Part shown: positions 1 through 53,188 of the stretch, in pieces
How the letters are laid out: each line of letters begins with the position of its first letter
How positions within the stretch are numbered: the first letter of the stretch is position 1
Assembly: GCA_964424095.1 (NCBI GenBank)
Contig: CAYRHE010000001.1
Span: 1 to 53,188 of the forward strand
DNA from: an uncultured Candidatus Peribacteria bacterium
GTDB lineage: Bacteria > Patescibacteriota > Gracilibacteria > Absconditabacterales > Absconditicoccaceae
DNA length: 53,188 bases
Direction of reading: 5' to 3'
Made by a program: the position numbers and the translations under genes
Notes under the pieces: model-generated
The model's database searches: none
Told to the model about the DNA's origin: nothing
The model's input: the letters and a program-made list of their open reading frames with translations, nothing else

Positions 1-51
1 TTCTGCCTTCCAAGCAGACTGTTGCGGGTTCGAGTCCCGTCATCCGCTCCA
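1..51 (+). tRNA. tRNA-Gly (anticodon UCC), 3' portion only; the window starts inside the gene
   Basis: Anticodon stem tctgc/gcaga (2-6/14-18) with loop cTTCCaa. T-arm gcggg-ttcgagt-cccgt. Acceptor 3' strand, U discriminator and encoded CCA ending at 51. Confidence 0.8.
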
Positions 52-155
52 TTAAAAAACTTCCTTGTGAAGCTTTTTTTTGTTATTTTTTATACCTTGC
101 TTTGAAGAAGGATTTTTATATAAGATACGAGATCGTTTTAAAAATCAATATAATA

Positions 156-878
156 ATGAAAAAGTCTTGCACTTGCATTGTCCCATTTTACAATGAAGAA
201 CAAAGAATTTGATGAGTACTAAAAAAACTAACTCAGATTCCTTTTTTTGATAGTATTATTACAGTTGATGATTGATCAAATGATAATAGCAAAGCTGTTG
301 TAAAAAACTTTATAAAAGAAAGTGATTCTTCAAAAATATCTATAATATCATATTCTGATAATAAATGAAAATCTCATGCTGTTTATCAGTGACTCAAAAA
401 TGTATCAACAGAATATGTTTTTCTTTTTGATGCAGATTTGTCTAATATTAAAATTCATGAAGTCATAAGACTTATAGAGACTATGTATAGATATCCAGAA
501 ATTGATATGTGAATACTTAGGCGTATTTATGCAAAACGATATATCAAATTATTGTATAGAGAACTTATATTGTCATGACAAAGAATGATAAGAACCAATG
601 ATCTAAAAAACGTTTTCAAAAACAAATTTGATAGATATCAATTGGAAGTTGCCATAAATACCTATATGCACAAAAATAAAAAGACTACAGTTCGATTTCC
701 TTTCTCTGCAGAAAATTCTCTTAAATCTGACAAATGGTGATTTTGGAAATGATGGAAAAGGGATTTCTTTATGTACAAAGATATTATAGAATACCAGGGA
801 TTTTTCAATTTCATAAAACACATTTTTCTTTTCAAACCTTATAATATTAAAACTTATCAAAAAAAATTTCATAAATAA
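156..878 (+). CDS. Family 2 glycosyltransferase
   Basis: ATG 156, TAA 876-878, 240 aa, only intact with TGA=Gly. MKKSCTCIVPFYNEEQRI..., TVDDgSNDNS (g=TGA) and FLFDADL motifs typical of GT2. Confidence 0.85.
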
Positions 879-910
879 TAATTCTGATTTTTGTTTTCTA
901 TTTTTAAATT

Positions 911-1510
911 ATGTTTTGGCCGCTTGTAAAACAAAATATTTATTTATATCTCTTTATTCTCACAACCGTTGAATGACCAATCACTTCTTTTGTTAGTGCA
1001 GGAGTTGCGGCTCAATGAGGACTTCGTATAGAATATGTAGCAATTATAGCTTTCTTGGGCGATATTATAGGAGATATTATATTATACAGTATAGGTAGGT
1101 TTTTCAACAAACTTCCTTTTTTGAAAAAATTTTCTTATATTTCTCAAGACAAACATTTTCTGATAAAATCGTTGAATAAGAGACCATTTATTTATTTTCT
1201 TGTTGCTAAATTCACTCCTTATCTATCAGCTCCTTCTTTGATTTTTGCTTGAGCAAGAAAATTTGATATCAAGCGATTTCTTTTTTATTCTTTTATTATC
1301 TCTGTTTTTGTAAAGACTGTTTATCTAACCATATGATATCTATGGAGTGTTAGCTTGAAACAATTAACATCGTTTCTAGAATGACGACAACAAATTGCTT
1401 GATATATTATCTGATGAACTATACTGTTTTTTATTACAAGAAATATCTATTTTAACCTTGGAAAACGAATAAAAAATAAAAGCCAGGAAAAAAAGAAAAA
1501 CAACCCCTAA
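911..1510 (+). CDS. DedA/SNARE-associated family membrane protein
   Basis: ATG 911, TAA 1508-1510, 199 aa with TGA=Gly. Same frame as track ORF 1055-1252. Hydrophobic with a DedA-like core ...FLGDIIGDIILYSIGRFF.... Confidence 0.7.
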
Positions 1511-1520
1511 TTCAGGGGTT
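1502..1520 (-). terminator. Intrinsic terminator between convergent genes
   Basis: Hairpin aacccct-aattc-aggggtt. On the minus strand it is followed by a T-run (complement of the 1485-1501 A-run). Confidence 0.5.
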
Positions 1521-2040
1521 GCTTAGTTGTGATGTAATAGTAGCCATCAGGAATCGGACCAATCTTATTTTTCCTTTTTTTGGTTGATTCCTTATGGACA
1601 AATAGTTTCTCCTTACCAATCTGCCAAACTTCCAGGCTATTGTTGGAAGATAACATTTTGATAGAAATATTGTAATCTTCTTTAGCTGTTCGCAAAAAAC
1701 GAACAAACTTTTCTTTGATAACTAAGTTACCATCAGGAGAAAACATATTCCCCCAGTTCTTCAACATAAACACATTAGAGTCATCATAAAATATTAATGA
1801 ATCCAACGCTTCGGAGAAAAAATTTTTATCAAATTCGTCCTGATATATAGGATTGACTGACCTATAAGCCACAAATTGGCATTGTTTTTCAATAGGCGCA
1901 GATGGCACAATAACAACCAATCCACCTAATTCTACAGAAAAACTTGATGGTTTTTTTTCTTCAAATATTTGCTGACTAAATAACTGAGCATATATATTTC
2001 CCCAAGCCAACATACAGATAATAAATAATATTTTTTTCAT
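1507..2040 (-). CDS. Hypothetical secreted protein (signal peptide)
   Basis: Uninterrupted 177-aa ORF, real TAG stop. N-terminus MKKILFIICMLAWGNIYAQ is signal-peptide-like. No TGA codons. Confidence 0.6.
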   Translation of the reverse strand: MKKILFIICMLAWGNIYAQLFSQQIFEEKKPSSFSVELGGLVVIVPSAPIEKQCQFVAYRSVNPIYQDEFDKNFFSEALDSLIFYDDSNVFMLKNWGNMFSPDGNLVIKEKFVRFLRTAKEDYNISIKMLSSNNSLEVWQIGKEKLFVHKESTKKRKNKIGPIPDGYYYITTKQPLN

Positions 2041-2103
2041 TTTTTTGTTTGTTTTTTTGTTTTCTTCTTATAACCATTTAAACAACAATGTCAATAAAAA
2101 AAA

Positions 2104-2124
2104 CAGGGCGATATAATCGCCCTG
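2104..2124 (-). terminator. Rho-independent terminator of the 2156-3091 gene
   Basis: 8-bp stem cagggcga/tcgccctg. On the minus strand it is followed by a long T-run (plus-strand A-run 2092-2103). Confidence 0.65.
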
Positions 2125-2155
2125 CCTAAACATTTTGGAAAGAGCTTTCCTCTAA

Positions 2156-3091
2156 TTATCTTCTAAGGAATCTCTTGTTTTTTTCTAAACCGTCTCTTCT
2201 TTCCAATTCTTCACTTATTTTTAGGAAGGTTTCTTTGTCTTTCTTATTAATTGCTTCATCCGCTTTTTTCTCAAGATCCTTTTGGCTCATATTTGACAAA
2301 AAAGACTTGAGATTGTGTTCTTGTGAAATTTCATTGACTAATTCTTCGTCATCCTTGAGGTCTTCTTCTATTGTTTTTATGATAGTATTGTAAATTTCTA
2401 CAATATATCTCTTTCTTATACCATCATGATGATCATCAAAGAACCACTCTCTCTTTGCTATCCAATCATCCAAGAACAATCTTTCATCTTCTGGAGTTTT
2501 AAAAAAACAAAGATAATCAAACAAAATTCCAGGAAGAAGCTCTAACTTTTCATCGATAACACTTCTATCAATAAAAAACATAGGACCATTGATATAATCA
2601 AACATATCATCGACGTAATCATCAAAACTATTTATATCAAAACATTCGTCTTGTTTTACATCTTGATTATTGTTTTGATTTACATCATCGATTTTGTTTA
2701 TATTTACTTCCTCCTCGGTTTTATTGGTTTCTACTTCATTTTTATCAACAAATTTGAATGTTTTTATAGAAACATCAGGCAAGTCAATAATAACCGGAGG
2801 GAAAAAACCTCTTTTGGGTTGGATTGAAAAAAGATTAACAAGATATGGTTCATCCAAAGGAAACCAATAATCAAAAACATCTTTAGCAATCTTTTTTACA
2901 AGAACCAAACCAGGAACTGGCATGTCAATACCAACAGCGTTTTTATCCATATATACAGATACTTTAAATTTCTCTCTCGCTTTGGACGCAAGAAAAATTT
3001 GAAAAAAAACTTTATCCACATACAAAGAACTATTGATGCTCATGGATTTTACCGCTTTGGTATATATAATACTTATTTTTTTATTTTCCAT
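2156..3091 (-). CDS. Hypothetical acidic protein
   Basis: Uninterrupted 311-aa ORF, TAA stop, Asp/Glu-rich central part, charged helical C-terminus. No TGA codons. Confidence 0.6.
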   Translation of the reverse strand: MENKKISIIYTKAVKSMSINSSLYVDKVFFQIFLASKAREKFKVSVYMDKNAVGIDMPVPGLVLVKKIAKDVFDYWFPLDEPYLVNLFSIQPKRGFFPPVIIDLPDVSIKTFKFVDKNEVETNKTEEEVNINKIDDVNQNNNQDVKQDECFDINSFDDYVDDMFDYINGPMFFIDRSVIDEKLELLPGILFDYLCFFKTPEDERLFLDDWIAKREWFFDDHHDGIRKRYIVEIYNTIIKTIEEDLKDDEELVNEISQEHNLKSFLSNMSQKDLEKKADEAINKKDKETFLKISEELERRDGLEKNKRFLRR

Positions 3092-3246
3092 GGCTTTATA
3101 TTTTTTGGTTTATTTTCTTTTTGTTTGTATTTTCTTTTTTATGATTTTTCCAATTATTGTCAACACCAATATCTAGATAAAAAAGGATTGCAAACCTTTC
3201 GATATTCGTTAGTTATATAATAATATTTATATTCTGATTTTTTATT

Positions 3247-4548
3247 GTGACTTCAATTTATATACACATCCCATTTTGTGCTCAAAAATGTCCATACTGT
3301 TCATTTTACAGTTTTTTTCTAAATCCAGAAATCAAAGAAAAGATGATTGGCGACTATATTGAAACATTGTACAAAGAAATTACTAATACCGCGCCACATA
3401 TCATAAATAAAAAAATTCAGACGATTTATCTTGGTGGTGGTACACCAAACGTTTTGTCTCCTGAGCAACTGACAGGAATTGTAGATTTTTTGGGGCAACA
3501 TTTTGATACAAGTGAAATAATGGAGCTCAATATCGAACTCAATCCCTACCCTACCCAAGAAATATACAATCTGATTTCTTATTTTCATACTCATTTCAAA
3601 AAACGACCAAGGCTTAGATTTAGTTTTGGAATACAAACTTTTGATAATCAAATTTTGCAAGATGTAAGAAGACCTGTAAGTTTTGGCGGATTAACTGATT
3701 TTTTGAGAGGTCTGAGAGAAATCAAACAAGAAAATATGGTATTTAATTTTGATTTTATTGCGTTTGGAAAGTTTGGCGAAACGAGGAAGGGCGAAGCCCA
3801 ACTTTGGGATCCGGGAAAAATAGATTTTTTTGACCGTTTCGCCAGTAGTCAATTTGCTGATAGTTTTTCTCTTTATACATTGGAGTTATTTCCTGGCTCT
3901 AAATGGCAAAGCAAAACTCCAGATCAAGCAATTTCTGGAACTTATTATGGAAGTGATGACGATATTTTTGCTGAATTTGCCTATCTAAAAGATATAATCT
4001 TGGATGCTTGATATCATAGATATGAATCTTCTAACTTTTCCAAACCTGGAGTAAGCAGCATCCACAATAGAGTCTATCGAACTATGCAAAATTATATATG
4101 ATTTTGACCTAGTGCTTCATCGTTTAGTAGATTAGAGGGGTTAGGTGGGTTAGATGGATTAGGTAGATTAGAGGGGTTAGATAGATTAGGTAGATTAGAG
4201 GGATTAGATGGATTAGGTGGATTAGATAAAGAAGTGAAAGCAGTCAGATGGACTAATACTTCAAACCTTGTAGAATATCTCAAGGGTGATTATATCGATC
4301 AAAGCAAGACTGTATTTATGACGGAAAAAGACCTACTTATTGAATCTTTTTTCTTGTGACTTAGAACTGATACGGGGGTATCTGATCTTGATAAATATAT
4401 TTCTATTTTGGTTAAAAATTATAAAGAACTTGTTGAAGCTTATAAAGATGAATGACTACTTTATGATGTTGATGATAGATTATTGTTGACTGATAAAGGG
4501 ATGGATGTTTCCAATACGATTATAACTGATTTATTGAAAGATATATAA
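3247..4548 (+). CDS. hemW: Radical SAM heme chaperone HemW (HemN-like, oxygen-independent coproporphyrinogen oxidase family)
   Basis: GTG 3247, TAA 4546-4548, 433 aa with TGA=Gly. IHIPFCAQKCPYCSF (CxxxCxxC), YLGGGTP, C-terminal gYHRYESSNFSKPG...HNRVY...gFgPSA. Confidence 0.85.
4129..4227 (+). repeat. In-frame 9-bp tandem repeat (11 units) inside hemW
   Basis: Units RGRTTAGRK read in frame as RLE GLG GLD GLG RLE GLD RLG RLE GLD GLG GLD. The antisense track ORF 4092-4283 (PNPSN repeats) is its mirror artefact. Confidence 0.9.
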
Positions 4549-4553
4549 AAAAA

Positions 4554-4571
4554 CCACTGACTAAGCAGTGG
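4554..4571 (+). terminator. Hairpin after hemW
   Basis: ccactg-actaag-cagtgg, 6 nt after the hemW stop, followed by atcttt. Confidence 0.45.
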
Positions 4572-4590
4572 ATCTTTAAAGAAAAATTCA

Positions 4591-4615
4591 GATCTGCCTG
4601 GCGGTAAGCAGGATC
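4591..4615 (-). terminator. Hairpin after membrane-protein gene 4615-5433
   Basis: gatctgc...gcaggatc stem with one bulge. On the minus strand it is followed by gaattttt. Confidence 0.45.
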
Positions 4616-5433
4616 TATTTTTCCAATGAAAGTAGTTTTGTAAAGAACATAGCGTTTGCTAAATAAAATAATGGAAGTGTCCAAAACAAACCAACAAAAA
4701 GAGCCAATAATCACAATATATTTACAACACCAATAATAATATTTAAAGCAAATAAATTTGCTGCTTTATGTTTTGTAATTTTCCAAGATCTTTTAATTGC
4801 CTGCCATGGACCAAGATTTTCTTCGAGAATAAGATATGGAACCATATTTAACCTCAAAGCTACAAGTATTCATGGAATAATAAACAATATAATTCAAACA
4901 AATATAGCAATTCATGTAATAATATATGCAATCAAATATTTGAGAAATTTTTCTGGATCTACGAAAATATCTACAGCTCTTGATTTCTTCTCTTGAATAA
5001 TAGCAAGACTTAATTTTTTTAGTCCAAAATCTATTCGTATATATAAAACACCAAAAACAATTATCAAAACAGATACAAATAAAGTTGTAGGACGACTAGG
5101 ATCTGACAATTCACTTTGAAAAATTTGTAATATAAACACCAAAACTATTCACAAAGCATATTTCCAAACATTTTTTCTTGCAAGTTTCCATGATGGTTTG
5201 ATAATTTCACTTTGTGTTAATCATTTTTCTCTTCAAACATATATAATTGAAACTAACATGGTTACAACTCACAACAAAAAACCTATTCCAGAAAATGTTT
5301 TGATGTATAAAAGATTTATCATAATATTTGTTGTTTCAATAGGAACTTCATTCAACAAAAGAGCACTTATTATCCAAAGAATTCAAAAGAAAAACGGTAA
5401 AAGCATACCCAAAATAGCCAAAGCCTTTTTCAT
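4615..5433 (-). CDS. Multi-pass integral membrane protein, function unknown
   Basis: ATG 5433, TAG 4615-4617, 272 aa with TGA=Gly. Same frame as track ORF 4912-5142. Several hydrophobic helices. Confidence 0.6.
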
Positions 5434-5519
5434 AAGAAAAAAATAATAAAATAAAAAATATTTATTTTTGTGCATGTAATATATACATAGGGAAAGAAAC
5501 TTCAAGAGAACTCTTTATT

Positions 5520-6380
5520 TTATGAACTAATTTCTTCTGCTATCACCAAAATTCTTTGCTTTGCTGATCAAATAGGATAACATCACATCAAAGTTAGATA
5601 ATTTTTGGAAGTATTTGCGTATTCCATATAAGCATCATTTACATGCTGTGGGTATTTTACTTGGATATCTACTACTTTATATTCGTATAATTGTCATTTC
5701 CATACTATCTGCAAAACATCACCCAACTCCATTTTTGCAATATGAGCAAAAGCCATTCAATATGGATTATGCTTCCATCGTTCTTGACTGGTATGACCAA
5801 ATATCAATGTATTTCATGGTTGACCAGGCTCTGGAGTTGTTGGATATTTTACTACTCACTCTTTGAGCTCTTCATTATAGTTTCTATAAATAAACTCTTT
5901 CATATTTGTATACTTACTAATCACAATAGGATCATCAACATTGAATCTTGGTACTATTAACCTATTTGTTGGCGGCAAAGTATTGAAAGAAAAATCATAT
6001 CATTTGATATTTTCTGACAAAAGTTCTTCTATATCTTGAGCTAGAGGAGATGAAATTTTTCAATTCTGATCTTGATATTTTTCAACTAATCTATCTACTT
6101 CCTGCTCCTTTTGAAATTGATAATCTACTATCGAGGATATAGAACTATCTTGTTGCATAATTTCTTTTATATTTTGCGAAGAAACTTGTTTTTGTGTGCT
6201 AAATAAATTTGAAAAACTTGACAAAAACAACTGAGCATTGGTAAAAACAGTAACGAAAACAAACGCCACAGCAGCAAACATAATCAATAATTTTATTTCA
6301 CGCAAGAAACCCAAAACTTTGTGTTTTTTTCTCTTGGCATGTGTAATATGTGCTAAATGATCAACAGTAATATAATTCAT
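5520..6380 (-). CDS. Sortase-family transpeptidase with N-terminal membrane anchor
   Basis: ATG 6380, TAA 5520-5522, 286 aa. Extends track ORF 6060-6380 through TGA codons. Has LIFGHTS (His), LTLMgCYPIg (TLxTC-like Cys) and QRILV (Arg). Confidence 0.75.
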
Positions 6381-6588
6381 ATAAACTATTTTAACAATAT
6401 ATATAAAACAATTCCATTATATTGAGAATACAAAAAAACTCAAAAAATCAGACTATTTATTTATATTTTGGTATTGACAATTATAAAAATAATAAAAATA
6501 AAAAAACTTTTTTGATTGTATTTTGAAATAAAAATAATATACTTATTTTTCGATATCAATATTCAAATGTTTATAAAAAACCTCAGAT

Positions 6589-8250
6589 ATGAACTACAAA
6601 GTGCTTTATGACAACCCAAACGAAGAATTACTTACTAGACTACTTAAGATCAGAAATATTACTGAAGATATAGATGCTTTTTTGGAAGCAAGACTTCAGG
6701 ATTATTGGTTGGATCCTTTTTTGCTAAATGATATGGAAATAGCAGTAGAAAGGATAATTTTTGCAATAAAAAACAAACAAAAGATTATGATATTTGGAGA
6801 TTATGATGTTGATTGAGTAACCTCTAGTTATATTTTGTATAAATTTATAAATAAACATCTAAATTATAAAAACATAAGCATTCAATACCCTGACAGAATA
6901 AAAGAATGATATGGTATCAAAAAAATTCACATTGATAATATGAAAAAAAAATGAATTGATTTGGTTATTACTGTTGATAATGGTATCGCTTCACTTGAAG
7001 AAGCTCTTTATGCTAAAGAACTAGGAATAGATCTTGTTATAACTGATCATCACCAAGATTTGGAAAGCATCCCTCAAGCAGTTGCAGTGGTAAATCCCCA
7101 AATTTCTCCAAATTATCCATTTAAATGATTGGCTGGTGTTGGTGTTGCATTCAAACTTATTTGCGCATTACTTACAAGAAGCACTTTTAATCAAGAACAA
7201 AAAAATCAGATTTTCAATTATTTTTTGCCTGTAGTTGCTATTGGTACTGTTGCGGACGTTGTTCCTTTGGTTCACGAAAACAGAATTATTGTAAAAAGAT
7301 GACTTGAAATATTAAACAACAAACAAAGCAAAGTTCCATCTTCTCTTAGAGGATTTTTGACTTATCTAAACATAAAACAACCAATTGATACATATCATAT
7401 AGGATATGTTATTTGACCAAGAATAAATGCTGGTGGAAGAATGACATCTCCTTATGATAGTCTCTATTCACTACTCTACTCTGGAGAAAAACAAATCCCT
7501 TACTTGGAAAATCTAGAACAAATCAACACCGAAAGAAGAAGTGTGCAAGAAAAAATGTTTAAACTTGCAGAACAAAATATTGATTTGGATAAAAAAATTC
7601 TTGTGGTATATAGTGAAGATTTTCATGAAGGTATAGTTTGAATTGTTTCTGGAAGGCTTACAGAAAAATACTACAAACCATCTATGGTTATGAAAGTTGA
7701 TCAAGAAAAACACAGTGCAGTTGCTAGTTTGAGGGGGCCAGATTATTTCGATATTATCGAAATGATAAAATCTGCTGGTCATCTTTTGCAAAGATTTGGA
7801 GGTCATAGATGAGCAGGGGGATTATCTGTTGATCTAGACAATCTAGATGAACTGGTTGCTCATTTCCAAGATTACTGTGAAAAGAAAATTTCAGATAAAG
7901 ATCTCAAAAAAACTATAAGCATAGATACCAAGCTTTATCATCACGAATGGGATCTTGATTCTTTGTGTAAAATTGACAAACTTGCTCCTTTTTGAGAAGG
8001 AAATGGAGAACCGACTTTTTTATTGGAAAATACTCGTGTAAACAAAATTGAAAAAGTAGGAAACAATGGTAAATGACATCTCAAAATCCATGCTACGCAT
8101 GGAGAAGAAAAAATCACCTCCCTCTTTTGGGGAAAAGGTGAAGATGCCTCAAGTATCTCTTCCAACACAATTTCATTGGTTGGAAAAATCAAAAAAGACA
8201 CTTACAATGGTGGTGTTTTTTTGGAAGGAATGGATATGGAAGAAGTATAA
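6589..8250 (+). CDS. recJ: Single-stranded-DNA-specific exonuclease RecJ
   Basis: ATG 6589, TAA 8248-8250, 553 aa with TGA=Gly. DHH motifs [12 protein letters not shown], VDNG, ITDHH and GGH. Confidence 0.9.
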
Positions 8251-8335
8251 AATCAGATTGATTTTTTTGTTTGGAATAATATCATTTTGTTGTTGGATGC
8301 CTCTTTGGGGTATTTTTATTATTATAAAAAGTAAT

Positions 8336-8602
8336 ATGAATCCATCAACATTGGAAAGTTTGGAGAAAGAAATCAAAGACATAAAAGCAAGAAACAAACG
8401 CGTAGAAGAAGATAAAAAATGGGAAACAAGTTGGATGAGAAAAGCAAGTATAGCAGTTTTGACATATATTGTGATAGTTATATTTTTCTTTTCTGCAGGA
8501 CTAGCAAAGCCGTTTATCAATGCTATTGTACCTACTGTTGGATTTTTGCTATCTACTTTATCATTGGATGCAATTAGGAAATTATGGATGAAGAAAAATT
8601 AA
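8336..8602 (+). CDS. Small membrane protein (coiled-coil plus two TM helices), hypothetical
   Basis: ATG 8336 in the frame of track ORF 8066-8602. The upstream part of that ORF overlaps the recJ 3' end and was discarded. Confidence 0.4.
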   Translation: MNPSTLESLEKEIKDIKARNKRVEEDKKWETSWMRKASIAVLTYIVIVIFFFSAGLAKPFINAIVPTVGFLLSTLSLDAIRKLWMKKN

Positions 8603-8620
8603 TAAGAATAAGATTCTCTC

Positions 8621-8767
8621 GCAATAAAAGATAAATAAAATTCATCCATCATCAAGGCAGTATCATATTTGAAATTATGTTCTAGTTATAATTGTATCGC
8701 TGCTTTTTGGCTACTAACAATGTTGGTTTGGTGATGATTTCCTTCTTTTATTTATTCTTTTTATTGC
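8621..8767. repeat. Long AU-rich hairpin element, copy A (paralog at 46170-46300)
   Basis: 5' arm gcaataaaagataaataaaattcatccatcatcaa pairs with 3' arm ttggtgatgatttccttcttttatttattctttttattgc. Arms are conserved in copy B; the apical part is variable. Confidence 0.5.
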
Positions 8768-8816
8768 TCGATTCTAATCTATCTAATCCAACTAAATCCC
8801 TAAGTTTTAAGAACTA

Positions 8817-8901
8817 AACAATATATAACCATTCACTGTTACATTTTCTTAACGGTAGAAAACACAGGCAAATGTAAGCGTTCACTTGTTATATATTTGT
8901 T
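8817..8901 (+). other. Imperfect 30-nt inverted repeat (structured leader or RNA) upstream of the 8971 gene
   Basis: aacaatatataac...ttacattt pairs with aaatgtaa...gttatatatttgtt. The internal loop carries ttcact on both arms. Confidence 0.35.
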
Positions 8902-8970
8902 TATTATTGTATTGTTCAATTAACCAATAATAAAATACAAACTATAAACTTTTAATTATAAACTAAATAA

Positions 8971-9432
8971 ATGAATCAAGCTGAACAAGAACAAATTCTG
9001 ACTATTGTAAAAAATTTGGAAGAACAAAAAAAAGCTGTTCCATTCTTATCAGATCTCCAAAAACACCCTGTCTTTGGGCCAATTTTTACGTGAATAGACA
9101 AGGAAAAACAAGATGAAATAAATCAGATTATTGATTGATATATTAGAGAAAAAATTGGTTGATTAAGTAAAACCAAATGAGGACAGCTTTTCCAGAGATT
9201 TTTCGAAACGCAAGAAGAACTTTTTTGGACATTTAGAGATATCAACGAAAATCCAGATGAAGACATGGATCTTTTCCAAAGACTTGGAAAACAAGTAGAA
9301 CAAGAAATGTTTAAGTTGGAAGGAATCTTGACCGAAAAAATGGTTGGGCAAGAAAAAGGGTTGGACAAAGTAGTAAGTTCGTTTTACAATATCATATATA
9401 GCTTCTTCCCCAAAATGGGAATCGTAGAATAA
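8971..9432 (+). CDS. Hypothetical protein
   Basis: ATG 8971, TAA 9430-9432, 153 aa with four TGA=Gly. Confidence 0.5.
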
Positions 9433-9440
9433 AACAAAAA

Positions 9441-9468
9441 CAGCTGGCGAATAACCAGCTGTTTTTTT
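9441..9468. terminator. Bidirectional intrinsic terminator
   Basis: cagctgg-cgaataa-ccagctg flanked by an A-run (5') and a T-run (3'), between convergent genes. Confidence 0.65.
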
Positions 9469-9700
9469 AAAGTGACTTGAGTAATTGCTCCATATACTCT
9501 TCAAGTGATGATCTCATATCATTTACAGCAAGTTCTGTATCACGAATTTGTTTTTTTAGATCATCAATTTTTGATTGAAGCTTTTTTCTAACTTCCCAGG
9601 GATCTCCCTGACATTTTTCTTTATTCCACTGTTTACATGTGTGATTTATGTGTACTCTATTGCCACACATCTCACATTTTTGATAAGCTGTTTCACTCAT
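9467..9700 (-). CDS. Small zinc-ribbon/coiled-coil protein, hypothetical
   Basis: Uninterrupted 77-aa ORF, TAA stop. CEMCGN...HTCKQ Cys/His cluster followed by a heptad-like helix. Confidence 0.5.
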   Translation of the reverse strand: MSETAYQKCEMCGNRVHINHTCKQWNKEKCQGDPWEVRKKLQSKIDDLKKQIRDTELAVNDMRSSLEEYMEQLLKSL

Positions 9701-9770
9701 ATATTTTTATTTTTTTTATTTACTTTTTTATTTTATACAATATTCAGATCAAATATCAATATATTTATAG

Positions 9771-11495
9771 TTAATTATATATTTTCCTATAAAAATTGTA
9801 TCTTTGGTTTTCCAATTCTTCAAAACGATTGTAAATATGAGAAACTCTTGGCAATAATGCATTGAGTATAGAATTTCCTAGTATATTATAAGAAAATTTT
9901 CGCTTATTTTCATAATCAAATATAATTTCATTTTGCTGTCTAGAAAGAGCTTCTACAAAATGTTTTTTGATAAGATACTCTGTATAATCCAAATCCAAAA
10001 GAAATTTTGGAGCAGAAATGTTTTGTTCTTGCATAAAATATTTACTACTTTCTATCCCCATTTGATGCACAAAATAATATTCTTGAACAATCATATTGTG
10101 ATATAGATATCAAGTATCATAAGGAATTAATAATGATTGTAATTCTTGTTTCTGTTGAGAGGAAAGATATGGCAACATTTCTTGTGTGCCAGAAAGAGAT
10201 TTTTGGACTGTTACTATAGAAACAAGAGATCAAAATATCCCCGCTCCATTCTCAAGTCTTTTATTTGCAAAAACAAATCGATCTTTTCGATATGCAAATC
10301 ATTCTTGGCATTGCCCCAACCTACACAACTGGGTAGCAACAGCATTTACTATACTTGTTCTTTCTCTAAGTCTTTCTTCTGGAAATCCCATAGCGTCATA
10401 ATGTGGAATATCTATAGGGACCATAGAATAATCACCAGAAGATATCAAAGCAATATTAGAAAATTCACTGCGAAAATCTCCGGAAAATTCTTGCCAAAAA
10501 TCGGCAAACCCACTTTGTATAATTCCTGTCTGCGAAAGATAATTTTGAACAACAAAAGGATTCTGATTTGTTTTGTCCAAAAAGTTTGTATGATCAAGCA
10601 ACCATTGATTTTGACGATAGTATATATTATCTCAGGTAGCAATATGTTCTTGATATCATTTTTTGATGAATATGTTTTGATATTGAGATATATCATATTT
10701 TGGAGCCACAAAAAAATCTTTTTTGAGATAAGCGATAACTCACAAGACAATAGTTATAGCCAAGACTGATAATCAAAACGATTTTCGATTGTATTTACGG
10801 TTTTGTGAAATTTCTTGATAAGATTTGATAGATAAGATAGAGAAACGAGATATCCACAAACTAAATCAAAAAAACAAAACAAAAACATATTCATTTATAT
10901 TTAAAGACCAGGGAGCATGAAATGATGTAACAATATTTCAATATTCATTAAGATACGTTTTCCCAACTAGATCATCTTGAAAAAGCATCAAAAGGAGTAT
11001 TGAAGACAATGAGGCAGTCATCCATATAATTAATGGGAAAATAAATGATTTTAGTTTGCGTCATTTTACTCACAAAGATAAAACCCAAGAAACAAAACCT
11101 CAAATCGCAAGGATTATTCCAACTATAACACTTACAAAGAAATTTGGAATATAATGAAATGTCTTTAAAACAACGAACAATAAACCAAAAAAACAAAATA
11201 AATTCGATATTATCAACAATATTTTATACGCTCGTTTTTTTTGGAAAAAGATAGATATTATCAAAAGTCAGATTAAAATTAATCCAAAAGTTGAATACAT
11301 TATGATAGGAACCATATTTACAAACAAATCCATCATCAACGAAGGCCCTGAATACCCAATCATATGAAACAATTGAAAAGCCCCAAACCCATAGACCATT
11401 GCATAGACAAGCATAGGAATCCCCAAAAAGAGAGCCAGCAGCAAAACAAAGGTTCATAGTATTTTAAATATTTTTCGATGATAAGAATCTTGCAT
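9771..11495 (-). CDS. Large integral membrane protein (N-terminal polytopic domain plus C-terminal soluble domain), function unknown
   Basis: ATG 11495, stop 9771-9773, 574 aa. I checked every codon from 10601 to 11495 by coordinate and found no TAA/TAG. It joins track ORFs 9771-10094 and 10299-10601 through TGA codons. An upstream in-frame TAA lies at 11535-11537. Confidence 0.6.
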
Positions 11496-11608
11496 GTAAA
11501 AAATTATGACACAAATATGTAACCTATAATCAATTTATACGTATATTCAAAGGATAAAAAATGTTTTTGATTGTTTTTTGTGAGAAAATCTATATAATTA
11601 AAGTGTAT

Positions 11609-11982
11609 GGGGATGTCTCTGGATTTGATAAAGGGACTTCATAATTGATGACAGCCACTACTCGATGAGCGTACCGAGTATACTAATCGTTCAACCAAAA
11701 AATGCTAACGCATCTAAATCTCTTTTAAAGAGAGCTGCTCTTGTTAGTCCTGCTTACGCAGTCTAATTTAGACAGTAACCATCCTGACTGCTGACTCCTT
11801 CTATCTTTCAGGTCGCCCTAAGAAGGAAAACATTATGTTGCTAGGACAAAATGCTCGCCTGTTTATCGGCCAAAGCTTGCCTGTACTAGTAACTTGAAAA
11901 ACCATAGGCCTATAGATAATCTATAGTGGTAGAAATTGTTGATTATGCCTTTTAGACACGGGTTCGATTCCCGTCATCTCCA
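11609..11982 (+). ncRNA. ssrA: tmRNA (SsrA)
   Basis: 5' ggggatg pairs with 3' catctcc, including the G3:U pair. T-arm gggttcgattccc. Discriminator A; CCA is not encoded. Candidate tag ORF 11704-11766: ANASKSLLKRAALVSPAYAV then TAA. Confidence 0.9.
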
Positions 11983-12006
11983 AAAATCTAATTCTGACCT
12001 AATAAG

Positions 12007-12030
12007 TCTCACGAAAATGTGGGATTTTTT
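12007..12030 (+). terminator. tmRNA terminator
   Basis: tctcac-gaaaat-gtggga (one G:U pair) followed by TTTTTT. Confidence 0.6.
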
Positions 12031-12035
12031 AAAAA

Positions 12036-12067
12036 AAAGAGATCCTTTGAAAACAAAGAATCTCTTT
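12036..12067 (-). terminator. Terminator of the RiPP operon
   Basis: Composite stem aaagagat-c-ctttg aaaa caaag-a-atctcttt. On the minus strand it is followed by a T-run. It lies 11 nt after the precursor stop. Confidence 0.65.
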
Positions 12068-12078
12068 AATTATTAACA

Positions 12079-12243
12079 TTAATGACAATCGCAATTACAA
12101 TCACAGCCATCTGAACCACAATCATTACAATCACAATTACAATCAGTACAATCAGAACATGCTGAACAATCTTTATATAATTTATCAGCATTCTTTAATG
12201 ACACCACTGCATCATTAAATCCGAAACCCAATAATTTATCCAT
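12079..12243 (-). CDS. Cys/Asp-rich RiPP precursor peptide (54 aa), not in the ORF track
   Basis: ATG 12243 preceded by gaAAGGAGGtttct. TAA 12079-12081. MDKLLGFGFNDAVVSLKNADKLYKDCSACSDCTDCNCDCNDCGSDGCDCNCDCH. Starts 24 nt downstream of the rSAM stop. Confidence 0.7.
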   Translation of the reverse strand: MDKLLGFGFNDAVVSLKNADKLYKDCSACSDCTDCNCDCNDCGSDGCDCNCDCH

Positions 12244-12267
12244 AGAAACCTCCTTTCTGAATTTAAA

Positions 12268-13578
12268 TTATATATTTTTTTTGATTTCTAACAATTTTTC
12301 TTTTCCCATTAGTTTATACACAATTGGTACTAATTCTCTGTACAAAACACAATGAGGATCTTTTCCATTCACCCTTTCTAAAGGACAACCACTTGTACAA
12401 ATATATTTTAAATTACAATTTTTGCAGTCATCATTAACTTCTCCGTAATAACTTTTTTTCTGAATTATCGATAGCAAATCTTCTTTGTCAAATATAGATC
12501 CTATAGAATCCGTTACCCCAAATTGTGTATGACAGAAATATATATTTCCATCTGTATACAAAGCACCTCCTGAAAAACCATTACTACATGTTTGAAAGAA
12601 TGGGTCTGAGAACTTTAAATCACAAAGTTTATGATTTTTAGAAAACTCATAACCATTATCAATAGCAGAAGATAATTCTTTATAACACTCTTTTAATACC
12701 GAAGAGACTTTTTTTATATCAAGACTTTCGTTTTGAACAAAAGAGAATCTAAAGGGTATTTTTTTTCTAATCAAATATTTTGTAAAATCAAGCAAACCAT
12801 CAATATTTTTATTAGACACAACAGTCATAATACCTGGTCTAACACCTGATTGTATTAATTTATTTATATTTGATTCAACAATTTTAAAACTACCATCACC
12901 ATTCTTAAAATAACGAGTGCTATCTTGAAAAGAATCTAATCCATCTAAAGACACGCCTATTCCAATCTTTTCTTCTTTAATAAATGAAATAATTTCGTCT
13001 GATAAAATAGTAAGATTAGTAAGAAAAGTTATCCTTAGTTTACAATTTAATTGGATTAATCGTTGTTTTAAATTTTTTATAGCTTCTTTCCATTGTTTAA
13101 ATTTTAAGAAAGGCTCACCTCCTGCAAGCCGCAACGAAACATAATTAAGATTTTTTTCTTTTACTGTTTGAATAATTTTCTCAGATAAAATATTAATTTT
13201 TTCATCTTCGAGATAATTATTAAATCCTAATGTATGAATATTGCAATACGAACACCTTAGAGTACAATTATTTGTCGTATGAATCCATAAATTTAAACTT
13301 TTAGGTGTAGTATCCCAATAAATATCATCAAAAATATTTGAATAATTAACTATGTTTTTTTCTGATAAAATATCACAGGCCAACTTAATATTATCTTCTG
13401 TCGTTACAAAGAAATCTGCTATTTCTTTAATAGTTTTTTTACCATCTATAAGCATTAAAACATTATACTGGATTTTGTTAATGACCTTTAATCCATCTTT
13501 TATATATGGATTAACTACCGAATAGAACATATCATCTATCGGAATAATTAATAATTGACCATTTCTATACGGTATCAT
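12268..13578 (-). CDS. Radical SAM/SPASM-domain peptide maturase with N-terminal RRE-like domain
   Basis: Uninterrupted 436-aa ORF, AGGAG Shine-Dalgarno. CTLRCSYC (CxxxCxxC), GGEP, C-terminal CKNCNLKYICTSGCP plus further Cys. The N-terminal ~90 aa look like a PqqD/winged-helix domain. Confidence 0.88.
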   Translation of the reverse strand: MIPYRNGQLLIIPIDDMFYSVVNPYIKDGLKVINKIQYNVLMLIDGKKTIKEIADFFVTTEDNIKLACDILSEKNIVNYSNIFDDIYWDTTPKSLNLWIHTTNNCTLRCSYCNIHTLGFNNYLEDEKINILSEKIIQTVKEKNLNYVSLRLAGGEPFLKFKQWKEAIKNLKQRLIQLNCKLRITFLTNLTILSDEIISFIKEEKIGIGVSLDGLDSFQDSTRYFKNGDGSFKIVESNINKLIQSGVRPGIMTVVSNKNIDGLLDFTKYLIRKKIPFRFSFVQNESLDIKKVSSVLKECYKELSSAIDNGYEFSKNHKLCDLKFSDPFFQTCSNGFSGGALYTDGNIYFCHTQFGVTDSIGSIFDKEDLLSIIQKKSYYGEVNDDCKNCNLKYICTSGCPLERVNGKDPHCVLYRELVPIVYKLMGKEKLLEIKKNI

Positions 13579-13622
13579 AATTTTCTCCTTTCTTTTTTGT
13601 TTATTTATCTCTTTATATATAT

Positions 13623-14330
13623 TTATAGTGTTTTATCAACATTTTTATAAACATTTATTCTGTCACATCAATACTCTATCACCTTTTCAAAATTCTTATT
13701 TTGTTTCCAATACTCTCGTAAATCTGATCTCAATTCCTTGTGTAACAGATATCATTTATCTGGTTTAGCTAAAAATTGCTGACATGAATCATTTAAGATA
13801 ACTGTCAGTGATTCCTTGAGAAATTCAAATTGTTCGTTTGTTAAATCTTTCATAGCATTACTATCTTTATAATAATGTATCACTTGAAAATGCTGTAGTT
13901 CGTGAAGAAAATTTCAAAGAAAATTATCAATATTCCAAAAGATACAAGTCCATATATATCATTTTTCATAATCATAAGGACCACGGGGAAAAGTTGTAAG
14001 ATAAATAGTAAAATCTTTTCTATAAATTGGTCTTTTAGTTAATCTTTCCATACAAAGACAAGCTTGTTCAAATTTTTCTTGAAATATCTTTTGAGATTTA
14101 ATTAAAACCGTATCAATAAGTATTTTATTATCTTTATATAATTTATTTAGATATGGTATCATAAACTCTTTTGCTTCTTCATAACTTATTCATACTAATT
14201 TATTTGCTATTTCTTGATATTCTGGAGACAATGATTCTTTCCAATTTTTTCCATGAGAAATTTTATTACATCAATCTACTCGATTTTTGAGATCTTTTTC
14301 GATATCTAGTTGAAACTGAAAAGAAAACAT
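13623..14330 (-). CDS. HExxH motif protein (putative Zn metallopeptidase; candidate leader peptidase)
   Basis: ATG 14330, TAA 13623-13625, 235 aa. Six of its eight Gly are TGA. Contains FLHELQHFQV. Same frame as track ORF 13959-14162. Confidence 0.6.
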
Positions 14331-14368
14331 TATATAAAACTTATAAATTAAATTTTTCCTTTTATTTA

Positions 14369-14396
14369 ATTTTACACTTTGGATAATATAAATCAA
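14369..14396 (-). promoter_or_regulatory. Candidate sigma70-type promoter of the HExxH-rSAM-precursor operon
   Basis: Minus strand TTGATT-16 nt-TAAAAT, about 35 nt upstream of ATG 14330. Confidence 0.4.
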
Positions 14397-14400
14397 ATAT

Positions 14401-14570
14401 AAATATCCACCTCCTATATACTACCCAAACATAATCAGATTCTAATTTCTTTCCATAATTACCCTATCCCCTATCATTTTGGCGAAGTTTCAGAACTTAT
14501 AGATTTCCTCTAGAATCTCTTCATAATTAAACCTAGAGGGTTCAGAACATAAGTTAGTGTGTCCAAATTT
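14401..14570. repeat. Cassette-boundary direct repeat, copy 1 of 3
   Basis: Aligns with 23611-23772 and 25427-25490. Shared blocks: ctcctatatacta(c/t)ccaaaca, cctctagaatctc, agggttcagaacataa. Confidence 0.7.
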
Positions 14571-14824
14571 AGGGTTTTTGATGGTTCAAATAAACCAAAA
14601 CTAGTATAGAGAACTGATATTTCAGGGGTGTGCAAACCCTGATTTTTTTTATAGTAAATTTTGTTGTTGAAGCACACTCTAATTAGTAACCGCTTTATCT
14701 CAATATCCTCTAAATCTCGTGATGCTAAAGGATTTTTTATAACTGTTTTTGCCTCATTATATGTTTTTTCAAATTCACTTTTTATAAAAAGAAACATACC
14801 GCTGTAAGAATTCATGTAATCCAT
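14510..14824 (-). CDS. Hypothetical protein; its C-terminus is encoded by the boundary repeat
   Basis: 104-aa ORF. ATG lies 3 nt after the epimerase stop. The C-terminal ...TYVLNPLGLIMKRF matches the C-terminus of ORF 23716-23910. Confidence 0.4.
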   Translation of the reverse strand: MDYMNSYSGMFLFIKSEFEKTYNEAKTVIKNPLASRDLEDIEIKRLLIRVCFNNKIYYKKNQGLHTPEISVLYTSFGLFEPSKTLNLDTLTYVLNPLGLIMKRF

Positions 14825-14827
14825 TTT

Positions 14828-15736
14828 CTATGGAAACTGTAGGCCCCATCATAATTCAGATATTGATATCGATATATCAGCCCATGTTTTATCTACATCA
14901 GATTTTGGCGCCGAAGAATAGTTTTTATTAATATTAAATCAAAAAAAAGACTCTATAATAGAAATAATTTTTTTTATCTTTACAGGAGATCAATTTCCTA
15001 AATTAAAAATACAAGACTTACCAAAAGTAGAATATTCAGCAGCCAAAACAATTCATTTAACAACATCATCTATATAAGTAAAATCTCTTTCCATATTTCA
15101 ATTATTAAAAACAGTTATTTCTTGTCATGATACACATTTTTTAGTAAAATCAAAATAAGCCATATCAGGTCTTCCTAAAGGTCAATAGACTGTAAAAAGT
15201 CTAAGTCAAACAGATCAAAAATTAAAAGTATCACTATATGACTTTGCAATCAATTCATTAGATTTTTTGGTTACAGCATACAAGGATTTAGGATTATCAG
15301 AACTATCTGATAATCATGATGGACTATTAGTTTTTCTATCTCCATAAACACTTGAACTAGATGCATAAACCATATTTTCAACAGAATATTTTCTTGCCAA
15401 ATCTATAATAGTTCAAAAACCAGTTATATTAGAATCAATATACGCTTTGGGGTTTATTTCTCCGTACCTAACACCAGCCTGAGCTGCCAAATGGAACACT
15501 TTTTGAAAATTGTATTTTTGAAAAACAGACTCTATATCATCATAGTTTTTTAGATCAGCTTTTATAAATACAAAATTCTTATATTTTTCTAATAAATGTC
15601 TCCTTGCTTCTTTCAAAGATATATCATAATAATCATTTTCAATATCCAATCAGACTACATTATATCACTGTCTCAATAGAAAATCAGAAACGTGATATCA
15701 AATAAATCAACTTGATCATGAAACCAAATAATACAT
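14828..15736 (-). CDS. NAD-dependent nucleotide-sugar epimerase/dehydratase (SDR family)
   Basis: ATG 15736, TAG 14828-14830, 302 aa with TGA=Gly. MYYLVSgSSgFIgYHV (GxxGxxG), SSSSVYG, YAVTK (YxxxK). Confidence 0.85.
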
Positions 15737-15783
15737 AGTTATGTTTAGAATAGATAATAAAATTAGTTTTTATAACACGTTCA

Positions 15784-17022
15784 TTAATCGAAAAAAGTAT
15801 ATAACAATGATTTCTTTAATACTTTAGAATAAAGGTCATTACTCATAATATTTTGTATATTTTTTATATTTTCTACTACTAGATATCATTCATTACATGA
15901 AGTTTGGTTTTTAAAATCATATATATTATTTTTCTTTACAACAAAAATAAAACATCTAGTAATGTCCATATTTTCTTTTTTTATAAATAATTGCCTATTC
16001 TCTATCTCTTCTTCTTTTAAGGAAATACCTAGTTCTTCATATACCTCCCTTAACATTCCATCAATAATTAATTCTCACTTTTCAAGTCATCAGCCAAATA
16101 ATGTATATTTTCAACTATTTTTGATATTTTTTTTATGATCTCTCTTTTGTATTATAAAATTTCAATTAGAATCATAAAACAATACCCCTGTGTAGATATT
16201 TTGGTTATCAATTAGATCGTCATATATTTCTATCTCCTTTTCTAAATAATATTTTTTGTCTAATTTTTCTACAAATGGCAAAAAATCTTCTGCAATATTC
16301 TGATTATATTCTCATATAATTTTATTATTACTAATTACTAATCAACCATATTTATGATCCAACACCTTTTGATAAGAATTGCCTATATACATAGTTCATA
16401 AAGAGGGACTTTGGTATATTTTATTATATGTTTTTCTATATTTATCTCTCTCATTTATTAAATTCTTAACATTATCTTCACCTTTATAATCAAACTTAAG
16501 ACCAACCTTATCTATAAAGATATTAGTCATATACTTAAATTGAGAAAATCTTTTTCAGAAAATCAAATCTTTTTTTTCTACTTTATGTAAATCTCATTTT
16601 TCATCATAATATATAACATATTTTAGATTATCAAATATAGATAATCATAATTTTCATGATCATGAGTTATTTATAACAGCTCCACCAACTGTTCATGGAA
16701 TTCATCGTAAATACGACCCATCAAATCATAAACTACTAAGCTTACTTACTAAAGATGACAACAATACTCATGAATCTAATTCAACAGTTCAATCATTGGA
16801 TATATCATAACCATCAACTAAAAGCTTTTTATATACAAAAAGCTTTTTATTTTTATTCTCTAATTTTAGAAAAGTATTTGTTAAACATCATACAACTTTG
16901 AAATCAATTCATCTATTATAACAAAAAGAAATAGCATCAATCAACTTATCTCTTTGATCAAAATAAGCAATCTGATTAATCTCAGTACCTAATATCCAGT
17001 TACCAAATTTTCTAATACTCAT
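15784..17022 (-). CDS. MurB-like UDP-N-acetylenolpyruvoylglucosamine reductase fused to a C-terminal Nudix hydrolase domain
   Basis: ATG 17022 (tAGGAG Shine-Dalgarno), TAA 15784-15786, 412 aa. gIPgTVGGAVINNSgSgK and PSLgTMYIGN are MurB-like. Nudix box ggLEKgE...REVYEELGI near the C-terminus. Confidence 0.65.
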
Positions 17023-18352
17023 AAGACGCTCCTATTAGTTTTAAAACATTTTCTATATCATGATATCATCTTTTTAAAATAGAAAAATTATTTATTATAA
17101 GTTTTTTCTTAGTATAGATTCACAATAATAACAACAATCAAGATTCTCTTATACTAAATAAGTCAAAAGGATCACATGCAAAGTTTTGTTTAGAAACAGT
17201 TCATTTAGAATGACTTAAAATATAGGTATTTCAATCTACAATATTGGAATCTAATCCAAGATCTTTATAATATTCTATATATTTATATCTATCTGGAAAC
17301 CTATTATCCACAAGAGAAATCAACGGATAAAACAATATAATTAGAGATAATATAGGTAAAGAATCACTCATAATATCAGGATATACACTTGCTATTAAAT
17401 TAATACTATCTTTATAACTTATAGACAAATTTGAATAATCAATAATCAGATTTGATTCTGTCCTTGTAATAATATTTCCAAATAGTTTTTCTATAAGAGA
17501 TATTTCCATATAAGGATAATTGTTATTATATTTATTGATAATTATCTTCTGTTTTGCCAACAAAGAAATAAATATATAAAACAACAACTGATCAAAATCA
17601 GATAGAACAAAATAAGACAAAGATTTTATATCATTTGATTTATATTTTATTCCCAAGAATTTCCTTTCTTCACTAGAAAATTGTATATCATAACCAAACA
17701 AAGAACAAACATTCATTAATTCTTTTATATCAGGTCTGTTTCAATAAAAATTACCTACTTCAATACTATCATATTTGTCATAATTCAACAAACAATATAA
17801 TAAAACATTCTCTGAAACTGATGTTGATTCAATTTTCATCTTATATTCTATTGATCTATGATCAATATTTTTATTTCTTTTGATTATAATCTTATTTGAT
17901 CTTTCTATAATATCATGTCACACTTTTTCAAAGAAATCGTAATGTATATCGTTTTTTCTTTCTCACTGAATATTACATCATCATGTGTGCATAGGAATAG
18001 AAACTTCATCAAAAAAACTAAGAAGCAATCATAAAAGCAAAATAGAATATCTTATTTTCTCATATAGTTGTTCGTTTATTATATTAGTTAATTTTGTATT
18101 TTTACCATCAATAGTAAGTTCATTTTTATCTTCATACATGGATATAGAGAATCATAGTCATATCAACATCTCTATTGAAGACTTAACATCTGATGATGAT
18201 GGAATGTTTTTTAGTGTGATATCTTTTTTATCTTTATAGCATATACCTGCACATAGAAATAAAAGTGGTAATATTGTGTTTTTTGCTCATAACAAAGGTA
18301 ATGTAATCTCTTGTCATTGATATTTATCAATTTTTGAAAAATCTATTATCAT
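17012..18352 (-). CDS. MurA-like UDP-N-acetylglucosamine 1-carboxyvinyltransferase (EPSP-synthase fold)
   Basis: ATG 18352, TAG 17012-17014, 446 aa; codons checked by coordinate. LLGAKNTILPLL, TggCNIQgERKNDIH (catalytic Cys loop). Overlaps its downstream neighbour by 11 nt. Confidence 0.72.
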
Positions 18353-19406
18353 GTTTGATCAAATAAATAAAAACAGCTATTGTAAATAATTTCCATCTTT
18401 TTGATTTTATATTTTCCTCCTTTAATATTTCTTCAACAAAATCTATATTTATATTGAAACAATCTATTGTGCTATAATTATCATATATATACTGATAATA
18501 TTGATCGATAACTTCTTCCAATACCGGATATTTAAATCATTGTTTTTTTTCTTCAATATTTATGCTAAAGTTATTTTGTAAATAATTTCTAAGATAACTT
18601 TTATCTTGGGAATTAATATTAAATCTGTTTATTAGAGAAATATATTTATAAAATCATGAATAAAAGGGATAATAAATTATATCTCTACCATATAAACAGT
18701 TATCCATCATTTTATATGTAATATTATTAAACCAAACATCTATATCTCTAAATAATTCTGATGAAACATCTTTATACAAGAACTCTTGATTATTTGGCAG
18801 ACCGAGCAACATTGATATTTCTTCAGAAGAAAATATAATAGGCTTTTCAAATGAATCCATATTTTCTGATAGACCGAATATCTCATCTCATAGATCTCAA
18901 GTAACCAATAAAGAGTTATCATCTACTGCTTGGGATAAATTATAATAACTCATTAATGTAGGATGAGAGACTGTATTTTTAAATACGATATTCTGAATAT
19001 TTCACATTGATTCTGAACTTGAATATCTCTTATATTTAATATTTAAATTGTCTCATACATACTTTTTTATAAGATCTGTTTCATCAAATCACTTATCGTA
19101 AGATATACTAATCGAACTGAAATCTATATTATTTTTTGAAAGAATATTAGATATTAAAACAGAATCTATTCATCCACTTAATGCCAAAACAATTTTTTTT
19201 CAAGTCTCATTAGATAGTTTTTTAATTTTTTCTGTAATACTATCAAATTCTTTATCTAACATGCCTATTAATTCCTCTTGCTTAAGATTAGTTATTTGTT
19301 TGATCTCTAATCAAATATTTTTATTTGAGAAAAGGTCCGATCATTCTTGTTTATCAAAACCAAATTTTAGAAAGAAGTCTATTTTAGATAAGTTAGCTTT
19401 TCTCAT
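18324..19406 (-). CDS. Asparagine-synthetase-like PP-loop ATP pyrophosphatase (synthetase domain only, no glutaminase domain)
   Basis: ATG 19406, TAA 18324-18326, 360 aa. LALSGgIDS (SGGxDS). Joins track ORFs 18654-18860 and 18327-18521. Confidence 0.65.
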
Positions 19407-20164
19407 TCAATATAAACATACTTAAATAAAGGCAATCACTGTTCTTTCTCTAGCATATATATATTAGTTATTCAACATGACTTTATTTTATTTATAATAT
19501 TATCATTAATTTCTTTATCCAACACAACTCATTTAACCTTTTTAAATATTCATTTAATTTTTATAATATCTAACAAATATAGAATCATATCTAAATCTAT
19601 ACCATGAAAATCAAAATATAATATAGAATTTTTCAGATTAAATTTAAATATATCATAAGTATTAAGAAATATTGATATATGACCACCAAATATTTTTCAA
19701 TGTAATTTATATAATCAGGATATTATTTTTATTTTAATTGAAGTAGTATCTTTTTCAATGAAGTTAGTTAAACTATTTTTTTCATCAATAGTAAGGTCGC
19801 CTATATTTCTCATCGTTACTCAATACCAAACATCGACGAGTGGATAATTGGCAAATATAGATTGGATATGTTGCAAATCACTATATCAAATCAGAATTTT
19901 TCTATTTTTGATTTTTTGTTTTATCATCAATTTTTCTACGTATTGTATGGCGCTTACACCACCAGACGTAAACAATATGATTGACTCTCAGTCATCTTTC
20001 ATAATCTGTTCAAAGACATTTATTCAAGACTCTAATAATGTTTCCTTATAAAGAATTGGATCATATCACATATCTTTTATAGCGGATAATCACTGATCTA
20101 TTTCTGTATCAGATATTTTAGCCTTTATATCGCTTAAGTTTAGCACATGAATCTTTTTTTTCAT
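19379..20164 (-). CDS. LD-carboxypeptidase-like serine peptidase (S66/LdcA-MccF family)
   Basis: ATG 20164, TAG 19379-19381, 261 aa. ILIgYSDLQHI (nucleophile Ser context), FGGH. Overlaps the next gene by 28 nt. Confidence 0.6.
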
Positions 20165-20172
20165 ATTTTTTT

Positions 20173-22107
20173 TTATAAAATAAATTCACTAGCAATAATA
20201 AATCATTTTAGTTTTTTTTCAATTGTATTATTTATAATTCATAAATATCAAATAACTTCATCATTCAATACTATATCAAAGGAAGCATCTTTAGACAACA
20301 AAGGAATATTTGGATTATTCTTTAATTCAATTTTAACATCTTTACTAGATTTAAATAAACTATATATTTCGGAAAAAACAACATTAAACAATCAAAAATC
20401 TTCTTTAGAAAAAGAATTTATCAAACACAAATGTTTTTTATCTCACTTTTTGGTAGATATATTTTGAACAGAGAACATTTTTCTAGGATATTTGTCTGTA
20501 TTTGATAATAATTTATCTAACATAGATAACGTCATATTATTTATCAAAACATTTTCTCATCAATTACAAACAATATTGTCTCCAAATAGAGAAGAAAAGT
20601 ATTTTGAATTTTCGCTTTGATCTGGTATAAGCCTTTTAAATAAAGGAATATCTATATGATTATATAGTTTATTAAGAAAGAAAGCATTTGTAAAATCTAG
20701 ATATTGAACAGAATCAATCTTATTTGCATTTTTTTGATTATTCACGCTATATTTCAAATCCTCGGATATAATATCAAACAATTCTCCAATAAAATCATAA
20801 GAAGAAACTAAATCAGTTCTATATTTTGGTACAGTAATATTGTATTTATTATTATCATCAGCACTATCAACTATATTTCGCCCCAATCATCAATTAGATA
20901 TTTTATTAACATCAATATTTTTTCATAAGACATCAGTTAATTCTTTCTTTATAAGATAAACAATACTGTTTTCTTGATGAACACTATCTTGTTTATAATC
21001 AGATAAAAATATTAAATTTCTAGGATCATATGATGAAAAAGATATTTCTAATAAATTATCTTTATTATGAATAATCTTTCAACCATAATATTGTTCTAAA
21101 AAATATGGGAAAGATGGAAAAAAATCATCTTTCCAATTTCAAGAAATCTGTAAAGATTTTTCTTTCACTTCACATTTAGATTGACTTTGTATCTTCTCAT
21201 AATTTCTATCGATGATACTATAGAAAATATTTTTTGAAAAAAGATCTATTCTCTTTAAATTTAGAGGACGAATAGAAAGAAATTCCTTATCTTCTACTAT
21301 TTCTATCTGAAGATCTTTCTGCTTCATTTTTATCATATCCTCATAACGCTTATCTACTACTATTGATTTAGATGCATTAAATTCCTTATTGTTTATTTCT
21401 TTTTTATTATTTACGTTATCAAGTTTCATTCAAAAAATAAACAAACGATCTTTTGTTTTATCGATTCTATCTACAAGTTCTTTGTCAATATATCATCATA
21501 CCATTGAAACATTCTTTCCACTAGATGTTCTGAACACAACTCTGAAAGAAACTGAAACAAAATAAAAAATTTTTTTTTCAATATTAGATAAATAAACTTC
21601 TTCTCACAACGATTCTTCTAAAAAATTTTTCATTAACAAGATATTCTCTTGTATATTCATTCATGATGTTCATCATTCTACCTGAGCATATTCTTTTTTA
21701 TTTTTTCTAAATAGCTTATCTAATATAAAGACTTTAGAATCATTACCTAAAATCAACTGCTTTATAAGCAATCAACTAAACTGAGATACTAATGTTTTCT
21801 TATTTTCATAGCCACCTGTATCTCCATATTTTTTATCTAAATAATGCTTAATAATATTTGTATAAGAATCCTCGCTAGATATAGAAGTATCTTTAATATC
21901 TACATATATCTGTCACTCTTTGTAGAGAGGTGAATATGTCGGTGTTAATCCCCATACCAAATTATGATTTGTATCTTGTAGAGGAGAGATATTAAGCTGA
22001 GTAAACCCATTTAGTTTTAAAAACAAGATCATTTTATCCGATAAAATATGCTCTTTGCTTTTTTCTCATATCTGCTTTATTGGAACTATATAAGAATTTA
22101 ACATCAT
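20173..22107 (-). CDS. Divergent PheRS beta-subunit-like protein lacking the C-terminal FDX-ACB (B8) domain
   Basis: ATG 22107, TAA 20173-20175, 644 aa; frame checked codon by codon from 20887 to 22125. B5-like ITVPKYRTDLVSSYDFIGELFDI. Ends ...gIINNTIEKKLKgFIIASEFIL. Confidence 0.45.
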
Positions 22108-22152
22108 TACAGCTCTTTTATATTATAATAAAACAAGTAGACAACGTGTTTT

Positions 22153-23505
22153 CTATCTTAAATGATAAGATAATTCTTGTTCTAATTTATCTCTAATTTT
22201 AAAATACATTATATTGATTTCCTCATTAGTTAATGTTTTTTCTAATGATCTAAAAGTTATTCTCATACAGACAGACTTTTTATCTGATCAAAACTTTTTA
22301 TCATTTTCAAATATATCTATTACTTTTACTTCTTCAATCAATCATCATGATATATCTCTTGCTATACCTGCTAATTCAAAAGAATCTGCCTCATTTTTTA
22401 ATTCAATCTTATCAGATTCTTTAGATTTTTTTTCATTCTCAACAAATTTATCTTTTGATGTAAGAAAGGAAATATCTTTATATACAGGAGGAAAATTACT
22501 CACTTCTTTATATTGATCTAAATTTCACCATTGAGATGTTATTCTTTCATCCTCACTCCAAAATATTCTGATATCTGGCACTTTTTTTAATGCCATTACT
22601 AACCTATCTATTCAGAAACCGAAGGCCCATCAATTATATTTATTTGCATCTATTCATAATTTTTCCAACACAGTTGGGTGTACAACTCATGCACCTAAAA
22701 CCTCTAACCATTTTCATTCAAATTCCACTTCAACTTCTAAGCTATCTGTTGTATATGGAAAACTATCTTCGTTAAATCTATATTTGATGTCATCGCCAAA
22801 CAATGCTTTTATAGTATGTTCTAATACATCCTTTAATGTATCCTGATTTATTTCTTCTTTATCTTTTGAAACTATTCTTAATCCATCTATCTGATGAAAA
22901 CATTCATGATGTGTCTTATCTAAATCATCGACACGATAAACTTTTCAAAAAGACAATGCTTTTACCTCGCCTGTTTTTTCTAAATATTCTTTTGCTTTAC
23001 CTTCCAATAGATAATAATACCACATCACAGATGTATGTGGTCTCAATAAAACACTTTCCTTTTTCTCTTCTGATTTATTAATAAAATAACTATCACTAGG
23101 TCTTCTTGCTACGTGATCTTCTTGAAAATTAAACAAGTCAAACGTTTCCCATTCTGATACAAATTGTGGAACTTCAACACTATCAAATCAAGCAAAAAAA
23201 TCTGAATTATAAATTTTTTTCATAACTAAATTGATTGGATGCCCTTCTTGTCTAGATAAATCTGGCATCGATAATACTCTCATAATACGATTATAATAGG
23301 CTACTTCCTTTGGCGCTAATGTATCATCTTTTAATTTTTCTTCTAAATATTTAAACCATGCCTCATCATTTCCAGATATTTTTATCTTATTGCGATTTTC
23401 AGATACTAATCAAAAAATTTCTTTTTTCATATTTATATCATCTTTTCTTTTTTCGTTATTGTTTTCATTAAATACATCACTCTTATTTATTGTACCCATT
23501 TCCAT
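22153..23505 (-). CDS. Mitochondrial-type (FARS2-like) single-chain phenylalanyl-tRNA synthetase: class II core plus FDX-ACB domain
   Basis: ATG 23505, TAG 22153-22155, 450 aa. LRPHTS, FgKVYRVDDLDKTHHECFHQIDGL (motif 2), gKWLEVLGAgVVHP...gWAFGFgIDRLVMALKKVPDIRIFWSEDERI (motif 3), then [10 protein letters not shown]...SVCMRITFRSLEKTLTNEEI. Confidence 0.85.
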
Positions 23506-23610
23506 ATATTATAAATATAAAAACAACTATTTTATATATTTTATATATATAAAATCAAGTGTAAAGATATTTCATCACAACATTTCAGAATTACAGCAAT
23601 TGAATTTAGA

Positions 23611-23772
23611 CATTATCTCCTATATACTATCCAAACACAATCAAAATCTATACTTCTTTCAAGACTCCTCTATTTTCCAGCATCATCCCAAACTCTCAAA
23701 AACTATAAACCTCCTCTAGAATCTCGCTATACTTCCACCCTCAGGGTTCAGAACATAATTCAGTAAGTCCAA
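23611..23772. repeat. Cassette-boundary direct repeat, copy 2 of 3
   Basis: See 14401-14570. Same order and orientation of conserved blocks. Confidence 0.7.
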
Positions 23773-23910
23773 TCACTCGCTATAGAGATACAATTTATCA
23801 TGAGTCCCTATTTTCCTGTCCATGATATTGGACCAAGCGTATTTTTCGTATTCACCGACAAAAAACCCATCAGCACCAAGTTCTTTGTTTTGTGTATCAA
23901 TATCAGACAT
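23716..23910 (-). CDS. Small hypothetical ORF whose 3' end lies in the boundary repeat
   Basis: 64 aa, MSDIDTQNKELGADGFFV...EgLDLLNYVLNPEGGSIARF. Only the C-terminal ~20 aa resemble ORF 14510-14824. Confidence 0.3.
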
Positions 23911-23928
23911 AAACTTGTAAATCAACGC

Positions 23929-24786
23929 TTAGTTTTTATGTGATAAAATAAACTGATATATCTCTGGGAAATTGAAATCGTAGTTGTCTTTGAGGACAGG
24001 ATTGAGATCAGTCAATACTTGTTGTTCCAAAAGATTATAGACCTTATCTATTGTATATTTAAAATCTACTTCTTCTAGTTTTTTATGCACAAGTTGTTTG
24101 AATCCTTTATCTTCAAAATCAAATTCGGTATTGTTTTTGATATATCGTATATCAAAAAAATCTCTAATTGCTGGCTCTTTTCTTGTAAGGCTTGCTCTAG
24201 TTTTTTCAGCTACCGATTCTTTTAGATCTATACAGTTTATTGTGTGGTTTTGAAAAATAGTTTCTTCCAACACGCTGTCTTTATATATTGCAATAATAGA
24301 TTTTTGGATACTTGGAAGCATTAAACTTTTTTTGAGAGAAAAATCTATTTTGATGGTTTGTATAGAATTGTCCAATGTTGATTCATATTCAAAAACAAAC
24401 ATTGCCAGTTTATGTTCATCAAATTTTGTTCTTTCAGGCTTGAGTTTTATATCCAATATTTTGAGATCATCAATAAAATTCTTCTCGTATTCTTTCAATA
24501 AAGTCTGTCTAGCTGATCTTCCTAGTTCTTTATTGATAACAAAATCCAAATCTTCGCTTAGTCTAAAATATGGAAAATAGATTTTATTTAGACAAGTTCA
24601 TCATTTAAATATTAAATCTGGATATTTTTCTCAAAATTTAATCAAAATTAATGTCAGTAAAAAATCTTTTTCTAATTTATACTCATCAAATTTTCATGTG
24701 TTTGATTTTTTTAGTATAGATAAAAACTCTTCTTTTGACAGATTTTGATATTTGGGCAAAAAATCGTTTATATAATCTATAAACAT
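23929..24786 (-). CDS. AbiEii/AbiGii-family nucleotidyltransferase toxin (DUF1814)
   Basis: ATG 24786, stop 23929-23931, 285 aa. Extends track ORF 23929-24549 upstream through TGA. FKggTCLNKIYFPYFRLSEDLDF. Confidence 0.75.
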
Positions 24787-25361
24787 AATGCTGATATTTT
24801 AGTATATAAATTCTTGCTTACGTATTTTTTGGCTAATGTTTGTAACTGTTTCTTGTTTATTGTTGATGGTAATGTGTCGAATTTTTTATTTTCTTTGATA
24901 AGTTGTATAAAAACTCTTTCTTTTGACATAACTTTGTATAAGTATTTATCGACTTTTTGCTCTATACCACCATAAAAGAAACTCTCTCTTTGTCTGACAA
25001 AAATAAATTTACATGGTCCAATTATTTTCTTTCATGAATATTTGGTGTTGTATATGGTATACCGTTCTGCTACCTGCTCTGAAAACCCATATCTATTATA
25101 AATACTAAGTCATCCAAACATATATGTATCATCTCACATATAAAGAGCACCAACCACAAAAGGATTTACAAAACTTCTTGATTTGTTGTTTATATATCGT
25201 TTATCTCTTTTGATTGGAGTAAGAAGTCATTTGGTACACAAATCTTCTATACTATAGTTGGGGGCAAATTTATCCAAAATTTTTGTCAAAAAATCCTTTT
25301 GTACAAAGGTTTGTCCGCAAATTGTTAGTTTTTCCCTAATAATAGCTATTTTGTTTTCCAT
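24777..25361 (-). CDS. AbiEi-like antitoxin/transcriptional regulator (type IV TA)
   Basis: ATG 25361, TAG 24777-24779, 194 aa. Its stop overlaps the toxin start (ATGTTTATAG). Position and size are typical of an AbiE pair. Confidence 0.55.
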
Positions 25362-25380
25362 TTAATTTGTAGTAGTAAAA

Positions 25381-25396
25381 CCTACAATATTGTAGG
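25381..25396. promoter_or_regulatory. Perfect 16-bp palindrome between the -10 box and the AbiEi start (candidate autoregulatory operator)
   Basis: cctacaatattgtagg. The minus-strand TATAAT box lies at 25399-25404 immediately upstream. Confidence 0.4.
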
Positions 25397-25426
25397 GTAT
25401 TATACTACGAAATCAAGACAATTTTT

Positions 25427-25490
25427 AATATCCTACATACTATCCAAAATACAATCAGATTCTAATTTCTTTCTATAACTACCCTAAAAT
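25427..25490. repeat. Cassette-boundary direct repeat, copy 3 (distal part only)
   Basis: aatatcctacatactatccaaaatacaatcagattctaatttctttctataactaccct aligns with 14404-14468. It starts 1 nt after the Fic stop. Confidence 0.6.
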
Positions 25491-26558
25491 TTATCAAGAA
25501 ATATTTTGTAAAAGAGCAAAAAGTTTGGTATTGATATAATAATTATCTCTACCAGATTTTATTTTTTTTAATATTCAGATTTTTACTAATTCTTCCAAAT
25601 ATTTAACCGCTGTGATACGGGTACATCACAAATCTTTTCTTAAAAATTCTACTCTGGTATAGGGATGTTTGAATATATTATTTAATAATTCTTGACTATA
25701 TATTTTGGGTAATCTTGATCTAATAGTGTGTTTGTATTCCATCATCAGATTTTTTATGTTTTTGATAAGTATTATTGTGTGTTTAGCTGTTTGTTCTATC
25801 ATTTCCAACATCCAAATAACCCAAGCTTCCCAAGTTCACTGATCACGAACTGTTTGTAAATAATTATAATAATCGTTTTTGTGTTTATTTATGCTTCTAC
25901 TAAGATACAAAATAGGGCTATCCAAAAGTCACTCTTTAACCAAATATAAAACATTTATAACACGACCGACTCTACCATTTGCATCATAAAACGGATGAAT
26001 GCTTTCAAACTGATGGTGAATTATCGACATTTTGATCAAAGGGTCTAATTGACTTGGCGTATTAATAAACCACTCTAAATCTGACATTAAATCAACAATT
26101 TCTTTGTGAGATTGTGGGGGGGTATATATTATTTCGCCTGTTTTGTCATTTTTTAGTTCTGTTCATGGCAATTTTCTGATTCATGCATTATTTTCTTCGA
26201 TCATTTGCTGTAATTGTATAATATCTTTTGTAGTAATTAGATTGCTTTTGACAACACTTTGATATCAATAAAACAAAGCATCTGCATAATTATATACTTC
26301 TTTTGCAGGAATACTTGTAAAGTATTTTTTTTTGGTATTGCTTTGGTATAATTCATCATTGGTAGTTATAATATTTTCTATTTCAGAACTTTCTTTGGCT
26401 TCTTGTAAACTCAATGTAGTAATCAAAATAAACATGCTGGGTATTGTTTCAGCAAGACCTTTTAACTCTCACAAAGATTTGTGAGTTTGAGAAAGTTGTT
26501 TTAAAACTCAAATGGTTTCAAAATCGTATGTGTTTAATAATTGCGCAATTTTTTGCAT
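25491..26558 (-). CDS. Fic/DOC family protein with C-terminal winged-helix domain
   Basis: ATG 26558, TAA 25491-25493, 355 aa. HPFYDANGRVGR (HxFx[DE]GNGRxxR). Same frame as track ORF 25626-25811. Confidence 0.85.
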
Positions 26559-26730
26559 ATTATACAAGATATGTATAAAAAAACCTATTTTGTATATATA
26601 TTATATAGATGTGTATATATTTTGCAAGTTTTTTTATATATATTTTTCATTCAGCAAAAACCTCAAACGATTAAACAGATTAATCATAGTTTCAAATCCC
26701 TGAGATTTTTTTTTATTTGATTTAAAAAAA

Positions 26731-26754
26731 ACTCAAATCATTTTTGATTTGAGT
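26731..26754 (-). terminator. asnS terminator
   Basis: actcaaatc-attttt-gatttgagt. On the minus strand it is followed by TTTTTTTT. Confidence 0.65.
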
Positions 26755-26774
26755 CATAATTTTAAATATATAGA

Positions 26775-28166
26775 TTAGAAATCACAAGTTTTTGGAGCTC
26801 TTGGAAAAGGAATAACATCACGAATATTTTCCATACCTGTTATATACATCATCAATCTTTCGAATCATACTCCAAATCAAGCATGAGGAACTGTTCCATA
26901 TTTTCTGAGATCAAGATATCGTCAATAATCTTCTATATTTAGTCACATATCTTTGATTTTTTGTTCCAAAACATCAAGTCTCTCCTCTCTTTGACTTCAT
27001 CAAATAATCTCTCAAACTCCTGGTACTAAAAGATCTGTAGCAGCGACTGTTTTTTTGTCTTCATTGAGTCTCATATAAAACGCTTTGATATCTTTTGGAT
27101 AGTCAGTAACAAAAACTGGTCAATTGTAGATTCTTTCTGAAATATATCTTTCGTGTTCTGTCTGTAAATCAATACCTCGCTCTACAGGATATTCAAATTT
27201 TTGTCCAGATTTTTTGAGAATTTCTACAGCTTGTGTATAGGTAACTCTAGCAAAATCTGAATTTACTAATTTTTGTAATCTGGTTTTCACTTCTGGATTG
27301 ATAAATTGAGCAAAAAAGTCCATTTCTGCATCAGCATTATCCAATATATATTTGAAAGCGTATTTTATTAATCATTCTGCAAGATTCATATCATCATTGA
27401 GATCTGCGAAAGCAATTTCTGGTTCTATCATCCAAAATTCTGAAAGGTGCTTTGTTGTATTACTGTTTTCAGCCCTAAATGTAGGTCAAAATGTATAAAT
27501 TTTACCAAAAGCACATGCAAAAGTTTCTCAATTTAATTGTCAACTTACTGTCAGAGACGTTTCTTTTCCAAAAAAATCTTTGGAATAATCAACTTTCCCT
27601 TCAGGGGTTTTGGGAAGGTTTACCATGTCTAACGTAGAAATTCTAAACATTTCTCATGCTCATTCGCAATCACTTCCTGTAATAATTGGCGTGTGTGCTC
27701 GTATAAATCACTCTTTACGAAAATATTCGTGTATTGCAAAAGCCAATAAACTTCTAACTCTAAAAACAGCTGAAAACGTATTTGATCTTGGTCTAAGGTG
27801 TGCAATTTCACGAAGATATTCGAAGCTATGTCATTTTTTTTGTAATGGATAATCAGTTGGACAACCACCAACAAGAGTTATTTTTGTTGCCTTAATTTCA
27901 AATGTTTGTTTAGCTCATTGAGAAGCTACCAAAACTCATTCGACACTAATAGAAGAACCAGTTGTAAATTTACAAATATCATCAAAATTTGATAAATCGT
28001 TTTCAAATACTACTTGAATATTTTTTAGATAAGATCAATCATTGAGTTCTATAAATCCAAACGTTTTGGAATCTCTTACACTTCTTATCCATCAATTAAT
28101 AGCGATATTTTGATTAAGGAATGATTTATAGTCGCTAAAAATACTCATAATAGCAGTTGTCTTCAT
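26775..28166 (-). CDS. asnS: Asparaginyl-tRNA synthetase
   Basis: ATG 28166, TAA 26775-26777, 463 aa. N-terminus ...[23 protein letters not shown]. C-terminus [20 protein letters not shown]. Confidence 0.9.
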
Positions 28167-28255
28167 ATATCTAAGAGAAAAAAATAAATTACTATTATCT
28201 TATAACGTTTTACTTTTTGAATGCAATATTTTAAAAGATTTTTTGTTTACAATAC

Positions 28256-28902
28256 AAAAAAACCTTAGAAAAAATCTAAGGTTTTAATAAATCTTATCAA
28301 AAGAACAAGGACTTATGAAGATAAACAATGAAATATTACAAATTAATAAAAATATAATAAAACAAAGAAAGGTTTCAAAAGTCCAATATTGAAATAACAC
28401 TATCTTTACTATAATATGAAGATGAATAAACAAACAACATATTTTGCAAAGCAGACCTTTTTATCTTTAATCTTTTGTCTGATATTTCTTTTTTGAGAAA
28501 TATAATATTTGCAATAAAGAATAAATCTTTAAATAGTCTGAATAAACAGAAATATCAAAATATAATATACCAAACAATAAATAAAACATAAATCAATCCT
28601 AATGTAAGAAAATCCAATAAAGAATAAAACAAACATAAAGAATAAATTCAGAATTTAATTATTTGCATGATATAATGGTATAAATCAAATCTAGATAATA
28701 ATCAATTTAACTAAACCCAAAGAGAATAATTAATTTGAAATACCGATAGAAATAATAAACACCAAATTATAAACTAAATTTTAATAATAAAATCAGAATA
28801 TAAATTACATAAGATACAAAAATAGTTTAATCAATTTGTTCTATGATAAAGATCCAACATCATACAGATATCAATTTTTTACAATCAACATCTTTTGATG
28901 AC
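28256..28902 (-). ncRNA. Large candidate non-coding RNA, locus X (paralog of 44903-45526)
   Basis: Promoter TTGACA-16-TATACT upstream; terminator hairpin 28262-28282 plus U-run. Shares exact blocks of 25 nt (28831-28855) and 23 nt (28290-28312) with locus Y. Has no ORF conserved in Y. Confidence 0.5.
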
Positions 28903-28908
28903 AGTATA

Positions 28909-28936
28909 AGTATAATCGATTTTTTTTATTTGTCAA
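28909..28936 (-). promoter_or_regulatory. Consensus sigma70-type promoter of locus X
   Basis: Minus strand TTGACA (28936-28931), 16 nt, TATACT (28914-28909), followed by TATACTGTCATCAAAAGATG as in locus Y. Confidence 0.55.
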
Positions 28937-29057
28937 ATTTTTAGTGACTTTTTTTGTGGGTTGTATAAACAAGTTTAGAACTTAGTTTACTCTGTTTTAT
29001 AATTTTATTATTACAAAATCACAAATAAAATTTTATTTGTTTTACATAAAAAAAATT

Positions 29058-29576
29058 TTATATTCTTTTAAAAATAAAATCTACAATAAATCCTTGTACA
29101 AAAGCAAAGAAAAATAAAACGACTATAAAAAGAATAGAAAATTTTATGCCAAAATAAGGAATCATTATTGGAAGCATTGGTAGTTTTATGGCTCTAGCAT
29201 AACTAAATGCTGCTATATGTCACAAAGTTAATCATATTTTGTGTGAATCCCTTAACAATCAATACCATAAATATATAGGACCTGAAGATGCTATACCAAA
29301 AACAACAGAGAAAATTGTTTTTTTGAAATATCACCCTTTTTTGAGGTATGAAGTTACTTTTTTATTTGAGACAAGAATATTAAACAAAAAAATAAATAAA
29401 GAAATCAACAATAATGTAGGTAAAATTTCAACAAACATCTTTCAAAAATTTTTTAGTATTATTAGAGTACTAGAAGAGTCAAAAAGTATTGTCAATATAT
29501 ACAAAAAAATAACCATCAATAAAAATAGCCAATTTCATCAGATTTTATCTTTTGCAATAATATATCGTTTCCACAT
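29058..29576 (-). CDS. Predicted permease, C-terminal-half subunit (split two-gene permease)
   Basis: The ATG overlaps the upstream stop (TAATG). TAA 29058-29060, 172 aa, polytopic, TGA=Gly. Confidence 0.5.
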
Positions 29577-29995
29577 TAAAAAATTATATATAATAAAGCT
29601 ATTGTATAAGCTCAAATCAAACTAAAAATAAAAGCTAATATATTTCTGATTATAGTATATTTTTTGCCAAAATAATAAGATTCTGCTGGAATTTGTACGA
29701 TTCCTACAGTAACCCAAGAAATAAGAAAAGTTCAAATAATTATTACATTATCTGCTATTGGTCAAAATTCACTAGCTATAATATAAGAGTTTATAGGATT
29801 GCCTGCAAATAAACCTCACAAAATATCGACAAAAATTGCGAGTAAAAATTTGTTTTCTATTGTATACAAAAAAGACATGGATACATAATTTTTGATCAAT
29901 ACAATCAAAAGTAGTATACCCAAAATAATAGGTAAATTAATCCAAAAACCAATTACCATTTGTTTAAATCAGATTGCTATTGTTTTTTTATTCAT
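29576..29995 (-). CDS. Predicted permease, N-terminal-half subunit
   Basis: ATG 29995, TAA 29576-29578, 139 aa, polytopic. Confidence 0.5.
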
Positions 29996-29996
29996 A

Positions 29997-30263
29997 CTAA
30001 GAAACTATTTCATAAACAATACCATACTCATCCAATTTGTTTTTCATGTTGTCTCATATTTTCTTTGCTATAAACTTTTCACATCATTCTTCTTTTAATA
30101 AATCAGCAACAGCAAAACCTGCTCATCATCATGAAACAAATGGATTTTTGACAAATTTTACAAATTGATCATCATCAAAAATAGCAAAAAATGGTGCTCT
30201 TGCAGCGTTATCTGCAATTGAAGCGTTTTGGTCTTCTTCCAAAATAGGTTTTATCGTACGCAT
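29997..30263 (-). CDS. NifB/NifX-domain (dinitrogenase FeMo-cofactor-binding fold) small protein
   Basis: ATG 30263, TAG 29997-29999, 88 aa. ...APFFAIFDDD...PFVSgggAGFAVADLL...gDNMKNKLDEYGIVY resembles the family pattern. Confidence 0.55.
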
Positions 30264-30402
30264 GATATAATAGTTACGATATAAAGATACTTATTTTTAG
30301 TCTTTTAAAGTTATAATACAAACATAAATTCTAGTTATTTTTATATCTTGATTTTTCTTCTAATCTAAATAACTTATTTATATCTTTATTTAATTGATAT
30401 TT

Positions 30403-31446
30403 ATGAAAAAACTAATATATAAAATATTTTCCAACAAAAGAACAATTCTGGTTAGTTTATTGGCTTTTTTGATAATCATTTTTGTGGGAATATTTACAAT
30501 AGACATAAATATGTTGGATATAAATTTTGGAATATGATATACCATAATTCATATAATTTTTCATATTCTTTTGAGTTTGTTGGTGGCTTGGATTGTAGCT
30601 ATAAAAATGTATACAATTAACCAAAAAGAAAACATAGAAAACAAAAAAATTTCCAATATTTGACTAATTCCTGCTATAATTGGAACAATTCTTACGTGAT
30701 GTCCTGTTTGTTCAGTTACTTTGGTTTCAGCACTTTGACTTACAACAATTTTGAGTTTTTTACCTCGGTATTGATTGGAACTAAAAATTTTATCAGTTTT
30801 TGTTCTGTTTTGGACCCAAGATATTATGATCTGAAATATTGACTGATGCAAATTATTTAAACGAAAAAAATGGTTTTTATCAAAAAGTTTTGTATATAGC
30901 ATAATTGTTTTGATATTGGTGTTTTTTGCAACTTTTTTTGTGACACAAGAAAAAAATTATACAACAATAATGGGATGAGTTGTTGTTTACCCTAGTGATG
31001 ATTACAATGTTTTTTCTTATTCTCTTCAAGAAGGTTGCTCTGACAAATCTTATTACTTAGAAAGTTTTACTCAAAATACAAAAGATACAAAAATAAATTG
31101 AATTTCTGTGTATGATTTGAAAAACATACAAAATTTTGAAATATGCAGCAAAGAACGATGAATAGAATGAGATATTAATCAGGAAAAATTCTTTGAAATT
31201 ATCCAAGAATACAAAAATTCAAAAAAAATGAGTAAGTTGAAAAACATAAACAACACTTTGTTTTTACAAAAAAATATAAAATGTGAAGACTATTTAAAAC
31301 CATATTGTTTGGGATCTGAATATTGGCTTTATAAAAATAACTTACTTTATAAAGTATTGGTTGAAACTATAGATGAAAAAGAAATTGAAAAAGAATATTG
31401 AAATATATTGATGGACCAAGAACTATCAAAATGGTTTTTTTATTAA
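30403..31446 (+). CDS. Membrane protein with intramembrane gCPVCS motif and Cys-containing extracytoplasmic domain, hypothetical
   Basis: ATG 30403, TAA 31444-31446, 347 aa with TGA=Gly. Divergent from the NifX-like/permease operon. Confidence 0.5.
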
Positions 31447-31510
31447 TACAAAAAAAACAAACATCTAAATGATAAAAACAATTAGATATCTGCTTTTACA
31501 AAAAGCACTA

Positions 31511-31645
31511 TTATTTCTTTTCTTTTATCTTATTTTTGTCTGCTAAACTAAGAAGATAAATAAACCCACCAAGAGCAAGAAGGAAAAGTCCAACCCCTCC
31601 TGGAGATCACCAAGCAAGTGGATGAAAAAAAGGATCTAAGAACAT
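31511..31645 (-). CDS. 44-aa ORF resembling a detached C-terminal sorting signal (motif, TM helix, Lys-rich tail)
   Basis: MFLDPFFHPLAWgSPGGVGLFLLALGGFIYLLSLADKNKIKEKK. Its frame stays open far upstream, across the 3' end of the Cys-rich gene. Confidence 0.3.
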
Positions 31646-31661
31646 GAGTATGATAATAAAA

Positions 31662-32741
31662 TTATAAAGGACAATCCAAACCATCATAAGGCCAACACAT
31701 TTGATGTGTTGCATGACAATAGTGGTTAACAGGACATTGTGAAGTACTTGTACAAGCTCAACATGGACCAACATTTTGGTCATCACACCAACCATTTGAT
31801 TGCCAACCATTTGTTGTACAATCGGCTTTATGATCTCAAAGACCACAAATATGTGCTCAAATTGTATTTGTATTATGACATTTTCCAAGATATGTTTTTG
31901 TAGTACATATAAAGTCAGTTGTTTTACAAGTATATCATTGCTCAACTACACATGATTCATACAAATAACTACCATTTAATGCTCAATTAAGACATTGCCT
32001 TTGTTGAGATACACAACTACTTCATTCTGATACTACTGGAGACTGATAAGCATCAACGCAATCACCATGTTGAATATATGTTGTAGCAGACCATGGCAAA
32101 GAACATTTTGTAGTACATGTTGATGAAGAAGAATGACAAGCTGCTGTTCATCAAATACCAGATGTATCTGTTATTGGTGTTCATCAACTATACCAAAAAC
32201 GCCAAGTCGAGTCTGAACCGTTACATACCGCTTTGTATGTCCATTGACTTGATCGATTACATGGATCAGAATATTTTTGAAACAACCTAACTTCTGCTCA
32301 TGAATTATGACATCAACATATTTGACTATTTGTATTTTGATAATAGATTTGCTTTCATAAAGCAGTTCTTAAACTAGATTCCGAACATTTACCAGCAGAA
32401 CAAATAGCACTTCAACAAGATACTGGACAATCATTTAAAGTAATATTTGACGGTTTATTATTACGAAAAGCTGTATATTCTGCAGATGTTTTTGTGGGAA
32501 CAAAAAGTCCTGTATCTGTTGTTCATCAATATCTTCTACAAACTCAATACTCATAAATATTGGATATAATTGTTGTGGAGTCATTTCATGCGGAATTCAA
32601 AGAAATTGCGGTTTTATTTGTTGATAATTTGTATCACCAATTTCATTGATTACTTGTTTGAGCATACAAAAATCAAGCTACAGATATAACAAGAAATCAA
32701 ATAATAAATAAAAAACTTTTATTCGTTTTTACTTTTCTCAT
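31662..32741 (-). CDS. Cysteine-rich secreted protein
   Basis: ATG 32741, TAA 31662-31664, 359 aa with many TGA=Gly. Signal peptide MRKVKTNKSFLFIIgFLVISVAgFLYAQ. More than 30 Cys. Confidence 0.6.
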
Positions 32742-32773
32742 TTATAATAGAAAAATATAAAACTAAGCAATAT

Positions 32774-34567
32774 TTATTTTTTTAAATTCACGGTCAATCA
32801 CAAATCACTCAATAAATTTTCATCAATTTCTCATGGAGCATCAATCATAAGATCACGATATCTTTGATTTTTGGGGAAAGCTATAACTTCACGAATATTT
32901 TCCATATTTTGATATAACATAACTGTTCTATCCAATCCAAACGCACATCAACCATGTGGCGGTACTCCATATTCAAATGATTTGAGCATATGTCAAAATC
33001 TTTCTTGTATTTGTTTTTCTGAAAGTCATAAAATTGCAAATATTGCATGTTGCAACTCTCTATCATGAATTCTAATACTTCCTCATCAAGCTTCACTACC
33101 ATTGAAAATAATATCAAAACAATCAGCTTTGATAGATAAAAGTTTTTGTTTATCTTCCTGTGTCATTGATCAACCTTCACTCATCTTTTTCCCTAATGCT
33201 TTTACAAATGGAATATCTTCATCTTTTGGTTTTGTAAATGGATGATGAACAGCACCAAGAGATCAATCACTTCCTGTCTCAAACAAAGGAAAATCTACTA
33301 TATGAGCAAAACTTACTTCATTTTCTTTATTTTTTAGTACATCAAAATCACCAATAAGTTTGGTTCTAAGCATACCAAGATATTTTGTTACATCCTCCCA
33401 TTCTCCTACTTGAAACAACAAAGTCCATTCACCCTCAAGTTTGTTTGGTAATTTTTCCAAAGCTTCTGGAGTAATGAATTTGGATATAGATCATTTGAGT
33501 CATTCAGAAGTCATTGACAACCACGCCAATCCCTTGGATCCATATTGTTTGAGATATGTTTCATACTTATCTGCTTCTGATCTACTAAGCGATTTTGGTA
33601 ACAAAATTGCCTTGATACAAGACGCTTGTTGAAACAATCCAAAATCTATAGATTTTGCTCGATCAGTAAGTTCTTGGAAAGCAAATTCTGTAGTTCTAAG
33701 TTCTGGTTTATCTGATCAATATTTATCCATCATTTCATGCCAAGTATATATAGGAAATGGTTCTTGAGTAATTTTCTTTTGTGGGAAAATTGTTTTGGTA
33801 ATATATATATAATATCTCTCAATAATATCCAAAACATCTTGTTGCTGGACAAAAGACATTTCAAAATCAACTTGAGTAAATTCTGGTTGACGATCTCATC
33901 TAGGGTCCTCATCACGAAAACATCTTGCTATCTGTACGTATTTGTCCATTCCTGCAACCATCAACATTTGTTTTTGTTGTTGGGGAGATTGGGGAAGTAC
34001 AAAAAATTTACCTGGTTCAAATCTTGCAGGAACTATAAATTCTCTAGATCATTCTGGTGTGTTTTTTACAAACGCTGGTGTTTCTATATGTAAGAAATTT
34101 TCTTGATCAAAAAATTTGATAGTTTCTGTGTAAATTTTGTGTCTAACAATCATGTTTTGTTTCATTGTTTCTCTTCTAAGATCAAGATAACGATATTCTA
34201 GTCTAATATCTTCTCCTACAGGAGCTTCATGATCAATAGGAAAAGGTAGTTCTTTGCAAGTAGAAAGAACTTGTATAGCAGTTGGCGAAATTTCAATTTC
34301 GCCAGTAGTCATTTCTTTGTTTATCATATTTTCTGGTCTAGCTATTACATCACCAGTAATCTTTAGTACATATTCTGATTTTATTTCTGGCAATGGGAAA
34401 GTATGCCTACTTGGATCATATGTTACCTGAGTAATCCCATATCTATCACGAAGATCTATAAATGTCATTCATCCCAAATTTCTAATTTTATTTACCCAAC
34501 CAGAAATAATCACATTTTGTCATATATTTTTTCAAGTTAATTGTCAACAGGTATGCGTACGATACAT
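32774..34567 (-). CDS. aspS: Aspartyl-tRNA synthetase
   Basis: ATG 34567, TAA 32774-32776, 597 aa. MYRTHTCgQLT..., [10 protein letters not shown]-terminal [14 protein letters not shown]. Joins four track ORFs in one frame. Confidence 0.9.
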
Positions 34568-34737
34568 CCAATACAATAAAAAATAAAATATTAACCAAAT
34601 ATTTAATTAATTCTGACTTTTAATCAAGGTAATATAAAAGTTTTTTGAAGCTTTTGAAACACTATTGCTTTTTGTATACAATTCCTTATAAAAATATCCA
34701 ATATCGTATCAAAACAACGCAGATTATTTATATAGGT

Positions 34738-34759
34738 CCGCATTTGTGCGGTTTTTTTT
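34738..34759 (+). promoter_or_regulatory. Terminator-like hairpin in the typA leader (possible attenuator or short sRNA end)
   Basis: ccgca-tttg-tgcgg followed by eight T, 19 nt before the typA ATG. Candidate promoter TTGAAA-17-TACAAT at 34654-34682. Confidence 0.4.
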
Positions 34760-34777
34760 ATTCATTAGAGTTAAATT

Positions 34778-36598
34778 ATGGCTATCAGAAATATAGCAAT
34801 TATTGCCCATGTTGATCATGGAAAAACAACTTTGGTTGATGCAATACTTACACAATCAGGAACTATGAAACAAATGGAAGATCAGACTTTGATTATGGAT
34901 AGTAATGACCAAGAAAAAGAGAGATGAATTACTATTTATTCCAAAAACACATCTGTCCATTACAATGGAAATACGATAAATATTATCGATACTCCAGGAC
35001 ATGCTGATTTTGGAAGTGAAGTAGAAAGAGCTTTGAAAATGGTAGACAGCGTACTTTTGGTGGTTGACGCTTACGAATGACCAATGCCACAAACAAAATT
35101 TGTTCTCAAAAAGTCTTTGGAACTTGGTATAAAACCAATTGTAGTAATCAATAAAATTGACAAAGATACAGCAAGACCTCATTGGGTTGTTGATCAGCTT
35201 TTTGATTTGTTTTTTACGCTTTGAGCTAGCGAAGAACAAATGGATTTTCCCGTAATTTACTGTAGCGCAAAAAATTGATACGCATTTGATGATTTTAAAA
35301 AAATTGAAGAAGCTAAAACAAATTGAAATATTTTTCCTATTTTGGATCTTATAGAAAAAAAAGTTCCTGAAGCACCAAATAACTTTGACAAACCATTTCG
35401 TATGCAAATAACTAATTTGGGATATGATGATTTTATGTGAAGACTTTGAATTTGAAGAATATATGAATGAACAGTAAAATTGTGACAAGATGTTGTTGTT
35501 TATGATAATAATTGACAAAAAAGAAAAGCCAGAATATCAAAACTCTATACTACACTTTGACTATCTAGGGTAGAGACAAAAGAAGCTATTTGTTGAGACA
35601 TAGTAACTCTTGCTTGAGTTGCCAATATTTATGTAGGAGAAACTGTTGGTATTGATTGATGTGATCCGTTTCCACCAATAAAAGTAGATGCACCAACACT
35701 GAAAATGGATTTTCTAGTAAATGACTCCCCTTTTGCAGGACGTGAATGAAAACTTGTTACTTCTAGAAATATTATGGAAAGATTGGAGAAAGAATTACAA
35801 ACCAATGTTGGTTTGGAAATAGATTTTGATAAATGATGAAATAGATTTAGTGTTGCAGGAAGAGGTGAACTTCATCTTTCCGTCTTGATTGAAACTATGA
35901 GAAGAGAGGGTTTTGAGCTTCAAGTATCAGCACCACAAGTGATTTTTAAAATGGAAGATGGTAAAAAAATGGAACCAATCGAACACGTGGTTATAAGTGT
36001 TGATGAAACATTATCAGGAACTATTATTGACTTACTTGCAAAAAGAAAAGGACAAATGACTGATATGATGACTCATAATGGTATGACAACTTTACAATTT
36101 GATATACCCACTAGATGATTACTTGGATTTAGGTCAAAATTTGTATTACTTACAAAATGAGAATGAATTATGTATAGTTCTTTTTCTCATTATACCGAGC
36201 ACAAATGAGATTTACCAACTAGAACAACTGGATCTATGATTAGCCAAGAAAATGGGAAATCTATGAAATATAGCATTTGGAAACTTCAAGAAAGATGAAA
36301 AATATTTATCCAACCTGCTTCAGAAATGTATGTTTGAATGATTGTTGGAGAAAGTGCAAAACCATGAGATATGACTGTAAATCTCACAAAAAACAAACAA
36401 CAAACAAATGTAAGAGAGAGTGGAAATGACGAAGCAATGAGACTTGAACCAATTGTACCTATGACATTGGAAGACTGCCTAGCATATATTGGTCAAGATG
36501 AATATGTGGAAATCACACCAAAAAATATTAGAATTAGAAAAATATATTTAACTGAAAGCGCCAGAAAATTAGCACAAAAAGAATGAAAACTAGAATAG
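34778..36598 (+). CDS. typA: Translational GTPase TypA/BipA
   Basis: ATG 34778, TAG 36596-36598, 606 aa. [21 protein letters not shown], ERgITI (TGA at 34925-34927), [12 protein letters not shown]. Confidence 0.92.
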
Positions 36599-36622
36599 AA
36601 TTTACATTTTAAAACAAATATT

Positions 36623-38092
36623 ATGTCAAATAATCAAAACCCTGTTATTCTTCGTTTTGATGATGTGTCTTTTGCTTATAATGATGGAAAACATCCTATT
36701 TTGATAGAAAGTAGTTTCTCTCTTCGTCAAAACACCAAAATAACTATTATGGGACAGAATTGAGCTGGAAAATCAACAATTTTTAAAATGATTACTTGAG
36801 AACTAACACCCCAATCTGGTAAAATAAATATCGTAAATGGAAATACTATTGCTATTGCAAGACAAGTAATCCCAAGAGAACAATTGGATCTTACAATTAA
36901 AGAGTTTTTTGAAACTGCTTTTGAAGAAAAAGACTATCAAATAGATAGAAAAATTGCTGAAGTTTTGAAAGCTGTAAATTTCAACGCACCAACAAACAAA
37001 CCAATAAAAGAATTTTCTGGATGACAACAAGCTAGATTATTGTTGGCATACGCAATGATTCAACATCCTGATATTCTTTTGCTTGACGAACCAACCAATA
37101 ACCTTGATAAGACAGGTATTGGTGATTTGATTAGTTTTTTGATGGCATATGATAAAACTGTTGTGGTAATTAGCCATGATGCTGATTTTCTTAATCTTTT
37201 TACTGATGGAGTATTATATCTCAATAAAATGCGTTGCCAGGTTGAACAATACTGGGGAGATTATTATGATGTAGTAGAACAAATTGCTGCACAAATAGAA
37301 AAAGAACAAATGCAAAATGCTAGAGCTGAAAAAAAAATTGCTGACGCCAAAGAAAAAATCAACTTCTTCTCAAATAAGTGAGGTAAAATGCGTAAATTGG
37401 CTAGTAAAATGAGAGATGAAGTAGAAGAAGCAGAAGATAATATTGTAGAAGTAAGAAAAGATGATAAAACTATCAAAGAATTTATTATTCCTTTTGAAAA
37501 TTATGTATGACCTATTGTATCGATAAACAAAATCTGACTTATGAACTCTTCTCACGAAGTTGTGACGCATAAGTTACCACTTGTTATTAAAAAAAATCAA
37601 AGATACATCCTTTCTGGACCAAATGGTATCGGAAAATCTACGCTTCTCAAAAAGTTGGTTAATTCTCATGACAATGATGCTATGATTCATGAAGATGTAA
37701 GAGTTGGTTATTATAGTCAAGATTTTAATGCTTTGGATATGGAAAAAGTAGTATGGGATGATCTTCGTGAAGTTGCTGGAGATATGACAGATCAAGATAT
37801 TTATCGTGTTGCTGCACAATTTTTACTTACAGGTGGTTTACTCAAAAATACTATTGGTTCTCTTTCTGAAGGACAGAAATGACTCCTCTGTTACGCAAGA
37901 TTTGTCCTCCAAAAACCGCATCTCCTCATCCTTGATGAACCAACGAATCATATAAACTTTCGTCACCTTCCTGTGATATCTCAGTCCTTGAATAAATATC
38001 AATGAGCAATGATTATGGTTAGTCATGATGAAGTTTTTGTTAATCAATTAGATTATTTAGAAAAAGTAGATTTAGGTAAATTAATCAATTAA
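36623..38092 (+). CDS. ABC-F family ATPase (two ABC domains, no TM domain)
   Basis: ATG 36623, TAA 38090-38092, 489 aa. GQNgAGKST, FSGgQQARL, LLLDEPTN, second Walker A GPNGIGKST. Confidence 0.85.
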
Positions 38093-38097
38093 AAAAA

Positions 38098-38117
38098 GCG
38101 GAGAAATCCGCTTTTTT
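38098..38117. terminator. Bidirectional terminator between the ABC-F and DEAD-box genes
   Basis: gcgga-gaaa-tccgc flanked by an A-run and a T-run. Confidence 0.55.
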
Positions 38118-39519
38118 AATTATGTTTTGGTTTTCCCATTCATCTAAATTTTCAAGATTTTGGTTTTGATGGTTTTATATGTCTATCAACATTTCTGTTT
38201 TCAGCTCATAAACCTGTTTTATGTTTTTTGTGTTTGGGATTACTACGAAAATTATTTTCTGTTTTGATAGGTTTTTGGTCGTCGAATAAAGGGAGCTTTC
38301 CATATTTTTGGGTGGGACTTAGGCGTTTTCTTTGCATTGGCTTTCTCCCCCCTCCTTTCTTGTCTGTAGATCTATCCAAACGAAGATTTCAATAGGCTCA
38401 TTGTCTATCGTTTTGCATAACATGATCTGAAGGTTGGATCCTGATTCTATGAATTTTTTCTATTTCTCTAACCAAAGGTTTTTCAAGTGGAGAAACAAGC
38501 ATAATTGCTTTACCTGTAGCACCAGCTCTTCCTGTTCTTCAAATTCTATGAATATAACTTTTGGCATCGATAGGCACATCAAAATTGATAACAAGCCCAA
38601 CATTTTCCATATTCAGCCCTCTAGCAGCAACATCGGTAGTGACTAAAATCTGAATTTTATTTTCTTTGAAACTATTTAATGTAGATTGTCTTTTGCCCTG
38701 AGCCATATCTCCATTTAGCAATCCTGCATTAAATCCATCTCAGATCAAAATTTGATGTATTGTTTTGGTATTTCTTTTTGTATGTGTAAAAATAATAACC
38801 TTATCTTTTGGGTGAGCCTCAATAACTTTGATAACGTTAAAAAGTTTTTGTTCATGATCTACGCTAAGATATCTGTGGTTTATTTTGTCAACAGTTACTT
38901 CTTCTCCTATTTTGATAAATTCATAATCGGAAATATGTTCTTTGATTATTGTTTTCATTTCATTGTTCATCGTAGCAGAAAACGTGTAAGTCTGTTTTAC
39001 CATTTTTAATTGAGCTCGAATTTTTTTGATATCACGGACAAACCCCATATCCAACATTCTATCAACTTCATCAAGAATAAAGTAATCAACTGTTCTAATA
39101 TCTATTACCCTTTGATTCATAAAATCCATTAATCTTCCTGGTGTCGCAACAACAATTGCAGGACTTCTTCTAAGTTTATCTTTTTGGACATTAGGGCTTG
39201 CTCCTCCATATAGACAAGCAAAACTAACCCCATAAAATTTAGTTAAATTTCTAATCTCTTCTCCTATTTGAACAACCAATTCTCTAGTCGGAGCAAGAAT
39301 CAAAACTTGCACAGATTTTCTATTTGTATCAATTTTATTGAGCACAGGAAGCAAAAATGCCGCTGTTTTTCATGTTCATGTTTGAGATTGTCCAACGACA
39401 TTTGCACCAGTAAGAGCAACCTTAAGAACTTTTTCTTGGATTGGAGTAGCTTGGGTATATCACATAGCGGTCAAAGACCTTAATAATCCATGTTTTAATC
39501 AACATTCACTAAATAACAT
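38116..39519 (-). CDS. DEAD-box ATP-dependent RNA helicase with basic C-terminal tail
   Basis: ATG 39519, TAA 38116-38118, 467 aa. GQSQTgTgKTAAF (motif I), LDEVDRM (motif II, DEAD-box variant DEVD), SAT, HRIgRTGRAG. Confidence 0.9.
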
Positions 39520-39608
39520 TAATTTATTTGTAACTAATAAAATATACGCAACAATTGCGTTTGTTTATGCTACGATTTTGGAGTAAAATAGCAAGGAAGA
39601 GTTTCTTA

Positions 39609-40670
39609 TTATTTTAATAAATTATAAATTTTTCTAACAACTTTTTTACGAATCGAATCTTTAAAATTATTTTTTAATTGTCTTTTATTATCAAAATCTA
39701 TTTTTTGCGGATTATTTTTTTGTACATCAAAATCTTCTGGCGAAATTACTTCTCATACGATATTACCATTTTTATCTCTTACTAATCAAGCTATTGTGTC
39801 CATCAACTTTTTCTGATCTATAATATCTATAATTTCTTTTGATGATATTGTTTTGATATCTATAAAAACATCTCATGTACTTCGATTATTATCAGTTTCT
39901 TTAAGTCATTTAATGTTAGGATTTTTAAGACTGGTACCATTTGTACCAACAAGAACGATTTCATGTTCTGATTCAGCAAGAGACTTTATAACTTTTATTG
40001 TTTGCTCTACTCAATCATCACTTTGGAAAGAAATTGATTTTATAGTTCAATCAGCATTCCAATTTATAATATCTCTTGTACCAGTTGGCGCCATTAAAAC
40101 AATTTGATCTGAATTTTTAGTCAAAGATAATAGTTGTTTTAAAAAGTTTAATCTTATAGACTTTATTTTGTTTTCTATATCATCTATTTTATCTCTAGAT
40201 GGAACTGTTTTTAAAATATTAGCTAATGACTGCAAAGAAAATATTTGCTTTTGAGTTGTTATAGCCGGTCCTACTACTATATTTAAATCTTTTTTGAGAT
40301 TTATACTATCAAATTCTTCTTTTGCGAATTTGTATAACTCTTTTATAAAAACAACCATTGTTGCAAAATTATCGTGATTAAACAAAACAATTTTTGATTT
40401 ACCATTATTATTTGGAGAAACTATTGATTTCATAATTGATTCATACTTTTTAATATTGTATGGTAAAACATCAATATGTGAATCCAAAACTTCAAATATA
40501 GCCTTTTTATTTATATCCAAAAAACCAGATTTTATTGGATATAAAATCTGATCAACATTATCTTTTATCAACTGTTTTGGTAATAATCAATTTTTCAAAC
40601 TCCTTGAATGGTAATAATCATGATATATTTCAGACTCTCTGTTTATACCCAAAGATTTTTCCTTTAACAT
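39609..40670 (-). CDS. Hypothetical protein with weak PlsC/GPAT-like acyltransferase blocks
   Basis: ATG 40670, TAA 39609-39611, 353 aa. Extends track ORF 40047-40571 in both directions. APTGTRD resembles acyltransferase block III. The function call is tentative. Confidence 0.45.
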
Positions 40671-40734
40671 AAAAATTTTTCAACAGATAAACGTATGTTA
40701 TTATTTTATACAATCAAAACAAAAAGTCAATATC

Positions 40735-41931
40735 TTATCAAAGAAGATTAGTAAAAAAATTGGGATTAATCTCAAATAACATTCTGAGTAAGGCAAATGA
40801 AAACAAAAAAATTCACTCTCGTTTTGAAAGTCTTCGACCAGTTCTCATAAATAAAAAAGTAATTGCCAACGTAACAAATAATATTAATACTGAAAATATA
40901 TTATCTCTAAACAACATTTGAAAAAATCACTGATTACATTGTTCTATAATAATACAAGTTGAAGTCAGATTTAATGGTGTTATAACAGAGCTTACTCAAA
41001 TAATTCACAAAATATTGAATATATCGGAACCAATAACATTTCAAACTCACATATCGTATCTTTTTTTGATTATTGCAGTAATAGTTGCTGCCATTTCTGG
41101 TAAGCTTGTGCCAGCTGCAACAATAGTTGCTCATATAGCCCACTCTGAAACACCGAAAACTTGTGCAATATATACCGCCGCACTCACTACATGCTCTGAA
41201 GCCAAAACCAATAATCCAAGACTAGCTATTAATTTAATTAAATTTAAAAGAACTCAATTTGATGATTTATTGTAATCTGGTATATCTTTTTTGTAGAAAG
41301 CAAATCACAAAAGTGACAAAATAATTCATACAAAAATTGCAGCATAAATAGAAAAATCAAAAGACAAGTTGAAACCTCAATCTACAACTGAACTGTGAAT
41401 AATTGACAAAGAAATTAATCAGACTAAAATGTATGCAATGTTTTTTATTTTTGGTTTTGAATCATCTACAACTTCTTCTGTCAAAGCTTCTTTTTTGATT
41501 CGTAGATAACTATTGTATCAAATCAATGATGTAAGTAATATCGCTCATTCTCGCCAAGCGACATGTTGATCCCAAAGCATAGCAAAGATAGCAGCTGTAA
41601 CAATCAAAAGGAAAAAACCATCTCTATAAACAAGTTTTTTTTGAATAACAATAGGAGCCACAATAGCACTAAGACCAAGAATAAACCCCAGATTAAATAT
41701 ATTTGATCCTATAACATTTCATACAGACAAAGCTCAACTTCAATTGATAGCAGCCATAGCTGAAAGAAAAAGCTCTGGTGCAGATGTACCAAACGCAATT
41801 ACTGTAAGTCCTATAAGCAATGGCGATATTTTGAAATAATTAGCGATTCTTACGCTAGAAATAATTAGATAATTTGCAGCAAATCACAAAAGAAATAAGC
41901 CAAGAACAAGTAATATTATAGCCAATATCAT
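40735..41931 (-). CDS. Ca2+/Na+ antiporter (CaCA family, YrbG-like)
   Basis: ATG 41931, TAA 40735-40737, 398 aa. Alpha-repeats GTSAPELF and GTSLPEMA, each followed by gNVIGS. Confidence 0.8.
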
Positions 41932-41990
41932 ATTTCTAATTTACAAATAAAATCAAGAATTTGATATTTATTTGTATTAATAATTCAAGA

Positions 41991-44618
41991 CTAAGAATTT
42001 GTACCGTAATCTTCAAATGAATTTTTATTGATATATTTTGCTATATCTACAACTACGATAATTGATAAAGATATAATTGCTGTAACCAACCATGTATACC
42101 AAGGCAATCCTGTTGTTTCAAATATTTTTTGCAAAAATGGAATATACATAATTGCAACAGTTGCCAATATTGAAGCAGCACCTGCATAGATCAAAAGTGT
42201 GTTTCTAAATAAACTTGTTTTGAAAAATGAAGAATAAAGAGACCTAAAATTAAAAGCATTACTAACCTCAAACATAATTAATGTAAGCAATGTTGCTGTA
42301 TGTGCAGCTACCAGAGACCAGTTCAAAACATTTAAAGTAATATAATATACAACCAATGCTCATGCGGCCATAAACAATCAGACACCAACCATTAATATCT
42401 TTTTCTTGGTATTGAGAATTTCAGAATTTCTTCTTGCTTTGAGTTTCATAATATATCATGAACCCGCTGTAAATCAAAGCGTAAGTGCTGGCATATTATC
42501 TGTCACCAAGTTCATAAACAAGATTTGAATTGCTACCAAAGGAACCGGCCATCACATCAATACAGCAAAGAATATTGTTGCCAATTCTGCAATATTACAA
42601 GATATTTGGTAAATTACAAATTTTTGAATGTTTTTGAAAATGGTTCTTCACTCCTCTATTGCCGTCACAATAGTTACAAAATTATCGTCTTCGAGAATAA
42701 GATCTGCTGCTTCACGAGAGACATCTGTTCCATTTATTCCCATAGCCACTCAGATATGGGCTTCTTTGAGGGCTGGGGCATCATTTACGCCATCACCCGT
42801 CATTGTTACAATCTCACCCAGCCCTTTAAGGGCTTTTACGATTCTGAGCTTGTGCTCAGGTTTTACCCTAGCAAATATCATTATATCTAGAACCCTTGAT
42901 GTAAGTTCTTTATCTGTCATTTTATCTAAATCATCTCATGTTACAGCATCTCAAACAATTCATACATCTCTTGCTATAGCAATTGCTGTTTCTTTGTTGT
43001 CTCAGGTAATCATTTTTACTTTTATTCATGCATCATAACATTTCTCTATTGCTTCTTTTACACCATCTCTAGGACTATCTTGTAAACCAACAGCACCCAA
43101 AAATACAATATTTTCTTCCAACATCCCAGCTTGATTTTTTTCTATATACTTATATCATAAACAAAGAACTCTATATTTTTTTTCCGTAAGATCTGATATT
43201 TTTTCTTGTATATGATGAATCTCTTTTACTCATAACTCTACAATCTGATTTCATTTTTGTACATGAGTACAATGTTTCAAGAAAAATTCTGGTGCTCATT
43301 TACTATATAATACATTTTTTCATTTTTTTTCTACAACAACACTCATCATTTTCCTTTCAGAATTGAATGGAACTTCTTCAAGCCTTTCAAAATGTACAAT
43401 ATCTTCTACTATATTTGCTTTATGACCCAACACCATCAATGCAATTTCCGTAGGAGTTCATTTAAACTTTCTTCCTTCTTTATGATTGATAATATGAGCA
43501 TTATTACATAAAACGGCTGATTCTAATAATTGATAAAGATGCTTATCATTTCTTGGATCTATTGATTTTTTATCTTCCAAAAATTTTCATTGCATATCAT
43601 AACCAACTCAACTTATCTCAACAACACGATCATAAGTAATCAACTCTTTTGCTGTCATCTCTCATTTTGTAATAGTCCCTGTTTTGTCACTACAAATTAC
43701 AGTTGTTTCTCAAAGAGTTTCTATAATAGACATTCTATTTACAATAGCTTTTTTCTTTGCCATTTTGTATGCTCCTCATGCAAGTGTTGAAATCAATACA
43801 ACAGGAAGTCATTCTGGAAATGCAGAAATCATAAGTGCAATACTTATCAAAACAATTTCTATAATATGTTGAGCTGTCCATGCTTCAAGATTATATAACA
43901 TAATAGCAGCTGAAGCCAAAGAAATCACAATTGCAATTGTTGCCATAAATTTCACCAACTTATTTACTTTATGTTTTAGGGGTAAATCTTTTTCCGCAGC
44001 AGAAATCATTCCTGCAATTTTACCAAATTCTGTATGCATTCATGTTTTCAAAACTTTTGCTACAGCACGACCATTTACAATATATGTTCACATAAAAACA
44101 AGATTTTCTGAATCATAAATTTCTTTAACATGTTTTGTTGCTATTTTGGAAACCTCTTTAGATTCTCATGTAAGAATAGATTCATTGACCATCAAATCCT
44201 TTGCTTCTACAATAACGCAATCAGTAGGAATTTTCTCTCCTGTTTCCAAAAGAACAACATCTCCTGGAACCAATTCTTTTGAACTTACTTGGATTTCTTT
44301 ACCATCCCTAACAACTGTAGAAAAAGATTCTAACATATTTTTCAACGCGTCAACTGCTTTTTCAGCCTTATATTCTTGAAAAAATCAAACAACCACTATA
44401 ACCAAAATCACTCCAATTATCGAATATCCCGTTGTTCATTTTCAAACTGCAAAAGAAAGCAATGCTGCTGCTACCATAAAATAAGCCATAAAATTTCATT
44501 TTACTTGGTCTCGTAAAATTGATCGTAAGCTTCTTTTTTTACTTTCTTTGATTATATTATAACCATAGGTTTCTAATTTTTTTTTGGCTTCGTGATTAGT
44601 AAGTCCAGTGTACTTCAT
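41991..44618 (-). CDS. P-type (type II, Ca2+-transporting-like) cation ATPase
   Basis: ATG 44618, TAG 41991-41993, 875 aa. Tg[11 protein letters not shown], MITg[14 protein letters not shown]. Confidence 0.9.
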
Positions 44619-44644
44619 ATAAATATATTATTAATAATTAAAAC

Positions 44645-44677
44645 AGTATAAGTATAATCAGAATTTGTTTTCGTCAA
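44645..44677 (-). promoter_or_regulatory. Candidate promoter of the P-type ATPase gene
   Basis: Minus strand TTGACG-15-TATACTTATACTGT, sharing the -10 module of the two large ncRNA loci. Confidence 0.4.
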
Positions 44678-44867
44678 AATATATCAAACAAAATCATTAC
44701 GATTTCCCCATATTTTGATAAAAAATATATGTAATTAGTGATTTTTAATAAAAAAATGATTAAAAATTAAAATAAAATTAATTTCTCAAAAAAATTATAA
44801 ATACAAGGCTAATAAAACCAGCTTCAAAAGCTACATATCAAAAAGATAAAAAAAAGTCATCAAAAAT

Positions 44868-44896
44868 TTGACAAATAAAACATTTTCGTGTATACT
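44868..44896 (+). promoter_or_regulatory. Consensus sigma70-type promoter of locus Y
   Basis: TTGACA (44868-44873), 17 nt, TATACT (44891-44896). Confidence 0.6.
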
Positions 44897-44902
44897 TATA
44901 TT

Positions 44903-45526
44903 GTCATCAAAAGATGAAGGGTGTTAAAACCTTATTGTCTGATGGTGTAGGATCTTTATCATAGAACAAATTGACCTCTGTACTGTTTTTGTGTCATTTG
45001 TATATTAATATATTTCTTTTTTGTGCTAGCTAGCTGGTTTGAAAAGGACTTATATTCTTTGATTTCTATTCTCTCCTTTTGGTTTGATTGTGTTGATCTT
45101 TAGATTTACCTTTGGTTTGTCTTTGGATTAATATATTCTGATCTTTTGGTTTGTTTGGATTATCATTTATACTTTTTGATACTTTGTATGTTTAAACTAG
45201 TTTTGGATATACAAGCTGTTTAGGACTTCTGTCCTCTTACAAATACTGTATTTCTTTGCAAAAAGAGATATCAGGCACAAAATTAAAGATTAAACCGCCT
45301 GCTTTGTAAAATATATTGTTGGATAAAACCTGCTTTATATTATAGTAAAAATAGCACTCGATCAATATAGGACTTGTGCATTCTTTGTTTTGTTTTATTG
45401 TGCTTGATTTAACTTACCTTTGGTATTTTATATCTTGTATAGTATTACATTGGTTTATCATCACCTGTCCTTGTTCTTTTGATAAGATTCAAAAGGACCT
45501 TGGAAGATTCTTCTAAGGTTTTTTTC
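44903..45526 (+). ncRNA. Large candidate non-coding RNA, locus Y
   Basis: About 620 nt between a consensus promoter and a 10-bp-stem terminator. No ORF longer than 16 codons on either strand, even with TGA=Gly. U/G-rich with multiple hairpins. Paralogous to locus X. Confidence 0.55.
45497..45526. terminator. Strong intrinsic terminator shared by locus Y (+) and engB (-)
   Basis: accttggaag-att-cttctaaggt (one G:U pair) followed by TTTTTTT on the plus strand. Confidence 0.7.
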
Positions 45527-46117
45527 TTATTGTAAAATTTTTTCTATTTTATCCAAAAGATTATCTTTCCCCCTACCTTTGATACTAGATGTCATAATAA
45601 AATTTGGTTTATTTCAAAAATATTTTTCGTACATATTTTGCAGCGCTATTGTGTTTTTATATAAATCTTTCTGATTACTTTTATCTGTTTTTGTTATAAT
45701 AATTTCAAAAGGAATTTGATCTTCTTTTAGTACTTTCATAAATTCAAAATCAATTGTTTGTGGCTGTATAGATCAATCAACAAGAACAAAAACGACTTTT
45801 AATGAGGGTCTTTGTGTAAGAAATTCTTGCATGGTATCCATCCAATCTATTCTTTGCTTTTTACTATATTTTGCATATCAATATCCGGGAAGATCAACCA
45901 AGTATCGACTTTTATTTATCAAAAAATAATTCAGCAATTGGGTTTTACCAGGAGTTACAGAAGATTTTGCAAGCTGTTTGCGTTGGGTAAGCATATTTAT
46001 CAATGAAGACTTTCATACGTTGGACCTCCCTACCAACGCAAATTCTGGATATTCTGCTGGAGGACATTCTGATAATTTGGAAGCACTTTTAATAAACTGG
46101 GCTGAGGTTATAATCAT
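45527..46117 (-). CDS. engB: Ribosome-biogenesis GTPase EngB (YsxC/YihA)
   Basis: ATG 46117, TAA 45527-45529, 196 aa. GRSNVgKSSLIN, DLPGYgYA, TKTD. Confidence 0.85.
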
Positions 46118-46169
46118 GGTTTATAATGTTATTATTTCGCGATAAAAAACGAACAAACTAAGTTCTTTC

Positions 46170-46300
46170 ACAATAAAAAATAAATAAAATCCATCTATCA
46201 TCAAAGCTATTGATTTCGACTATCCTATGAGACAAAACTTTTGGATATTAATGATGTTGATTGAGGATTATTTCCTTCTTTTATTTGGGTTTTTTATTGG
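46170..46300. repeat. Long AU-rich hairpin element, copy B
   Basis: acaataaaaaataaataaaatccatctatcatcaaagc ... ttgattgaggattatttccttcttttatttgggttttttattgg. Arms are homologous to copy A. Confidence 0.5.
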
Positions 46301-46379
46301 TCAACTTATAAATTGAATAGTTTGTGAAAAATTACAATAAATTTTACAGATTGTTTTGAATATAACAAGAGATTTTAAT

Positions 46380-47669
46380 CTAATTGTTTATAATTGGAAT
46401 CTCAAAAGAAAATGTAGAACCTTTTCCAAGCTCACTTTGTATTGGCAACATTTTACCTCAAAAAACATTAATAATTTTTAAAACAATAGCCAATCAAAGT
46501 CAAGATCACCTAATGATCGGCTGGCAATCAGATTCTAAAGATTGAAATTCTTGGAAAATTTTTTCATAATTTTCTTTATCTATTCATGATCACGTATCAG
46601 AAACAGAAAAAACAAAACATCCATTATTTTGCTCTGCAGAAATAGAAATGGTTCATGTATCCGTAAACTTTATAGCATTCGATATAAGATTTGTAAAAAT
46701 TCTTTCCAATAATTTTTCATCACTTTCAAATATTTTGGGGAAAGATATTAAATCATTATTCAAAACAAAATTTATATCTTTTTCTTTCTTTCATTCTTTT
46801 TTTGATAATTCATTAATATGGGTTAAATACCCATGTTGTTGATTTAGTATTTTATCAAAAAAATCTTTTGTAGCTATTTTATTTATTTTAGATTTTGTAA
46901 CTCATTTTTTCAAAGCTCAAAATTCATTAAGATCTTCTACAAATGCATATACTCTATCTGATGACTGTTTAACAATATCAAGGAAAAAAATAATTTTTTC
47001 AAAATCATCTTTAGTAAAATTCTTTGATTCATACACATCTGTAATATATTGTTTCATAATTTCTCAAAATCAATTTATAGCATTGACTGGATTCTTTATG
47101 TCATGAATAACATAACTCATAAACTGATTTAATTGATCATTTACATTTTGCAATTGTATATTTGCATTTTCCAATTCTCTTTTTGCCATTTCAAGCTGTT
47201 TGTTTTTTTCGTTTAGTTCATCATTTATAGCTAATAATTCTTCATTTGTAGTTTTGATTTCTTCATTGGCTTTTTCTACTTCTTCTTTGGCTAAAAACAA
47301 TTCAGTTATATCTTTACCAATTCATGCAATAGCGGGATTTCACATCCAAGTAATAGGCTCTCTTGTTACAGAAAAAATGCGCTCTTCTCAGTTCGCTACT
47401 TTTTCTTTCTGTATTGAAATAACATCTCATTTTTGTGTTTCTCGAATATTTTTATAATCCATGAGGATTTTCTTTATATGTTCTTGTGATCTATGAGGAA
47501 AAATTTCATTCAGATCTTTTCAGACTGGATCAAATCCCAATATACTTGCCAAGTGACTGTTTGTATAAGCACAAATTCATTCTAAATCATAAACAAATAC
47601 ATTATCTTGTGTTTTTTTTAATATTTGAGACATTCATTCTACACATATATCATCTTTATTATATTTCAT
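46380..47669 (-). CDS. PAS-domain sensor histidine kinase (no adjacent response regulator)
   Basis: ATG 47669, TAG 46380-46382, 429 aa. H-box SYVIHDIKNP, N-box NLISNAIKFT, DTgSgI, gSgLgL. Coiled-coil linker. Confidence 0.85.
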
Positions 47670-47749
47670 AATTTCAATATCATATATAAATATCAAGATG
47701 TGTTTTAATTATATATTTTCAAAAGTCAATATCGTTTTTAAAAAAATAA

Positions 47750-47845
47750 AAAAACAGACTATAATAACCATAGTCTGCTTGACGATAAATAATGTATTAG
47801 TACATAATTCCTCTATAAGATATAAATATCTGTTACATATGTAAC
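47750..47845 (-). ncRNA. Candidate ~95-nt sRNA or terminated leader upstream of the histidine kinase gene
   Basis: Lies between promoter 47852-47879 and hairpin cagactat-ggttatt-atagtctg (47755-47777) plus U-run. Contains the palindromes gttacatatgtaac and agatat-tt-atatct. Confidence 0.35.
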
Positions 47846-47851
47846 GCATAT

Positions 47852-47879
47852 ATTATAATCAGATTTTTTATTTTGTCAA
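47852..47879 (-). promoter_or_regulatory. Consensus promoter (TTGACA-16-TATAAT)
   Basis: Minus strand TTGACA 47879-47874, TATAAT 47857-47852. A 14-bp perfect palindrome (47832-47845) lies just downstream. Confidence 0.55.
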
Positions 47880-47894
47880 ATTTTTGAAAAACAA

Positions 47895-49658
47895 TTATCA
47901 AGCTCTTTCTATTAACTCAAACCACCTACCTTCTTTTATCTCTAATTGTTTAAGAAGCTGATTTAATTCTATTCAAAATTTTTTGATATCATCAAAGGGA
48001 CAATTGGGGTCATTGAAATAATTCTGGATTTGATCTTTTCTTTTTTCCATTTCTTGGATGTCTTTGCTCAATTGATCAAGTTCACGTTGCTCCATATATG
48101 AAAGCTTCTTTGGTTTATCAGGAAGTTCTTTGAGATTATTAGGAGACGTGATAAATCACGTCTTTACGGTTTTTTTTTCTTTTTTTCCTTTTTTGAGTTT
48201 TTGGTCTTGGGCGGATTTGTACTGAGAATAGGTTCATCGGAAGTCATCGATTACGCCCTCGCCTTCGAAAACGAATAAGTGATCCACAATTTTGTCCATA
48301 AAAAATCTATCATGAGAAACAACTATCAAACAGCCTTTGTAATTGGAAAGAAAATCTTCCAAAACCCCCAAAGTTATCAAATCCAAATCGTTGGTTGGTT
48401 CATCCAGAATTAAAAAATTTGGATTTTTTTGTAATATAGTAAGTAAATAAAGCCTTCTTTTTTCTCCACCGCTTAAGTTATGAGCAAATTGATGTTGTTG
48501 TTTGGGAAAAAAGAGAAATTTTTCGAGCAATTTTGGGTCAGGAACAATATCGATAAGCCTTTTGTCTGACGGAAAATCAATATGCTTTTGTTCATAATAA
48601 CCAAAAACCACAGACTCCCCTGTTTGGATAAGTCATTTATCAAGTGGCTCTTGCCCCATAATCATATTGATAAACGTTGATTTTCCGACTCCGTTTTTGC
48701 CAATAATTCCTATACGTTCACCATGTCTGCATTCGTGAGAAAAATCATTGACGATTTTTTTGGTACCGAAGGCTTTTTGCATATTTTTGATATGCAAGAT
48801 TTTGCCTCATAAGCGCCTTTCCTGGACATCGAGTTCTAGTTTTGCACTTTCAGAAAAAAGAATATCTCTTTTGGTATCAAATTTTTCTTCTATAGCATAA
48901 AATCTTTTTTCTCTAAAAGTAGCTTTGGCTTGTCTTCCTTGCGGAGCTCTACGAATCCGAGCAAGCTCTTTTTTGAAAAACTGGTGAAGTTTGTGCATTT
49001 CTATTTTTTCGTTTTCTTCGCGGATAGCTTTTTTCTCCAAAAAATAGGAATAATTTCCTGTATATTGATGGATTTTTCCTCTTTCCAACTCCCAGATATC
49101 GGTACATACTCTTTCCAAAAAATATCTATCATGGGTTACCATAAACAAGGTAATATGGTGTTTTTTGAGATATCGTTCTAACCATTCTATCATATCGAGA
49201 TCAAGATGATTTGTTGGCTCATCTAGTACCAACATTGAAGGATTTCCCGCCAAAACTTTCGCCAACATTACACGTTTCGCCTCCCCTCATGACAAAGTAT
49301 CCATAGTCTGATTGAGACATGGTTTGATTCTAAGTTTATCTATACTTATATTGAGTTCAATTTCTTGTTCTCGATTAGCATTTGTATCAAAATCAAAAAG
49401 AAAATCACGAACCGTTACGTGTTTATCGAGTTTATACTCTTGAGATAAATATCAGATTTTTATATCTTTTCTTCGGTCTATTTCCCCATCCGTCAGATCG
49501 ATTTCCTTCATTAATAATTTGAGCAAGGTTGTTTTTCCTGCTCCATTTTTGGCAATCAAAGCAATTTTCTGATTTTTGGTAATCGTAAAATCTACATGAT
49601 CCACGAGTATTTTGTCGGTATATGATTTGGTAAGATTGGTTACTTTGAGGTATTGCAT
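47895..49658 (-). CDS. ABC-F family ATPase (Uup-like, with C-terminal coiled-coil)
   Basis: ATG 49658, TAA 47895-47897, 587 aa. Joins track ORFs 49452-49658, 48807-49268 and 48234-48611 in one frame. NGAGKTT, LSggEAKR, LDEPTNHLD. Confidence 0.85.
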
Positions 49659-49669
49659 AGATTTTTAAA

Positions 49670-51028
49670 TTAATTAAAGTCTGAATAATTTTCTGCATAA
49701 TATTCACTTTTGGCTTGATCATAAACGGATTTGGCTCTTTTGGTAGCTAGCCTATGATCGACGATTGGTTGTATGTATTTTAATGAATATGTGAGTGGGT
49801 CGTGCAACTGTTCTGCTGGAATATTTTTGAGTTCTGGTAAATATTTTTTGATATATTTGGCGTCAGGATCAAATCTTTGGGCTTGAAGGATTGGACTAAA
49901 GATTCTCAGTGGTCTTGGGTCTGCGCCAACTGAAGCTGATCGTTGTCGGTTTCCGATATTGACGATTTGATCGTAATCGAGAAGATATTGCTTGAAAAAC
50001 TGTTCCCCTCGGGTTCGGTCAATCAGTAAATCTTTGGTGAGGAACGATGCGACGATCATTCTGGCGCGGCCATGCATTCGGTTTTCTGTTTTGAGTTGTT
50101 TTATCGCAGCATCTATAATTGGATATCAGGTTTTTCCTTGGCAAAAAGCTTGGAAGAGTTTGGTGTCGTTGTCTCGTGGGATTCCTCTTCTTTTTGCCTG
50201 GAAGGATTGGACAAGACTTTCTGGGAAATGATAAGAAAGTTGATATCGGAATTCTCTTCGCGCCAGTTCTTTGAGAAAGGTTTGGTTGTTTGCTTGGTGT
50301 GCCAGGTGATAGAGCTGGCGGGAGGAAATAACGCCGAATCTAAGATATGGTGAAATTTTACTGGTCCCGCCAGCTCCTAGCATATTTCTCTTTTCATCGT
50401 AACTTTTGAAATCAAACTTTTTGAGAATTTTGGATGGATCTTGAAATTTTCGATAAGAATTAGAAGATGGAAGTTGGTCGAGTGATTTTTGAGTTAGTTG
50501 AGAGATGTCAAGACTTGGGAAAAGGATGGCGACGGAGTCGCGGGGTAACTGATAGGTGTCTGAGTTTGCGACCTTTTCCCAAGCTTTGGAATAGGGAGAA
50601 AAGAGTTGATACGGCTTCAAAACTTCTGGCGCTACAAGTAAGTAATCATTTTCCACGTGCATTTGCACGCCCATATCTCTGAGCGCCAGACGCACTCTCA
50701 AATCTCTCCCTAACCCATAAATATCATAAGCTTTGTTGACATAAATTTGTTCGATAGAATACTCACGTACAAGAGAAGGGATGAGATCTTCTGGATCGCC
50801 AACCAAAACCAATAAATTCAGATTGATTTTTTGTAATTGCTTTTGTAAATCAATAAGCGCATCTTTGATAAAACCAATTCTTGAATCCCTTAATCATTCA
50901 AATTCTTTGAGCAATTTTGTATCTACAATAAAAACAGGCAAAATCTGGCTACTGTTTTTTAACGCAGCTGTCAATCCATGATTATCTTGTATTCTTAGAT
51001 CTTGTCTAAATCGAAATAATGTCTTCAT
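49670..51028 (-). CDS. phr: Deoxyribodipyrimidine photolyase / cryptochrome family protein
   Basis: ATG 51028, TAA 49670-49672, 452 aa. TSKISPYLRFG, gYPIIDAAIKQL...RMHGRARMIVASFLTKDL, GNRQRSASVGADPRP. Only two TGA codons. Confidence 0.85.
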
Positions 51029-51211
51029 CTTTTAAAAGATAGTTTAAAAGTTTTTTAAACTTAAGTATAAGGTCGTATTTTGCAAATTATTTTTACAAAA
51101 ATGTCTTGATTTTTACTATCAAATCTTTAACAATTTCTCGCGAAACTATTTACAAATCCTTTGTTTAGTGCAAGATTTGAAAAAGGATTTTTTATTTTGA
51201 ATCAGATATTG

Positions 51212-52093
51212 ATGTCTACCGAACCAATCTTATGATTCTTCAAAACTATATGAACATACCTAGATAAAATATTTTCTTTTGTTGCTATTTCTTGGTGGAC
51301 AGAAATTTCTACTATGACACCTCTTATGCGTTGAGTTTTATTGCAAATAGCTATAATTGTTATCGTCGTCTTAGCTATTAAATTTTTTCGTAAATCAAAA
51401 TTTGGAATCTGATTTTCTTTGATTTTCGAATATATGTACGAATTTTTCGAAGAAATTCTTGGAAAGACACAAAAAGAAGTTTATAAGGTGTATGTAGTTA
51501 GTTTGTTTTTTGTCGTTTTGTTATCAAACTTATTAAGCTATATTCTAGATCTGGTTAGAGTTATGTTTACTGATATAGAAGCGCTTCCAGAGTTTATTGT
51601 TATTCCAACAACAAACTTTAATTTTAATCTTGCACTAGCATTGGTTAGTATTATTATTATGCTTTATGTCCAATTTCGCCGTGCTGGATTTATTAAATTT
51701 GTTCTTGAGTATATACCTATTACTGGAAAATGAATTTTGGATATAGATAGATGAAATATGAAAGCTTTCATATACTACCCTATCAAAATAGTTGTTAAAG
51801 CATTTGATATAGCTATCTCTTTATTTGTTTGATTGCTCGATATTGTTGGAATTGCTGCGAAAGTAGTTTCACTTACCGCAAGATTGTATTGAAATATGCT
51901 TGCTTGAGGTATTTTGCTTTGACTTTTAGTTACTGGGATTAATTCAATCTTTCAAAATGTTTTTGCTGCAGACTTTCCTATTTTGGGACCACTTATATTG
52001 TATGCACAATGACTTTTGGTAGCATTAATTCAAGCATTTGTATTTCCGTTATTGGTTGCTATATTTATCAAAATAGCACAAGAATCTGAATAA
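51212..52093 (+). CDS. atpB: F-type ATP synthase subunit a
   Basis: ATG 51212, TAA 52091-52093, 293 aa. SLTARLYgNMLAgg (conserved Arg), LIQAFVF. Confidence 0.88.
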
Positions 52094-52121
52094 TATTTTA
52101 CTTTATTATTGTATAATCATC

Positions 52122-52574
52122 ATGATGGACACAACTTTATTTTTAGGAGCTGGTTTAGCTATTGGTTTGGCTGGACTTTGAGTTGGTATTTGAGAATGAA
52201 TTATTGCAAAGAAATCATTAAAAATTATGGGGATGAATCCAGAACTTAGTTGATCATTTCTAGTTCTTACAATCCTAGGTATCGCTTTGACAGAATCAGC
52301 TGCGATATATGGACTTATTATTGCATTACAAATTATGTGATTAGATCCTGCTACAGTTAGTTCTTGAGCAGTAATTGCTGCTGGTTTAGCGGTAGGTGCT
52401 GCTTGATTTGGTGCTTGAGTTTGAGAAGGACTTCTTGTTTCTGGTGCTATGGAAGCAATTCTTAGAAACCCTGAAATGAAAGGTAAAATTATGACATATA
52501 TGATCCTTTTCCTTGCATTAGTTGAATCTAGTGCGATATATGGATTAGTTGTTGCCTTGTCATTACTTGGATAA
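52122..52574 (+). CDS. atpE: F-type ATP synthase subunit c, tandemly duplicated (two hairpins, 150 aa)
   Basis: ATG 52122, TAA 52572-52574. Each half has a Gly-rich helix, an RNPE/NPEL loop and an ion-binding Glu (ALTESAAIYGL and ALVESSAIYGL). Confidence 0.85.
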
Positions 52575-52651
52575 TAACTTCTCTTATACGCTTCGGCTCA
52601 CGCTCAACGTGATAAAGAGAAAAAAGTAAAATTTACTACTTAATATATATT

Positions 52652-53122
52652 ATGGAAATTAGTTTTTCTTCGCTAATAGCACAAATAATAAATTTTGGAA
52701 TAATGTTTTTCTTATTTTCTAGGTTTGTTGCAAAACCTATTTCTAAACAAATAGAAGAAAGAAGACGTCTTATCGAAAAAATCAAAAAAGCCGACGAACT
52801 TTACAAAGAAAAAATTGAAGAAGCTGAGAAAAAAGCAGAAGGTATTATTTCTGATTGATTAATCAAAAAAGAGACTATTATATCCGAATGAGAATCTCTT
52901 GCTTTGAAAAAACAAGTGGAAATTATACAAGAAGCAAATAAAAAAGCGGACAAAATTTTGAATGATGCAAATAATTCAGCGAAAGTATTATCTACAGAGC
53001 TAGAGAAAAATTTTATCGAATCAGTCAAAAAAACATCAAAAGTAGTAGTAAAAAAACTTCTTCAAAAAGATATGGACTTACAAAAAACATATTTGGAAGA
53101 AATTGTAAAAGAAGCTATTTAA
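52652..53122 (+). CDS. atpF: F-type ATP synthase subunit b
   Basis: ATG 52652, TAA 53120-53122, 156 aa. Joins track ORFs 52652-52858 and 52904-53122 through TGA. One N-terminal TM helix followed by a long charged helix. Confidence 0.8.
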
Positions 53123-53138
53123 TTTAAATATCTAAAAA

Positions 53139-53188
53139 ATGCGTATAAGTAATCAAGCATTAACAAAAACATTGCTAGAATGTGATAT
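53139..53188 (+). CDS. atpH: ATP synthase subunit delta, 5' end only (runs off the window)
   Basis: ATG 53139, MRISNQALTKTLLECD.... Assigned by its position after atpF. Confidence 0.5.
   Translation, partial: MRISNQALTKTLLECD

Follow-up and report, generated by a model that had tools for sequence, protein, structure and literature searches.

Freyrasin, a ranthipeptide of Paenibacillus polymyxa, is made by the radical SAM (rSAM)/SPASM maturase PapB from the precursor PapA, which has many Cys and Asp residues in six regular C-x3-D units. CteB of Clostridium thermocellum, a structurally characterised enzyme with an RRE-rSAM-SPASM architecture, forms a Cys thioether in the short Cys-rich precursor CteA (SCIFF, six Cys in forty-five), and the known SCIFF bridge joins Cys to Thr. 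Similarly, the rSAM/SPASM enzyme QhpD makes Cys-to-Asp/Glu thioethers in QhpC, the gamma subunit of quinohemoprotein amine dehydrogenase, and in the NxxcB/NxxcA system of streptococci a thioether bridges Cys to the beta-carbon of Asn. An rSAM/SPASM enzyme is also paired with a short Cys-rich precursor in the CcpM/Clo7bot, CefB 'Cys-every-fifth', TIGR04463 'very small C-rich' and CXXX-repeat systems.

Here we describe a new, unnamed member of this known kind of cassette, whose mature product is uncharacterised, in the window, by which we mean the whole 53,188-nucleotide stretch of DNA that was analysed. With moderate confidence, we conclude that its three genes form one RiPP-type operon, in which a peptide is made ribosomally and then modified post-translationally. 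This trio of genes is found again in numerous other uncultured bacteria.

A three-gene cassette convergent with ssrA

The cassette consists of three minus-strand genes, encoding in order an HExxH protein, a radical SAM enzyme and a 54-codon ORF, which are separated by gaps of 44 and 24 nt and followed by a strong terminator (Table 1). An earlier note on this DNA had described three such co-directional genes, and every sequence statement it made about them, coordinates included, holds. Three terminator-like sites were found compared to 0.4 expected from shuffles, and the one behind the precursor gene closes the operon ahead of the convergent tmRNA gene. No exporter or immunity gene was found near the cassette.

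The earlier note had also placed the cassette directly beside ssrA. The cassette does lie 97 nt from the 3' end of the tmRNA gene, but it is transcribed toward it, and the adjacency is not conserved in relatives, with a tmRNA gene within 4 kb at none of nine related loci. A genomic island at ssrA was considered and rejected, since neither a repeat of the tmRNA 3' end nor an integrase near the cassette was found, and the nine relatives lack the adjacency. For the same reasons we treat the position beside ssrA as incidental.

Table 1 Features of the cassette and its convergent neighbour in window coordinates
Feature	Position	Strand	Details
HExxH protein gene	13623..14330	-	235 aa, six TGA=Gly codons
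Radical SAM/SPASM maturase gene	12268..13578	-	436 aa, TGA-free
RRE-type (PqqD-like) leader-recognition domain	13309..13578	-	residues ~1-90; AF2 model, CteB alignment
CxxxCxxC, radical SAM [4Fe-4S] cluster site	13243..13266	-	C105, C109, C112 invariant in 22 members
SPASM auxiliary-cluster region	12349..12588	-	C331-x12-G344-x4-C349 ... C385-x2-C388-x5-C394-x3-C398 ... C410
Shine-Dalgarno AGGAGG	12249..12254	-	5-nt spacer to precursor ATG at 12243; read from sequence
Precursor peptide gene	12079..12243	-	54 codons + TAA (TAA at 12079-12081)
Precursor leader	12169-12243	-	residues 1-25; family motif G-F-N-D (F9-N10-D11)
Precursor Cys/Asp core	12082-12168	-	residues 26-54; 29 residues
Intrinsic terminator	12036..12067	-	14-pair stem + T-run, begins 12 nt past precursor stop
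tmRNA (ssrA) gene	11609..11982	+	ARAGORN; convergent neighbour, outside system

Precursor peptide, maturase and HExxH protein

The 54-codon ORF is a real gene. A profile of 33 precursors, all from other loci, matched it with E = 5e-5, and it was the only significant match among the 1503 stop-to-stop segments of the window. A leader-only profile, which is too short, did not reach significance against the window peptide (E = 1.3), the precursors tested matched no NCBIfam or Pfam model, and a protein-database search with the precursor returned only itself. Gene callers often miss such precursors or pick the wrong frame, and protein databases hardly contain them. The core, CSACSDCTDCNCDCNDCGSDGCDCNCDCH, has 11 Cys and 7 Asp, and nine of the 11 Cys directly follow an Asp or Asn. 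The earlier count of 11 Cys and 8 Asp is right for Cys, whereas the eighth Asp is reached only with D25, which precedes the first Cys; with D25 counted, 11 Cys face 11 Asp or Asn. An internal DNA duplication had also been reported, and indeed two 41-nt copies (12076-12116 and 12118-12158) are 78% identical.

Relatives of the maturase fall into about 95 clusters in a protein search, with 34-59% identity, and into 75 genomic loci. At about 70 homologous maturase loci there is a neighbouring precursor with an xFND or ILFDD leader and a core of [D/N]-Cys, the shared short leader motif being L-x-F-N/D-D. In the five closest loci checked, all in recoded hosts or from metagenomes, as well as in three hosts with the standard code, the precursor adjoins the maturase and always has an xFND leader and a CDC-rich core. 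Another 53 precursors, from Bacteroidota-type loci, have an ILFDD leader and one or few [D/N]-C motifs. From the maturase loci we compiled 64 precursors in which an F-[ND]-D leader precedes a [DN]-C core; every one (64/64) has at least one [DN]C, and 186 of their 220 core Cys (85%) come directly after Asp or Asn. Most family members were found in Bacteroidota, with a single [D/N]-C-D-C motif, so the family is not specific to CPR bacteria (candidate phyla radiation), and the window peptide is its densest member. The family is sizeable, uncurated and uncharacterised, with a simple diagnostic of an F-N/D-D leader and a [D/N]-Cys core. A literature search that covered few subscription journals, where prior work is possible, found no characterisation of the family and only genome-mining surveys.

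Conservation is much stronger in the core than in the enzyme or the leader: the window and L077 agree at 26 of the 29 core residues, compared to 56% for the enzymes. We therefore favour a product that has a single fixed partner, for example a metal ion, a cluster or a conserved target, over a fast-evolving antibiotic.

The rSAM ORF carries CTLRCSYC (C105/C109/C112) and CKNCNLKYICTSGC (C385-C398). It matched PF04055 with 57.9 bits against a cut-off of 29.5, which places it in the radical SAM superfamily, and all seven Cys and G344 of its SPASM region are invariant in an alignment of 22 members. We take the Cys spacing from C331 to C410 to fit the SPASM motif and class the region as SPASM. The Pfam SPASM model PF13186 gave no reported match to the window maturase; it is precomputed for the homologue P0041 and distant matches only. 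In the AF2 model of the enzyme (pLDDT 87), an N-terminal RRE-type domain (pLDDT 90-97) has three strands (10-13, 18-22 and 30-34) and three helices (35-43, 50-57 and 61-72), and this stretch aligns with the N-terminal domain of CteB, so that the enzyme is a predicted RRE-dependent RiPP maturase that would bind a leader. The best match in a PDB profile search was likewise CteB (PDB 5wgg, E = 2.6e-33, residues 10-415), and by Foldseek the fold can be overlaid on CteB and anSME, SPASM regions included (TM 0.69 and 0.62). The cyclopropylglycine synthase TigE (TM 0.70) and the formylglycine-forming anSME fit the fold almost as well as CteB does. Together, the invariant Cys, the AF2 fold and the CteB match bear out the earlier description of a maturase with an N-terminal RRE/PqqD-like domain, a CxxxCxxC motif and a SPASM-type cluster.

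None of the curated NCBIfam cut-offs was reached by the maturase. Its best curated match was PapB (NF047865, 116.8 bits against a cut-off of 340, E = 1.2e-33), and that of the distant family member P0085 was QhpD (106 bits against 453). The SCIFF maturase model TIGR03974 scored 74.7 bits against a cut-off of 425, and the adjacent precursor had no NCBIfam match. The nearest characterised enzymes are about 19-22% identical to the maturase. An anti-phage defence system was rejected as an explanation, because PADLOC gave a generic viperin-rSAM match for the enzyme only and none for the HExxH protein or for the 163-aa partner in Bacteroidota.

In the HExxH protein, the HExxH motif (13890-13904) lies within FLHELQH (13890-13910), and H143, E144, H147 and a downstream E173 are invariant among homologues. 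We found 116 homologues, none of them named, and no Pfam, NCBIfam or PADLOC match. AF2 gave a pLDDT of 94 for the homologue P0103, and Foldseek matches were weak (best E = 0.012, TM ~0.3), the top ones being ArdC, IrrE/PprI, selecase and M1 zinc metallopeptidases. The protein belongs to an uncurated, CPR-wide family with a predicted zincin-like fold. Within the clade of the window maturase, the gene adjoins the rSAM gene at six loci and in two different gene orders, orthologues at L076, L077, L079, L082 and L001 among them. About one third of 76 metagenome HExxH loci adjoin rSAM/SPASM genes, which belong to at least three subfamilies and often come with CxC-rich peptides; in CPR metagenomes the gene also stands beside members of two further rSAM/SPASM subfamilies that come with (CDC)n peptides (L084, L105, L117, L110, L128 and L157). 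The rSAM link in the window family and these two subfamilies provides a first functional context for this unannotated CPR-wide protein. The repeated co-location and the predicted zincin-like fold support the proposal in the earlier note that the HExxH protein is a partner and possibly a leader peptidase, its catalysis being putative. However, many homologues have no rSAM gene nearby, including close ones on long contigs (L086 and L088-L090), and together with the weak Foldseek matches this makes the role of leader peptidase a guess. Pairwise identities of the HExxH and rSAM proteins, compared by eye, gave no clear signal of co-divergence either way.

Genetic code and movement of the enzyme-precursor pair

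Under table 11, ORFs of at least 150 aa take up 19% of the window, and under table 25 more than 100%, and the six TGA positions of the HExxH gene mostly align with Gly in 30 homologues. Both results indicate that TGA is read as Gly in the host of the window, in agreement with the table-25 CPR host that had been proposed. As had also been proposed, neither the maturase nor the precursor gene has a TGA codon, although TGA makes up 47% of the glycine codons in the genome. The same is true of five other recoded genomes, so that the maturase gene is free of TGA in six TGA=Gly genomes in total, and a relic TGA "stop" follows the precursor core in two of them, L077 and L079. Recoded hosts were called by low table-11 coverage together with in-frame TGA in conserved genes, while the gain in ORF coverage under table 25 did not discriminate between hosts.

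In an NJ tree, recoded and standard-code hosts are interleaved, and the Bacteroidota copies, which are flanked by a serine recombinase, are multi-copy. The pair of enzyme and precursor genes appears to be horizontally mobile DNA that originated under the standard code and became joined to a resident CPR HExxH gene. A phage origin was considered and rejected, as a scan of viral contigs turned up only distant rSAM genes (22-33% identity) and none of the window-maturase clade. The TGA-free maturase genes and the relic TGA stops offer a clean natural setting in which to study gene flow between genetic codes. Since TGA is absent from both genes, the window peptide and its maturase can also be cloned directly in E. 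coli.

Cross-linking chemistry and comparison with described systems

The maturase most likely cross-links the Cys/Asp-rich peptide. We hypothesize that the RRE domain would bind the FND leader, and that the radical SAM cluster would yield a 5'-deoxyadenosyl radical that takes a hydrogen from a carbon in the side chain of Asp or Asn. A neighbouring Cys thiolate on an auxiliary SPASM cluster might then capture the carbon radical to form a non-alpha thioether of the ranthipeptide type. Repeated along the core, with its 11 Cys and, D25 included, 11 Asp/Asn, this would give a very densely bridged small peptide, from which the HExxH zincin could then cut off the leader. Both best curated matches, PapB for the window enzyme and QhpD for P0085, are to families that make Cys-Asp or Cys-Asp/Glu thioethers. 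PapB is reported to cross-link Cys-Xn-Asp with n = 0-6 and so to accept adjacent residues (PMC9413430). Since the maturase falls well short of every curated family, the reaction type is not confidently transferable, and Cys-to-Asp/Asn thioether (ranthi- or sactipeptide) chemistry is something that we only infer.

Two other explanations would do away with a modified peptide altogether. The TGT/GAT repeat in AT-rich DNA leaves alternative frames open, and automatic gene callers took the alternative frame in L077 and L079, so the Cys/Asp ORF might not be a gene and the DNA might encode a hydrophobic IVIVIAI-type peptide in the +1 frame (12066-12191), or no peptide. We find this scarcely credible. 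In the seven invariant Cys columns of five orthologues the sole codon changes are between TGT and TGC, which are silent in the Cys frame but would exchange Val and Ala in the other, and this pattern shows that selection acts on the Cys frame. Furthermore, the Shine-Dalgarno sequence and ATG fit the Cys frame, and the FND/FDD leader is conserved even in those Bacteroidota precursors that have a single CDC and would offer no hydrophobic alternative frame. It is also very unlikely that the peptide remains unmodified, as a metallothionein-like or regulatory peptide, while the rSAM enzyme acts elsewhere, for example as an anaerobic sulfatase maturase. The anSME families do appear among the weak matches, by score as well as by fold; however, the anSME score (TIGR03942, 86.5 bits) is far under the cut-off of 349, anSME lacks the RRE domain that the maturase has, no sulfatase signature was seen in window ORFs of at least 200 aa, and enzyme and peptide adjoin across phyla with a leader motif in common. 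Membership of a non-peptide rSAM family and absence of the small ORF beside homologous maturases had been named beforehand as tests of the RiPP reading; the maturase lies outside such families and the ORF is conserved at about 70 loci, in support of that reading.

The same operon and substrate could instead be served by another radical chemistry, such as anSME-like Cys oxidation, formation of a new ring from the [D/N]-Cys pair, epimerisation, or C-C or ether bridges, that leaves most thiols free in a ligand for metals or clusters resembling metallothionein, or in a peptide-derived cofactor. The core looks like CxC-rich metal-binding peptides such as metallothioneins, its high conservation is what would be expected for a cofactor-like product, the system is retained in small CPR genomes, and for the fold, anSME and TigE are almost as good a match as CteB. 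In addition, CPR genomes combine the same HExxH family and (CDC)n peptides with at least three rSAM/SPASM subfamilies that are unrelated to one another, suggesting that the peptide, not one enzyme chemistry, is constant. In contrast, the two top curated families make Cys-Asp/Glu thioethers, a Cys-to-Asp/Asn bridge would require just such a near-universal [D/N]-Cys pairing, and no metal transporter or regulator adjoins the cassette. We see a free-thiol product as possible but rather doubtful. Dense cross-linking and metal binding partly conflict, as no thiol would remain free if each Cys carried a thioether. Still more tentatively, and as an unlikely case, the linkage could be an undescribed one, for example a bridge between neighbouring Asp/Asn and Cys formed up to eleven times, in a conserved, non-antibiotic metal-binding or cofactor-like peptide that many CPR bacteria need; the zincin-rSAM-CxC trio would have recruited at least three rSAM subfamilies, and movement between codes would have kept the pair TGA-free. 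If so, enzyme and precursor would together make up a mobile module that is naturally 'code-neutral'.

Among the closest described systems, PapB/PapA shares with the cassette the rSAM/SPASM maturase and the richness of the precursor in Cys and Asp. In place of regular C-x3-D units, the window core has a [D/N]-C unit, usually C-D-C, with 11 Cys in 29 residues; its leader differs, its partner is a CPR HExxH zincin, and the PapB score is far from the cut-off. CteB has the same architecture as the window maturase, but they are 19% identical, and the conserved sequence of SCIFF precursors is another one. QhpC, an enzyme subunit, is not a leader-core peptide, and amine dehydrogenase genes are absent at the cassette. 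The CcpM/Clo7bot, CefB, TIGR04463 and CXXX-repeat families are weak matches (43-86 bits against cut-offs of 350-600). The NxxcB/NxxcA system gave no specific match in sequence. The N-x-N-C-D-C of many Bacteroidota cores contains N-x-x-C, but the first Asn of this motif is not conserved in the window family, where T, H and S also occur. The conserved element of the window family is the residue directly before Cys.

Layout of the cassette and architecture of the maturase

As the earlier note had claimed, the cassette consists of three co-directional minus-strand ORFs, which lie between 12036 and 14330 (see table). The ssrA neighbour it reported is also present, but it lies on the plus strand and converges on the cassette. 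Long ORFs cover 19% of the window under table 11 and >100% under tables 4 or 25. Because four of the six TGA positions in the HExxH gene pair with Gly in 22–26 of 30 homologues, the code of the window is table 25, with TGA read as glycine.

Features of the cassette and of related precursor loci
Feature	Position	Strand	Remarks
HExxH gene	13623–14330	−	235 aa, FLHELQH, six in-frame TGA codons
Radical SAM gene	12268–13578	−	436 aa; 44-nt gap from HExxH gene
Precursor ORF	12079–12243	−	54 codons; 24-nt gap with AGGAGG from maturase
14-pair stem and T-run after precursor ORF	12067–12036	−	
tmRNA gene	11609–11982	+	ARAGORN; converges on cassette
L077 precursor region	5357–5536		wrong public gene call
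L079 precursor region	5283–5429		wrong public gene call
L076 precursor region	5349–5489		missing public gene call

Pfam matched the maturase to Radical_SAM, and 72 rSAM/SPASM families in NCBIfam matched it weakly, none near its cut-off: PapB, the freyrasin maturase, scored 116.8 (cut-off 340), nif11-type 95, the anaerobic sulfatase maturases (anSME) 86.5 (349), QhpD 80.9 and SCIFF 74.7 (425). The HMM check thus reached no curated NCBIfam cut-off, and the anSME identity that the earlier note had weighed was rejected on this score and on a model match that leaves out the N-terminal domain. In an alignment of 22 family members, CxxxCxxC (C105/109/112) and seven C-terminal Cys with SPASM spacing are invariant, and a profile of this alignment ranked the SCIFF maturase CteB (5wgg) first among relatives of solved structure (E = 2.6e-33, residues 10–415). 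The AF2 model (pLDDT 87) has a well-predicted N-terminal domain of three strands and three helices and superposes over its full length on CteB (TM 0.69) and TigE (TM 0.70); anSME superposes without the N-terminal domain. From the invariant motifs, the N-terminal fold and these superpositions, we therefore assign a leader-recognition domain (RRE) followed by rSAM and SPASM domains, the same architecture as in leader-dependent peptide maturases. Homologous maturases form ~95 clusters in the protein search (34–59% identity) and occur at 75 loci in the genome scan.

Precursor peptides and the HExxH partner

The window core, CSACSDCTDCNCDCNDCGSDGCDCNCDCH, has the 11 Cys claimed for it, 7 Asp rather than 8, and 3 Asn; with D25, counted separately, 11 Asp/Asn face the 11 Cys, nine of which are preceded by Asp or Asn. 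The claimed internal duplication was found in the precursor DNA (41 nt, 78% identity). In the nearest relatives checked, peptides with an x-F-N-D leader and a Cys/Asp core lie directly before or after the maturase, and some cores are nearly identical to that of the window. The cores read ...CSACTDCFDCNCDCSDCGSDGCDCNCDCH at locus L077, ...CGACSDCFDCNCDCNDCGSPCSDCNCDCH at L079 and ...CDCNNCNSDCFNCNCDCSDCGSEGTDCNCDCY at L082, and L076, L080, L081, L083 and L098 carry further peptides of this kind. In Bacteroidota (Spirosomataceae, Mucilaginibacter, Dyadobacter and others), most loci have a ~60-aa ORF upstream of the maturase, with the leader (N/E)-D-I-L-F-D-D-x-x-x-L; the core holds either one N-[AT]-[ND]-C-D-C-x-G-Y motif or repeated units, for instance Y-N-D-C-T-N-N and Y-G-D-C-S-N.

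All 64 precursors compiled contain at least one [DN]-C, and the residue before a core Cys is Asp (140) or Asn (46) in 186/220 cases (85%); Asp/Asn next to Cys defines the substrate family. At seven Cys columns invariant in five orthologues, TGT/TGC exchanges are the sole differences, and selection thus acts on the Cys reading frame. A profile of the other precursors had the window ORF as its only significant match among 1503 segments (E = 5e-5); with a leader-only profile the window peptide was not significant, the leader being too short. The unannotated ORF of the earlier note has counterparts beside homologous maturases and is a conserved precursor gene. A protein database search for its relatives matched only the peptide itself; gene callers took an overlapping hydrophobic frame (IVIVIAI-type) at L077 and L079 and made no call at L076. 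Two standard-code relatives carry extra genes: at L081, two further radical SAM genes lie around the maturase (3082–3978 and 6435–7424), and at L080 another Cys-rich ORF, of 58 aa and unrelated to the first, follows downstream (5748–5924), beside IS-type transposase genes.

The HExxH gene reported earlier has homologues of 30–55% identity flanking the maturase at five loci (L076, L077, L079, L082 and L001, in the last on the opposite side). Searches of the protein against Pfam, NCBIfam and PADLOC gave no match. Its family comprises 116 clusters in the protein search, nearly all unnamed Patescibacteria/CPR proteins, with H143, E144, H147 and E173 invariant. The model is confident (pLDDT 94) and its PDB neighbours are weak, the top-ranked being the zinc metallopeptidases ArdC, IrrE/PprI, selecase and M1. 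A few members are fused to transglutaminase domains, which hints at a peptidase or protein-modifying role beyond the cassette; in members P0156, P0178, P0179 and P0192 the fusion is to the transglutaminase-like domain PF01841.

A metagenome scan with this family gave 76 loci, about 24–27 of them with an rSAM/SPASM gene within 3.5 kb. These genes belong to the window type, to a shorter type of 354 aa, or are more distantly related. Several of the loci also carry CxC-rich small ORFs (L105, ...ECCDCADCSCDCKC; L117, ...DCVDCADCCDCSDCSCDCKC; L110, ...SECASDCDCNCSVDGDCPGDSN), and at L084 the order is HExxH, 354-aa rSAM, then ...NCDCCDCADCSCDCKC. At further HExxH loci, among them those of close relatives on long contigs, an rSAM gene is absent from the surroundings. 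The link with the rSAM cassette is strong, but the protein is not confined to it; we regard it as a candidate leader peptidase. The shorter subfamily (~354 aa, no RRE), whose best NCBIfam matches are NirJ2/HxsC/ScmF, adjoins the HExxH family in CPR metagenomes at L084, L105, L117, L103 and L122; its peptides at the first three loci end ...CDCADCSCDCKC and have a different, Lys-rich leader.

TGA codons and the origin of the cassette

TGA makes up 446/950 (47%) of the Gly codons in the window and 6/8 in the HExxH gene, 0/25 in the maturase and 0/4 in the precursor. At five other recoded loci (L076, L077, L079, L082 and L001), where the local background is 16–21%, the maturase counts are 0/30, 1/31, 0/26, 1/27 and 0/34; the pooled count is 2 TGA versus 171 GGN. 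The 17 Gly columns conserved in six maturases (102 codons) contain no TGA, although GGN usage within them is scrambled, at 2.9 different codons per column. In the HExxH genes, by comparison, TGA accounts for 15/30 codons at six conserved Gly columns. Immediately behind the last core residue stands TAA in the window and TGA at L077 and L079, the latter a stop codon left over from an ancestor with the standard code; read-through in these recoded hosts would add a C-terminal tail. A second, different precursor, MSISVLTFNDQFLLEAVVVNFSSSDGPDCSPCDCSDADCVCGNCACC, follows the first at L077 (5511–5654), its start overlapping that tail.

In 66 Bacteroidota loci drawn from L002–L074 (companion positions about 3000–6000), a serine recombinase (PF00239) lies upstream of the precursor-maturase pair in 46 and a 163-aa membrane protein without assigned function lies 3' of the maturase in 65; both companions are missing from the window and from the CPR loci. 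By eye, the 163-aa protein begins with a hydrophobic, membrane-helix-like stretch. The cassette is present two or three times in several genomes, among them those of Spirosoma profusum (L007, L009, L035) and Mucilaginibacter pedocola (L045, L057, L059), and in Bacteroidota it looks like a small mobile element. In a neighbour-joining tree without support values, recoded and standard-code hosts interleave, and L001 falls inside the Bacteroidota clade. Taken together, the near absence of TGA, the relic TGA, the interleaved tree and the mobile-element setting in Bacteroidota indicate that the enzyme-precursor pair is probably mobile DNA of standard-code origin. The pair stays TGA-poor beside its TGA-rich HExxH partner in six different genomic neighbourhoods, which may reflect either repeated capture or selection against TGA.

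The contig of L001, whose record bears the title Bacteroidetes bacterium UBA1947, seems to be TGA-recoded: under table 11, ORFs account for no more than 44% of it, and the HExxH homologue can be translated only if TGA is taken as a sense codon. The taxonomic name of the record may therefore be wrong. In the window, ORFs 1507–2040, 2156–3091 and 14510–14824 are, unlike their neighbours, also free of TGA (0/8, 0/7 and 0/4 Gly codons) and may be further foreign genes. The last (104 aa, no Pfam match) shares the strand of the HExxH gene and immediately precedes it.

Proposed chemistry and relation to known systems

The RRE-rSAM-SPASM maturase and the conserved leader/core precursors support the RiPP reading of the earlier note, and the cassette is very probably a peptide-maturation operon. 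We propose that the RRE would capture the FND leader, the maturase would link Cys to the side chains of Asp/Asn in repeated rounds of radical thioether formation, and the HExxH protein, a putative zincin, would remove the leader. Thioether formation, assigned by analogy, is tentative and falls a little short of an even chance; the combined statement of operon and thioether chemistry we rate slightly better than even. We favour these bridges because of the kinship with PapB, QhpD and CteB, the [D/N]-Cys substrates and the tolerance of PapB. PapB and QhpD, which both make Cys-to-Asp/Glu thioethers, are the best-scoring curated families across the maturase clade, and CteB, the closest solved structure, is likewise a Cys thioether maturase. 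PapB reportedly accepts Cys-Xn-Asp with n = 0–6 (PMC9413430), and therefore bridges between adjacent or near-adjacent residues would be chemically plausible.

It is possible, as the main alternative, that the same operon performs other chemistry or leaves the thiols free, yielding a metal-binding or cofactor-like product. This would fit the pairing of similar cores with different rSAM subfamilies and the unusual conservation of the core, which matches at 26/29 residues between the window and L077, against 56% identity for the maturases and hardly any alignment of the leaders. The fold, moreover, fits non-thioether enzymes almost as well as it fits CteB, the match that speaks for thioethers. 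The product may carry a linkage of a new type or act like a cofactor.

A description of this cassette family was not found in the literature searched, whose coverage is incomplete. The system type is familiar and the cassette directly testable; what stands out is the definition of the family, its link to a zincin-like protein found across CPR, a core that is both extreme and conserved, and the lack of TGA in genomes that read TGA as Gly. SCIFF/CteB and freyrasin/PapB are systems of the same kind, RRE-rSAM-SPASM RiPP cassettes with a Cys-rich precursor. The score test separates the cassette from every curated family, its leader and core carry a distinctive signature, and its partner proteins are distinct too; we file it as an unnamed addition to the RRE-rSAM-SPASM RiPP cassettes.

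Follow-up and report, generated by a model that had tools for sequence, protein, structure and literature searches.

Among described radical-SAM/SPASM maturases of RiPPs, PapB forms thioethers from Cys to Asp or Glu (PMC9413430). PapB/PapA (freyrasin), along with SCIFF (ScfB) and CcpM, resemble the locus considered here in combining a radical-SAM core and SPASM domain with a small, adjacent, Cys/Asp-rich precursor. The resemblance is incomplete, however. The peptide core here has C-x(1-2)-C spacing with interleaved Asp rather than the CX3D of PapB/PapA, and the partner, unlike in all three systems, is a Pfam-less HExxH protein that is found in ‘recoded’ hosts only, that is, in bacteria which read UGA as Gly rather than as stop.

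A second comparison is with the code-11-compatible phages that Liu et al. (2023; PMC10746230) describe, i.e., phages whose predicted hosts are Gracilibacteria and Absconditabacteria. As with those phages, what is seen here is DNA which is found in or targets UGA=Gly hosts, which lacks in-frame TGA, and which is readable under both codes. Shared as well is gene-end TGA with another stop close behind, as found in the maturases of two other loci, L079 and L228. Here, however, one has a chromosomal biosynthetic cassette without phage genes, in which code neutrality is limited to two of the three genes and lasts through deep divergence, beside a TGA-using partner.

The genes ssrA and tRNA are known integration sites of genomic islands. 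Like such islands, the cassette lies close to ssrA (96 nt from precursor stop to ssrA 3' end), at a place where content varies between congeners and where assemblies break. Unlike such islands, it is without an integrase and without a direct repeat of the ssrA 3' end, and the cassettes of other hosts are found elsewhere.

The window, i.e., the whole 53,188-nt contig stretch analysed, belongs to a genome (G000) that is read with code 25 (UGA=Gly). Our preferred reading, which we hold to be probable though well short of secure, is that this window carries a three-gene RiPP cassette (HExxH gene, maturase, precursor; Table 1), that the cassette came laterally from a recoded donor, and that its ‘core’, meaning the maturase plus precursor, is lastingly TGA-free and code-crossing.

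Table 1. Features of the cassette and its surroundings (positions in the window)
Feature	Position	Strand	Details
Membrane protein, 574 aa	9771-11495	-	
tmRNA gene (ssrA)	11609-11982	+	ARAGORN; left edge of the stretch differing between congeners
Intrinsic-terminator-like hairpin	12036-12067	-	terminator scan; 14-bp stem then T run, closing the cassette
RiPP precursor, 54 aa	12079-12243	-	leader with FND motif, Cys/Asp-rich core ...CSACSDCTDCNCDCNDCGSDGCDCNCDCH; 0 TGA, 4 GGN, TAA stop
Radical-SAM/SPASM peptide maturase, 436 aa	12268-13578	-	0 TGA, 25 GGN, GC 26.3%, TAA stop
HExxH protein, putative small zincin-like metallopeptidase, 235 aa	13623-14330	-	from ATG at 14330; 6 TGA, 2 GGN
HExxH ORF, further reach	13623-14396	-	to TTG at 14396
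Intergenic repeat, copy just past cassette	14411-14566		repeat search of window
Intergenic repeat, copy 2	23617-23772		71% identity
Intergenic repeat, copy 3	25444-25486		

What marks the larger core gene as encoding a radical-SAM/SPASM RiPP maturase (ranthipeptide/sactipeptide type) is its CX3CX2C motif, its SPASM domain of about seven Cys, and its adjacent, Cys-rich precursor with conserved leader. The protein matches Pfam PF04055 (E = 1.9e-15) and aligns full-length to SPASM maturase models, with the cysteines of CX3CX2C (C105, C109, C112) invariant in 43 homologues and the seven C-terminal SPASM cysteines (C331, C349, C385, C388, C394, C398, C410) invariant too. Its best NCBIfam match is PapB (NF047865), at 116.8 bits versus a cut-off of 340, and all other named NCBIfam maturase families likewise fall below their curated cut-offs. 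As every one of these cut-offs is missed by far, this is an unnamed maturase family, one with about 90 members found, mostly in Bacteroidota. The precursor ORF starts 24 nt downstream of the maturase, and precursor homologues adjoin the maturase also in loci L079, L097, L078, L003 and L228 as well as in standard-code loci, with an FND or FDD leader motif seen in homologous precursors from more than 20 loci. The predicted product probably is a ranthipeptide-type peptide with thioether cross-links. An N-terminal domain of the maturase would bind the leader, the enzyme would make Cys-to-Asp/Asn thioether bridges, and the HExxH protein would then remove the leader. In the latter protein, H143, E144 and H147 are invariant. 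Its AF2 model has a pLDDT of 93, with Foldseek giving weak, zincin-like matches (E of at least 0.1) to ArdC and to M1 and M4 peptidases, and with no match found in Pfam or NCBIfam. A hairpin and T run also terminates the cassettes of L078, L079, L097 and L003; likeness between the G000 and L079 terminators was considered as possible homology, which was rejected, both being generic hairpins.

A sequence-only reading of this DNA had reported that Gly is encoded without TGA in the maturase and precursor though not in neighbouring genes, and recounting bears this out: 0 of 25 and 0 of 4, respectively, versus 6 of 8 in the HExxH gene and, for the membrane protein beyond ssrA, 14 TGA versus 21 GGN. 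The maturase–precursor pair is, as was also proposed, readable under both codes, having no in-frame TGA and ending in TAA, a code neutrality that the HExxH gene, with its six TGA, does not share. Genome-wide, TGA represents 49.6% of Gly codons (code-25 ORF set, 799 ORFs), and it is 61% of Gly in genes of the maturase's low GC. The resulting binomial p for 0 of 25 (4e-8) is too generous, however, because TGA use is overdispersed and because it declines with rising gene GC (r = -0.70). Of the 341 genes that encode 20 or more Gly, 7 (2%) are TGA-free. The remaining such genes, though, are GC-richer, being highly expressed/core genes or instead Bacteroidota-like surface genes, and the GC of the maturase is the lowest among all TGA-free genes. 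Within a low-GC comparison set (GC < 0.29, at least 200 aa, at least 10 Gly; n = 206), no other gene uses TGA for less than 15% of its Gly, and the one that comes closest has 2 of 11. Whether many native genes are TGA-free, which had been offered as a means of refutation, consequently has two answers: they are if GC-richer and probably highly expressed, but not if of maturase-like composition. A history or selective regime for maturase and precursor that differs from that of their neighbours, as had been suggested, is supported.

Various other causes were considered and rejected. General codon adaptation was rejected as the maturase, Gly aside, uses codons much as a typical gene of the genome does (53rd percentile), nucleotide-level avoidance of the TGA motif as out-of-frame TGA trinucleotides occur in the maturase at a normal rate, and a radical-SAM class effect as the genome's 8 other radical-SAM genes use TGA for 6-48% of Gly. 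In native genes, 18% of ancestral GGN sites have become TGA in the G000 lineage since its split from congener G005, with zero losses, and at that rate of gain P(0 of 25) = 0.007. Chance or artefact, i.e., sampling fluctuation, chimeric assembly, or gene-caller bias toward TGA-free proteins, would be in keeping with the overdispersion of TGA and with that 2% of Gly-rich genes, as well as with table-11 protein databases favouring full-length TGA-free matches. Against this, the maturase stands alone as an outlier in the set of 206 low-GC genes, the pattern recurs in independent assemblies (found by six-frame or DNA-pattern searches, independently of gene calls), genes that use TGA lie next to the maturase within the same contigs, and more than 10 runs from sludge, digesters and wastewater contain the identical cassette. 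We thus give this explanation almost no credence. The cassette is so nearly invariant across DNA runs that no GGA/TGA polymorphism could be scored, and contigs from these runs are too fragmented for linking cassette to flanks.

That the cassette is imported was a further claim, and foreignness to the lineage is what we find: no congener (0 of 8) has the maturase cassette, which turned up in 6 of the 141 genomes of the family and in 4 of a sample of 401 genomes from the class. The two-gene extent that was envisaged needs revision, however, as the HExxH gene, too, belongs to the imported unit, with no homologue of it found in any of the 8 congeners. Homology to the cassettes of other hosts covers exactly positions 12085-14342 of the window, with unrelated flanks, and between L003 and L219 a single collinear match of 1974 nt (71% identity) spans maturase, precursor and HExxH gene and nothing else. 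Pairwise identities of maturase and of HExxH protein correlate (r = 0.80), the HExxH tree mirrors the two-clade split of the maturase tree, and the HExxH gene adjoins the maturase in 7 of the 8 recoded hosts with TGA-free maturases as well as in those sister-clade loci that have flanking sequence. The six HExxH TGA codons of G000, moreover, are at positions which are TGA also in distant cassettes, and in no standard-code locus examined was an HExxH homologue found. This gene thus would have been imported already carrying old, shared TGA-Gly codons, and comparison of these sequences points to another recoded (UGA=Gly) bacterium as most likely the immediate donor.

From a different perspective, maturase and precursor might instead be recent arrivals straight from a standard-code bacterium or phage, integrated at the tmRNA gene and as yet too young to have gained TGA, which is what the sequence-only reading had proposed. 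Consistent with such a post-split arrival are the 0 of 29 TGA, as set against the 18% native gain per GGN site, and the absence from congeners. So too are closest maturases (L088, L089, L218; 58-61% identity) that reside in standard-code hosts, TGAs in L079 and L228 that look like fossil stops, and a congener-variable stretch following ssrA. A direct standard-code donor is unlikely for G000, however, as the HExxH gene lies in the same transferred block, likewise is absent from congeners, has its TGA at shared positions, and is lacking from standard-code loci. In addition, neither an integrase nor an att repeat is present, and plasmid and phage collections yielded only radical-SAM genes that are about 23-30% identical, that is, no close relative and therefore no vector to be named. 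TGA-freeness by itself does not establish recent arrival either, since the same state is seen in eight recoded hosts at synonymous saturation. Recent import from a standard-code source we accordingly view as quite improbable. In genus g24, L079 has a 1.85-kb maturase–precursor block, with genomes G439 and G299 being without exactly that block and flanks being 93-97% identical; as its junction is without repeats, insertion and deletion are not distinguishable.

The ssrA site itself has a left flank that is syntenic in G005, G006 and G008 and a right flank that is different in each. Synteny there was to have been checked, and with that done the content after ssrA is found to differ in every congener; metagenome contigs, too, break at the ssrA 3' end. 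The variable stretch consists mostly of TGA-rich cell-wall and PheRS genes. Earlier inspection had come upon neither integrase nor tmRNA 3'-end copy to the right of ssrA, and this we confirm: no site-specific integrase was found among genes at 12079-23505 or among the congeners' ssrA-proximal genes, nor was a far-border direct repeat of the ssrA 3' end, the best right-side match being 14 nt and on the opposite strand. A T-arm-like match at positions 25-44, the only one of 20 nt, was rejected as an att site as it is on the wrong, that is, upstream side of ssrA. Nor does the idea of ssrA as landing site extend to other hosts, where the cassette adjoins mutS, bipA or other genes, there too without integrase or att repeat.

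Across the 8 recoded hosts, maturases have 2 TGA in 218 Gly codons, both within the last 3 codons, versus 30 in 66 for HExxH genes (Fisher 7e-20). Between L003 and L219, 58% of fourfold sites differ and yet GGN has been kept at every one of the 17 Gly that their maturases share, with HExxH Gly sites by contrast differing in TGA/GGN state. TGA-freeness of maturase and precursor therefore stably characterises the cassette lineage and is not a fresh standard-code mark. A sister clade of maturases, on the other hand, has 15-29 TGA per gene in four full-length copies, including those of G370 and L222, with TGA at host level in L222 and at or above host level for the clade. Since the clade is TGA-rich, and with G370 congeneric with G432, which has a TGA-free copy, TGA-freeness is not a constraint of family or host. 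Sister-clade precursors nonetheless are TGA-free (0 of 11 Gly, versus 74 of 87 in their maturases).

Might translational selection rather than transfer be responsible, i.e., with the core very highly expressed, UGA a poor Gly codon that is purged, and code neutrality a by-product? TGA is low in highly expressed/core genes such as those for EF-Tu (3 of 36) and RuBisCO (2 of 38) as well as an S-layer-like gene (1 of 79), a PorP/SprF-like gene (41-70% identity) lacks TGA in each of five congeners, and precursors, as just noted, are TGA-free even within the TGA-rich clade. Two activated-sludge metatranscriptomes furthermore hold seven read-size contigs, of 99-100% identity, inside the maturase, with no genuine match in the same two to the approximately 25 kb of the window that flank it, the EF-Tu locus or the S-layer locus, and with the HExxH-to-epimerase stretch in no RNA run. 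These RNA runs were picked for holding maturase words, however, and the fragments may stem from another host with the same gene. Also arguing against selection are the average non-Gly codons and low GC of the maturase, and the TGA-rich sister-clade maturases of G370 and G381, hosts whose EF-Tu has only 2 TGA. Selection in place of transfer therefore strikes us as unlikely, if still worth keeping in mind.

A maturase phylogeny had been called for as well, and it places the G000 gene in a clade that is shared with standard-code hosts. Of its 20 maturases, standard-code hosts account for 13 and recoded hosts for 6, with 1 from a host of unknown code; for several metagenome loci the host code was judged from short flanking stretches. 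Hints as to the identity of the standard-code hosts come from the NCBI labels ‘Cytophagia’ and ‘Planctomycetales’ and from a relaxase (see below). The standard-code bacteria form a clade nested among recoded hosts in this tree, which is weakly resolved inside the mixed clade, and monophyly of the recoded TGA-free maturases is rejected (AU p = 0.0035, for groups named after seeing the tree). In both L079 and L228 the only TGA of the maturase stands at its would-be stop, in the former as part of an ATGA in which maturase end and precursor start overlap, with TAA two codons on, and in the latter within an end that reads TGA TTT TAA. The first L079 precursor, similarly, has TGA exactly at the stop position of its orthologues, and in standard-code loci the core has a MobB relaxase of Bacteroidota type or a tyrosine recombinase in its vicinity. 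Going by these trees and gene ends, the maturase–precursor core is seen as having passed between recoded and standard-code bacteria on at least two occasions. As the rooting of the tree allows, recoded bacteria may have exported the core to standard-code bacteria.

Under our preferred reading of a laterally acquired, three-gene cassette, that cassette would move as a single unit among UGA=Gly bacteria. G000 would have received it later than the split from its nearest sampled congener, with the cassette landing in the variable stretch past ssrA. The two-gene core would stay readable under both codes, and the HExxH partner would be confined to recoded hosts. We favour TGA being kept out through repeated movement via standard-code hosts, through purifying selection tied to high core expression, or through both. 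Each has its counterpoint. Repeated re-entry of the core from standard-code donors would require that it land beside an HExxH gene every time, and would not predict the co-divergence of maturase and HExxH protein. With selection for expression, non-Gly codons should resemble those of highly expressed genes, which in the maturase they do not (47th percentile). A stronger version, toward which we are doubtful, is that the core is actively kept UGA-free as its long-term survival needs function under both codes, the core shuttling, that is, from UGA=Gly bacteria of episymbiont type to standard-code ones (e.g., Bacteroidota) and back. With the HExxH protein locked to recoded hosts, full peptide processing then may occur only there.

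An altered genetic code often is viewed as a firewall to gene exchange, and here a biosynthetic module has made its way across the UGA=Gly/UGA=stop boundary. The core's two essential genes are UGA-free in eight recoded hosts, but their co-travelling neighbour is not, and native genes gain UGA fast. For code-25 genomes, TGA-free status alone thus is no proof of recent import. In practical terms, maturase and precursor should be expressible unaltered in E. coli for product finding. Should the UGA-free state prove to be maintained, and not simply a sign of youth, then codon choice in recoded genomes would be selected for transferability or expression, and the cassette would supply a concrete case for measuring the leakiness of the firewall as well as its direction. 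Were the shuttling between codes true, then the core would be a module adapted to span the divide between two genetic codes.

The ‘cassette’ under consideration consists of a gene for an HExxH protein plus a ‘core’, that is, a radical-SAM/SPASM maturase gene and a RiPP precursor gene. In the window, read under code 25 (UGA as glycine), these are three consecutive minus-strand genes to the right of the tmRNA gene. The maturase possesses a radical-SAM domain and aligns over its full length with peptide-maturase models, PapB best, though with scores under all curated cut-offs of those models, PapB included. Its CX3CX2C motif and seven C-terminal cysteines are invariant among 43 homologues. The HExxH protein has no match in Pfam or NCBIfam; its predicted structure is confident (pLDDT 93), with weak matches to solved structures, mostly zinc metallopeptidases. 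Product chemistry would seem to be ranthipeptide-type, with the HExxH protein a putative leader peptidase.

Coordinates of the cassette and of other features discussed (window positions unless a contig or locus is named)
Feature	Position	Strand	TGA	GGN	Remark
tmRNA gene (ssrA)	11609-11982				left of cassette
Strong terminator hairpin	12067-12036	minus			after precursor
Cys/Asp-rich precursor peptide, 54 aa	12079-12243	minus	0	4	code 25 ORF
Radical-SAM/SPASM maturase, 436 aa	12268-13578	minus	0	25	code 25 ORF
HExxH protein	13623-14396	minus	6	2	homologue alignments begin at ATG 14330
Membrane protein, 574 aa			14	21	
tmRNA T-arm and 3' end match, 20 nt	25-44				contig start
Adjoining gene pair, 177 and 311 aa	1507-3091	minus			TGA 0/8 and 0/7 Gly
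tmRNA segment, 115 nt	11667-11783				swapped in variant
Intergenic repeats	14411-14566, 23617-23772, 25444-25486				71-88% identity
PyrF, PyrE, ThyA genes	C5:20521-22005, C18:2871-3722				outside window
Surface genes	C4:26977-30476, C8:19712-23592				outside window; TGA 0/31, 0/65, 0/31, 0/35, 0/19 Gly
Second maturase; FGE/GldK-like gene	L206 (G018:C31) 7357-8718 and 10241-11794				TGA 0/21; 0/45
Gene of no known family, 151 aa	L097 3897-4352				TGA 0/12 Gly
Fused maturase	L222 3666-5693				
Maturase and two precursor genes, 1.85 kb	L079 9889-11734				between HExxH and mutS
Site without that block	L197 (G439) 6690-6710				

The glycine-codon counts that a sequence-only reading had supplied for the three cassette genes were matched exactly upon recounting, and its remark on frequent TGA in the 574-aa protein was borne out. 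The genome containing the window (G000; 1.03 Mb, 29% GC) employs TGA for 49.6% of glycine codons (799 ORFs), but TGA use differs widely among genes and a simple binomial test on the maturase count therefore exaggerates. TGA use declines as gene GC rises (r = -0.70), and TGA-free genes other than the maturase, an objection that reading had raised against itself, do exist: 7 of the 341 Gly-rich genes, the maturase among them, are TGA-free, and little TGA is used by EF-Tu, GroEL, RuBisCO, PurA or an S-layer-like gene. All such genes other than the maturase, however, are GC-richer. Genes of maturase-like GC (0.26-0.28) use TGA for 61% of glycines, and the maturase is the sole gene with less than 15% TGA among 206 genes of GC <0.29. 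Its non-glycine codon usage is genome-typical, its out-of-frame TGA frequency is normal, and eight other radical-SAM genes of the genome use TGA for 6-48% of glycines. The absence of TGA from the maturase, that is, is real and specific.

Elsewhere in G000, the adjacent PyrF and PyrE genes as well as ThyA are all TGA-free, with GC above that of the genome, and may be additional standard-code imports or instead codon-selected genes. Bacteroidota-like surface genes on two contigs are wholly TGA-free among neighbors which do use TGA, and include a PorP/SprF-like gene, an SprB-repeat protein with a T9SS C-terminal domain, and T9SS-tail proteins. The PorP/SprF-like gene lacks TGA in five congeners as well (41-70% identity), so that a TGA-free state can persist elsewhere in this genus. 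The TGA-free pair at 1507-3091 has no counterpart in the fetched syntenic regions of congeners G005 and G006.

Six-frame searches, which are independent of gene calling, find the maturase in 0/8 congeners, 6/141 family genomes and 4/401 sampled class genomes, and the HExxH gene in 0/8 congeners and 29/141 family genomes. Among named genomes the maturase family is found mainly in Bacteroidota (Spirosomataceae, Mucilaginibacter, Pedobacter; 38-48% identity). Congeners G005, G006 and G008 retain synteny to the left of ssrA, with the right flank differing in each and holding no integrase. Nor does the sequence right of ssrA repeat its 3' end, just as the sequence-only reading had reported. Across public runs from sludge, digesters, landfill and wastewater, the cassette is nearly invariant and contigs end at the ssrA 3' end. 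That the core was imported at the tmRNA locus is consequently borne out as to lateral distribution and absence from eight congeners, but not as to extent, since the HExxH gene is part of the same block.

At the contig start, 20 nt match the T-arm and 3' end of the tmRNA. Intergenic repeats flank a cell-wall/PheRS block, with G005 synteny returning directly after the second copy. Related strains, as seen in DNA and RNA runs, possess a tmRNA variant in which 107 unrelated letters stand in place of a segment overlapping the tag-coding part; metatranscriptome X24 contains this variant in abundance (depth ~120).

An HMM built from HExxH proteins matches only in recoded hosts, i.e., with no match in standard-code loci. 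The HExxH gene adjoins the maturase in 7/8 TGA-free recoded loci, and does so as well in sister-clade loci having flanking sequence, with three gene orders seen. The HExxH tree shows the same two-group split as the maturase tree, pairwise identities of the two genes are correlated (r = 0.80), and loci L003 and L219 share a single collinear 1974-nt match (71% identity) spanning all three genes between unrelated flanks. G000 similarity to other cassettes likewise is confined to window 12085-14342. Together these observations argue that the three genes move between recoded hosts as one block, the distribution of the cassette being both lateral and block-wise. Within this block, HExxH genes employ TGA for 30 of 66 glycines versus 2 of 218 for maturases (Fisher 7e-20). 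As HExxH TGA sites are mostly common to both clades, including all six of G000, the immediate donor of the G000 cassette most likely was another recoded bacterium, rather than the standard-code donor or phage originally proposed. In genus g24, genomes G439 and G299 (L199) are without exactly the 1.85-kb maturase and precursor block of L079, with flanks 93-97% identical and no repeats at the junction, consistent with insertion or deletion alike.

Host code was judged by in-frame TGA of flanking genes and by comparing coding densities between codes 11 and 25. Maturases of recoded hosts fall into two clades. In the first, TGA is at host level or higher (29/31 Gly in G018, 22/29 in G370, 23 and 18 codons in L140 and L145, and 15/51 Gly, the host level, in L222); a partial copy in G381 also contains TGA. 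In the second, to which the window's maturase belongs, internal TGA is absent in all recoded hosts found (TGA and GGN: L078, 0 and 30; L079, 1 and 30; L003, i.e., genome G432, 0 and 27; L097, 0 and 24; L228, 1 and 26; partial copy L219, 0 and 20), as also in L004 of a neighboring clade (0 and 34). In the flanks of these TGA-free loci, about 10-75% of glycines are encoded by TGA. Neither enzyme family nor host is explanatory, as G370 and G432 are of one genus yet have opposite cassettes, and as EF-Tu of G370 and of G381 has just 2 TGA each beside TGA-rich maturases.

Several individual loci may be described as well. In L222 the sister-clade maturase is fused to a ~230-aa C-terminal domain without assigned function, with no adjacent HExxH gene. 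Beside the TGA-rich G018 cassette, L206 carries a second, PapB/CcpM-like radical-SAM maturase and an FGE/GldK-like gene, both TGA-free, with a 411-aa gene of 23 TGA between; a single contig thus alternates between TGA-free and TGA-saturated genes. The 6.6-kb L097 contig, from a host using TGA for ~70% of glycines, has no HExxH gene, but does have a TGA-free 151-aa gene directly upstream of its maturase.

Could recent arrival suffice as explanation? In syntenic native genes, 20-27% of conserved glycine sites differ in TGA/GGN state between G000 and G005 or G006 and, polarized with G006 as outgroup, the G000 lineage changed ancestral GGN to TGA at 16/89 sites with 0 reversions. At that rate the probability of 0 of 25 is 0.007, and zero TGA therefore fits arrival in G000 after the G005 split. 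L003 and L219, however, differ at 58% of fourfold sites and nevertheless all 17/17 shared maturase glycines are GGN, whereas, of the glycine sites that their HExxH genes share, four have TGA in both loci and two have TGA in one but GGN in the other. Judging from such older divergences, recent arrival seemingly cannot account for zero TGA. The contrast between TGA-free core and TGA-using partner is lineage-wide.

The G000 maturase belongs to a well-supported (97/95), mixed-code clade of 20 sequences (13 standard-code, 6 recoded, 1 of unknown host code), to which the L079 type is sister (96/97). Standard-code loci, many in termite-gut metagenomes, supply the sequences closest to it (58-61% identity), and to this extent a standard-code connection holds. 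A topology in which the recoded TGA-free copies form one group is rejected by the AU test (p = 0.0035), suggesting that the core crossed the code boundary at least once. With outgroup rooting, the recoded lineages appear as a basal grade, within which the standard-code hosts are nested as a single group, L078 included. On parsimony, one export from recoded to standard-code bacteria, at 1-2 changes, is then preferred to several imports, at 4, though support within the clade is weak and the root is inferred. Pointing against that direction, the sole TGAs of second-clade maturases, in L079 (overlapping the precursor start as ATGA, TAA two codons on) and L228 (TGA TTT TAA), are at the expected stop position, and the first L079 precursor has TGA precisely at the stop position of its G000 and L097 orthologues. 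The terminal TGAs have the appearance of fossil stops from the standard code. As for the standard-code loci themselves, the core there has a Bacteroidota-type MobB relaxase (L094) or a tyrosine recombinase (L104) in its vicinity, often accompanied by a YcaO gene.

TGA may be kept out of the core by repeated passage through standard-code hosts, by expression-linked selection, or by both. Regarding expression, two activated-sludge metatranscriptomes yield seven read-size contigs (99-100% identity), all within the maturase. Neither the ~25 kb of window sequence flanking it nor the G000 loci of EF-Tu and the S-layer gene have a genuine match there, and the HExxH-to-epimerase stretch is absent from every RNA run searched. 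This hints at a core that is highly or separately expressed, though the runs were found by maturase query, contigs measure expression poorly, and another host may carry the gene. Even in the TGA-rich clade, precursors contain no TGA (0/11 Gly), in keeping with selection on small genes that are highly expressed. Since code-compatible phages of UGA=Gly hosts already are published (PMC10746230), the kind of phenomenon is known. What is new is a lasting split between TGA-free and TGA-using genes inside one co-inherited cassette.

What the first reader, a model, noticed from the sequence alone, without database searches (positions are those of the whole stretch)
22153..23505. Mitochondrial-type single-chain PheRS (catalytic alpha core fused to an FDX-ACB anticodon-binding domain) in a bacterium
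The 450-aa product has class II motifs 2 and 3 of PheRS alpha, followed by a C-terminal ferredoxin-fold anticodon-binding domain. It matches the remembered human FARS2 sequence block for block. gKWLEVLGAgVVHP...gWAFGFgIDRLVMALKKVPDIRIFWSEDERI corresponds to GEWLEVLGCGVMEQ...[42 protein letters not shown] corresponds to YPAVINDISF. SVCMRITFRSLEKTLTNEEI corresponds to [20 protein letters not shown]. Canonical bacterial PheRS is an (alpha-beta)2 enzyme in which this domain (B8) belongs to the beta subunit. The fused architecture is regarded as the hallmark of the organellar monomeric enzyme.
Basis: partly seen in the sequence, partly recalled or inferred. Interest (0 to 1): 0.66.

Follow-up and report, generated by a model that had tools for sequence, protein, structure and literature searches.

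The report
Mitochondria-style PheRS in CPR bacterium
A bacterium that reads UGA as glycine makes its phenylalanine-tRNA synthetase in the fused form known from mitochondria, but a stripped-down remnant of the usual second subunit is encoded right next to it, so the enzyme may not work as a single chain.

Summary
Window 22153-23505 (-) is a 450-codon ORF, open only if its 12 in-frame TGA codons are read as Gly (genetic code 25, Gracilibacteria/Absconditabacteria). The product has a PheS catalytic core (aa 83-325) plus a C-terminal FDX-ACB domain (aa 336-450). Its best solved relative, by sequence and by predicted fold, is human mitochondrial PheRS (TM 0.74).

The interpretation needs two corrections.

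1. The fused architecture is not an oddity of one bacterium. At least 542 stretches in GTDB species genomes encode relatives. Among the best 80 are 13 Gracilibacteria-type and 26 other CPR genomes with the full fusion. One of these, from Harrisonbacteria, passes NCBI's mitochondrial-PheRS model cutoff.

2. "Single-chain" is not shown. The next gene downstream (20173-22107, 45 nt away, no terminator) is a fast-evolving PheT-derived protein. It has a degenerate PheS-like domain, a B5 domain and the catalytic-like module. It has no B8, no recognisable editing domain and no tRNA-binding domain. In 8 of 9 genomes this gene lies 0-2 genes downstream of the fused gene, in pheS-pheT order.

Best reading: this is the housekeeping PheRS, with the anticodon-binding domain moved onto alpha and a stripped beta retained. 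I could not test whether a canonical pheST exists elsewhere in the genome.

The parts
22153..23505 (-). alpha*: 450-aa fused PheRS chain (PheS core + FDX-ACB), read with code 25. It contains 12 TGA = Gly codons and ends in TAG.
22531..23259 (-). alpha* class II PheRS catalytic core (aa 83-325). The motif 2 Arg191, the motif 3 Arg301, FPYT 249-252 and Ala294 are invariant in 81 homologues.
22156..22500 (-). alpha* C-terminal ferredoxin-fold anticodon-binding domain (aa 336-450). It is homologous to the B8 domain of bacterial PheT and carries an insertion of about 20 aa relative to FARS2 and Parcubacteria.
23260..23505 (-). alpha* N-terminal extension (aa 1-82). Residues 1-21 are predicted disordered, followed by three helices. 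It has no family assignment.
22108..22152 (-). 45-nt spacer between alpha* and beta*. It has no terminator-like site. An AAAGAG motif lies upstream of the beta* ATG.
20173..22107 (-). beta*: 644-aa fast-evolving PheT-derived protein. It lacks B8, and B3_4 (editing) and tRNA_bind domains are not detected.
21373..22080 (-). beta* N-terminal degenerate PheS-like class II core (about aa 10-245). The motif 2 Arg134, Gln142 and Glu144 are invariant. The motif 3 Arg is replaced (Lys in most members, Asn here).
20779..20943 (-). beta* B5 domain (aa 389-443).
20176..20700 (-). beta* catalytic-like module (the B6/B7 equivalent, about aa 470-644). It ends where B8 would begin in PheT (PheT position 704 of 815).

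Best explanation
The gene encodes the catalytic chain of this organism's housekeeping phenylalanyl-tRNA synthetase, in the architecture known from mitochondria (FARS2/MSF1). A PheS-type class II core activates Phe and charges tRNA-Phe. A ferredoxin-fold domain fused to its C-terminus reads the GAA anticodon in cis, after swinging out from the closed, docked position that the model shows. No editing module is present.

The gene belongs to a large CPR-wide clade of such fused enzymes. In this lineage the old pheS-pheT operon survives in remodelled form. The B8 anticodon-binding domain now sits on alpha. The downstream gene is a stripped beta: a degenerate PheS-like domain, a B5 domain and the catalytic-like module. 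This stripped beta most likely still pairs with alpha as the class II pseudo-dimer partner.

Shown: the reading frame and genetic code, the domain content of both genes, the fold match, the conservation of active-site motifs, the gene linkage and the taxonomic spread.

Inferred: Phe-tRNA-Phe synthesis, cis anticodon reading with hinge opening, lack of editing, alpha*-beta* association, and that this is the only PheRS in the cell.
For: Frame and code.

Domains of alpha*.

Sequence similarity: the best solved relatives are human mtPheRS (E 5e-45), ahead of bacterial PheS alpha (E 9e-35).

Fold: AF2 pLDDT 88.4. The Foldseek top hits are human mtPheRS in the closed state (TMt 0.74). The open tRNA-bound state 3tup gives TM about 0.5. 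Bacterial PheS alpha chains give E about 1e-20.

Active site: the motif 2 and motif 3 arginines, FPYT, and the Ala equivalent to the E. coli Phe-pocket residue A294 are invariant in 81 homologues.

Spread: at least 542 relatives in GTDB species genomes. The best 80 include 13 Gracilibacteria-type and 26 other CPR genomes with the full-length fusion.

Anticodon-binding domain: the FARS2 domain is 42% identical to the Parcubacteria fused domains and 32% to the Gracilibacteria ones. It is only 27% identical to PheT B8. A Harrisonbacteria homologue scores 208 bits against FARS2 and 148 against PheS alpha, and its ACB scores 32-37 bits against PheT B8.

Curated model: that homologue passes the TIGR00469 pheS_mito cutoff (265 against 258.35).

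beta* identity: a profile of 9 members hits E. coli PheT residues 402-684 (B5 plus CLM) at E 9.6e-7. Pfam finds B5 in 7/9 members, tRNA-synt_2d in 6/9 and the PheT CLM in 4/9. It finds no B3_4, tRNA_bind or FDX-ACB domain. The Foldseek top hits of the low-confidence model are all PheRS beta chains.

Linkage: beta* lies 0-2 genes downstream of alpha* in 8 of 9 distinct genomes. There is no terminator between the two genes here.

No canonical PheT was found within 10 kb of any of the 39 CPR fused genes. Full-length PheT was found beside canonical PheS in 19 of 41 other loci.
Against: Only 53 kb of the genome is available, so a canonical pheS/pheT elsewhere is not excluded.

The window protein scores below every curated NCBIfam cutoff: SrmL 237 against 300, pheS_mito 207 against 258, pheS 168 against 237.

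beta* was seen within 10 kb in only 2 of the 13 Gracilibacteria-type species loci that were centred on alpha*. Some of those loci have little downstream sequence. It was not seen at all in the Parcubacteria loci. The fused chain therefore evidently exists without an adjacent beta*.

In one genome (L094) beta* has no alpha* within 6 kb, yet it keeps its downstream cell-wall-type neighbours. beta* is thus at least as tightly linked to that cluster as to alpha*.

No alpha*-beta* complex could be modelled. The beta* model itself is poor (pLDDT 52.5).
Confidence: 0.5

Rival explanations
1. True mitochondrial-style monomer. alpha* alone is the complete PheRS. The beta-like gene is a relic recruited to another role, for example with the LdcA-like, AsnB-like, MurA-like and MurB/NUDIX-like genes that always follow it.
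For: The fold and domain arrangement match monomeric human mtPheRS. 26 non-Gracilibacteria CPR genomes carry the fusion with no PheT-like gene within 10 kb. Several close relatives of this alpha* (ACD_80C, 75% identical) have other genes downstream. beta* stays with the cell-wall-type cluster even where alpha* is absent nearby. beta* evolves very fast, with 24-38% identity among members, while alpha* is 53-77% identical among its hits.
Against: The pheS-pheT gene order and proximity are conserved in 8 of 9 genomes across deep divergence. beta* keeps exactly the PheT parts that contact alpha in the canonical enzyme, namely B5 and CLM. It also keeps invariant motif-2-type residues under selection.
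Confidence: 0.3
2. Paralogue with a non-translational role, like the 'PheS-related mystery ligase' SrmL. The real PheRS would be a canonical pheST encoded elsewhere in the genome.
For: The top NCBIfam hit is SrmL NF051887, at 237 bits, aligned end to end. In two relatives a small peptide, an HExxH protein and radical SAM/SPASM genes follow the fused gene. The rest of the genome is not available.
Against: The score is below the SrmL cutoff of 300, and five homologues score 219-268. The PheRS active-site and Phe-pocket residues are invariant. The family is closer to FARS2 than to anything else solved, and one member passes the PheRS equivalog cutoff. The radical SAM genes near this gene and near its relatives are only 23% identical, so they are not a conserved partner. 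The adjacent PheT-derived gene fits a pheST descendant.
Confidence: 0.12
3. Artefact: a broken gene (pseudogene with 12 stops), or a eukaryotic or mitochondrial-type sequence assembled or binned by mistake.
For: Under table 11 the frame is interrupted 12 times.
Against: All the interruptions are TGA, they sit on Gly-conserved columns, and the whole window behaves the same way. The same gene with the same neighbours occurs on 20 contigs from independent samples. The neighbours are bacterial.
Confidence: 0.01

Closest known systems
Mitochondrial phenylalanyl-tRNA synthetase (human FARS2, yeast MSF1; TIGR00469; PDB 3cmq, 3tup)
   Same: It is one chain with a PheS catalytic core followed by an FDX-ACB anticodon-binding domain, and it has no editing domain. 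The predicted fold superposes on the closed state (TMt 0.74). Both domains align to FARS2. The ACB of CPR fused proteins is closer to the FARS2 ACB than to PheT B8.
   Different: The host is a free-standing bacterial genome that uses code 25. The window protein scores 207, below the 258 cutoff. It has an extra N-terminal region of about 80 aa and an insertion of about 20 aa in the ACB. It is co-encoded with a PheT-derived protein, which mitochondria have not been reported to have (own knowledge). The monomeric state has not been tested.
Canonical bacterial (alpha-beta)2 PheRS (PheS TIGR00468 + PheT TIGR00472; PDB 1pys, 3pco)
   Same: The catalytic core and motifs are the same. The gene order is the same, with the catalytic gene followed by a PheT-related gene. 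beta* retains B5 and the catalytic-like module.
   Different: B8 is on alpha instead of beta. In beta*, B1/B2 (tRNA_bind), B3/B4 (editing) and B8 are not detected, and a degenerate PheS-like domain sits at the N-terminus. Neither chain reaches the curated cutoffs.
SrmL, 'PheS-related mystery ligase' (NCBIfam NF051887)
   Same: It is also a bacterial PheS-like protein, and its 349-position model aligns across both the core and the C-terminal domain of this protein (aa 85-443).
   Different: The score of 237 is below the cutoff of 300. Homologues also stay below it, at 219-268. I found no paper on SrmL, so its biology could not be compared.
Archaeal/eukaryotic cytosolic PheRS beta subunit (PDB 7dpi_B, 3l4g_B)
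   Same: It is a beta chain that lacks the B8 anticodon-binding domain (own knowledge). These chains were the top Foldseek hits for the beta* model.
   Different: Those beta chains keep a functional B3/B4 editing domain, and their alpha has no FDX-ACB (own knowledge). The beta* model is of low confidence.

Membership tests
FARS2-type (mitochondrial-type) PheRS | Class II PheRS catalytic core with motifs 2 and 3 and the Phe-pocket residues | tested here: met
   PF01409 at aa 83-325, E 1.8e-59. R191, R301, FPYT 249-252 and A294 are invariant in 81 homologues. The core aligns with FARS2.
FARS2-type (mitochondrial-type) PheRS | FDX-ACB anticodon-binding domain fused C-terminally in the same chain | tested here: met
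   PF03147 at aa 336-450, E 3.8e-19, 69 bits against a cutoff of 31. The same region matches the B8 part of PheT models.
FARS2-type (mitochondrial-type) PheRS | Whole-chain fold like solved mtPheRS | tested here: met
   AF2 pLDDT 88.4. Foldseek against 3cmq gives E 1.6e-31, TMt 0.74, rmsd 4.2 A over 438 columns. The model was built from the code-4 translation, which has Trp at the 12 TGA sites.
FARS2-type (mitochondrial-type) PheRS | Score at or above the curated TIGR00469 (pheS_mito) cutoff of 258.35 | tested here: not met
   The window protein scores 206.9. Among five homologues, the Harrisonbacteria one scores 265.0 and passes, the Nealsonbacteria one scores 255.3, and the others score 192-234.
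FARS2-type (mitochondrial-type) PheRS | Active as a monomer, with no beta subunit | not testable with these tools
   A PheT-derived gene lies 45 nt downstream and is linked in 8 of 9 genomes. No multimer prediction or biochemistry was available.
FARS2-type (mitochondrial-type) PheRS | No editing (B3/B4) module | tested here: met
   alpha* has only the two domains. None of the 9 beta* members hits Pfam B3_4. The only trace is a tentative 'YYGG' to 'VMGG' profile match.
Canonical bacterial (alpha-beta)2 PheRS | Alpha subunit reaching the TIGR00468 cutoff (237.45) and lacking an anticodon-binding domain | tested here: not met
   It scores 168 bits, and FDX-ACB is present.
Canonical bacterial (alpha-beta)2 PheRS | Beta subunit of about 800 aa with B1-B8 (TIGR00472) | tested here: not met
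   beta* is 644 aa and has no NCBIfam hit at E <= 1. Only B5, the CLM and a PheS-like domain are found. The alignment to PheT ends at position 704 of 815, just before B8.
Canonical bacterial (alpha-beta)2 PheRS | pheS followed by pheT in one operon | tested here: met
   alpha* is followed by beta* after 45 nt with no terminator. The same order holds in 8 of 9 genomes.
SrmL PheS-related ligase (NF051887) | Score at or above the curated cutoff of 300 | tested here: not met
   The window protein scores 237.1. Homologues score 219-268.
SrmL PheS-related ligase (NF051887) | Occurs in addition to a canonical PheS/PheT in the same genome | not testable with these tools
   Only 53 kb of this genome is held. 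No other PheS- or PheT-like ORF is in the window.

The most novel reading that the evidence does not exclude
Gracilibacteria carry a previously undescribed third design of PheRS. Its alpha chain has captured the B8 anticodon-binding domain. Its beta chain is reduced to a pseudo-catalytic PheS-like domain plus B5 plus the catalytic-like module. This would be a living intermediate between the bacterial (alpha-beta)2 enzyme and the mitochondrial monomer. The CPR-wide fused gene and mitochondrial PheRS would then share a single fusion event, so the mitochondrial enzyme would descend from, or have been exchanged with, this bacterial lineage instead of being assembled in eukaryotes.
Probability: 0.25. 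Interest if true: 0.8.

Novelty: new variant of a known kind. Interest (0 to 1): 0.62.

Why it matters
Textbooks and reviews list three forms of PheRS: bacterial (alpha-beta)2, archaeal/eukaryotic (alpha-beta)2, and the mitochondrial monomer. One such review is PMC3275996, whose abstract appeared. The fused form is usually treated as an organellar invention.

Here the same fusion is widespread in CPR bacteria. Its anticodon-binding domain is clearly closer to that of FARS2 than to PheT B8. This makes the origin of the mitochondrial enzyme directly testable by phylogeny.

The co-encoded stripped beta gives a natural system for two questions. What does the beta subunit contribute once anticodon binding and editing are gone? 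Can a class II core work without its pseudo-dimer partner?

It also implies that these bacteria lack Tyr-tRNA-Phe editing. That bears on translational fidelity in a lineage that has already recoded UGA.

There is a practical point too. Standard marker models (TIGR00468 and TIGR00472) do not reach their cutoffs on either chain. These genes are therefore likely to be scored as missing in completeness estimates.

Tried and rejected
(1) Word-indexed homologue searches for beta*, as a single sequence and as a profile, returned only the window's own protein. The exhaustive representative search then found 9 full-length relatives.

(3) RiPP link. Two relatives have a 38-40 aa peptide, an HExxH protein and radical SAM/SPASM genes right after the fused gene. 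The window has a radical SAM/SPASM plus HExxH pair 8 kb away. The radical SAM proteins are only 23% identical, and the HExxH proteins barely match (E 0.014). I dropped this as a conserved partnership.

(4) The 640-760 aa ORFs beside the Parcubacteria fused genes looked like B8-less PheT by size. They are GyrB, judged by reading the sequences.

(5) My first PheT HMM was contaminated by unrelated 820-880 aa ORFs. I rebuilt it cleanly and reran it.

(6) My first code-assignment heuristic for loci was wrong. I replaced it with in-frame TGA counts.

(7) The 423-nt region upstream of alpha* was checked for a T-box or other leader. It has no Rfam hit even at E <= 1, and its folding z-score is -0.29.

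Structure jobs therefore used database translations with Trp at the TGA sites. This probably contributed to the poor beta* model.

(9) Nine literature searches found no paper on a bacterial mitochondrial-type PheRS or on SrmL. The library covers only open-access papers and bioRxiv.

(10) A neighbour-joining tree of the core was run with 65 taxa and 193 columns, after a first attempt timed out. The canonical PheS set separates from FARS2 plus the CPR fused proteins in 191 of 200 bootstraps. The position of FARS2 relative to the CPR clade is unresolved (110 of 200), and the canonical set is mostly one phylum. This is suggestive only.
Full report
**The ORF and the genetic code.** The table-11 ORF list does not contain the reported gene. 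Translating 22153-23505 on the minus strand gives 450 codons plus a TAG stop, with 12 internal stops. All 12 are TGA. An in-frame stop lies one codon upstream of the ATG, so the ORF cannot be longer. With TGA read as sense, ORFs of at least 100 aa cover 81 kb of the two strands of the window. With TGA as stop they cover 24 kb. I compared the 12 TGA positions with 28 homologues that have no in-frame TGA. Gly is the majority residue at 8 sites, four of them 28/28 Gly, and none shows Trp. The window therefore comes from a bacterium that uses code 25, a member of the Gracilibacteria/Absconditabacteria part of the CPR. Public database copies of these proteins are translated with code 4 and carry Trp at those sites. 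One example is P0001, the window's own protein at 97% identity.

**What the protein is.** Pfam finds tRNA-synt_2d at aa 83-325 (E 1.8e-59) and FDX-ACB at aa 336-450 (E 3.8e-19). The best solved relatives are the human mitochondrial PheRS entries (E 5e-45, 157 bits, aligned over both domains). Bacterial PheS alpha chains follow (E 9e-35, core only). In 81 homologues the motif 2 and motif 3 arginines (R191, R301), the FPYT loop and the Ala corresponding to the E. coli Phe-pocket residue are invariant. An AF2 model built on that alignment is confident (pLDDT 88.4, pTM 0.82). Its best structural matches are human mtPheRS in the closed conformation (3cmq: E 1.6e-31, TMt 0.74, rmsd 4.2 A). The open tRNA-bound form 3tup scores TM about 0.5, and bacterial alpha chains match the core only. 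The architecture claim stands.

**Curated family models.** The window protein falls below all three NCBIfam cutoffs:

| Model | Score (bits) | Cutoff (bits) |
|---|---|---|
| SrmL 'PheS-related mystery ligase' | 237 | 300 |
| pheS_mito | 207 | 258 |
| pheS | 168 | 237 |

I found no literature on SrmL.

**How widespread the fusion is.**
- About 3000 database proteins match at E <= 1e-10. The best 120 nearly all carry both Pfam domains. The named ones are Gracilibacteria or 'gcode 4' ACD bacteria deposited in 2012, some of which UniRef calls 'Phenylalanyl-tRNA synthetase'.
- In one genome per GTDB species, at least 542 stretches encode relatives. Of the best 80, 13 are Gracilibacteria-, Absconditabacteria- or Peribacteria-labelled (57-75% identity). 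Twelve of these have in-frame TGA, and one high-GC member does not.
- A further 26 are other CPR genomes: Harrison-, Nealson-, Moran-, Taylor- and Kaiserbacteria, Paceibacteria and others. They are 39-46% identical over the full length including the ACB, and use the standard code.
- The remaining 41 are canonical PheS, mainly from Verrucomicrobiota.
- A Harrisonbacteria member scores 265 on pheS_mito, above the cutoff. It also scores 208 bits against human FARS2, against 148 for bacterial PheS alpha and 32-37 for PheT B8.
- The FARS2 ACB is 42% identical to the Parcubacteria fused ACBs and 32% to the Gracilibacteria ones. It is 27% identical to the Verrucomicrobiota-dominated PheT B8 set.
- Core identities are about 37-40% to all three groups.
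- A rough NJ tree of the core separates canonical PheS from FARS2 plus the CPR fused proteins (191 of 200 bootstraps). It does not resolve where FARS2 sits.

The fusion is therefore a common CPR feature, and it plausibly shares ancestry with the mitochondrial enzyme. Taxon sampling here is too narrow to prove that.

**The downstream gene changes the picture.** The next ORF begins 45 nt downstream, with no terminator-like site in between. It spans 20173-22107 (-) and encodes 644 aa. On its own it gave only a weak Pfam B5 hit (E 0.0046). It gave nothing in NCBIfam or the PDB.
- The exhaustive representative search found nine full-length relatives at 23-37% identity. One more turned up in locus L005.
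- I corrected Trp to Gly at unsupported columns. A profile of nine members then hits E. coli PheT residues 402-684 at E 9.6e-7. That region is B5 plus the B6/B7 catalytic-like module, and the hit stops just before B8.
- Scanning the nine members individually, Pfam finds B5 in 7, tRNA-synt_2d in 6 (best 9.6e-10) and the PheT CLM domain in 4. It finds no B3_4, tRNA_bind or FDX-ACB domain.
- In two members the PheS-type hit lies in the N-terminal third (aa 13-234 and 109-247) and is above the gathering cutoff. B5 is near aa 390-455 and the CLM is at the C-terminus.
- A profile-profile alignment with the fused alpha places the beta-like motifs in register with PheS motifs 2 and 3. The motif 2 Arg and the Gln and Glu are invariant. 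The motif 3 Arg is not kept.
- A profile alignment with clean PheT sequences is confident from B5 onward. It ends at PheT position 704 of 815. It hints at a remnant of the B3/B4 'VMGG' motif.
- The AF2 model of this protein is poor (pLDDT 52.5). Even so, its Foldseek hits are led exclusively by PheRS beta chains (E about 5e-11).

**Gene linkage.** I examined nine distinct beta-like genes.
- Four are directly downstream of the fused alpha gene: the window, L019, L091 and L092.
- Four have one or two genes in between, always including a 503-512 aa ORF without Pfam hits: L021, L090, L093 and L095.
- One has no alpha gene within 6 kb: L094.
- All nine are followed by the same LdcA-like, (AsnB-like), MurA-like and MurB/NUDIX-like genes. 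In the window these lie in a low-GC block.
- Seen from the other side, only 2 of the 13 Gracilibacteria-type species loci centred on alpha show the beta-like gene within 10 kb. None of the 26 other CPR loci shows any PheT-like gene. The only exception is a 141-152 aa B2/tRNA_bind-like ORF 22 nt upstream of the fused gene in two Parcubacteria.
- In the canonical loci, full-length PheT sits beside PheS in 19 of 41.

**Interpretation.** The most economical reading is that alpha* and beta* are the remodelled descendants of pheS and pheT. The anticodon-binding B8 domain has moved to the catalytic chain, as in mitochondria. Beta has lost B1/B2, the editing module and B8. It keeps the parts that form the class II pseudo-dimer with alpha, and it has gained or retained a degenerate PheS-like domain.
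- Mechanistically I infer Phe activation and transfer by the alpha* core.
- I infer cis recognition of the anticodon by the ACB after a hinge movement from the docked state that the model shows. This is by analogy with 3cmq and 3tup.
- I infer no post-transfer editing.
- Whether beta* is a required partner (my preferred reading, 0.5) or a relic with another role beside a true monomer (0.3) cannot be decided here.
- A paralogue with a non-translational role and a canonical pheST elsewhere (0.12) is made unlikely by the intact PheRS active site, the sub-threshold SrmL score and the pheST-like context. It is not excluded without the rest of the genome.

**Known or new.** The protein family has been in public databases since 2012 and is partly auto-named as PheRS. 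NCBI curates a related fused family. The searches of open-access papers and bioRxiv found no description of a bacterial mitochondrial-type PheRS or of the beta-like protein. I therefore rate the finding a new variant of a known kind. The fused chain is a bacterial member of the FARS2 architectural type. The stripped beta partner appears to be undescribed.

Noticed in passing
window 1-53188: The whole window uses genetic code 25 (TGA = Gly). ORFs of at least 100 aa cover 24 kb under table 11 and 81 kb with TGA as sense. Public copies of these proteins are translated with code 4 and so carry Trp at Gly positions.
   Followed up: yes
window 11609-11985 (+) and 1-48 (+): There is a tmRNA gene (Rfam 80.9 bits; ARAGORN tag peptide VQPKNANASKSLLKRAALVSPAYAV). 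The 3' part of a tRNA is cut by the window edge.
   Followed up: no
window 23929-26558 (-): An AbiEii-family toxin (23929-24786) overlaps a 194-aa ORF with no family hit (24777-25361). That ORF sits in the position of an AbiEi antitoxin. A Fic/SoFic adenylyltransferase follows (25491-26558). All of this lies directly upstream of the PheRS gene.
   Followed up: partly
window 12268-14330 (-); L001 7441-9536; L003 7412-9522: The window has a radical SAM/SPASM maturase next to an HExxH protein. In two relatives (ACD_80C, ACD_2C), a 38-40 aa peptide, an HExxH protein and radical SAM/SPASM genes follow the fused PheRS gene directly. The radical SAM proteins are only 23% identical, so this is probably not one conserved system.
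   Followed up: partly
window 14828-22107 (-): A low-GC block (0.234-0.239 at 16-22 kb, against 0.28-0.32 elsewhere) holds the beta-like gene and several others. These are LdcA-like, Asn-synthase-like, MurA/EPSP-fold, MurB-like FAD-binding plus NUDIX, and epimerase genes. This gene series follows the beta-like gene in all nine genomes examined, even where the fused PheRS gene is not nearby (L094).
   Followed up: partly
L005 6350-7870; L090 1407-2918; L093 2381-3913; L095 4052-5590: A conserved 503-512 aa ORF with no Pfam hit is inserted between the fused PheRS gene and the beta-like gene in four genomes. It is absent in the window.
   Followed up: partly
L025 9440-9898; L031 9473-9898: In two Parcubacteria-type genomes, a stand-alone 141-152 aa ORF matching the B2/tRNA-binding part of PheT (E about 3e-35 against my PheT profile) lies 22 nt upstream of the fused PheRS gene. 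It could be a trans-acting tRNA-binding helper.
   Followed up: no
window 26775-28166 (-) and 32774-34567 (-): AsnRS and AspRS genes lie within 11 kb of the PheRS gene, so three class II synthetase genes cluster on one strand.
   Followed up: no
window 23506-23928 (-): A 423-nt non-coding spacer lies upstream of the PheRS gene and contains a twice-occurring TATAGCGAG motif. It has no Rfam match at E <= 1, and it folds no better than shuffled sequence (z = -0.29).
   Followed up: yes
L023, L026, L027, L029, L032, L034, L036, L037, L041, L047: In many non-Gracilibacteria CPR genomes the fused PheRS gene is next to gyrB, either downstream or divergently upstream. This is a conserved neighbourhood unrelated to pheT.
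   Followed up: partly

Follow-up and report, generated by a model that had tools for sequence, protein, structure and literature searches.

Two loci, X and Y, in a 53,188-nt stretch of DNA from an uncultured Candidatus Peribacteria bacterium (the window, hereafter) are diverged copies of one large unit, and we put at about 0.78 the probability that X is an independent, functional, structured non-coding RNA gene of a new family. The comparisons support that the copies are homologous and share one architecture, that their fold covaries and is unusually stable, that no ORF is conserved, and that the RNA is independent of its neighbouring genes. Judged from sequence comparison the RNA family is new, with no relative among 4227 Rfam families, and we infer that its RNA is expressed and acts in trans as a stable folded molecule.

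Two diverged copies in one genome segment

The window has a G+C content of 28.6% and uses genetic code 25 (TGA read as glycine), for example in the genes at 36623-38092 and 45527-46117. The P-loops GQNGAGK and GRSNVGKSS emerge only when TGA is translated as glycine, which identifies the code and makes the host an Absconditabacteria- or Gracilibacteria-type organism, and ORF calling with table 11 breaks the genes of the window into fragments. The only Rfam matches in the window are a tmRNA and a partial tRNA (Table 1); two long gaps in which no code-25 ORF reaches 100 codons, at 8251-8970 and 23506-23928, gave no Rfam match at the gathering score.

A preliminary description of this DNA, made from the sequence alone, had read X as a second, diverged copy of the RNA at Y. 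In a MAFFT alignment positions 28936 to 28256, read on the minus strand, are indeed collinear with 44868 to 45525 on the plus strand, the similarity beginning about 60 nt ahead of the −35 element and running through the terminator. Both exact blocks that had been listed are found, the 25-nt block GGATCTTTATCATAGAACAAATTGA at 28831-28855 (minus) and 44950-44974 (plus) and the 23-nt block GTCCTTGTTCTTTTGATAAGATT at 28290-28312 (minus) and 45467-45489 (plus), and the longest exact word shared by X and Y is 25 nt as compared to a mean of 11.1 and a maximum of 16 in 100 shuffles. The common promoter module that had been proposed is also there, TTGACA and TATACT being separated by 16 nt in X and 17 nt in Y; each copy scores 11/12 against the consensus and is the top promoter-like match of its region, and an A-rich stretch upstream of the promoter is common to both loci. 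Each region has a single terminator-like site (0.1 expected). Since there is one promoter and one terminator per locus the predicted transcripts are bounded, at 647 nt for X and 623 nt for Y; the ends of X were set from the promoter, the terminator and the alignment. In the alignment both the promoter and the terminator are kept in all homologs.

The hairpin change to which the preliminary description had drawn attention is likewise real. CAGAC pairs with GTCTG in X (28477-28481 with 28452-28456) and CAGGC with GCCTG in Y (45272-45276 with 45297-45301), an A-U to G-C compensatory change. In all, seven consensus pairs differ on both sides between X and Y and still pair, this one included. In two relatives (L002 and L022) the hairpin has changed again, to CAGAU/AUCUG. 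The descriptions of the adjacent hairpin and of both terminators hold too. On sequence grounds X is a real second paralog, and the interpretation of X as a structured non-coding RNA is supported.

Table 1. Features of loci X and Y and of their surroundings in the window
Feature	Position	Strand	Details
tRNA, 3' part	1-48	plus	cut by the window start
tmRNA	11609-11985	plus	tag peptide ends AALVSPAYAV
AsnRS-like gene (asnS)	26775-28166	minus	Pfam tRNA-synt_2 and anticodon OB fold; class II aaRS
Spacer from X to AsnRS-like gene	28167-28255	minus	89 nt; weak promoter-like sites only
X RNA	28256-28902	minus	predicted 647 nt, GUCAUCAAAAGAUG ... terminator U-run
X intrinsic terminator	28256-28288	minus	AAAACCUUAGA-UUUUU-UCUAAGGUUUU and U-run
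P2, 3' strand	28289-28307	minus	UGUUCUUUUGAUAAGAUUU; within exact 23-nt block
P8 around variable arm V2	28308-28385	minus	GGAC../..GUCC; P8 conserved
P3, 3' strand	28388-28408	minus	UAAAGAUAGU ... UCAAU; in consensus fold and single-sequence folds
Central domain P5-P6(a,b)-P7	28409-28534	minus	covariance model R1 107.2 bits, E = 4e-21 (partly circular, X being in the model)
P6b	28452-28481	minus	hairpin of the preliminary description
P6a	28482-28503	minus	hairpin of the preliminary description
V1 variable arm	28551-28816	minus	long irregular hairpins closed by GURUC/GAUAY
P3, 5' strand	28817-28835	minus	AUUGA ... ACUAUUUUUG; long-range partner 28388-28408
P2, 5' strand	28837-28855	minus	GGAUCUUUAUCAUAGAACA; within exact 25-nt block; partner 28289-28307
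P1, 5' hairpin	28858-28900	minus	conserved GUAAAA-type loop
X promoter	28909-28936	minus	−35 TTGACA 28931-28936, 16-nt spacer, −10 TATACT 28909-28914
Y promoter	44868-44896	plus	TTGACA-17-TATACT; 11/12 against consensus, top of region
Y RNA	44903-45525	plus	predicted 623 nt; paralog of X
Y central domain P5-P7	45218-45345	plus	model R1 147.8 bits
Y intrinsic terminator	45491-45525	plus	16-bp stem
engB	45527-46117	minus	convergent with Y; stop codon one base from Y end

Distribution among relatives

Relatives of X and Y come from seven other assemblies. When one genome per species was scanned with a 20-mer taken from the 5' block, both loci were recovered in the sister MAG STD2_163 (Candidatus Absconditabacteria bacterium), the nearest public genome (L001, the X ortholog, 99.6% identical, and L003, the Y ortholog, 92.6%). 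Three other MAGs each gave a single Y-type locus (L002, L004 and L005; 81-87%). A pattern scan of metagenomes returned 15 loci, of which L010 alone is real; the other 14 are chance matches in coding DNA. Because Y-type copies always lie beside engB, a graded series of EngB homologs was used to fetch more contigs, and this walk yielded the divergent members L022 (685 nt, EngB 74%), L026/L027 (590 nt) and L034/L035 (507 nt), giving the family a size range of 507-685 nt.

The Y-type loci L002, L003, L004, L005, L010, L022, L026/27 and L034/35 are all tail-to-tail with engB, and this position is kept from 74% to 98% EngB identity. L021, L028 and L036 (EngB 79-80%) lack the RNA after engB, where the next gene directly follows, and L023, L024/25 and L030-33 (EngB 65-68%) lack it too. 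In two of these RNA-less relatives an IS200-type Y1 transposase directly follows engB (L032 2674-3120, L033 2674-2913) and occupies the usual position of Y. In 167 kb of sequence neither nhmmer nor a covariance model built on the central domain found further members. The central-domain model did return a marginal match at 32428-32515 (minus; 19.5 bits, E = 0.4), which lies inside a coding gene and is most likely noise.

X-type copies are found in the window and in the sister MAG STD2_163 only, and one distant relative, whose locus was reached via the neighbouring permease, lacks an X-type copy. Over 362 gap-free columns X shares 70-73% identity with each of the other members, and so does L022. 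Such uniform distances suggest that the split between X and Y is old, or that X evolved fast and was then held constant. So far the sequences place the family, which is narrow and patchy, in only a sub-clade of code-25 Absconditabacteria-type bacteria. The full-text literature yielded no report of a structured non-coding RNA for Absconditabacteria, Gracilibacteria or CPR bacteria.

X has the elements that define the new family, namely its own promoter, P1, P2/P3, the P5-P7 core and the terminator. Its score against the nhmmer family profile (E = 1.6e-88) is partly circular, as X itself is in the profile, and the same holds for its score against covariance model R1.

A conserved fold with compensatory changes

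Ten distinct sequences, six of them 83-99% alike, were aligned and folded with RNAalifold. The consensus has 113 pairs, 17 of them with double changes, and is arranged as a 5' hairpin (P1), the long-range helices P2 and P3, the variable arm V1, a central domain of P5, P6 (P6a and P6b) and P7, the helix P8 with its variable arm V2, and the terminator; X and Y folded separately give the same core.

Several comparisons support this fold. First, 97.1% of consensus cells are paired, as compared to 47-51% when partners are slid, and the covariation score is 0.175 against 0.06. Second, the 17 double-change pairs compare with 2-5 in the slid controls and with 6.8 ± 1.7 in column shuffles, which ignore relatedness and of which none in 500 reached 17. 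Third, to avoid circularity we projected the minimum free energy (MFE) fold of Y alone onto the alignment: 88.8% is paired (44-49% in slid controls) and 43 pairs show double changes (16-23 in slid controls). The preliminary claim that X is a diverged copy conserving structure has thus been strengthened in its covariation by the addition of homologs. The RNAs are also unusually stable relative to dinucleotide shuffles, with MFE z-scores of −5.2 to −9.0 in eight members (X, −144.6 kcal/mol, z = −8.3; Y, −173.6 kcal/mol, z = −9.0).

The double changes are spread over several helices. In P1, which is an 11-bp helix when X is folded alone, both sides of pairs 16:34, 18:32 and 19:31 have changed between X and Y. 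In the central domain they affect all five pairs of P5, 467:536 and 468:535 of P6, 503:527 and 504:526 of P6b and 544:565 of P7, and P8 has one (611:700). The loop of P6b holds an invariant AUUA, and the loops of the central domain are A-rich.

P2 is a 17-19 bp long-range helix that joins the 5' and 3' blocks, with a duplex energy of −15.8 kcal/mol in X and of −13.5 to −17.0 kcal/mol in the ten sequences. Eight of the ten sequences have an identical 5' strand, L026 and L034 being the exceptions. Because P2 and the greater part of P3 are almost invariant, the support for these helices is thermodynamic. We considered the altered P2 of L034 as proof of covariation and rejected it, as cross-combinations of the strands are as stable as the native pair. 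An alternative pairing of the leader with the 3' block (AUCAAAAGA/UCUUUUGAU) was rejected as well: L034 keeps the leader and has lost that 3' sequence, which favours local pairing in P1.

As aligned, 14 of 106 consensus pairs are unformed in X; several of these are, on the modelled fold, alignment-register artefacts in P1. Natural deletions follow helix boundaries, L026 lacking exactly P7, L022 lacking V2 and L034 lacking most of V1. V1 aligns poorly and is 266 nt long in X and 210 nt in Y.

Two further ideas were discarded. For a repeat sponge, tandem-repeat and k-mer analysis found no tandem array in the U/G-rich arms; CUUUG(G) and AAGAU(U) are enriched, in counts that are confounded by homology. 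CsrA-type binding was rejected because the GGA motifs are in stems, not loops.

Is the element a mobile or decaying sequence?

A different account would make X a non-functional or decaying duplicate, or the whole element MITE-like, its ends being terminal inverted repeats at the level of DNA and not the strands of an RNA helix. The 5' block and the 3' block form an imperfect inverted repeat of about 20 bp, the RNA comes and goes among close relatives, X-type copies are from one lineage only, some consensus pairs do not form in X as aligned, and there is the IS200-type transposase after engB in two relatives. However, homology reaches beyond the repeats, as far as the promoter on one side and the terminator on the other; unlike the ends of a MITE or non-autonomous IS, the inverted blocks lie within a larger homologous unit. 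We saw no target-site duplications, and there are two copies in the 53-kb window and one per locus elsewhere. A position beside engB that stays constant over such a range of EngB identity is unlike that of an active mobile element, and for hairpins inside the unit to change in a compensatory way there must be selection on RNA. X itself keeps its 11/12 promoter, an intact terminator and a z-score of −8.3, and it is the most conserved stretch of its own neighbourhood between strains. We consider decay or mobility unlikely to account for X.

Independence from asnS

The genes near X and Y encode a permease-like pair, an AsnRS-like protein, EngB, a P-type ATPase and a Na/Ca exchanger, and the sole conserved adjacency is that with engB. 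The preliminary description had placed asnS about 90 nt beyond the end of X and given it a candidate promoter of its own. The distance stands; as for the promoter, the spacer offers weak candidates only, such as TTCAAA-16-GATAAT, which scores 9/12.

This arrangement, an RNA that ends in an intrinsic terminator just upstream of a co-oriented aaRS gene whose spacer has weak promoter-like sites only, is the layout of T-box and other attenuation leaders, and X could on that basis be a cis-regulatory leader of asnS (a long 5' UTR, T-box-like or an attenuator), with Y a decaying duplicate of it. Several observations make this quite improbable. Y-type copies are the widespread and conserved ones, and in none of the eight loci is there a co-oriented downstream gene, each copy facing the 3' end of engB. 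Y abuts the engB stop codon on the opposite strand and so cannot be a leader, and being convergent with engB it has no downstream gene to regulate. The idea that X is simply the asnS 5' UTR and Y its decayed copy, which the preliminary description had named as a possible refutation, accordingly fails.

The Rfam searches agree: neither the T-box model (RF00230) nor any other leader family matches X at E ≤ 10, RF00230 is also without a match over Y at that threshold, and the leader matches that do occur (His_leader, trpB and rli53; E 0.11-8.4) are over Y only and cover little beyond the terminator hairpin. Compared to aaRS leaders the X/Y RNA is two to three times longer and has a conserved paralog and orthologs that are upstream of no gene. 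An alternative antiterminator pairing with the terminator arm is not evident in X, and at the permease pair of the distant relative without X-like sequence the AsnRS-like gene is absent as well.

Finally, X and the body of asnS do not share a history. When the window is compared with STD2_163, identity is 99-100% over X, 93-97% over its flanks and 71-79% over the asnS body; for Y it is 90-95% and for engB 71-90%. These values, together with its own strong terminator, set X apart from asnS. The low-identity stretch of asnS spans 26786-27985 of the window in the comparison with L001 and is flanked by sequence, X included, of 93-100% identity; from this pattern the asnS body looks like an allelic replacement by recombination between close strains.

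Coding potential

We found no conserved ORF in any of the six frames of the ten sequences under code 25. A 110-codon ORF (28336-28668) is present in X only and is a by-product of 50% U content. A 16-codon ORF running from nt 12 to the TAG of the invariant 5' block is shared by X and Y of the window; elsewhere it has ATA for ATG (L002/L004), a frameshift (L026) or an early stop (L034).

These frames bear on whether the loci are structured mRNAs for small hydrophobic peptides, after the model of the type I toxin hok. At 45-50% U the open frames of the RNA, the 110-codon ORF of X among them, encode hydrophobic strings, the long-range pairing of the 5' and 3' ends resembles that of hok mRNAs, and X and Y of the window have the 16-codon ORF in common. 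Against this, none of the ORFs has its start, its frame and its stop preserved in all ten sequences: the long one is confined to X, and the short one lacks its start codon in two species, has a frameshift in a third and is cut short in a fourth. Indels are not multiples of three, and an antisense RNA partner is not evident. A peptide-coding function is in our judgement very improbable. A long, nearly perfect helix joining the ends is found in hok-type mRNAs and in rRNA processing stalks alike, but X and Y have neither rRNA similarity nor a conserved ORF; by analogy with these systems, the end-joining helix could be cut by RNase III or could clamp and stabilise the RNA.

Comparison with known large RNAs

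To our knowledge, few classes of bacterial non-coding RNA exceed 500 nt. Rfam 15 gave no relevant match over X or Y at the gathering threshold or at E ≤ 10, and none over five homolog loci at E ≤ 1; models for RNase P, SRP, 6S, tmRNA and rRNA found nothing over X or Y.

By analogy, the nearest in kind (large, ornate and orphan) appear to be OLE, ROOL and GOLLD. OLE RNA (RF01071) is about 600 nt long, occurs in anaerobic or extremophilic Firmicutes and forms a membrane RNP with OapA/B/C (PMC9723947, PMC12265935). X and Y are like it in size, as stand-alone genes, in having many helices, in interspersing conserved with variable parts, and in being noncoding with an orphan biochemical function. 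They differ from it in that its covariance model does not match (X and Y at E ≤ 10, the five homolog loci at E ≤ 1), in that no gene of the oapA/oapB type is adjacent to X or Y, where the neighbours are unconserved except for the convergent engB, and in belonging to a different phylum, with far lower G+C and two paralogs per genome.

ROOL and GOLLD are large ornate RNAs of Firmicutes and phages that form RNA-only homo-oligomeric cages (PMC12286853). Shared with them are a length above 500 nt, long-range helices that join the ends, variable arms around a conserved core and an orphan function, but X and Y do not match their models at the gathering score or at E ≤ 10. The genomic surroundings were compared as well. 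ROOL and GOLLD are frequently found in phage or prophage context and in tRNA clusters. IMG/VR scans with both invariant blocks yielded 19-mers that occur by chance in coding DNA and nothing else, a blastn search of 50,697 phage records gave nothing for the X/Y family, and there is no tRNA near X or Y.

A possible role

As predicted from sequence, each copy would be transcribed on its own, from a near-consensus sigma-70-type promoter to an intrinsic terminator. Once P1 has formed, the invariant 5' block would zip to the invariant 3' block to give the closing helix P2, which P3 would continue, P2 and P3 together clamping a multi-arm body end-to-end. That body would consist of the conserved central domain and P8, with V1 and V2 free to expand, shrink or vanish between lineages. 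Candidate interaction surfaces are the loops of P1 and P6b together with the stalk formed by P2, and V1 and V2 would be tolerated expansions. The invariance of the P2 sequence suggests, speculatively, sequence-specific recognition or processing, for instance by RNase III. X and Y may be isoforms that present common P1, P2 and P6 surfaces on different arms.

By analogy with the large RNAs above, a role as a protein-binding scaffold or RNP core has something approaching an even chance of being right. A more far-reaching proposal, drawn from the same analogy and decidedly tentative, is that this would be the first large ornate-type RNA class specific to candidate-phyla-radiation bacteria, an abundant, trans-acting, P2-clamped RNP or higher-order RNA assembly in which the paralogs provide alternative arms and which is tied to a reduced, episymbiotic biology. 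Genomes of Absconditabacteria and Gracilibacteria are about 1 megabase in size, so that two copies of about 0.65 kb would be a large investment in a single RNA.

The family has clear boundaries and a testable secondary structure, and natural deletion variants mark the arms that are dispensable. If the RNA is expressed and functional it would add to the short list of orphan large RNAs, and would do so as a two-paralog system in which a common core and divergent arms can be compared.

Two short motifs deserve mention. The palindrome GCUAGCUAGC lies in the V1 arm of Y (45024-45033); it is kept in L003, L010 and L002, nearly so in L026, and does not occur in X, L004, L005, L022 or L034. The simplest model makes it a hairpin tip. 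Y has two copies of the 10-nt motif GTCATCAAAA, one at the predicted transcript start (44903-44912) and one about 50 nt upstream (44854-44863), centred near −45. The upstream copy is partly conserved in homologs and reads GTCACTAAAA in X, where the counterparts of the two copies are at 28946-28937 and 28902-28893. From its sequence and placement, this repeated motif could be an operator-like repeat.

Follow-up and report, generated by a model that had tools for sequence, protein, structure and literature searches.

A candidate family of large stand-alone structured non-coding RNAs in a sub-clade of the Absconditabacteria

The gap between a P-type ATPase gene and engB on contig CAYRHE010000001.1 of an uncultured member of the Absconditabacteria (SR1) probably encodes a free-standing non-coding RNA of ~624 nt with extensive structure (W1), one of two paralogues in the genome, as judged from sequence conservation and comparative folding. 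W1 and its relatives are best read as a new family of large, stand-alone structured non-coding RNAs in a sub-clade of the Absconditabacteria. A first-pass annotation of the same DNA had proposed a stand-alone non-coding unit of ~620 nt, with the size of the large ornate bacterial RNAs and of no recognised family, and this core reading is supported here by conservation boundaries, covariation, and strand-specific folding.

Genomic context and predicted transcript

Absconditabacteria (SR1), the source lineage, use UGA as a glycine codon and have genomes of ~1 Mb; the source genome has a G+C content of 29%. Within the window, i.e. the whole stretch of 53,188 nt that was analysed, the open frame of the P-type ATPase ends at 44627 (its first Met at 44618) and the engB stop codon occupies 45527-45529 on the minus strand, bounds that agree with the gap of ~900 bp described earlier. 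W1 converges on engB, no gene follows it on the same strand, and the stretch 44628-44850 beside it is AT-rich (16-18% G+C). No tRNA was found near the element, with ARAGORN detecting only a tmRNA in the 53-kb window, and the element had no match in phage or plasmid collections.

A conserved promoter of the sigma-70 type, preceded by an A-tract, would drive W1 transcription on the plus strand (Table 1). This near-consensus promoter, which the first-pass annotation had placed correctly at 44868-44896 (TTGACA-17-TATACT), is the sole 11/12 match in the region, where promoter-like sites as such are not above chance (7 versus 9.0 ± 3.3 expected); it is credible because its position is held in every homologue, and not because of the site scan. 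All homologues, as well as the paralogue W2, have the promoter block AAAAAAGTCAnnAAAAATTTGACAAA and a −10 hexamer in the same place, and homologue L091, in which the spacer sequence has diverged, retains both hexamers. Transcription would start at G44903, 7 nt past the −10 hexamer, and would end at an intrinsic terminator abutting the engB stop codon, with the predicted 3' end within the U-tract at 45519-45525. A hairpin terminator at this site had been recognised before and is refined here to 16 pairs followed by a T7 run; it is the region's only terminator-like site versus 0.3 expected, and its hairpin is maintained in the homologues via G-U/A-U changes and one double-sided change. Because its end lies 1 nt from the engB stop codon, the terminator probably also serves to terminate engB, as far as geometry can tell.

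Identity to the orthologue in GCA_028693445.1 climbs at the promoter and collapses just past the U-tract, and amounts to 93.4% over the element versus 80.3% over the adjacent engB (64.8% at engB third codon positions). The U/G-rich interior noted earlier is borne out by a W1 composition of 44.7% U, 16.5% G, and 13.1% C.

Table 1. Predicted features of W1 and its paralogue W2 (positions in the window)
Feature	Position	Strand	Basis or detail
W1 promoter	44850..44896	+	sequence scan and positional conservation
A-tract of W1 promoter	44850-44855	+	
Palindrome GTCA-N9-TGAC	44856-44872	+	overlaps −35 TTGACA
W1 −35 TTGACA	44868-44873	+	
W1 −10 TATACT	44891-44896	+	17-nt spacer from −35
Predicted W1 RNA, ~624 nt	44903..45526	+	conservation boundaries and folding
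5' hairpin domain	44905..44947	+	44905-44921 pairs with 44930-44947
Closing helix, 5' strand GGAUCUUUAUCAUAGAACAA	44950..44969	+	pairs with 45471-45490
Long-range helix strands, 5' side	44970..44991	+	two helices
Long-range helix AUUGA/UCAAU	44970-44974 with 45362-45366	+	
Long-range helix CUGUUUUUG	44983-44991 with 45346-45354	+	
Variable U/G-rich arm 1	44992..45200	+	
Palindromic hairpin in arm 1	45008-45055	+	
41-nt duplication in arm 1	45067-45107 and 45134-45174	+	71% identical
ACC-UUU-GGU hairpin tip in arm 1	45108-45116	+	
Conserved central domain	45202..45309	+	four-helix
Central-domain hairpin	45202-45215	+	
Hairpin AGGAC/GUCCU	45222-45235	+	5/5 pairs changed on both sides
Stem UUACAAA/UUUGUAA	45237-45243 with 45303-45309	+	2/7 pairs double-sided
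Hairpin UAUUUCUUU/AAAGAGAUA	45248-45271	+	kept in homologues
Hairpin CAGGC/GCCUG	45272-45301	+	2/5 pairs double-sided; conserved 20-nt A-rich loop 45277-45296
Long-range helices, 3' strands	45346..45366	+	AAAAAUAG (45347-45354), U45346, UCAAU (45362-45366)
3' domain	45369..45470	+	stem encloses variable arm 2
3' domain stem GGACUUGUG/CACCUGUCC	45370-45378 with 45462-45470	+	
ACC-UUU-GGU tip in arm 2	45415-45425	+	
Closing helix, 3' strand UUGUUCUUUUGAUAAGAUUC	45471..45490	+	longest block invariant across lineages
W1 intrinsic terminator	45491..45525	+	terminator scan; 16-pair hairpin, then U7 (45519-45525)
Paralogue W2	28256..28936	−	nhmmer E = 3e-58 versus W1; ~69% identity
W2 −35	28936-28931	−	
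W2 −10	28914-28909	−	
Predicted W2 RNA, 647 nt	~28902 to 28256	−	
W2 terminator	28285-28259	−	U-tract on to 28256

Paralogue, orthologues, and distribution

The unit had been called an orphan, which holds in that it stands alone but not in that it is unique, as an nhmmer search, a check named in the first-pass annotation, recovered a paralogue in the window, and orthologues occur in other SR1 genomes. The paralogue W2, located 16 kb from W1 and on the opposite strand, has the promoter, core blocks, and terminator of W1 and sits between a permease-like gene and asnS, both on its own strand, ending 90 nt upstream of asnS. W2 is 99.7% identical to L148, which is uninformative because the two sit in a tract where a mosaic pair of genomes is 94-100% identical; a reading of this identity as extreme constraint was therefore dropped. 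Five further SR1 genomes or contigs carry orthologues, located next to engB or asnS. The linkage to engB is retained in six loci, and the neighbours of the orthologues vary (ATPase, Na/Ca exchanger, CBS protein, and others).

The family thus far comprises eight sequences from ~5 independent lineages, including the intragenomic paralogue, and promoter, core blocks, and terminator are common to all of them. A covariance model of the central domain scored every copy at 105-128 bits (W2, 107 bits), with no other match in 255 kb. Metagenome contigs searched with an invariant 22-mer yielded one locus (L147), and 52 loci matched in viral contigs by a conserved 20-mer and 17-mer were all attributed to chance by nhmmer. 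Look-ups confined to the syntenic site found no copy by way of engB in the fairly close relatives L090, L093, and L155 and none by way of asnS in the more distant SR1 genomes L149-L153; the element is therefore dispensable, relocated, or clade-restricted. In the literature on non-coding RNAs in Absconditabacteria, Gracilibacteria, Patescibacteria, and the Candidate Phyla Radiation, no relevant report was found.

Conserved architecture

Comparative folding of the eight sequences gave one common architecture with 106 consensus pairs, in which 96.5% of 822 aligned pair cells are paired, an optimistic figure because the consensus was built from the same sequences (~5 lineages) that were used to test it. 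Covariation, which the first-pass annotation had named as a check, was detected as double-sided changes at 17 pairs versus 2-6 in slid controls (0/500 shuffles). The W1-type sequences alone gave 190 pairs, 95.8% of them paired on an equally optimistic count, and 16 double-sided changes versus 1-6; ~61% of the nucleotides are paired in their consensus. Folded singly, W1 and W2 (69% identity) arrive at one and the same architecture, with minimum free energies (MFE) of −173.9 kcal/mol (z = −10.9) and −144.6 kcal/mol (z = −9.1), respectively. The W1 antisense strand reaches only −96 kcal/mol (z = −2.7), and the pairing of pair cells is 96.5% in sense versus 85.8% in antisense, with the above reservation. 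This sense-biased folding energy and the invariant G-U pairs fix the RNA strand.

At the 5' end, the inner stem AGGG/CCUU of the hairpin domain (44918-44921 with 44930-44933) corresponds to UUGA/UUGA-type pairs in W2, a covariation in which three of the four pairs differ on both sides, and separate MFE folds of W1 and W2 both yield this hairpin. The ucauc-aaaa-gauga hairpin suggested earlier for this region can form (~44904-44917), but comparative data favour the longer pairing listed in Table 1. RNA nt ~48-67 are predicted to pair with the 20 nt preceding the terminator, which would clamp the molecule shut. Of the 18 pairs of this closing helix, 16 are invariant in 8/8 sequences, including one invariant G-U, so that covariation neither supports nor refutes it; it was recovered independently when W1 and W2 were each folded alone. 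Inside the clamp, two long-range helices, AUUGA/UCAAU and CUGUUUUUG, would lead to a central four-helix domain and a 3' domain; these two helices are mostly invariant, with one double-sided change. The central domain carries the strongest covariation in the molecule. Three of its hairpins had been picked out from the single sequence (AGGAC/GUCCU, UAUUUCUUU/AAAGAGAUA, and CAGGC/GCCUG), and all three are present and kept in the homologues, the first and third with compensatory changes. Several of the small hairpins listed in the first-pass annotation turned out not to be the informative features.

The two U/G-rich arms evolve fast and differ between W1 and W2. Arm 1 is unalignable between the W1, W2, and L094 types, and among W1-type sequences its pairing is retained with some compensatory changes. 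Three degenerate repeats had been described in it; the repetition is real but consists of one 41-nt duplication plus a shorter third copy, and the palindrome gctagctagc lies at 45025-45034 and not, as given before, at 45037-45046. Arm 2 is shorter in W2 and nearly missing in the L094 copy. Candidate pseudoknots, e.g. of the loop GAU(U)AAAC with GGUUUAUC and of 45242-45246 with 45442-45446, were set aside because the A/U- and G-U-rich alignment yields too many spurious stacks for them to be trusted.

Alternative explanations

The statement that the gap holds no ORF longer than 16 codons was incorrect, as stop-free frames with TGA read as sense reach 83 codons and ORFs of 46 (GTG), 42, and 38 (TTG) codons occur. 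The non-coding claim itself stands: no ORF is conserved between lineages (frame and length differ, and indels break frames), the reading frames have no match in Pfam, and the six frames of the element have none among 5.8 billion proteins, on which grounds a decayed pseudogene was also rejected. That the element nevertheless encodes small proteins, be it from a 16-codon ORF (AUG 44914 to UAG 44962-44964) or as hydrophobic peptides from the U-rich strand, is very unlikely. The 16-codon ORF has an equal length in W1, L089, L147, L094, W2, and L148, with all three W1/L089 differences being synonymous third-position changes, and the 46-codon GTG ORF (45376-45516) is kept among W1-type sequences. 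The shorter ORF, however, has no Shine-Dalgarno sequence, its AUG is buried in the 5' hairpin stem and replaced by AUA in L154, and indels break its frame in L091, while the longer one crosses the terminator and is frameshifted in L154. Moreover, the N-termini of the 16-codon peptide differ between W1 and W2, its common C-terminus coincides with the invariant closing-helix strand, and a peptide of 16 residues could not account for 600 nt of conservation. Neutral spacer, decayed gene, or a DNA element (e.g. replication origin, iteron/operator array) is a reading already effectively refuted. The long gap, the adjoining AT-rich stretch 44628-44850, and the TTATCCACA that the L094 copy happens to contain would suit it, but besides the missing protein homology there is no DnaA box with ≤1 mismatch inside the element and no enrichment of such boxes across the window (24 versus 20 ± 4.7 expected), nor is there a GC-skew turn or gene-orientation switch; an oriC was rejected on these box counts and the GC skew. 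The two copies lie on opposite strands, and compensatory changes and G-U pairing that differs between the strands characterise RNA and not DNA. It is also highly improbable that the element is a strongly diverged RNase P, 6S, ROOL, GOLLD, OLE, raiA, or HEARO RNA missed by covariance models, even though its size falls in the OLE/ROOL range and AT-rich, fast-evolving sequences of the Candidate Phyla Radiation can elude models. Cmscan against Rfam 15, a check named in the first-pass annotation, with permissive filters (E ≤ 10) and three divergent copies (W1, W2, and the L094 copy) returned terminator-driven noise only and none of these families; the SRP and T-box models were as silent as those of RNase P and 6S, consistent with the earlier remark that hallmarks of all four are missing. 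A scan of the whole window at Rfam gathering thresholds had no match for the element and detected the tmRNA at 80.9 bits, from which it follows that RNA detection works in the source genome. The presence of two paralogues per genome and the lack of a tRNA island, prophage context, or oapA-like neighbour argue in the same direction.

Two further readings accept an RNA but assign it another role. In the first, the element acts in cis, W2 being a long asnS leader or attenuator whose terminator is read through in a regulated manner and W1 a regulated antisense into engB or a terminator serving engB. The orientation and proximity of W2 to asnS, the single nucleotide between the W1 terminator and the engB stop, and the engB linkage kept in six loci would fit this, as would a weak alternative hairpin (45473-45482 with 45489-45498) that would compete with the terminator. 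We consider it unlikely, since W1 has no downstream gene on its strand and the contexts of the one core are therefore unrelated in the two copies, sequence inspection shows W2 to lack the anti-terminator-like pairing, the T-box and all other leader models of Rfam are silent, other SR1 genomes have asnS without such a leader, and ~650 nt with a closed 5'-3' helix far exceeds known attenuators. Because W2 sits 90 nt upstream of the same-strand asnS, this one copy may still have a role in cis. A sponge of the CsrB/RsmZ type, which would titrate an RNA-binding protein via repeated GGA or UUGG, is quite unlikely. It would explain two paralogues, as in CsrB/CsrC, and UUUGG is modestly over-represented in W1 (7 versus 2.4 expected), with recurring CC-UUU-GG hairpin tips. 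The many GGA motifs emphasised in the first-pass annotation, however, amount to a weak excess in W1 (10 versus 6.2 ± 1.8 expected) and none in W2 (4 versus 4.1), every GGA of W1 falls within predicted stems and not in loops, and no csrA gene is present within the 53-kb window. Conservation is lowest in the arms with the repeats, whereas the part that is conserved is a unique, non-repetitive core.

Proposed role and significance

A stand-alone structured RNA, our preferred reading, would probably act in trans. By analogy with known large RNAs, it would probably serve as a scaffold: the invariant core would most probably be where a partner protein or further copies of the RNA bind or assemble, and the variable arms would be tolerated expansions. 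More tentatively, the family could represent a hitherto undescribed kind of large ornate RNA that is confined to this clade of Absconditabacteria. Its two strongly promoted copies of 620-700 nt, with their end-clamped core, would then build a defined three-dimensional particle (an oligomer of RNA alone or an RNP) that has a lineage-specific cellular function; the two paralogues would be different subunits of it or isoforms used under different conditions.

Bacterial non-coding RNAs of more than ~500 nt are few (OLE, GOLLD, ROOL, and some others), and each has proved structurally remarkable. The Candidate Phyla Radiation consists mostly of uncultured members with reduced genomes, and to our knowledge no non-coding RNA of more than ~500 nt has been described from it. 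If our reading is true, the family would be a new entry on the short list of non-rRNA bacterial RNAs >500 nt and the first from this radiation; two copies of 0.6-0.7 kb with conserved near-consensus promoters and an invariant 18-bp clamp are very unlikely to be junk. Its known distribution is narrow (~5 lineages). If confirmed, it would offer a compact new target for structural work and a marker for the Absconditabacteria clade, and would account for intergenic gaps that look 'empty' and for some of the spurious hypothetical-protein calls in genomes of this clade.

Comparison with known RNAs

T-box leaders (RF00230) resemble the element in that W2 precedes asnS in the same orientation and has a terminator at its end; they differ in length (~200-300 nt versus 650 nt), the element contains no T-box sequence and is not matched by RF00230, W1 is not followed by a gene, and asnS occurs elsewhere in SR1 without the element. 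Two diverged copies, each with its own strong promoter and intrinsic terminator (predicted here), recall 6S-1/6S-2, CsrB/CsrC, and RsmY/RsmZ, and a 5'-3' closing helix is shared with 6S RNA. Unlike 6S RNA, the element is three times longer, has no central bubble architecture, and does not match RF00013, and it lacks the GGA-in-loop repeats that define the Csr/Rsm RNAs.

ROOL (RF03087) and GOLLD (RF01998) are phage- or prophage-encoded, often near tRNA islands, and have an internal region of poor conservation or disorder (PMC12286853), to which the variable arms of the element are comparable. They are likewise large (~580 to >800 nt), ornate, and multi-helix, with function and protein partner not known for them. 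In contrast to both, the element is chromosomal and beside housekeeping genes, has no tRNA nearby and no phage or plasmid match, and does not match either covariance model.

OLE RNA (RF01071) is a platform for protein partners (PMC12286853). It differs from the element in its phylum (Firmicutes versus Candidate Phyla Radiation/Absconditabacteria), and the element has no match to its covariance model and no adjacent oapA-like membrane-protein gene, its neighbours being engB/P-type ATPase and asnS/permease-like genes; the element is also extremely rich in U (45-50%) and occurs as two paralogues per genome. What the two have in common is that they are chromosomal, stand-alone, structured RNAs of ~600 nt, confined to one bacterial lineage and with large sections highly conserved in sequence.

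Genome setting and boundaries of the W1 unit

The window has a G+C content of 28.6%, and its ORFs are fragmented under translation table 11 and intact only with TGA as a sense codon, consistent with UGA being read as Gly in SR1/Gracilibacteria. Source labels of EngB and AsnRS homologues are Absconditabacteria or candidate division SR1. W1, the predicted ~624-nt RNA, lies between a P-type cation ATPase gene and engB. The true spacer (44600-44850) has a G+C content of 16-18%, compared with 27-31% over the unit in 200-nt windows. T and G are abundant on the + strand, in agreement with the U/G-rich interior described in the first-pass annotation. The promoter and terminator positions claimed there were recovered in a scan of the region: TTGACA-17-TATACT (44868-44896) is the sole 11/12 match, and a 16-pair hairpin followed by U7 (45491-45525) is the sole terminator-like site against 0.3 expected. 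Promoter-like sites in the region are not above chance (7 versus 9.0±3.3 expected), and thus the scan by itself is no proof. Transcription would start at G44903 and terminate at 45519-45525; the terminator probably serves convergent engB too, because the engB stop codon is 1 nt from it.

Both the W1 promoter and that of its paralogue W2 carry a GTCA-N9-TGAC palindrome (44856-44872 and 28948-28932) that overlaps the -35 hexamer, is retained in orthologues and resembles an operator recognised by a dimeric regulator. The motif GTCAUCAAAA is found again in the opening nucleotides of the predicted transcript. Upstream of a histidine-kinase-like gene (46380-47708) is another near-copy, the third, of the AAAAATTTGACAAA -35 context (one mismatch, 47871-47885, minus strand); A-tract plus TTGACA may be a general strong-promoter form in the source organism.

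Coordinates and identities of features of the two RNA genes, their neighbours and their relatives
Feature	Position or locus	Strand	Remark
P-type cation ATPase gene	41991-44618	minus	Pfam
engB	45527-46117	minus	
W2 -35	28936-28931	minus	
W2 -10 TATACT	28914-28909	minus	
W2 terminator	28285-28256	minus	
Long-range helix (clamp)	44950-44969 with 45471-45490	+	18 pairs, almost invariant
Long-range helix AUUGA/UCAAU	44970-44974 with 45362-45366	+	almost invariant
Long-range helix	44983-44991 with 45346-45354	+	almost invariant
W1 orthologue	L091/L092, beside engB		89.5% identical
W1 orthologue	L154 (GCA_964586005.1), beside engB		80.2% identical
W1 orthologue	L094, beside engB		59% overall; 5' 165 nt and 3' 70 nt well conserved
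Close copy of W1	L147		one metagenome contig

Paralogue, orthologues and distribution

The window holds two paralogues of the RNA gene. W2 surfaced via comparison with L147 and is an nhmmer match to the family profile (28253-28959, minus strand, E = 3e-58) with ~69% identity to W1. Common to both are the A-tract/GTCA-N9-TGAC/-35 block, the core blocks and identical first nucleotides, GUCAUCAAAAGAUG. W2 is flanked by a permease-like gene and asnS, all on one strand; an overlapping ATG ORF of 110 codons (125 stop to stop, 28336-28710) is almost certainly spurious. Its own orthologue in GCA_028693445.1 (L148) is 99.7% identical, a value uninformative on constraint since this genome pair is mosaic around W2, with 94-100% identity over the flanking 5 kb and 72-82% in the middle of asnS (26836-27835). 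The sequence pattern suggests recombination or allelic replacement within asnS. Downstream of asnS is a Fic-domain gene (25491-26600), which in the related genome is followed by an apparent defence island that encodes AbiEii, a reverse transcriptase and an Mrr-like nuclease (L148:11606-17243).

The conserved unit is bounded by promoter and terminator. In GCA_028693445.1, where EngB is 79% identical, the block from ~44819 to 45525 is 92-93% identical, and identity drops just before the promoter region and just after the U-tract. The EngB protein of the source organism occurs on 24 contigs from at least eight samples (eight places shown), and the W1 gap is 100% identical across all eight retrieved loci carrying it. 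The other neighbour varies (ATPase, Na/Ca exchanger or three inserted small genes), so the unit travels with the engB 3' end and not with the ATPase. No copy occupies the syntenic site in L155, L090 or L093 (in the latter two the Na/Ca exchanger gene directly follows engB) or the site beside asnS in L149-L153; a central-domain covariance model recovered all known copies, and no others, in 255 kb of SR1 sequence. The genes inserted between RNA gene and ATPase in GCA_028693445.1 (L089:7579-8988) encode 79 aa, a CBS-domain protein and 207 aa; the 124 nt adjoining the ATPase start (compare 44628-44753) are still 89.5% identical there and presumably are an ATPase promoter or leader.

Conserved fold and sense strand

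The RNAs share a strand-specific conserved fold with compensatory changes. RNAalifold of eight sequences from ~5 independent lineages (W1/L147/L089, L091, L154, L094, W2/L148) gave 106 pairs in 15 helices, with standard pairs in 96.5% of 822 cells. Both-sided changes occur at 17 pairs against 2-6 with the 3' partners slid by 1-3 columns, and 0 of 500 shuffles matched the observed covariation, the structure having been inferred from the same few sequences used for counting. AGGAC/GUCCU (45222-45235) becomes GGGAU/GUCCC, AGAGA/UCUCU and AAAGA/UCUUU in other lineages, all five pairs changing on both sides, and the variants of CAGGC/GCCUG (45272-45301) are CAGAU/AUCUG and CAGAC/GUCUG. Two further stems, 45237-45243 with 45303-45309 and the inner one of the 5' hairpin, are also among the clearest covarying helices. 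The long-range helices are plausibly real, their near-invariance giving covariation no purchase, and each reappears when W1 and W2 are folded independently as single sequences.

For the sense strand, three independent observations agree on + for W1 and minus for W2. Several G-U pairs are invariant in the consensus, and reading the same pairs on the opposite strand lowers pairing from 96.5 to 85.8% (from 95.8 to 80.9% for W1-type sequences). W1 has an MFE of -173.9 kcal/mol (z = -10.9) on the + strand and only -96 kcal/mol (z = -2.7) on the minus strand. The orientation of promoter and terminator agrees.

The RNA combines a conserved core with fast-evolving U/G-rich arms. The invariant core comprises the clamp, a 20-nt A-rich loop (45277-45296) and junction strands. 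The variable arms remain paired in the five W1-type sequences (190 pairs, 95.8% paired, ~61% of nucleotides), with 16 double-sided changes against 1-6 in the control. Some details of the first-pass annotation need amendment: the gctagctagc palindrome is at 45025-45034, and what was read as three repeats is one 41-nt duplication, its copies 71% identical, and a fragment.

Alternative explanations

That the gap holds no ORF above 16 codons proved incorrect (stop-to-stop frames reach 83 codons, GTG/TTG-start ORFs 46). A protein-coding role is nevertheless very unlikely, as ORF frame, start and length vary by lineage and indels break the ORFs; no frame matched Pfam. The concatenated six-frame translation had no match among 5.8 billion proteins at E≤1e-3, which rules out the pseudogene reading too. 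The 5' domain contains a 16-codon ORF, MKGVKTLLSDGVGSLS (AUG 44914 to UAG 44962-44964), of equal length in six copies and with all three W1/L089 differences synonymous; its AUG lies inside the 5' hairpin, without SD, and is replaced by AUA in L154, and L091 carries a frameshift. A DNA-level element was rejected on the lack of a DnaA-box cluster, skew turn or gene-orientation switch and on the copies lying on opposite strands, and a phage or plasmid element found no support, matches in such sequences and nearby tRNA genes being absent. The window also carries a tRNA 3' part cut by its edge (1-48, +).

W2 sits upstream of asnS and could possibly be its cis-regulator, but no gene lies downstream of W1 on the same strand, and the anti-terminator-like pairing of W1 is absent from W2. 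The many GGA motifs noted earlier are present, with bare enrichment and every one within stems; a CsrB-like sponge was not supported, the defining GGA-in-loop repeats being absent. As first noted, no known RNA family was recognised: Rfam 15 at E≤10, searched with three divergent copies, returned only terminator look-alikes. The tmRNA in the window (11609-11985, +, 80.9 bits, tag peptide end ...LVSPAYAV) was, by contrast, readily detected. The gap probably encodes a member of a structured non-coding RNA gene family.

Comparison with known RNAs

Descriptively, the unit is one of the large, stand-alone structured non-coding RNAs of bacteria. Every membership test placed W1 and W2 outside OLE, ROOL, GOLLD, RNase P, 6S, T-box and Csr/Rsm RNAs, and full-text searches on Absconditabacteria, Gracilibacteria, Patescibacteria and CPR turned up no description of a comparable RNA; they are therefore classed as a new RNA family, whose known range is narrow. 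W1 would function in trans as a folded molecule. By analogy, its invariant core may be the platform on which a protein partner binds or self-assembly takes place, a scaffold or assembly role specifically being doubtful. The arms of W1 and W2 may be tolerated expansions, comparable with the internal regions of ROOL, which show poor conservation (PMC12286853).
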